Shown in pieces: positions 1 through 20,000 of a DNA stretch of 20,000 nucleotides (its first letter is position 1; every line of letters begins with the position of its first letter). The position numbers were made by a program, and so were the translations under genes. Source of the DNA: an uncultured virus (IMG/VR IMGVR_UViG_3300020048_000096) (Duplodnaviria; Heunggongvirae; Uroviricota; Caudoviricetes); IMG/VR virus record IMGVR_UViG_3300020048_000096, positions 55,595 to 75,594 of that record, one strand, 5' to 3'. The notes beneath the pieces were generated by a model. It did no database searches, was not told the DNA's origin, and saw only the letters and a program-made list of their open reading frames with translations.

Positions 1-3000
1 ACGCCGGTTGACTTTACAAATCCTGTTCATTTGGATCGCGTGCAGAAGACATCTAAGAAGCAATTTAGAAGAGGAACTGCCATCGAGGAATTGACACTAC
101 GAGATTTACAAAAACTTAAAGAGTCTTTTGAACGATTTAAAGGATTGTCCGAACAAGTAAAAGAAAGATTGGCCGATAGTGATTCTGGAGTGGATGTAAC
201 AGACTTGTTTAAAAATAGTTACGGAATTTCACATGCCATCACTGGAAACTTTGAAACGAAAGAACTGATTTCCTATCTCGAAGAGGACGGGGAAATGGTG
301 CAAAGTTATAAAATTATAGATATTGACACGGGAACCATTGACACACGAAAAGTCCCATTAATTCTTCAAGGGTCTTCTGGTGCATTGTTGGGTTCTGAAA
401 TGAAAGACAGAAACATGCTATATTCAGAGGTAGCTCCTCTTGTTATCCAGAAAGATTTTCTTGCGCCTAATGAACGTATTCTTATAGGCGACAAACAGTA
501 CGACCTTACTTCTTACTTGAATTATTTAGATACGGTGTCAAACCTACGAAAGTGGACTGCAGAAAGGAAAAATTTGACGGCTACATATCTTATTACGATG
601 AAGCCTGACGGAACGATTAACCATTTGAGTTTGAATAAAAAAACAAATAGTTACGAAGGTTCTTCGATGATTACCGAAATAAACACGGTACTTGACACCA
701 TAGCTAAGTTGAATAATGGAGTCATTACAAAAGAAGATGCTATTCTAGTATTTGAAAAACTAAGTCAAAAAGAACTTCCTTTTGTAGGGGTTAAGAAAAA
801 ATACTACGCCAATCAAAATTTTGCTTACAACGACGCAAAAGGAAAGTATGAGTATGCTTTTGAGATAATATTGAAGAACGATGCTAGAGGACGAAACCTG
901 CAAGGAAAAGATTCTCATAAGTTTTTCATTTCGTCTGCGAAACTGGAAGCTGTGAGAGATATTATTACGAAAAGTGAAGAAGCCAAAATTCTAAGAGGGA
1001 CTTTCTCTACGCTAAACGTAGACTTGACTAAAGCGGATAGCGCCACCGTTGAAAAATTCATGAGTGATGCAGCAATTTTAAAAGCATCAAATCCTACAAA
1101 TCTTACATTAAAAGTATTCATGGATTCTGTGACAGTAAGGGCTCAGGAAGCATTCGCTGATTTATTTCTTACCGGAGATTTAAAGTCTGGCGTTATAGCA
1201 GAATTCATGAATAAAATGAAAAACACAAATACCGAGGCTTATGATGGTTTTATGGAAGCCACTGCTGGTAAAAATACGATAACAGGAGTGGAGTCACCAG
1301 GAGGTCAGGCCCACTTGTTGGCCTATGAGGTTGTGAAAAGAGGAAGCGAAGTAAGAAGGGTACACAAGGTTATTAATAATCAAAACAGTGAAAACAATGT
1401 TGGCAATTACAAGGTAAGGGACACGATTCCTTCGCGTGAAAAAATTCATATAACCCTACCCGTTTTAAGAGACGAGATTTTTAACAAGCCACTTAGTGCA
1501 GAAGTTATAAAATCCGCACAAGTAAAAGAAACTGCAGTAGCTGAAGTATTACAAGAAGTTGAAAAGCCGGAAACTTCCTCAAGAAACATAGGATTAATTA
1601 AGAAAAAAAACTCAAATAGAGAGGTATTTTCTATTGAAGAATCTTCTGAGAACGTAGAGCTTGGTACTGAAAAGCAACTAAACGATTCAATTAAATGGGT
1701 ACGGGATAAGGTTCCTCAGTTTAAAATATCAGAACAAGACCTTTCTCAATTGTTAAACGAAATAGGGGTGGACGGTGTTTTGCTTGGGATGTTCATGGAT
1801 AAAATGATATACCTAAACAAGTCGATAAACTCTAAAGGTGTTGTGTATCACGAAGCTTTTCACGGAGTATTCAGGCATTTGCTAAATGCAAAACAGCGTG
1901 CAGTACTTATCGGTCGTGTTAAAAAAGACAAACGTTACAGCTCGCGTTTTACAAGCGCTGAAGTAAATAATTTCGCTAAGAGAAGAAACCTTGTCGAAAC
2001 AAATGAGCGTTTGCAGGAACTGATAGCAGAAGAAATACTTGCTGAAGGATTTCAAAAGTTCATGAATGACGGTGTTAAGCCTTCTCAGAGCTGGTTCAAA
2101 CGTTTTGTGGAGATGCTTAAAAATCTACTAAAAGGTATTTTGAAAAACCAGGATGAAATCACGCAGTTGTACAGTAATATTTCAAAAGGTTATTACAAGA
2201 ATGCTCAAGTGGTTTCCGAAACAAATCCTGGAGAAAAAGCCTTTGAGTTATTAAATACCAGACTTCGTATGGTAGTGGACGAGAAAGGAGAAATAGAACC
2301 AGTCAACGGAACCATAGACCCTTCTGACCAAAGGCAGATGACCTACTTTTTGACAGAGCGTATATTGAATGCCAACAAGTATGAAATGGTAGGAGATGAG
2401 CGAAAGTCAATTCCATTGCGTACACTATTTGACAAAGCCCGTAAGGAAATTGCAACAACTATCTACAACGTAGATACGATGATTGCTAACAATCCCGGAA
2501 AAGAAGTTATTATTAAAGATAGGTTCGAAATAGGACATGGAGACATTTCAGCATTGCTGATGTACGGATTTCCAGACACGATGATTAAAGGGTTGGATTT
2601 CGCGTCTACAGGAAGGACTGAAGCCGACCTTTATTATGAAGAAGATGAATTGATGGCCGAATCTTTAGAGGTGCTCTATGAGCAGGTGAAGACGTTATTG
2701 CGTCACGTTATTCCAAGTGAGATTTCAAAAGCGGAAAACGACACCGAAGATACCATGATCAATGAGGACATTACGGAAGAGCTTGGAACTGTTGAAGGTA
2801 AAAAGTCTTCTGACAACGACCAGTTCTTCAACATTAATAACATAGACGGGATGTCAAACGAGATGCGTCGTTTCTTGTCACTGACAGCTTTTGAGTATCA
2901 TGATGAAATGCACGACATCAAGTACACCAAGATGGTGGACGGATCTACAATTTTCAATACCTTAATGAAGATAACTTCCGACAATCACTTTATGGATATT

Positions 3001-6000
3001 ATTCCGATGATTGGATTGTCTGTAGAAAATCGTAAGTATGACGGTTATATCAATGAGGCCAATGAGTTAGAGGCTGTCTATAAAAAGATAAATGAGCAGG
3101 TATATATTCCTGTAATGGCCGGGACAGCAAACACTGACCAGATATTATTATTCAACCAGATTACTGATGTTTTTCACAACATGGAATTGGATGTTGTAAA
3201 AACAGTACAGAATAAAAAGATAGGAGATAACAGCGTTGGAATCTACGGAAAGTCTGAAGAGATATTAACAAAGAAAGATGTTGATAACAGCCTTCAAACA
3301 TTGTTGGACAATTTAAGGTCTACTTATAAAACAAAGAAAGACGTTGTAGAAATTCAACAAGAGGACGACAAAGAGGTAAGTGTAAATCCTTACCTTGACA
3401 ATATTGCAAACATGAATAATCCTTTGAGTCGTATCGCTGATTCTAAGGAAGGCGTAAGTATTTTAGGGACAGACATATACGAACAAGAAGCTGCCTTAAA
3501 CAGATTGGTAGACAACCTACAAGAAAAGTTCAAAAAATTAGGTTTGATAATACCTAAGTCATTATTGCGATTTTCAATTATAGCCATCGACGTTCAGGAA
3601 AACAAACTGGAATTGGTTTCTGATACTGCCGTATACGACTTGTATCAAGCGTCTTCTCAATTTGCAAGAAATAAACAATTCTTAGAGAAGGACTTCTTTG
3701 TAGAACTTAAAGGATTGATATCACGTATATCAAGTGGGCAATCAATGTCGGCATCAGGACAGGTGAGTATTTTTGATATGAACAGCCAGGCCAACAATAA
3801 GATGTTTGCTATTCTGAGAAGTGCCCTTGTGTATGTAGTGAAGTTTGACCCAAGTAATCCAGGTTCTGTTGTAGAAACTCCAGAAGGAAAACCAGTGTAC
3901 CGATACGTAAAATATACCCCTGCCGCTTTAATGTTGCAGGATGTAGAGCGATTAGGTTTAAAAAAGGCATTGGAACTATCTGTGTTACACGATGACTACT
4001 TATCTGATTTTTTCAATGATAATCCAATGTTAAAAGATGCAATGGCAGAAGCCGTTGTAGTTGAAGATGAAGCGAAGATGAAGGAGATTCTGACAATGAT
4101 GACCTACATGGACAACATGAAGTTTCAGATCTATTCCGGAATGGAATACAAAGAAGACGGTGTTACCGACTCTGCAACAAACTTTGGAAAATTAGGACTA
4201 TCTGAAATAGTGGATGCTCAGATTACAATGTTCTTAGACCGTAGAAACAATACAAAAGAAATTAAACTTATTGAAGGAACCGGCGCAAACCAAAAAGTTG
4301 TTAGAAAACAAGGAGGTGTAGTTACATTTCCACGATTCTTAACGCAAAACGAAGCCTCTCAAACGATGATGATGGTATCGGCGAGATACTTCAACTTCTA
4401 TGCTAATTCAGATGACAACAGGCACTCTCCTTCGGATGTAATGATGAGTTCTGTAATACAAGAATACAACAGAATATCAAGAGAGTGGAGCAATTTCGAC
4501 AGAAGGGTTGAAGAGAGAAAGGCGGGTCATAATAGGATGATGTTAAATTACAATGCCACCCGTGAAAAAGACTCAAGAAACTTAGAAACTAACAAAGAAA
4601 ACATCAAAGAACTAAGAGCTTATCAATTCAACACGTTAAGCGACATGTTTAGAACTGGAAAAAAGGCCAATAGTAAAACAAGCAAAGAGGACAGGATAAT
4701 GATACAGTTTAGAGACCGTTTGCTTTTGGCAGCTCGTGGGGAAAAAGACGGTATTGCACAAGGTACTCAATGGAACGAACTCCCTGCTGATTTCAGAAAG
4801 CTTTTGGAAAAAGAACTAAAAGGAAATCTCGCAACATATAATGCGATGGCCTATAACAACTTTAAAAAGCAACTTGTTAAAAGCGGGAAGCTAGAGAACA
4901 GTATAGACCCTCGTACCAAAAATCCTACCATTAAAATTAAAGGGTTACAACATGCAATGACGCAAGACTTTAAATCCTACAATTTGCATGAAAAAGGAAG
5001 TCTCAGTGTATATCCAAATCAAGAAGCCTTTTTGAAAGATTTCTTTTTCAATTACCAAGTAAACTCCATGTTCTTTAACCAGATTATAGACGGAGACATT
5101 GCGCTCTCTATTGAAAACTCTACAGATTATTACAAGAGGGCTAAGAGTTTGGTTGCATCTGGCTCTACCGCAAAAAAAGGTGTTTTTAACCTTGCGATTG
5201 TTGACAATCTTAGGCTTTATATGGACAAAGGAGGCGCTACATCTGATAATGTAGGATTGATAGAAGGTGGTCAGTATGACAGTATCAACGAGCTTGAAAA
5301 AAGAATAGAAAAATCTGAAATTGCAAGGAGTATTTTAGAAAGAGTACCAGGAAGAGAAGCCAGGGTTCTTGAGCTAACAGCGAAGATTGAACTTTTAAAA
5401 CAGACTCTTGAAAATTTACAAACAAGAAGTCCAAAACACACATCCGAAGACGTATTTGACGGACAGGCAATAACCTCTGTGTTGTACAGAATGGATATGA
5501 TGGAAGACAGAGGGCTTCTTTCTGAGAACGTAAAGCAAATATTTCTTGCTTCGTTGTATAGAAGAATTACTTCTGAAGAAGCAGAGATATTAAAATCTTC
5601 TGGAGCATTGTTAAACTCACAAAAAACAGTGTACGCTTCCAGAGAATTTTACATCAAGGAATCCGAAACGCATATCAATAGATTAGACGTTAGCAGACTT
5701 GCTGATGGTGTTTCTCAATCGGCCGCAAACGTGATTCTTAAAAGAGCGTATGATAATATTTATAAACTGCGTGCTGAGAACAGAAATATCGAAGACACTA
5801 AGGGAAGGATTTATCAGAAGAATGAGGAAACCATAGGTCTTATATTTGACAGAGACATCAAACCTTTATGGGTGGCAAAACCACATAAGGAAATACTCCA
5901 CGATATTTTAAATTCGATGGAGTATCATAATACGGATATGTTGACCGACCCTAACGCTACTAAAAAAACGATTTTGTTTCCTTCGTCAATCGCTGAGAAA

Positions 6001-9000
6001 GAAGGAGATTACATTACACTTAATCGAAGTACGATTAAACTACCAATGAACTTTATGTTTACCCAGGTGGAAACGAGTGGCGTAAAAGATATTGTGACAG
6101 CAGGGATACAAAGCATATTTTTATTACCTGCGGATATTATATTGTTAGAAACTTCTATTCTGGCAGACCTTGAGCAAACAAATCCCGAACAAGCTGTAGA
6201 GATGAGAACTGCGATGGATTCTTTGAAGAAAGATGTCGATGCTTACTTCGATACAATGGGTGATGTTACTTCTGAAAGAAAAAACAAAATGCTTAAAATG
6301 CACCGTGACAAAAACGGTGATTTGAAAATAGGTAAGATGATAGATGCAATCCGTAAAGAATTGCAAGGACAAGAATCTGATAGCAACACCTTGAAGTTTT
6401 TTGAAACGGACGTTAATGGAGATCCTAAATTCAACGTGAACTTACCTGTGTTACGCAAAATGTTCCAGTATCACTTTTACTCACACTACTCTAAAGAAGT
6501 ATTTTCTGAGAAAACTGCTGGTTCAAAGTATATCCATGCAAGTAGTTTTGGACATAAAATTATAGAGGACATGCTTACAGGTGAAATCATAAGCTCCAAA
6601 GAGTATGATGCCAATCCGGAGTCATACGAAAACAATTCAAGATATCTTTTTCGTTACCCGGAAATTACAACGGAGATAGACGAGCAAGGAAGGACTGTTT
6701 ATATTGTTGAAGCAATTGTTCCTCGTCCTTATTTTAAAACAGAGCAGGAAGAGGAACTTTGGTTAAACGAACTGAACAAAATGTTTGGTACCAGAATACC
6801 AACAGAGGATAAGCGATCAATGATTGCTTTTAAAATAGTGGATTTCATTGATGGCTCCTATGCGAACACTATTATACTTCCTCAAGCTGTGCATTTACTA
6901 GCTGGTTCGGATTTTGATGTAGATACGCTTTACGCACATGCGTATGCTTATTATAAAGATATTACAGGAAATTATCACAAGTACGGTTCTACCACATACT
7001 ACAATTTGGAAGATACGACACCTGAAATGGTTCGTTTTTCTGAAACGGTACATGAGGCTATGACTGATAAAGGCTATAAGGTTGCTATTGAAAAGGCCAA
7101 AGAAGACTTGAAAAAACGAAAGGTAGATGTTGATGGCAACTTTACCTTTGAGCAGTTTACGCCGGCGGACCAATTTATGAGGTTGATGAACCTTAATGCT
7201 ATGGCTGAAATGAAAGTGTACATCCAGGACGCACAAGAGAATTTCAAAAGACTGGAAGAGTTAAAGGCAGAACAGCAATCAGCTTATGACGCTCACGTTT
7301 TATTCATAGAGCAAAACCCAGAAGACATAGAAAATCCTGTTGTAAAAAATCAGAGAAAGTCTAATAGTAAAGAACTCAGAGAAGCAAAGGAAATGACCGA
7401 TGCGTTAGAACTTCAAATGGAAAAAGTATATGATGGAAAAAGCCTAAAAGATTTCCAAGGTATTTACAATCGTTTTTTTAACACATACATCAGCGTAACG
7501 GCTACCCTGCAAGCAATGGCTGAAAGAGGCGTGCCGGTAACGCTTGCGGAACATGTTCAAAAACCTTCAATAGCAATCAAGCGTGCTCAAAATGCCCACT
7601 TGGATTCTAAGTTAAAAATACTTTCGAGCAAGTTGGTATTTGACCATCTTTACAAGAATGAAAGAACCAGTACTGTATTTTTTAAGAATATTGCTAACAC
7701 CACTTTAGGCAGAGACACCGAATCCAACGCCGCACTGTATAATACATTTTCATTTAGTGGTGTGATAAACGCCAACTTAGGAAACACTGTTGGAAAACAG
7801 GGTATTGAAATTACAGCAGCATATAACAAATTCTTAGGACTGGCATCTTCTTACGGGTTGGTACTAAAGCCAGAAGAAGTTATTTGGTTTTTAGATGATC
7901 CTGATGGTATAAGAAAACACTTCGACAAATTTGGTGGAGATAAATCAATGCGTTCCATTGAATATGTAGGAAATATTTTAGGGATGTTTGCGGATAACGC
8001 CAAGGACCCAATTCCTGTATTACTTGGATTGAATGATGTAAACTTGAATACCACTGCTTCTATGATAGGTATCGGAGTAGATCCTACAATGGCAATCCTT
8101 ATGAATCACCTTTCAAGTATGAAACGCGCTGTAGAAAAAGTACAAGGATCTGTCATTAGCGGAAAAGCGTCTATTACTTACAGCAATGCATTACAGGCAG
8201 AACAGAACGAATTCCTGAAAGCTCCTAAAGGAATGAAAAATGAATTAGCAAAAGAACTTGCTATTTTAAAACTGACTTACGGGGAATCAACGTCATTGGA
8301 TAAAAAATGGAGAGAAAAAGTTTTCATTTCTTTCACAGCACCTAAAGGAACTCGTGAGAATCCTGCACTAAATCCAGAAGAAAAACTAACACCAGAGATG
8401 TTAGGGTTTACCGTAAGAATGGCAGACGGGATGGATCTTTCAGAGAATGCCCAGGAGTATTTGTTATTAGAAATGTACAGATTGCAGACGCTGCAAGGAT
8501 ATGAAATATCAAAGGCCGGAAGTGTCATAGGACTTATGAGCACCGTGAAACCATCACATGAACAAATTGAAAAGTATGACGCTGCATTAACAAGTATGAA
8601 AGACAATACTTCTGTGTTTATTAATAGCGATTTATTGTTTGTAGGAAATTCTTCTTTCAATAGCTTGCGGTTAGTAGTGGATGATTTAATGGAACAGTCT
8701 TCTAAAATATTTACAGCACTGAATCCTTCTTTTAAAGGATTGCACGGAGCGTTTAAAAACTTGGTAAAAGACCAGGAGACCTTATCTGACATTCTTGTTG
8801 CCACTATTATTTTAAACAAAGCAGAAGAAGCGGCCAGAAAACCAACCGCCAATAAAGACCTTCAGTTTTTAAATGACATGTATCTTGAGATGCTACGCCC
8901 TGAATACTGGTTTGGATACAGCAGTGATCCGTCAAAATTTGACACTCTTGAAACATTGTATGACGAACTTTCTGAGAAGTATCCTAACAATGCTTTTGTG

Positions 9001-10101
9001 AATGCTATTTATTTAAAAAGCAAACGAGATGCAATCACATCTACTGAGGCTGCTTACAGAGAAACCAATAGAGAGGGAGAATATTTCAAGACCTATGATG
9101 TATTGGAAATACCAAGCAGAGCAAAAAAAGGACCAGATCAGATGGAAATGTTAAATGACGGTTTTAATTCATTGTTATATCATCCTGATGACAAGAGAAC
9201 AAGATTGATAGCAAAGGTTTTATTTAGACATGAAATGATACGTACTGGACTGGGATTGATACCTAACAGATACATACAACATGTAAATACCGATTTGTTT
9301 TTGCCAATCAATGGATTCTTAGAATCTTTCATGAAAGACGCCGGAGCTTATAATGTATTGGATGCTGTGGGAAAACAGAACAACGACGAAACGTCTGGCG
9401 CAACAATGCTTAACGTTTACAGAAAGCTGATTTCGAATAGTATTCAAACAAATCCGAAGGCTATTCCTTCTGTAAACACAATCACCGTTCAGAATCCAAT
9501 AGCGTTTAATCACGTATTTGACCTTGCGAAGAATGATTACGTAGCGGAAGATACTGAAAATTTGACAAAGATTTTTATGAATCTTGGTGGTAAAACAGTG
9601 AACGCCATGCCGGAACAAGCAACGTTAAACTTTTCAAATCCATTTTTAAACAACGAAGAAGGAAACGAAATAGGAAAATCCCTGAAGGTATTAGCAAAAA
9701 AGCTGGGAATTTCTCAAATTATTAGCGGAGTCGATAATGCTGAAACGTTTTCTTTCCCTCCAATATTAGGGATTAAAGAAGGAAAAAATATTATACACTA
9801 TTACAAAGTTGAAAGCATTGATGGAAAATCCATAGGAGAGCTTTTAACAGACGCTCTTCATTACAGTGATGGCAAAGAATTTAACGGAAGTAAAGTGACC
9901 TATACGCTTATCCAGAATAGCGAGAGATTGAGAAGTATGAGTACAAATGCTTTTAGTTTAACAGAAATTGCAAAGTTCGAAAGAATAGCGAACGGAATAG
10001 AAATACCCGAATCAAAAACATCAGATATAAAACTTAGAAACATCGGAACAGAAGCTTCTCTAAAAGCATTGGGCAACAATGAGGCAGAAAAATCTTGTTA
10101 A
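1..10101 (+). CDS. Giant virion-packaged DNA-dependent RNA polymerase (single-chain two-barrel, crAss/phi14:2 gp66-like) fused to a zincin domain; 5'-truncated
   Basis: The frame is open from base 1 (acg ccg gtt gac ttt aca aat cct gtt cat ttg), so TTG at 31 is probably not the real start. Motifs in the expected order: DYYKR, FDGQ (DGQ 5458-5466), conserved-looking Lys at 5623 and 5656, GTRIPTEDKRSM (R at 6793), GSDFDVD (DFDVD 6910-6924), GKQGIEITA (from 7792) and FADNAKDP (DNAKDP 7993-8010). HEAFH lies at 1849-1863. Confidence 0.92.
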   Translation, partial: TPVDFTNPVHLDRVQKTSKKQFRRGTAIEELTLRDLQKLKESFERFKGLSEQVKERLADSDSGVDVTDLFKNSYGISHAITGNFETKELISYLEEDGEMVQSYKIIDIDTGTIDTRKVPLILQGSSGALLGSEMKDRNMLYSEVAPLVIQKDFLAPNERILIGDKQYDLTSYLNYLDTVSNLRKWTAERKNLTATYLITMKPDGTINHLSLNKKTNSYEGSSMITEINTVLDTIAKLNNGVITKEDAILVFEKLSQKELPFVGVKKKYYANQNFAYNDAKGKYEYAFEIILKNDARGRNLQGKDSHKFFISSAKLEAVRDIITKSEEAKILRGTFSTLNVDLTKADSATVEKFMSDAAILKASNPTNLTLKVFMDSVTVRAQEAFADLFLTGDLKSGVIAEFMNKMKNTNTEAYDGFMEATAGKNTITGVESPGGQAHLLAYEVVKRGSEVRRVHKVINNQNSENNVGNYKVRDTIPSREKIHITLPVLRDEIFNKPLSAEVIKSAQVKETAVAEVLQEVEKPETSSRNIGLIKKKNSNREVFSIEESSENVELGTEKQLNDSIKWVRDKVPQFKISEQDLSQLLNEIGVDGVLLGMFMDKMIYLNKSINSKGVVYHEAFHGVFRHLLNAKQRAVLIGRVKKDKRYSSRFTSAEVNNFAKRRNLVETNERLQELIAEEILAEGFQKFMNDGVKPSQSWFKRFVEMLKNLLKGILKNQDEITQLYSNISKGYYKNAQVVSETNPGEKAFELLNTRLRMVVDEKGEIEPVNGTIDPSDQRQMTYFLTERILNANKYEMVGDERKSIPLRTLFDKARKEIATTIYNVDTMIANNPGKEVIIKDRFEIGHGDISALLMYGFPDTMIKGLDFASTGRTEADLYYEEDELMAESLEVLYEQVKTLLRHVIPSEISKAENDTEDTMINEDITEELGTVEGKKSSDNDQFFNINNIDGMSNEMRRFLSLTAFEYHDEMHDIKYTKMVDGSTIFNTLMKITSDNHFMDIIPMIGLSVENRKYDGYINEANELEAVYKKINEQVYIPVMAGTANTDQILLFNQITDVFHNMELDVVKTVQNKKIGDNSVGIYGKSEEILTKKDVDNSLQTLLDNLRSTYKTKKDVVEIQQEDDKEVSVNPYLDNIANMNNPLSRIADSKEGVSILGTDIYEQEAALNRLVDNLQEKFKKLGLIIPKSLLRFSIIAIDVQENKLELVSDTAVYDLYQASSQFARNKQFLEKDFFVELKGLISRISSGQSMSASGQVSIFDMNSQANNKMFAILRSALVYVVKFDPSNPGSVVETPEGKPVYRYVKYTPAALMLQDVERLGLKKALELSVLHDDYLSDFFNDNPMLKDAMAEAVVVEDEAKMKEILTMMTYMDNMKFQIYSGMEYKEDGVTDSATNFGKLGLSEIVDAQITMFLDRRNNTKEIKLIEGTGANQKVVRKQGGVVTFPRFLTQNEASQTMMMVSARYFNFYANSDDNRHSPSDVMMSSVIQEYNRISREWSNFDRRVEERKAGHNRMMLNYNATREKDSRNLETNKENIKELRAYQFNTLSDMFRTGKKANSKTSKEDRIMIQFRDRLLLAARGEKDGIAQGTQWNELPADFRKLLEKELKGNLATYNAMAYNNFKKQLVKSGKLENSIDPRTKNPTIKIKGLQHAMTQDFKSYNLHEKGSLSVYPNQEAFLKDFFFNYQVNSMFFNQIIDGDIALSIENSTDYYKRAKSLVASGSTAKKGVFNLAIVDNLRLYMDKGGATSDNVGLIEGGQYDSINELEKRIEKSEIARSILERVPGREARVLELTAKIELLKQTLENLQTRSPKHTSEDVFDGQAITSVLYRMDMMEDRGLLSENVKQIFLASLYRRITSEEAEILKSSGALLNSQKTVYASREFYIKESETHINRLDVSRLADGVSQSAANVILKRAYDNIYKLRAENRNIEDTKGRIYQKNEETIGLIFDRDIKPLWVAKPHKEILHDILNSMEYHNTDMLTDPNATKKTILFPSSIAEKEGDYITLNRSTIKLPMNFMFTQVETSGVKDIVTAGIQSIFLLPADIILLETSILADLEQTNPEQAVEMRTAMDSLKKDVDAYFDTMGDVTSERKNKMLKMHRDKNGDLKIGKMIDAIRKELQGQESDSNTLKFFETDVNGDPKFNVNLPVLRKMFQYHFYSHYSKEVFSEKTAGSKYIHASSFGHKIIEDMLTGEIISSKEYDANPESYENNSRYLFRYPEITTEIDEQGRTVYIVEAIVPRPYFKTEQEEELWLNELNKMFGTRIPTEDKRSMIAFKIVDFIDGSYANTIILPQAVHLLAGSDFDVDTLYAHAYAYYKDITGNYHKYGSTTYYNLEDTTPEMVRFSETVHEAMTDKGYKVAIEKAKEDLKKRKVDVDGNFTFEQFTPADQFMRLMNLNAMAEMKVYIQDAQENFKRLEELKAEQQSAYDAHVLFIEQNPEDIENPVVKNQRKSNSKELREAKEMTDALELQMEKVYDGKSLKDFQGIYNRFFNTYISVTATLQAMAERGVPVTLAEHVQKPSIAIKRAQNAHLDSKLKILSSKLVFDHLYKNERTSTVFFKNIANTTLGRDTESNAALYNTFSFSGVINANLGNTVGKQGIEITAAYNKFLGLASSYGLVLKPEEVIWFLDDPDGIRKHFDKFGGDKSMRSIEYVGNILGMFADNAKDPIPVLLGLNDVNLNTTASMIGIGVDPTMAILMNHLSSMKRAVEKVQGSVISGKASITYSNALQAEQNEFLKAPKGMKNELAKELAILKLTYGESTSLDKKWREKVFISFTAPKGTRENPALNPEEKLTPEMLGFTVRMADGMDLSENAQEYLLLEMYRLQTLQGYEISKAGSVIGLMSTVKPSHEQIEKYDAALTSMKDNTSVFINSDLLFVGNSSFNSLRLVVDDLMEQSSKIFTALNPSFKGLHGAFKNLVKDQETLSDILVATIILNKAEEAARKPTANKDLQFLNDMYLEMLRPEYWFGYSSDPSKFDTLETLYDELSEKYPNNAFVNAIYLKSKRDAITSTEAAYRETNREGEYFKTYDVLEIPSRAKKGPDQMEMLNDGFNSLLYHPDDKRTRLIAKVLFRHEMIRTGLGLIPNRYIQHVNTDLFLPINGFLESFMKDAGAYNVLDAVGKQNNDETSGATMLNVYRKLISNSIQTNPKAIPSVNTITVQNPIAFNHVFDLAKNDYVAEDTENLTKIFMNLGGKTVNAMPEQATLNFSNPFLNNEEGNEIGKSLKVLAKKLGISQIISGVDNAETFSFPPILGIKEGKNIIHYYKVESIDGKSIGELLTDALHYSDGKEFNGSKVTYTLIQNSERLRSMSTNAFSLTEIAKFERIANGIEIPESKTSDIKLRNIGTEASLKALGNNEAEKSC
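1849..2136 (+). other. Zincin-like metallopeptidase core within ORF1, catalytic motif intact
   Basis: HEAFH (1849-1863), downstream EEILAE (2029-2046) supplying the third ligand, then an amphipathic helix SWFKRFVEMLKNLLKG. It is preceded by a G-x-F...IYL strand. Confidence 0.85.
6793..6924 (+). other. RNAP catalytic double-psi beta-barrel: RIP motif and Mg-binding DxDxD loop (DFDVD)
   Basis: RIPTEDKRSM...IILP...LAGSDFDVDTLY. A hydrophobic residue replaces the Gly of cellular DFDGD, as in the DFDID motif of phi14:2 gp66 and crAss-like RNAPs. Confidence 0.92.
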
Positions 10102-10124
10102 GGTAAATAAAACAAAACCAAACT

Positions 10125-13100
10125 ATGAGTTGTACAATAGCATATAAAGGAAAAGAGTATTCCGAGAAAGAGTTTCAGGATACTATGGAAAACAAAGCTT
10201 TAGCTGAAGCAGTAAACTCTATAAGCGACTATCCTTCTTCTCAGAGGGATAGCGTTATAGCAGAACGTTTTTATTTAAAGCAACTTCCTAACGGAAAGTT
10301 TGTAGCAAACCAAAAACAACTTGATGCTCTTCGGGAATGGATGAACAAACCTGGAGTTATGGGGGTTAAAATGATTACCAACAGGCTAAAAACAGAAACA
10401 CAATCTTTGCATTTGGTATCTTTCTTTACCCCTGAAAACACCAAGGAATCAGAACGTACTGTGGCCATAACTAAAAAAGTTAACTACGAAGAACAACAAG
10501 GCGACAGAGAACTTATTTCTCAGACCCTTGATAAGTTGACAGCTAAGATTCCGGGGCTGTCGTATGTATTTATAAATTCAGAACAACTGGTTCAAGAGGA
10601 GCATATCGCAGACGTGAATCTTATCAATGCCTTTGTAAAAGACGGTGTTATTTATATGGTTGAGGGTAGGGTAAATGTAGATACAGCAATGCAAGAAGCA
10701 TTGCATCCTTTTATAGAATCTTTATACAACGACAATAGAGGTTTGTTCAACGAATTATTGCGTACTGCCAAGAAGGAACACTTTGAAGTATATGAGCATA
10801 TTGCAAATCTATATGATGCCCAAACAGGATATTCTTCAACAGATATCAATAAAGAATTTGTAACTCGTATTTTTCAAGAGGCTATGCGTCTTGAGACTAC
10901 AGATGCTCCAAAGCAAACCAAATGGCAATTTTTGATTTCGCGTTTTTTCAAATGGCTTAGTGATTTTATGGGAATTACGAAAGGTGATGAACTTTCTTCA
11001 TTGGCTCCTTCAACAAGCATGAAGGAACTTGCCATAAAATTAAACCTGGATGTTATTAAGACGCACCTGCAGTTCACTAAAGGAGAAGTGTTCTATGATT
11101 TGAAATCGGACGAACAACAAGCGAGAGTGAACTTATTAATGGCCCAACCTGATGAACGTTTCTCACAAGAAGCATTAAGTGTGAAATTGGCCCATCAAAA
11201 GGCCCAGTTGAATATGATTTCAAAAAACATAGACGAGAACCTGAATCCCGTGTATGGTAACGCCATTACTAAGCAACGAGAAAAGTTGGTGTTATTTCAA
11301 AAGGCCACACAGAAATACATCGACCTTTTAGAAGACGCTATTAAAACCGGCGAAGAAAAAAGAACAGGAAGTGTTTCGGACTTTACAGGAATGGTAGAAT
11401 TTGTAGATGTAGACCAATATGAATCATTTAGCGGTCTTGGTATAATGCTTGGGCAGTTAATTTCAGACCTTCAGAAGGAAACTCTTGGGACAGAAGTGCA
11501 ATTAAGCAAGGCGTTTACAAGAAGTAAATTTAACGAAATTTATGATAAAATAAAAACAACGCATCCTACAGGTGTGACCTTGTTGTCAGAAGATGAAATA
11601 TACGACATGGCTGGAAGAATCATAAATGCCGTAGGAAATCACGCTGATACAGGAAGTATTATTCTTCCTCAAATGGTATTCGCAGGAGTAAGAGCTGACG
11701 GCAGACATATTATAGCCCATAACGACCTAACCGTTATTGACACCAAAGGAGAAGTTCATATTGTGCATTTCAAATCTCAAAAGATAAACAACATGACAAG
11801 TGTTGAGAATCCGAAGGCAGATGCTACCAAAGCGAAGATAGAACTAACGGCACGTTCCAAGCAGGCCACCAACAATTCTACTTTTACTCAGCCTGAATTC
11901 AACAATGAGTACAGAAGTACTTTTGATAACTGGGCCACTCAGTTGCTTGCAACAGAATATATTTTAAGACAGAACGATATCACTATTAGCCGTAAGGATA
12001 TTGTAAGTTTATTGTATGAATCAAAAGACAAGTTGACGGTAAATGCGTGGACTACTCATATTTTTCACGGGAATTTATACGACTACATGGCTGCCATAGT
12101 AGATAAAAACAGTGAAAAATTGTACACTGACTTTGGAAAAGAGTACTATAAAAAGATTGAAGATATCGTTGACCGGAATATTACATTGACCGAAGATCAG
12201 TCTAAAAAAAGAAAAGCTAACATTGAGAGATTTGCATTCAACATCTCAGAAGAAGGTTATGAAGCTTTGGAACTTCAGATGAAAGAACTGATAGCTCTTA
12301 ATAGAAATGAGTTATGGCAAGAAGTAAATAGGTTGGAAGCCACTAAGACGTACAGGAACAAACCAAAAGACCAGCTCACCAAAGAGGAAAAGCAGACTGA
12401 GGAAAATATTGCAATGCACCGAAAAAGGATAGAGACTCTGAACTCTTTTGAGCAGGTAATTGTTCAGGGAGAGGACTGGTTGAAATCTGTAAAAGTAAAA
12501 TTTGTAATAGACAGTTTGGATACAGATATTAAATCTTTACAAGAGTCTTGGAATACTCTCGCAATATCTGAAAATTCTTCTCAGAGGCACGAAGCAGCAA
12601 GGTCTTATGAAGCAATGGCTACTAAAATGCACACGCTTATCAATCTTCTTAAATCAGAACTTGAACAACAAAAAGAACATAAATTGATTACACAGGATGC
12701 TCCTGTTTTTCAAACCGTTTTAGACCTTGAGTTAAAATTGAATGCTATAAAGGATAAATTCAGAACATATTCACTGTATTCTACAGCAACTCTTCTGTAT
12801 AAAAACTTCGCGGCTGAAAACTCAGACCCTAATGTTGTGCCTGAAGCAATAGCAAACGTGATGAAAGAAATGAAATTAGCCGTAGAACCTCGTATTGCTA
12901 AACTTGAACAATTGATTGAAGACATTGAAGGAGGAAAAACATTAAGCAGAAAGAACAAGGCGTATGTAAGCGTTGTTAAATTTTTTAATCCTACACAAAT
13001 AGAAGCTCACGAAAAAAAGATGGACCCTTTATTGCCCGAAGCGAGAGCTATGGTGGTAAACCTTCAAGAAAAAATTAATGGGCTTAAATCGCTTTATGAA

Positions 13101-16100
13101 TTTGGAGAGGTATTCAATGTGGAAAGCATAGTGAAGTTCCTGAATGGAGTGACCGATGTGAGTAATCTGAATTATATGGGTTCTTCCGATCCTGTTTTAG
13201 GTGCTTTATTCACAGGAAATGTTGACCAGTTTTTTGCATCGGCGTCTAACAGTGATTTTATGCTTTCCGGTTTTACAATGTATATGAAAAACGCATTGGC
13301 AGATGCTCAGGGGGCTATGCAAGATTCATTTGCTGAAAACGACCTTCAGAATAAAATAGATAAAGCTCATAAAAACCTTTCTCAAAAACAATTGAACGAC
13401 GCCATTACGGAAATTGTAAATATTCGAGTAATGGAAAATAACGTTCAAGTGATAGATGAAAATGGAGATCCTGTATACAGACAAGAACTTCATTTGGTGA
13501 GTCCTGTTTCTCAGAGGTATACTCAGTATTTTGAAGAACAAAAAAATGCTATTATATCACGAGAAAAGGAAATTAGAGCCGTAAAAGAAAGCATACATCT
13601 GGAAAAGGATTATGCAAAACAGAAAGAAATTATTGAGACTCTAAAGCAGTTACAAATTGAGAATCAACTCAAGAAAGATGAGTATTTAGATTGGCAACTT
13701 ATGAACTCTTCAATGTTGTACGTAGAGGACTTCTACAAGATAGGAAAATTATTACCTCCTGAATTGCGTGGAGAATTAGAGAATATTCAGCTGCAAATAG
13801 AATTGCTGATGAATGAAAAAGGAAAAGGGAATGAAGAAGATGTAGATGAAGAAACCTACGATCAAATCAGACAGTTGATTATTGATATGAAGATGTTAAA
13901 AAGAGAATCTTCGGAAACGTCATCGGATGAATATGCCGAATATGTTGCTGCTGTAAATAAATTCTACGAATACTCGGACGACACATCCGCTTATAATATT
14001 GTATTAGACCGAAAGCAAAAAGAATACGCCAATCAACCTGAAAAATTACAGCGATTCATAGATAGAAATACTGTAAAAGTTGCAACGAAAGCTTTTTATG
14101 CAAAGAGAAAAGAGCTCTATGATAGAGTTACGGAGTTGACTAAAAGAGAGCAAGACTCTAATTTGAAAGAGATGAGGGACCGTAAAAACAAGATAATGTT
14201 TCCTTATAATCATGAGGGCGTCTTTGATCCTGAACACATGACAGAAAAGGACCGAAATGAGTTAGAAGAAGTTGTTCAGGCCATTGAAGAATACAATGAG
14301 GAAAATAGAAAAGGTGCTTCTACAGCTTTTATTGGACTGACTGCCGCTGAACAGAAAGAATTAAAGGGCTTGTTTAAAGAAATAAAAGAACTTACCAGAA
14401 ATGCGTTGAACAACGCTTATGTAGAAACTCGTTTCAGTTTTGAAAACACCTTGTTCTCTACAAAAAAACACATGGACATTGCGGCCACAAAAGTAATAGA
14501 AGCAGAAGCAGCCGGAGTTGTTGCGGAAATAGACGCCGCAAATGACGAGTTGATGCAGGCGACGTATGATTTTGGATTGGCGGAAGAGACTTTTAAAAAA
14601 TGGTATAACGAACACCACTACGCAGATTATATCTCTATAAATAGTGTTGCTAAAGTAGATTATACATCTGCTAAGTTATTCTTATATGAAAAAGTTCCAG
14701 TGTCAGAAGAACATTACGCTCCAAAGCCTATAAATAAATGGTTCAAACGTAACATTTCAGAGGCGGCCTACAATCCTAATTATAAAGAAATGGCAGATGG
14801 AACTCCTATGCCAAAAGGAATTATAGAGGGCCCTAACGGAGAATTAATTGTAACAGCTGAAGCAAGTAAAGAAAACTTAAACGAAAAGTATATTGCACTT
14901 TCTCAGAACACGGACGCGTATGATTTATACAATACCCTAACAAAGATGTATTTTGAAATGCAAAAGCGCATCTCGTTAAAAAGAGCCGGGTATAGAGTTC
15001 CTGGCGCTAAAGGAACCGGCATCGAGAATTTCACAGAAAGGAATTTATCAGACGCTCTGAGAGGTGAGTTTGGTAAAATGCGTGACGTCTTATTTACATT
15101 ACCTATTTCTCAAGAAGATATTATCTCTAACGAATACGGAGATACTGAAAAAAGAATACGTCACCGTCACAATGAGCAATATACTTTAGACATTCAGTCT
15201 TCAGATGCAGTAAGCTCTCTGTTAAAATGGATGCATGATTCTCACGTAAATGAGGCTATGACAGCTATTAATGCAGAGACAGAAATTTCAATTTCGTTTG
15301 TGGATAGTACAATTACAATGTTGGGTAGAGATCCTATAAAATATGAAAAACGCATCAAAGATTTGAAGCACTTAAAATCGCAAATGGTATTTGAGAAAGG
15401 AAAATTAGTGCACGGAATTACAGAGCAACAAGGTGCTCGTAAAGTTAAAAAGGCATTGGCTCATGTAATGACAATTGCCTCTTTTGGTAGACTTGGTTTT
15501 GATTTAATTGGGCAATTGAAAAACTACGCATCAGGTAATATACAAGCATTTTTAGCAGCAGACCCAAGCTCTCACTACTCTGTCAAAGATTACATTTGGG
15601 CAAAAGGTCAGATATATGGAATGAATGGATTCATAGGAAAGTATATTGCTGACTGGGGAAAGGCTGGAAATCTAAGCAAAGAGACACTTACTTACAGGAG
15701 GTTCAATCCCGTTCAAAAAGACCAAGCTACTTATTTAAGTAATGCTGGAGGAAAGCGTTCTCGCAGACTTCTTGAGAAATTATCATCCTTTCAAGAACTT
15801 GCATATATTTTTCAAGATAAAGGGGATACCGAAATTGGTATGACTGTTTGGTTGGCTACAATGCATGCTAAACGTTTTAGGCTTTTAGAAAAAGACGCTC
15901 AAGGAAACTGGGTACCTAAAGTGAAGGCTGACGGAACGCATGAGACAGTAACGGCATTGGATGTTTATTTTGTAGACGCTCAAGGCAAACTTGCCATCAG
16001 GGAAGATGTAGAGTTTACAAAACAAAATGAGCGTCGTATTAGGAACATCGTCTATTCAGAAATAAGAAGAGCACAAGGTAACTATGCTAAAAGTGATATG

Positions 16101-16871
16101 ACCGCTTCTGAGGCAACAGTTCTTGGAAAGTTCATCTTTTACTTTAAGAAATATTTAATTCCACAAGTGCTAAACCGCGTTGGGACATTGCGTCCGAACT
16201 GGGAAGGAGAACAAGCAGCGCTGGGCTATTGGAATGCGATGTACTCTATGTTAAATCTTTATAGTGGTAGAGATTTCTTTTCTTACTTGTTGTTCTCAGG
16301 ATTTTCAAAAAAAGCAGCGGCGAAAGCGGCAGGTACCGGTTCAAAAGTAAATAGTTATTATGCGGCAAAAGCTGCGCATGCGTCCCGCGAATTAATTCTA
16401 GGAGCTATTCTGACAAGCTTGAGTTTATTAATGCTAGGACTCGTGAAGCGTCGTAATGATGATGATGAAGAACTAGCACTGTTGGAAGGCGCTATGATTA
16501 GACTTATCTGGGGTATGAAGCAGGAAACTACTTCTTTGACGTTGATTCCAGGAATTGGAAGTGGTGATGAGTATATCAGAAACTTCTTTACCATATCGAG
16601 TTTGGTGACAGATGCTACAAAAATTTACAAAGCTACTCAGCATTTGATGGCAATGGCTATTATTTTGGCATACGACGAAGCGCCTGAAGAGAATGCTACA
16701 GGAATGATGGATATCATTTACAATGCAAACGTATATCAAAGAGATGTGGGGCCTTTCGAGGCGGGAACCCCAAAGATATATAAAGACGTGTATGATTATT
16801 CTGGATTGAAAAATATACACGATTTGTTACGACCGGATTACCGAATTTCTCAAATGGCTAAACGTCAATAA
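10125..16871 (+). CDS. Giant virion cargo/ejection protein (2,248 aa): degenerate zincin, degenerate PD-(D/E)xK fold, helical/coiled-coil body, C-terminal hydrophobic segment
   Basis: ATG start with an A-rich leader 23 nt after the RNAP stop. QEALHP at 10692; NDLTVIDTKGEVHIVHFKS at about 11721-11777; QGNY...LGKFIFYFKKY at about 16074-16155; LILGAILTSLSLLMLGLV followed by KRRNDDDEE at 16392-16472. Size and position next to a virion RNAP match co-ejected proteins of crAss-like phages. Confidence 0.78.
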   Translation: MSCTIAYKGKEYSEKEFQDTMENKALAEAVNSISDYPSSQRDSVIAERFYLKQLPNGKFVANQKQLDALREWMNKPGVMGVKMITNRLKTETQSLHLVSFFTPENTKESERTVAITKKVNYEEQQGDRELISQTLDKLTAKIPGLSYVFINSEQLVQEEHIADVNLINAFVKDGVIYMVEGRVNVDTAMQEALHPFIESLYNDNRGLFNELLRTAKKEHFEVYEHIANLYDAQTGYSSTDINKEFVTRIFQEAMRLETTDAPKQTKWQFLISRFFKWLSDFMGITKGDELSSLAPSTSMKELAIKLNLDVIKTHLQFTKGEVFYDLKSDEQQARVNLLMAQPDERFSQEALSVKLAHQKAQLNMISKNIDENLNPVYGNAITKQREKLVLFQKATQKYIDLLEDAIKTGEEKRTGSVSDFTGMVEFVDVDQYESFSGLGIMLGQLISDLQKETLGTEVQLSKAFTRSKFNEIYDKIKTTHPTGVTLLSEDEIYDMAGRIINAVGNHADTGSIILPQMVFAGVRADGRHIIAHNDLTVIDTKGEVHIVHFKSQKINNMTSVENPKADATKAKIELTARSKQATNNSTFTQPEFNNEYRSTFDNWATQLLATEYILRQNDITISRKDIVSLLYESKDKLTVNAWTTHIFHGNLYDYMAAIVDKNSEKLYTDFGKEYYKKIEDIVDRNITLTEDQSKKRKANIERFAFNISEEGYEALELQMKELIALNRNELWQEVNRLEATKTYRNKPKDQLTKEEKQTEENIAMHRKRIETLNSFEQVIVQGEDWLKSVKVKFVIDSLDTDIKSLQESWNTLAISENSSQRHEAARSYEAMATKMHTLINLLKSELEQQKEHKLITQDAPVFQTVLDLELKLNAIKDKFRTYSLYSTATLLYKNFAAENSDPNVVPEAIANVMKEMKLAVEPRIAKLEQLIEDIEGGKTLSRKNKAYVSVVKFFNPTQIEAHEKKMDPLLPEARAMVVNLQEKINGLKSLYEFGEVFNVESIVKFLNGVTDVSNLNYMGSSDPVLGALFTGNVDQFFASASNSDFMLSGFTMYMKNALADAQGAMQDSFAENDLQNKIDKAHKNLSQKQLNDAITEIVNIRVMENNVQVIDENGDPVYRQELHLVSPVSQRYTQYFEEQKNAIISREKEIRAVKESIHLEKDYAKQKEIIETLKQLQIENQLKKDEYLDWQLMNSSMLYVEDFYKIGKLLPPELRGELENIQLQIELLMNEKGKGNEEDVDEETYDQIRQLIIDMKMLKRESSETSSDEYAEYVAAVNKFYEYSDDTSAYNIVLDRKQKEYANQPEKLQRFIDRNTVKVATKAFYAKRKELYDRVTELTKREQDSNLKEMRDRKNKIMFPYNHEGVFDPEHMTEKDRNELEEVVQAIEEYNEENRKGASTAFIGLTAAEQKELKGLFKEIKELTRNALNNAYVETRFSFENTLFSTKKHMDIAATKVIEAEAAGVVAEIDAANDELMQATYDFGLAEETFKKWYNEHHYADYISINSVAKVDYTSAKLFLYEKVPVSEEHYAPKPINKWFKRNISEAAYNPNYKEMADGTPMPKGIIEGPNGELIVTAEASKENLNEKYIALSQNTDAYDLYNTLTKMYFEMQKRISLKRAGYRVPGAKGTGIENFTERNLSDALRGEFGKMRDVLFTLPISQEDIISNEYGDTEKRIRHRHNEQYTLDIQSSDAVSSLLKWMHDSHVNEAMTAINAETEISISFVDSTITMLGRDPIKYEKRIKDLKHLKSQMVFEKGKLVHGITEQQGARKVKKALAHVMTIASFGRLGFDLIGQLKNYASGNIQAFLAADPSSHYSVKDYIWAKGQIYGMNGFIGKYIADWGKAGNLSKETLTYRRFNPVQKDQATYLSNAGGKRSRRLLEKLSSFQELAYIFQDKGDTEIGMTVWLATMHAKRFRLLEKDAQGNWVPKVKADGTHETVTALDVYFVDAQGKLAIREDVEFTKQNERRIRNIVYSEIRRAQGNYAKSDMTASEATVLGKFIFYFKKYLIPQVLNRVGTLRPNWEGEQAALGYWNAMYSMLNLYSGRDFFSYLLFSGFSKKAAAKAAGTGSKVNSYYAAKAAHASRELILGAILTSLSLLMLGLVKRRNDDDEELALLEGAMIRLIWGMKQETTSLTLIPGIGSGDEYIRNFFTISSLVTDATKIYKATQHLMAMAIILAYDEAPEENATGMMDIIYNANVYQRDVGPFEAGTPKIYKDVYDYSGLKNIHDLLRPDYRISQMAKRQ

Positions 16872-16876
16872 TAATT

Positions 16877-16931
16877 ATAACGCGAAAGATAAGTGATTAA
16901 AAATCACGACATTTTTCGTGTTATTTCTATT
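16877..16931 (+). terminator. Long stem-loop after ORF2; putative terminator or RNA-processing site
   Basis: Outer stem ATAACGCGAAAGAT (16877-16890) pairs with ATTTTTCGTGTTAT (16911-16924), 14 bp including two G-U pairs. Inner stem GTGATT/AATCAC (16893-16898/16902-16907). Only a weak T-tract (TTCTATT) follows. Confidence 0.6.
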
Positions 16932-16940
16932 CACAAACAA

Positions 16941-16978
16941 AAATTTATTACTATATTATTAATAAGAGCTTCTGCTCT
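16941..16978 (+). promoter_or_regulatory. Possible phage late promoter/leader for the tail-fibre operon
   Basis: AT-rich AAATTTATTACTATATTATTAATA, then a small hairpin AGAGC-TTCT-GCTCT (16965-16978), in the only sizeable intergenic gap. There is no match to the Bacteroidota TAnnTTTG -7 box. Single occurrence, so support is weak. Confidence 0.3.
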
Positions 16979-16999
16979 GTTTGACAACATCTATTTAAT

Positions 17000-17536
17000 A
17001 TGAGTCTAATCCCTATAATAGTTCCAGAAGTAGGAAAACGCCCTGTCAAACCAAAAGACGGATTTAAAAAGATATACTATTACAATGGTGATCTATTAAT
17101 GATGGACTCTGACGGAAACGAAAAGAGCTTGCTTGGAATCCCGGAAGAATACGCTACATATTTATCAGAACTGCTAAATAATAATTTTATACACACTTCT
17201 TCACTGACAAATGAAGAAATTTATAATGGAAATAGCAGCCTGCTTGTCACAAAAAGTTATATAGACTTAATGTTTTTGACAATTATTACTGATTATGATG
17301 GTGATATTGAGGGTTTAAGAGATGAAGAAAATACAATTTTCAAACTAAGAAATGATTATGTAAGAGGAACAACAAGGGTTTACTTAAACGGTCAAAGATT
17401 ATTTCACGGAGATGGTTATGATTACCTAGAGACCGACGAGTCATTTCCTGAAAATTCAAAAACACTAATATTATCAGAACCTCTCTTCTCAGATGACCGA
17501 ATCACTATAGACTACAGAAGAAAATTACAGTTTTAA
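17000..17536 (+). CDS. Small virion structural / tail-fibre-associated protein (178 aa)
   Basis: Contains VTKSYID (a fibre ATKxYVD-type motif). The C-terminal ~70 aa module (GLRDEENTIFKL...VYLNGQRL..G..YDY...LILSEP..DDRITIDY) resembles the C-terminus of the next ORF. Confidence 0.65.
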   Translation: MSLIPIIVPEVGKRPVKPKDGFKKIYYYNGDLLMMDSDGNEKSLLGIPEEYATYLSELLNNNFIHTSSLTNEEIYNGNSSLLVTKSYIDLMFLTIITDYDGDIEGLRDEENTIFKLRNDYVRGTTRVYLNGQRLFHGDGYDYLETDESFPENSKTLILSEPLFSDDRITIDYRRKLQF

Positions 17537-17558
17537 AACATTAACTAAAATATAAAAA

Positions 17559-19034
17559 ATGGCTAATACAAAAATTAAATACAGACAATTAGACCTCGCT
17601 CTACAAGTTGTAGATGCTGATATTGCGTCTAATGCTGCTATCTCAACCACTAAGCTGGCAGATGGTGCGAATTTTTTAAATAAAAATGGATCGGTAGTAT
17701 GGACCGGAACTCAAAACGCAGGAGCTAATAAACTTTCCAATTTAGCAGAACCAACTGCCGGAACAGATGCCGCTACAAAAAATTATGTAGACGCAGCAAG
17801 ACAAGGTCTTGATGTTAAAGAATCCGTAAGAGTTGCCACAACATCTAACATTACCCTATCTGGAGTTCAGACTATTGATGGCGTTTCGTTAACGGTAGGA
17901 GACAGGGTTCTTGTTAAAAATCAAACTACCGGAGTTCAAAACGGTATTTATAACGTTGTTTCAGCAGCTTGGACAAGAAGTACCGATGCCGATGATAGTT
18001 CAAAGGTTACCGCAAACATGTTTGCTTTCGTAGAAGAAGGTACTGTTGGTTCAGATACAGGATGGACATTGTCTAATAATGGCGTGGTAACATTAGGCAC
18101 AACTGTTATAACTTTTGTGCAATTTTCTTCTGCTGGAATTGTAGTTGCCGACGAATCTACATTAACTAAAGTAGGAAATGTTGTATCGGTAAAAGCAAAC
18201 GGCATCACTAGCACACAGATTGCAGCACTGACTATTACGAACGCTCAAATATCATCGAGTGCGGCTATAGATCCTTCCAAAATTGCCACAAGTGCCAGTA
18301 ACAGATTTGTAACAGATACTGAAAAAAGTACTTGGAACGGGAAACAAGACGTTATAGCTCTTGGAACAACTGCTCAGTACTGGAGAGGTGATAAAACTTT
18401 TCAAACTTTAAATACAAGTGCTGTTCCTGAAGGTACATCTCAATACTTTACTGCAGCAAGGGTACTTGCCACGCCTTTGACAGGTATGGTTTTAACAAAT
18501 AGCGCAGATGTAATTGCTTCTGATAGCGTTGTTACTGCTTTTGGTAAACTTCAAGCGCAATTAGATCTTACTCAGACAGGAAATGCAAACTTAACGGCAT
18601 TGGCCGGATTGACGGGAGCCGCCGATAAAGTTATCTATTTTACTGGTGCTGGCGCAATGGCTCACTCAACATTGACTTCTTTTGCCAGAACCTTGTTGGA
18701 TGATACTACTCAGTCTGCAATGCAGTCAACATTAGGTTTGGTTCCTGGTACAAATGTTCAAGCCTACGATTCGACTCTTATAAATGCAGCCAATCTTAAA
18801 ACTAGTTTTCTTTTAAACTATATTGTGAGAGAGACGGTAGGTGGAACTCTTAACGGTTCTAATACTGCGTTCACTCTAGCAAATGCAGCTGTTGCGGGAA
18901 CAGAGATGTTGTTTTTAAACGGTGTTTTACAAAATCCAGGGGCATCGAACGATTATATCATTTCAGGAAGTTCAATTACACTTTCAGGACCTCCTATTTC
19001 TGGAGATATTATATTGTGTACTTATTTTAAATAA
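17559..19034 (+). CDS. Mosaic tail fibre protein (491 aa)
   Basis: Neck-like KLSNLAEPTAGTDAATKNYVD; a COG5301-type fibre domain DVKESVRVATTSNITLSGVQTIDGVSLTVGDRVLVKNQT..QNGIY (about 17811-18125); RFVTDTEKSTWNGK; QYWRGDK...AFGKLQAQL; LTALAGL..AADKVIYFTG. The protein is rich in Thr, Ala, Ser and Gly. Confidence 0.88.
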   Translation: MANTKIKYRQLDLALQVVDADIASNAAISTTKLADGANFLNKNGSVVWTGTQNAGANKLSNLAEPTAGTDAATKNYVDAARQGLDVKESVRVATTSNITLSGVQTIDGVSLTVGDRVLVKNQTTGVQNGIYNVVSAAWTRSTDADDSSKVTANMFAFVEEGTVGSDTGWTLSNNGVVTLGTTVITFVQFSSAGIVVADESTLTKVGNVVSVKANGITSTQIAALTITNAQISSSAAIDPSKIATSASNRFVTDTEKSTWNGKQDVIALGTTAQYWRGDKTFQTLNTSAVPEGTSQYFTAARVLATPLTGMVLTNSADVIASDSVVTAFGKLQAQLDLTQTGNANLTALAGLTGAADKVIYFTGAGAMAHSTLTSFARTLLDDTTQSAMQSTLGLVPGTNVQAYDSTLINAANLKTSFLLNYIVRETVGGTLNGSNTAFTLANAAVAGTEMLFLNGVLQNPGASNDYIISGSSITLSGPPISGDIILCTYFK

Positions 19035-19049
19035 TAAATAAATTATAAA

Positions 19050-20000
19050 ATGGCAAAGACGCGCATAGGAAGTACGCAAATCTTAGATGGCGGCATAAAA
19101 AGAGAAGACTTAAATACAACGCAAGCTGGACAAGCGGTTGTTGCAAAGATTCTTCAAGGATCCGGAGGCGTGTCTTTGTCATCTTCTGGAGCAGATTCTG
19201 GTACGGGAGATGTTACTATCAATATAGTTCCTGCAACATTAAGTTCTTTTGGTAGTGTTAAGATTACAGATAGCACGAGTACTAGTGCTTCTGACATCGC
19301 TGCTTCCGCAAGTAGTGTGAAAGCCGCATGGGACTTAGCAAATCACGCACATCCTTATGCAGCGAGTGTTCACACTCACACATTTGCATCACTTACTTCT
19401 AAGCCTACTACTATTGCGGGATATGGAATTACTGATACACCTTGGACAGCTTATCTTCCACTTGCTGGCGGGACATTGACTGGTGATTTAAACATCAAAG
19501 ATGGTGCAGCAGGAGGTGTCCATTTTCATAATGGAACAGGAGCAATAATGACTTCTGTTACTGCGAATGACATTGTATTTATGGGCTCAAGAGAAATGCG
19601 CTTCTCTGATAGCACTAATTGGGATTATAATTCTTGGGCAGGAATGTCTTACCTTAATGCAACGAAGGTGCTTTATGTTGGAGGGCCCGCAGGTTCAAAA
19701 TTCACCTCTAATGCATCTCCTTCCGCTATAACTATTGACATGACACTTATTAATTCTGGTGTGACTTCTGTCTCAGCAGATACTTTTATAGCAGGTGGAG
19801 GAAGTTCGGCGAATTGGAATACTGCATATAATCACAGTCAAAGCAGTCATCCTTATTTACCTTTAGCTGGAGGAACTCTTAGCGGTCAGTTAACAGCCAA
19901 TGGAAGAATAGCTGTAAATGGAGGTTCTGGCTCCTCATATAGCACATCCGATTTAGAAGTAATCTCAGGAAGAACTGGAGGACCAGTAATAGCATTACAT
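19050..20000 (+). CDS. Tail fibre protein, 3'-truncated (317 codons in window; absent from the supplied ORF track)
   Basis: ATG at 19050 after TAAATAAATTATAAA, with no stop to the window end (MAKTRIGSTQILDGGIKREDL...GPVIALH). It has a phage fibre repeat (PATLSSFGSVKITDS...AASASSVKAAWDLAN), HAH/HTH, KPTTIAGYGITD and two YLPLAGGTLxG motifs. Confidence 0.88.
   Translation, partial: MAKTRIGSTQILDGGIKREDLNTTQAGQAVVAKILQGSGGVSLSSSGADSGTGDVTINIVPATLSSFGSVKITDSTSTSASDIAASASSVKAAWDLANHAHPYAASVHTHTFASLTSKPTTIAGYGITDTPWTAYLPLAGGTLTGDLNIKDGAAGGVHFHNGTGAIMTSVTANDIVFMGSREMRFSDSTNWDYNSWAGMSYLNATKVLYVGGPAGSKFTSNASPSAITIDMTLINSGVTSVSADTFIAGGGSSANWNTAYNHSQSSHPYLPLAGGTLSGQLTANGRIAVNGGSGSSYSTSDLEVISGRTGGPVIALH
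19452..19886 (+). repeat. Protein-level repeat YLPLAGGTL(T/S)G, two copies, in the last tail fibre gene
   Basis: Copies at 19452-19484 and 19854-19886 share 10 of 11 residues but use largely different codons, so the repeat is old or maintained at protein level. Confidence 0.8.

What the first reader, a model, noticed from the sequence alone, without database searches (positions are those of the whole stretch)
10096..10133. Only two cysteines in ~5,600 aa, at the C-terminus of the RNAP and the N-terminus of the next giant protein: possible covalent chaining of ejected proteins
Seen: reading both translations, ORF1 has one Cys, its final residue (EAEKSC*, TGT 10096-10098), and ORF2 has one Cys, residue 3 (MSC, TGT 10131-10133). 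Even at 0.5% Cys about 28 would be expected, and both survivors sit at adjacent termini. Known: crAss-like virion RNAPs and neighbouring giant proteins are packaged and delivered through a narrow tail, presumably at least partly unfolded. Inference: internal Cys are purged to avoid mis-pairing, while terminal Cys form a head-to-tail disulfide (or shared metal site). This would link the cargo into an ordered chain that is pulled through the tail and released in the reducing cytoplasm. ORF2 does not end in Cys, so it would be the chain end. I am not aware of this being described, but cannot check the literature.
Basis: partly seen in the sequence, partly recalled or inferred. Interest (0 to 1): 0.9.

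Follow-up and report, generated by a model that had tools for sequence, protein, structure and literature searches.

The report
Terminal cysteine pairs chain crassvirus cargo
The giant proteins that this crAss-like phage packs into its particle, including its RNA polymerase, carry almost no cysteine except one at each end that faces the next protein, a rule kept across the whole phage order, which points to untested end-to-end disulfide links joining them into one chain.

Summary
In the whole 75.6-kb genome, ORF1 is 3,779 aa with Cys only at residue 4 and at the last residue. The upstream 1,431-aa protein has one Cys, 4 residues from its end. ORF2 has one Cys, at residue 3.

In 44 dereplicated relatives, 120 giant ORFs (292,302 aa) hold 152 terminal and 100 internal Cys. 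Cys flanks a gene junction on both sides or on neither (79 both, 129 neither, 21 one side only).

The pairs follow gene boundaries. They appear where a gene is split and are absent where genes are fused.

Cultured crassviruses show the same pattern: phi14:2, ΦcrAss001, p-crAssphage and, with a corrected start codon, crAss002.

An unrelated cyanophage, A4, has the identical signature, and published cryo-EM shows it to be a disulfide.

Best reading (about 0.65): head-to-tail disulfides join the cargo proteins in the virion. Ordered threading and release by reduction in the host are inference. No chemistry has been tested in any crassvirus.

Earlier notes of this scan report the same pattern on other genomes. 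I found no paper describing it for Crassvirales.

The parts
1..10101 (+). 3' 10.1 kb of the 11,340-nt gene for protein B (3,779 aa; genome 54356-65695). B is the virion RNA polymerase giant, equivalent to the C-terminal part of a gp47-like protein fused to a gp50/gp66-like RNAP.
   Evidence: ORF list. Whole-genome ORFs. tblastn and blastp hits to the crAss001 gp50, gp47 and phi14:2 gp66 regions.
1849..1863 (+). HEAFH motif (B residues 1030-1034), zincin-like. H, E and H are invariant in 14 homologues.
   Evidence: The region aligns with crAss001 gp47 residues 2103-2204.
6910..6924 (+). DFDVD motif (B residues 2717-2721), the DFDxD catalytic motif of crAss-like virion RNAPs.
   Evidence: The motif is named in the abstract of bioRxiv 10.1101/2020.03.07.982082 (listing).
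10096..10098 (+). TGT, the Cys that is the last residue of B. This is the upstream half of the B|C junction pair.
   Evidence: It is the only invariant column in the last 100 residues of 30 homologues.
10102..10124 (.). 23-nt intergenic spacer between B and C.
10125..16871 (+). Gene for protein C (2,248 aa), the last member of the chain (gp65/gp49-like). It has one Cys, at residue 3, and none near its C-end.
   Evidence: Weak blastp hits to phi14:2 gp65 and crAss001 gp49.
10131..10133 (+). TGT, Cys3 of C. This is the downstream half of the B|C junction pair.
   Evidence: It is the only invariant column in the first 100 residues of 30 homologues. In the model it sits just before the first beta-strand.

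Best explanation
Three consecutive giant virion proteins of this crassvirus are kept almost free of cysteine. They are A (1,431 aa, just upstream of the window), B (3,779 aa, RNA polymerase) and C (2,248 aa). Each gene boundary is flanked by one Cys 0-8 residues from the C-end of the upstream protein and one Cys at residue 3-7 of the downstream protein.

I read each pair as an inter-protein disulfide formed in the particle. The bonds would join A-B-C head to tail into one quasi-linear chain of about 7,500 residues.

Shown here:
- the signature itself;
- its order-wide conservation;
- its strict both-or-neither pairing at junctions;
- its appearance at new gene breaks and absence at fusions;
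- an identical signature that is a real disulfide in phage A4.

Inferred: that the bond forms in crassvirus particles (about 0.65).

More weakly inferred (about 0.35):
- the link exists so that the cargo leaves as one ordered thread through the narrow portal and tail;
- the Cys sit at the extreme ends so that the joint has almost no side branch;
- other Cys are purged to prevent mis-pairing or trapping;
- the reducing host cytoplasm releases the parts.
For: Own genome. A has its only Cys at -4. B has Cys 4 and the last residue. C has Cys 3. There are no other Cys in 7,458 aa.

Protein database.
- 6 of 6 C homologues (25-38% identity) have Cys at residue 3-5.
- 18 of 18 B homologues have Cys within 0-5 residues of the end. 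13 of 18 have Cys at residue 3-4. The other 5 are truncated or the most distant.
- 3 of 3 A homologues have a single Cys, at -2 or -3.

Related loci. 79 related IMG/VR loci plus ΦcrAss001 and this genome gave 81 loci in 44 clusters.
- Of 229 adjacent same-strand gene pairs, 79 have Cys on both sides, 10 upstream only, 11 downstream only, and 129 on neither (Fisher OR 93, p 1.5e-37).
- For pairs touching an ORF of at least 1,000 aa the counts are 77/2/7/50.
- Of the 9 discordant giant junctions, 4 come from a 162-165-aa gene inserted between B and C. The other 5 are RNAP genes whose partner is not the upstream neighbour.
- The Cys is the only invariant column in the terminal 100 residues at both junctions.

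Natural experiments.
- B is split in at least 9 clusters, giving a second piece of 149-744 aa. Each new end carries a Cys.
- I predicted a hidden ORF in a 590-nt gap and found a 193-195-aa ORF with exactly 2 Cys, at residue 3 or 5 and at -1.
- L033 fuses an A-like N-terminal part to B (4,532 aa, 1 Cys). L066 fuses the RNAP to C (4,520 aa, 1 Cys). Neither has a junction pair.
- p-crAssphage gp44 is a gp50+gp49 fusion with no Cys in the extrapolated joint.
- A aligns with crAss001 gp47 residues 94-846 (hhalign 97.4%, E 1e-11). B residues 977-1101 align with gp47 residues 2103-2204. The boundaries lie at different places in the two phages, and the Cys lie at the boundaries.

Cultured phages: phi14:2 gp67/66/65, crAss001 gp47/50/49, p-crAssphage gp45/44 and crAss002 gp32/33.

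Precedent. In A-4L, gp27 has its sole Cys at 1715 of 1,717 aa and gp26 has its sole Cys at 5. Cryo-EM shows a disulfide between them (PMC12002296, passages). 3 of 3 relatives examined keep the pair.

Disulfides do exist in crAss001 virions, and gp47/49/50 are in the virion by mass spectrometry (PMC10172136, passages).

Co-fold of the last 100 aa of B with the first 100 aa of C: verdict weak support. Score 0.49, best of 3 controls 0.02. The mark was reached by 116 of 157 solved complexes and 2 of 215 mismatched pairs. At 0.60 or under it was reached by only 18 of those 157 and by both mismatches. Runs agree in at least 80% of contacts, and the partner's pLDDT is at least 73.
Against: - No chemical evidence exists for any crassvirus.
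- The cargo proteins were not resolved in the crAss001 maps, and that paper reports no cross-link between them.
- Particles assemble in a reducing cytoplasm, and many hosts are anaerobes, so an oxidant is needed. Pfam found no thiol oxidase or thioredoxin in this genome.
- The co-fold pass is weak and gives no contacts. The model of B's C-terminus has low confidence (pLDDT 56).
- Sequences are related, so the Fisher p-value is inflated.
- ORFs were called by a simple first-ATG rule under table 11. One cluster (L061) had no intact giant ORF and was uninformative.
- In gut-type phages B keeps 2-3 internal Cys and its C-side Cys sits at -8.
- For 3 of the 5 RNAP genes without an upstream partner (L060, L074, L079), no partner was identified in the locus.
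Confidence: 0.65

Rival explanations
1. The disulfides exist but only staple a static complex inside the capsid, as in the A4 pre-ejectosome. The proteins are not threaded out as one chain. The bonds must break, or the complex must come apart, before or during ejection.
For: In A4 the bond locks the C-terminal helix of gp27 into a cleft of gp26, within a pentameric ring above the portal (PMC12002296, passages). The first 100 residues of C fold as a compact domain with Cys3 at its edge.
Against: A staple could sit anywhere on an interface. Here the Cys lie at residue 3-7 or 0-8 from the end in 152 of 152 terminal cases, and never deeper. Total chain length stays at 6,381-8,786 aa whether it is encoded by 2, 3 or 4 genes. 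That pattern fits a requirement for one continuous thread.
Confidence: 0.25
2. The two thiols are joined by something other than a disulfide, for example a shared metal ion. Alternatively, they only make a non-covalent contact.
For: Sequence alone cannot tell S-S from S-metal-S. Assembly takes place in a reducing cytoplasm.
Against: There is one Cys per terminus, and no conserved His, Cys, Asp or Glu partner column in the terminal 100 residues. Offsets vary from 0 to 8 and from 3 to 7, which argues against a fixed coordination geometry. The same signature in A4 was modelled as a disulfide.
Confidence: 0.07
3. Each terminal Cys acts on its own rather than pairing with its neighbour. It might, for example, tether the protein to the portal, the capsid or a host envelope protein.
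For: No partner has been seen directly. For L060, L074 and L079 no upstream partner was found in the locus.
Against: The outer ends of the chain never carry a Cys. All 27 complete chains have a Cys-free first N-end and last C-end. Fusions lose exactly the two Cys that face the fused joint, while the remaining pair stays. Junctions are both-or-neither.
Confidence: 0.06
4. The pattern is chance, relaxed selection at floppy ends, or a nucleotide signal at gene boundaries rather than a selected amino acid.
For: None found.
Against: The positional probability for the 4 Cys of A, B and C is 5e-11. The Cys is invariant at 22-27% mean column identity. Distances to the stop or start codon vary, so no fixed nucleotide word is shared. 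The pattern recurs in an unrelated phage family.
Confidence: 0.01

Closest known systems
Cyanopodophage A4 (Anabaena phage A-4L) ejection proteins gp27 and gp26, with the Cys1715-Cys5 disulfide in the pre-ejectosome (PNAS 2025, PMC12002296; passages read)
   Same: These are adjacent genes. The upstream protein has its sole Cys 2 residues from the end, and the downstream protein has its sole Cys at residue 5. The pair is kept in Pf-WMP3, Pf-WMP4 and TR020. The bond is seen by cryo-EM.
   Different: There is no detectable sequence homology to the crassvirus proteins. A4 has one link between two proteins, not a chain of 3-4. No RNA polymerase is involved. The paper does not generalise the signature and does not link it to gene fusion or fission.
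RNA-polymerase cargo module of cultured crassviruses: phi14:2 gp67-gp66-gp65 and ΦcrAss001 gp47-gp50-gp49
   Same: The proteins are homologous and are found in virions (PMC10172136 passages; preprint 10.1101/2020.03.07.982082 passages). They show the same terminal-Cys rule.
   Different: Gene boundaries fall at other places. Here the gp47-like protein is cut into A plus the first ~1,200 residues of B, and that part is fused to the RNAP. The two papers do not contain the words cysteine or, for these proteins, disulfide.
Cysteine-suppressed ejection proteins of Schitoviridae (N4 gp50, DEV gp71-73; PMC11445570, passages)
   Same: A giant virion RNAP is ejected into the host, and Cys is almost absent. 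The published explanation is passage through a periplasm that catalyses disulfide formation.
   Different: There the RNAP is one chain of about 3,400-3,500 aa and the suppression is total, with no terminal Cys. Here the cargo is several chains that keep exactly the junction-facing Cys.
Disulfide-linked two-chain toxins released by reduction after translocation (abstract of PMC6899712 seen in a search listing)
   Same: It would work in a similar way: chains held by one inter-chain disulfide outside the cell and separated in the reducing cytosol.
   Different: This is an analogy only. It is not a phage, there is no homology, and the bond is not at the chain termini.

Membership tests
Crassvirales virion RNAP/cargo module (gp67-66-65 / gp47-50-49 type) | Giant protein with the DFDxD catalytic motif, homologous to gp66/gp50 | tested here: met
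   DFDVD at B residues 2717-2721 (window 6910-6924). It is invariant in 14 homologues. tblastn and blastp hit crAss001 gp50, phi14:2 gp66 and p-crAssphage gp44.
Crassvirales virion RNAP/cargo module (gp67-66-65 / gp47-50-49 type) | Upstream gp47/gp67-like and downstream gp49/gp65-like partners in the same order | tested here: met
   The A profile against crAss001 gp47 gives hhalign 97.4%, E 1e-11. Against phi14:2 gp67 it gives only 50%. Controls gp65 and gp46 give 0.2% and 0.1%. B 977-1101 aligns with gp47 2103-2204. C against gp65 gives E 1e-4 and against gp49 E 4e-3, both weak.
Crassvirales virion RNAP/cargo module (gp67-66-65 / gp47-50-49 type) | Crassvirus structural genes in the same genome | tested here: met
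   Pfam Crass_capsid (E 6.5e-29), CrAss_Ring_2 (5.6e-18) and crAss_MUZ (6.3e-11). CrAss_Ring_1 scored below its cut-off.
Crassvirales virion RNAP/cargo module (gp67-66-65 / gp47-50-49 type) | Proteins packaged in the virion and ejected | not testable with these tools
   Known only for the cultured relatives (PMC10172136 passages).
A4-type head-to-tail disulfide between adjacent ejection proteins | Sole or nearly sole Cys within a few residues of the upstream C-end and of the downstream N-end, in adjacent genes | tested here: met
   compare A-4L.
A4-type head-to-tail disulfide between adjacent ejection proteins | Sequence homology to gp27/gp26 | tested here: not met
   phmmer of A4 gp26, gp27 and gp28 against all ORFs of the 81 loci and the cultured crassvirus proteins gave 0 hits at E 0.01. 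This is 'works like', not 'member of'.
A4-type head-to-tail disulfide between adjacent ejection proteins | S-S bond observed in the particle | not testable with these tools
   Needs non-reducing gels, mass spectrometry or cryo-EM of a crassvirus.
Cysteine-suppressed ejection proteins (Schitoviridae type) | Near absence of Cys in ejected proteins | tested here: met
   Internal Cys is 0.034% in 292,302 aa of giant ORFs, against 0.58% in the other ORFs of the same loci.
Cysteine-suppressed ejection proteins (Schitoviridae type) | Suppression is complete, termini included | tested here: not met
   79 N-terminal and 73 C-terminal Cys are retained.

The most novel reading that the evidence does not exclude
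Crassviruses, and by convergence at least the A4-like cyanophages, deliver their internal proteins as a single thread stitched by disulfides. Here that thread is about 7,500 residues and includes the RNA polymerase. The peptide bond and the terminal disulfide are interchangeable joints, so evolution can cut or fuse the genes freely. The redox step on entering the host cytoplasm unhooks and activates the polymerase. The signature would then be a general, sequence-readable marker of ejected protein trains in podophages.
Probability: 0.3. Interest if true: 0.9.

Novelty: new variant of a known kind. Interest (0 to 1): 0.8.

Why it matters
Crassviruses are the most abundant phages of the human gut. 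How they move some 700 kDa of folded protein, including the polymerase that starts infection, through a narrow tail is an open question (PMC10172136 and PMC13434306 passages).

The terminal-Cys rule turns that question into simple experiments on phages already in culture. It may even be answerable by re-searching unreduced-virion mass-spectrometry data that already exist.

The rule is also practical for annotation:
- It marks which giant proteins belong to the cargo chain.
- It predicts hidden small chain genes.
- It corrects start codons (crAss002 gp33).
- It explains why these genes can be split, fused or moved to the other strand without loss of function.

Tried and rejected
Searches that led nowhere.
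- PHROGs and Pfam gave no family for ORF1, ORF2 or the upstream protein.
- ORF2 as a single query found no related locus in viral contigs. Only an alignment of ORF1 homologues did.
- tblastn of ORF2 against cultured phages gave only 3 marginal hits.
- phmmer of the cultured crassvirus proteins against A, B and C found nothing at E 1e-3. blastp and hhalign were needed.
- A4 gp26, gp27 and gp28 have no detectable homology to crassvirus proteins.
- Pfam found no thioredoxin or sulfhydryl oxidase in this genome.

Readings considered and rejected.
- A nucleotide signal at gene boundaries. The offsets vary, so there is no shared word.
- Chance.
- An alternative pairing in which B closes on itself and A pairs with C. 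L033 lost exactly the A|B-facing Cys and kept the B|C pair, and L066 did the reverse.
- Membership of the chain for the two other terminal Cys of this genome (the 106-aa ORF and the 491-aa fibre-like ORF). These do not recur in the relatives' listings, so I left them out of the chain.

Papers.
- The Nature version of the phi14:2 paper (PMC12127119) is not held. Only the preprint was searched, and its supplements are closed.
- Seven searches found no paper describing terminal Cys in Crassvirales.
Full report
OBSERVATION. TGT at 10096-10098 is the last codon of ORF1 and is followed by TAA. ORF2 opens ATG AGT TGT at 10125-10133. The window part of ORF1 (3,366 aa) has one Cys, its last residue. 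ORF2 (2,248 aa) has one Cys, at residue 3. At 0.5% Cys, two or fewer in 5,614 aa has Poisson probability 2.7e-10.

WHOLE GENOME. The window is the last 20 kb of a single 75,594-bp contig.
- ORF1 is complete there. I call it B. It is 3,779 aa, begins MSQC and ends EKSC*, and has no other Cys.
- The gene before it, which I call A, is 1,431 aa. Its single Cys sits 4 residues from the end (..SLCTKTK*).
- ORF2, which I call C, begins MSC and has no Cys near its end.

A, B and C hold 4 Cys in 7,458 aa, all at the ends that face a neighbour. The chance of that placement is about 5e-11.

The depletion is local. The rest of the genome has 167 Cys in about 12,900 aa. Pfam identifies the genome as a crassvirus through capsid, ring and muzzle proteins. 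B carries an invariant HEAFH motif and the DFDVD polymerase motif.

RELATIVES, PROTEINS.
- 6 of 6 homologues of C (25-38% identity) have Cys at residue 3-5, and have 1, 1, 5, 1, 3 and 1 Cys in all.
- 18 of 18 homologues of B have a Cys within 0-5 residues of the end.
- 13 of 18 homologues of B have a Cys at residue 3-4. The five without are one ORF that starts mid-gene, one short form, and the three most distant.
- 3 of 3 homologues of A have exactly one Cys, 2-3 residues from the end.

RELATIVES, LOCI. An alignment of B homologues retrieved 79 IMG/VR loci. With ΦcrAss001 and this genome they make 81 loci in 44 clusters at 70% identity of B. I took one representative per cluster and called ORFs with a simple first-ATG rule under table 11.
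- 229 adjacent same-strand gene pairs split into 79 with Cys on both sides of the junction, 10 upstream only, 11 downstream only, and 129 on neither (odds ratio 93).
- For pairs touching an ORF of at least 1,000 aa the counts are 77, 2, 7 and 50.
- The p-value of 1.5e-37 is inflated by relatedness.
- The 9 discordant giant junctions have explanations. Four come from a 162-165-aa gene inserted between B and C in L063 and L067, where the pair still stands on either side of the insert. Five are polymerase genes that open a block. For two of these (L068, L077) the partner with a C-terminal Cys lies on the opposite strand, as in ΦcrAss001. For three (L060, L074, L079) I did not find the partner in the locus.
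- The 120 ORFs of at least 1,000 aa (292,302 aa) hold 79 N-terminal Cys (positions 3-7, never 2), 73 C-terminal Cys (0-8 from the end) and 100 internal Cys (0.034%). 80 of the 120 have no internal Cys. The other 263 ORFs have 0.58% Cys.
- In alignments of the terminal 100 residues, the Cys is the only invariant column on both sides of the B|C junction (30 sequences, mean column identity 22% and 27%).
- It is also the only column at 90% or more on the A side of the A|B junction. On the B side there is the Cys plus one Lys (26 pairs).
- One cluster (L061) had no intact giant ORF and told nothing.

THE PAIRS FOLLOW GENE BOUNDARIES. This is the strongest argument.

(a) Splits. In at least nine clusters B is cut in two, with a second piece of 149, 193-195, 326 or 644-744 aa. 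Each new end carries a Cys. I predicted that the unexplained 590-nt gap in five loci would hold such a piece. It holds a 193-195-aa ORF with exactly two Cys, at residue 3 or 5 and at -1.

(b) Fusions.
- L033 has a 4,532-aa protein in which B homology starts near residue 1,070 and whose start resembles A's. It has one Cys only, the one facing C.
- L066 has a 4,520-aa protein that joins the polymerase part to a C-type end. It has one Cys only, the one facing its upstream neighbour.
- p-crAssphage gp44 is likewise a gp50+gp49 fusion, with no Cys in the extrapolated joint.

(c) Moved boundaries. A aligns with residues 94-846 of ΦcrAss001 gp47 (hhalign 97.4%, E 1e-11; two control proteins scored 0.2% and 0.1%). 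B residues 977-1101 align with gp47 residues 2103-2204. The A|B break therefore lies inside what is one Cys-free polypeptide in ΦcrAss001. Conversely, the gp47|gp50 break lies inside Cys-free B.

(d) Chain ends. All 27 complete same-strand chains have a Cys-free first N-end and last C-end. They comprise 21 chains of three genes, 5 of four and 1 of two, totalling 6,381-8,786 aa.

The fusions also settle who pairs with whom. Losing exactly the two Cys that face the fused joint, while the other pair stays, fits neighbour pairing. It does not fit ring closure of B or A-to-C pairing.

CULTURED PHAGES.
- phi14:2: gp67 (1,797 aa) has its one Cys as the last residue. gp66, the crystallised polymerase, has Cys 3 and 2179 of 2,180. 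gp65 has its one Cys at residue 3.
- ΦcrAss001: gp47 has its one Cys at -2. gp50 has Cys 5, 1334 and -8. gp49 has its one Cys at residue 5.
- p-crAssphage: gp45 ends ..SCM*, and gp44 begins MSC.
- crAss002: gp32 has its one Cys at -1. gp33 as annotated has its first Cys at residue 35, but residue 33 is a Met followed by S-C. The rule suggests the start is called 32 codons too early.

PRECEDENT. A note from this scan's earlier work pointed me to phage A4, and I checked it.
- In A-4L, gp27 (1,717 aa) has its sole Cys at 1715, and the next gene's product gp26 (1,114 aa) has its sole Cys at 5.
- Pf-WMP3, Pf-WMP4 and TR020 (23-27% identity) keep the pair, 3 of 3.
- These proteins show no homology to the crassvirus ones. 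The signature has therefore arisen at least twice, and in the one case examined it is a disulfide.

STRUCTURE PREDICTIONS.
- The first 100 residues of C fold with mean pLDDT 79. Cys3 sits just before the first strand.
- The last 100 residues of B are modelled poorly (pLDDT 56), with short helices at the end.
- Co-folding the two gave the verdict "weak support": score 0.49, best of 3 controls 0.02. The mark was reached by 116 of 157 solved complexes and 2 of 215 mismatched pairs. At 0.60 or under it was reached by only 18 of those 157 and by both mismatches. Runs agree in at least 80% of contacts, and the partner's pLDDT is at least 73. No contacts were given.

MECHANISM. Shown: the signature, its conservation, its pairing logic, and a structural precedent. 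Inferred with about 0.65 confidence: the pairs are disulfides formed in the particle. ΦcrAss001 virions do contain disulfides elsewhere, and gp47, gp49 and gp50 are in the virion (PMC10172136, passages).

Inferred more weakly, at about 0.35, is the purpose:
- The cargo must pass constrictions narrower than 50 Å partly unfolded (same paper). A joint with stubs of only 2-6 and 0-8 residues is nearly unbranched.
- A linked chain fixes order and 1:1:1 stoichiometry.
- Purging other Cys prevents wrong pairs, or trapping in the periplasm. The latter is the published idea for N4-like phages (PMC11445570, passages).
- The reducing cytoplasm would separate the parts.

The main rival is a purely static staple as in A4. 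Metal bridging, independent roles for each Cys, and chance are much less likely.

NOVELTY. Two things are in print: cysteine suppression in ejected proteins, and one terminal disulfide in A4. The crassvirus chain, its order-wide conservation and its tracking of gene breaks were not found in seven literature searches. Nor were they found in the texts of the two key crassvirus papers, where the word cysteine does not occur. The final Nature version of the phi14:2 paper and the preprint's supplements could not be read. Earlier notes of this scan report the same pattern on other genomes. My tabulation up to one search was made before I saw them.

LIMITS.
- No wet evidence exists for any crassvirus.
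- ORF calling was simple, and alternative genetic codes were not tested.
- The sequences are not independent.
- Only 80 of 212 confirmed viral-contig matches were kept by the tool.

Noticed in passing
window 17559-19034 (Cys codon 19017-19019); genome 44212-44532: Two further terminal Cys occur in this genome. The 491-aa fibre-like protein has its only Cys 4 residues from the end (..ILCTYFK*). A 106-aa ORF begins MRC. In relatives, the ~1,040-aa protein with a similar start (MKVRITK/MKIRITK) has no N-terminal Cys, and the downstream ~390-440-aa proteins have one internal Cys. I therefore did not count either as part of the chain. Homology was not tested.
   Followed up: partly
genome 47415-50015 (upstream of the window); Z-labelled ORFs in L003-L057: The ~870-1,050-aa protein just upstream of A has no Cys at all in this genome or in any of the Z-labelled ORFs of the relatives (39 blastp-labelled ORFs, this genome's included). 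By position it may be a Cys-free cargo protein outside the chain. Its MATF/MANF start resembles that of ΦcrAss001 gp46, but only by eye, and hhalign of the A profile against gp46 found nothing.
   Followed up: partly
L093 (crAss002, MN917146) gp33, locus 9624-22361: The annotated start puts the first Cys at residue 35, yet residues 33-35 read M-S-C, like the N-termini of all other chain members. The terminal-Cys rule suggests the true start is 32 codons downstream.
   Followed up: partly
L063 16711-17208; L067 8776-9264: A 162-165-aa gene with only internal Cys sits between B and C in two distant lineages. The B C-end Cys and the C N-end Cys are both kept across the insert. What the insert is was not examined.
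   Followed up: no
L079, L027: Two lineages have relaxed internal Cys exclusion (21 and 12 internal Cys in the chain) but keep every terminal pair. The pairs thus seem to be under stronger constraint than the exclusion.
   Followed up: no
database hits P0004-6, P0014, P0018, P0021, P0025: Homologues carry varied precomputed Pfam domains. C homologues have PDDEXK_1 nuclease. B homologues have RNase H (PF00075), PF13532, PF25176, and Zeta_toxin/AAA_33 kinase-like domains. The giant cargo proteins look like carriers of variable enzymatic passengers.
   Followed up: no
L088-L091 (A-4L, Pf-WMP3, Pf-WMP4, TR020): The sole-Cys pair (-1 or -2 upstream, residue 5 downstream) is conserved across the four Saffermanviridae genera examined at 23-27% identity. 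The A4 paper passages I read describe only the one phage.
   Followed up: yes
genome 38764-46133: Five runs of 10 N (masked stretches) lie in the structural block upstream of the window and put X into five ORFs. The window itself has none. The contig ends inside ORF5 (window 19050-20000), so the genome may be incomplete.
   Followed up: no
window 6898-7236 (-), 8277-8852 (-), 16473-16820 (-): Three antisense ORFs of 112-191 aa lie wholly inside the B and C genes. They are probably not genes and were not examined.
   Followed up: no
L092 (p-crAssphage) 24459-25726: The GenBank annotation lists a putative thioredoxin (gp39) and a truncated one (gp37), 2-3 kb from the cargo genes on the other strand. 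No such gene was found by Pfam in the window's genome.
   Followed up: no
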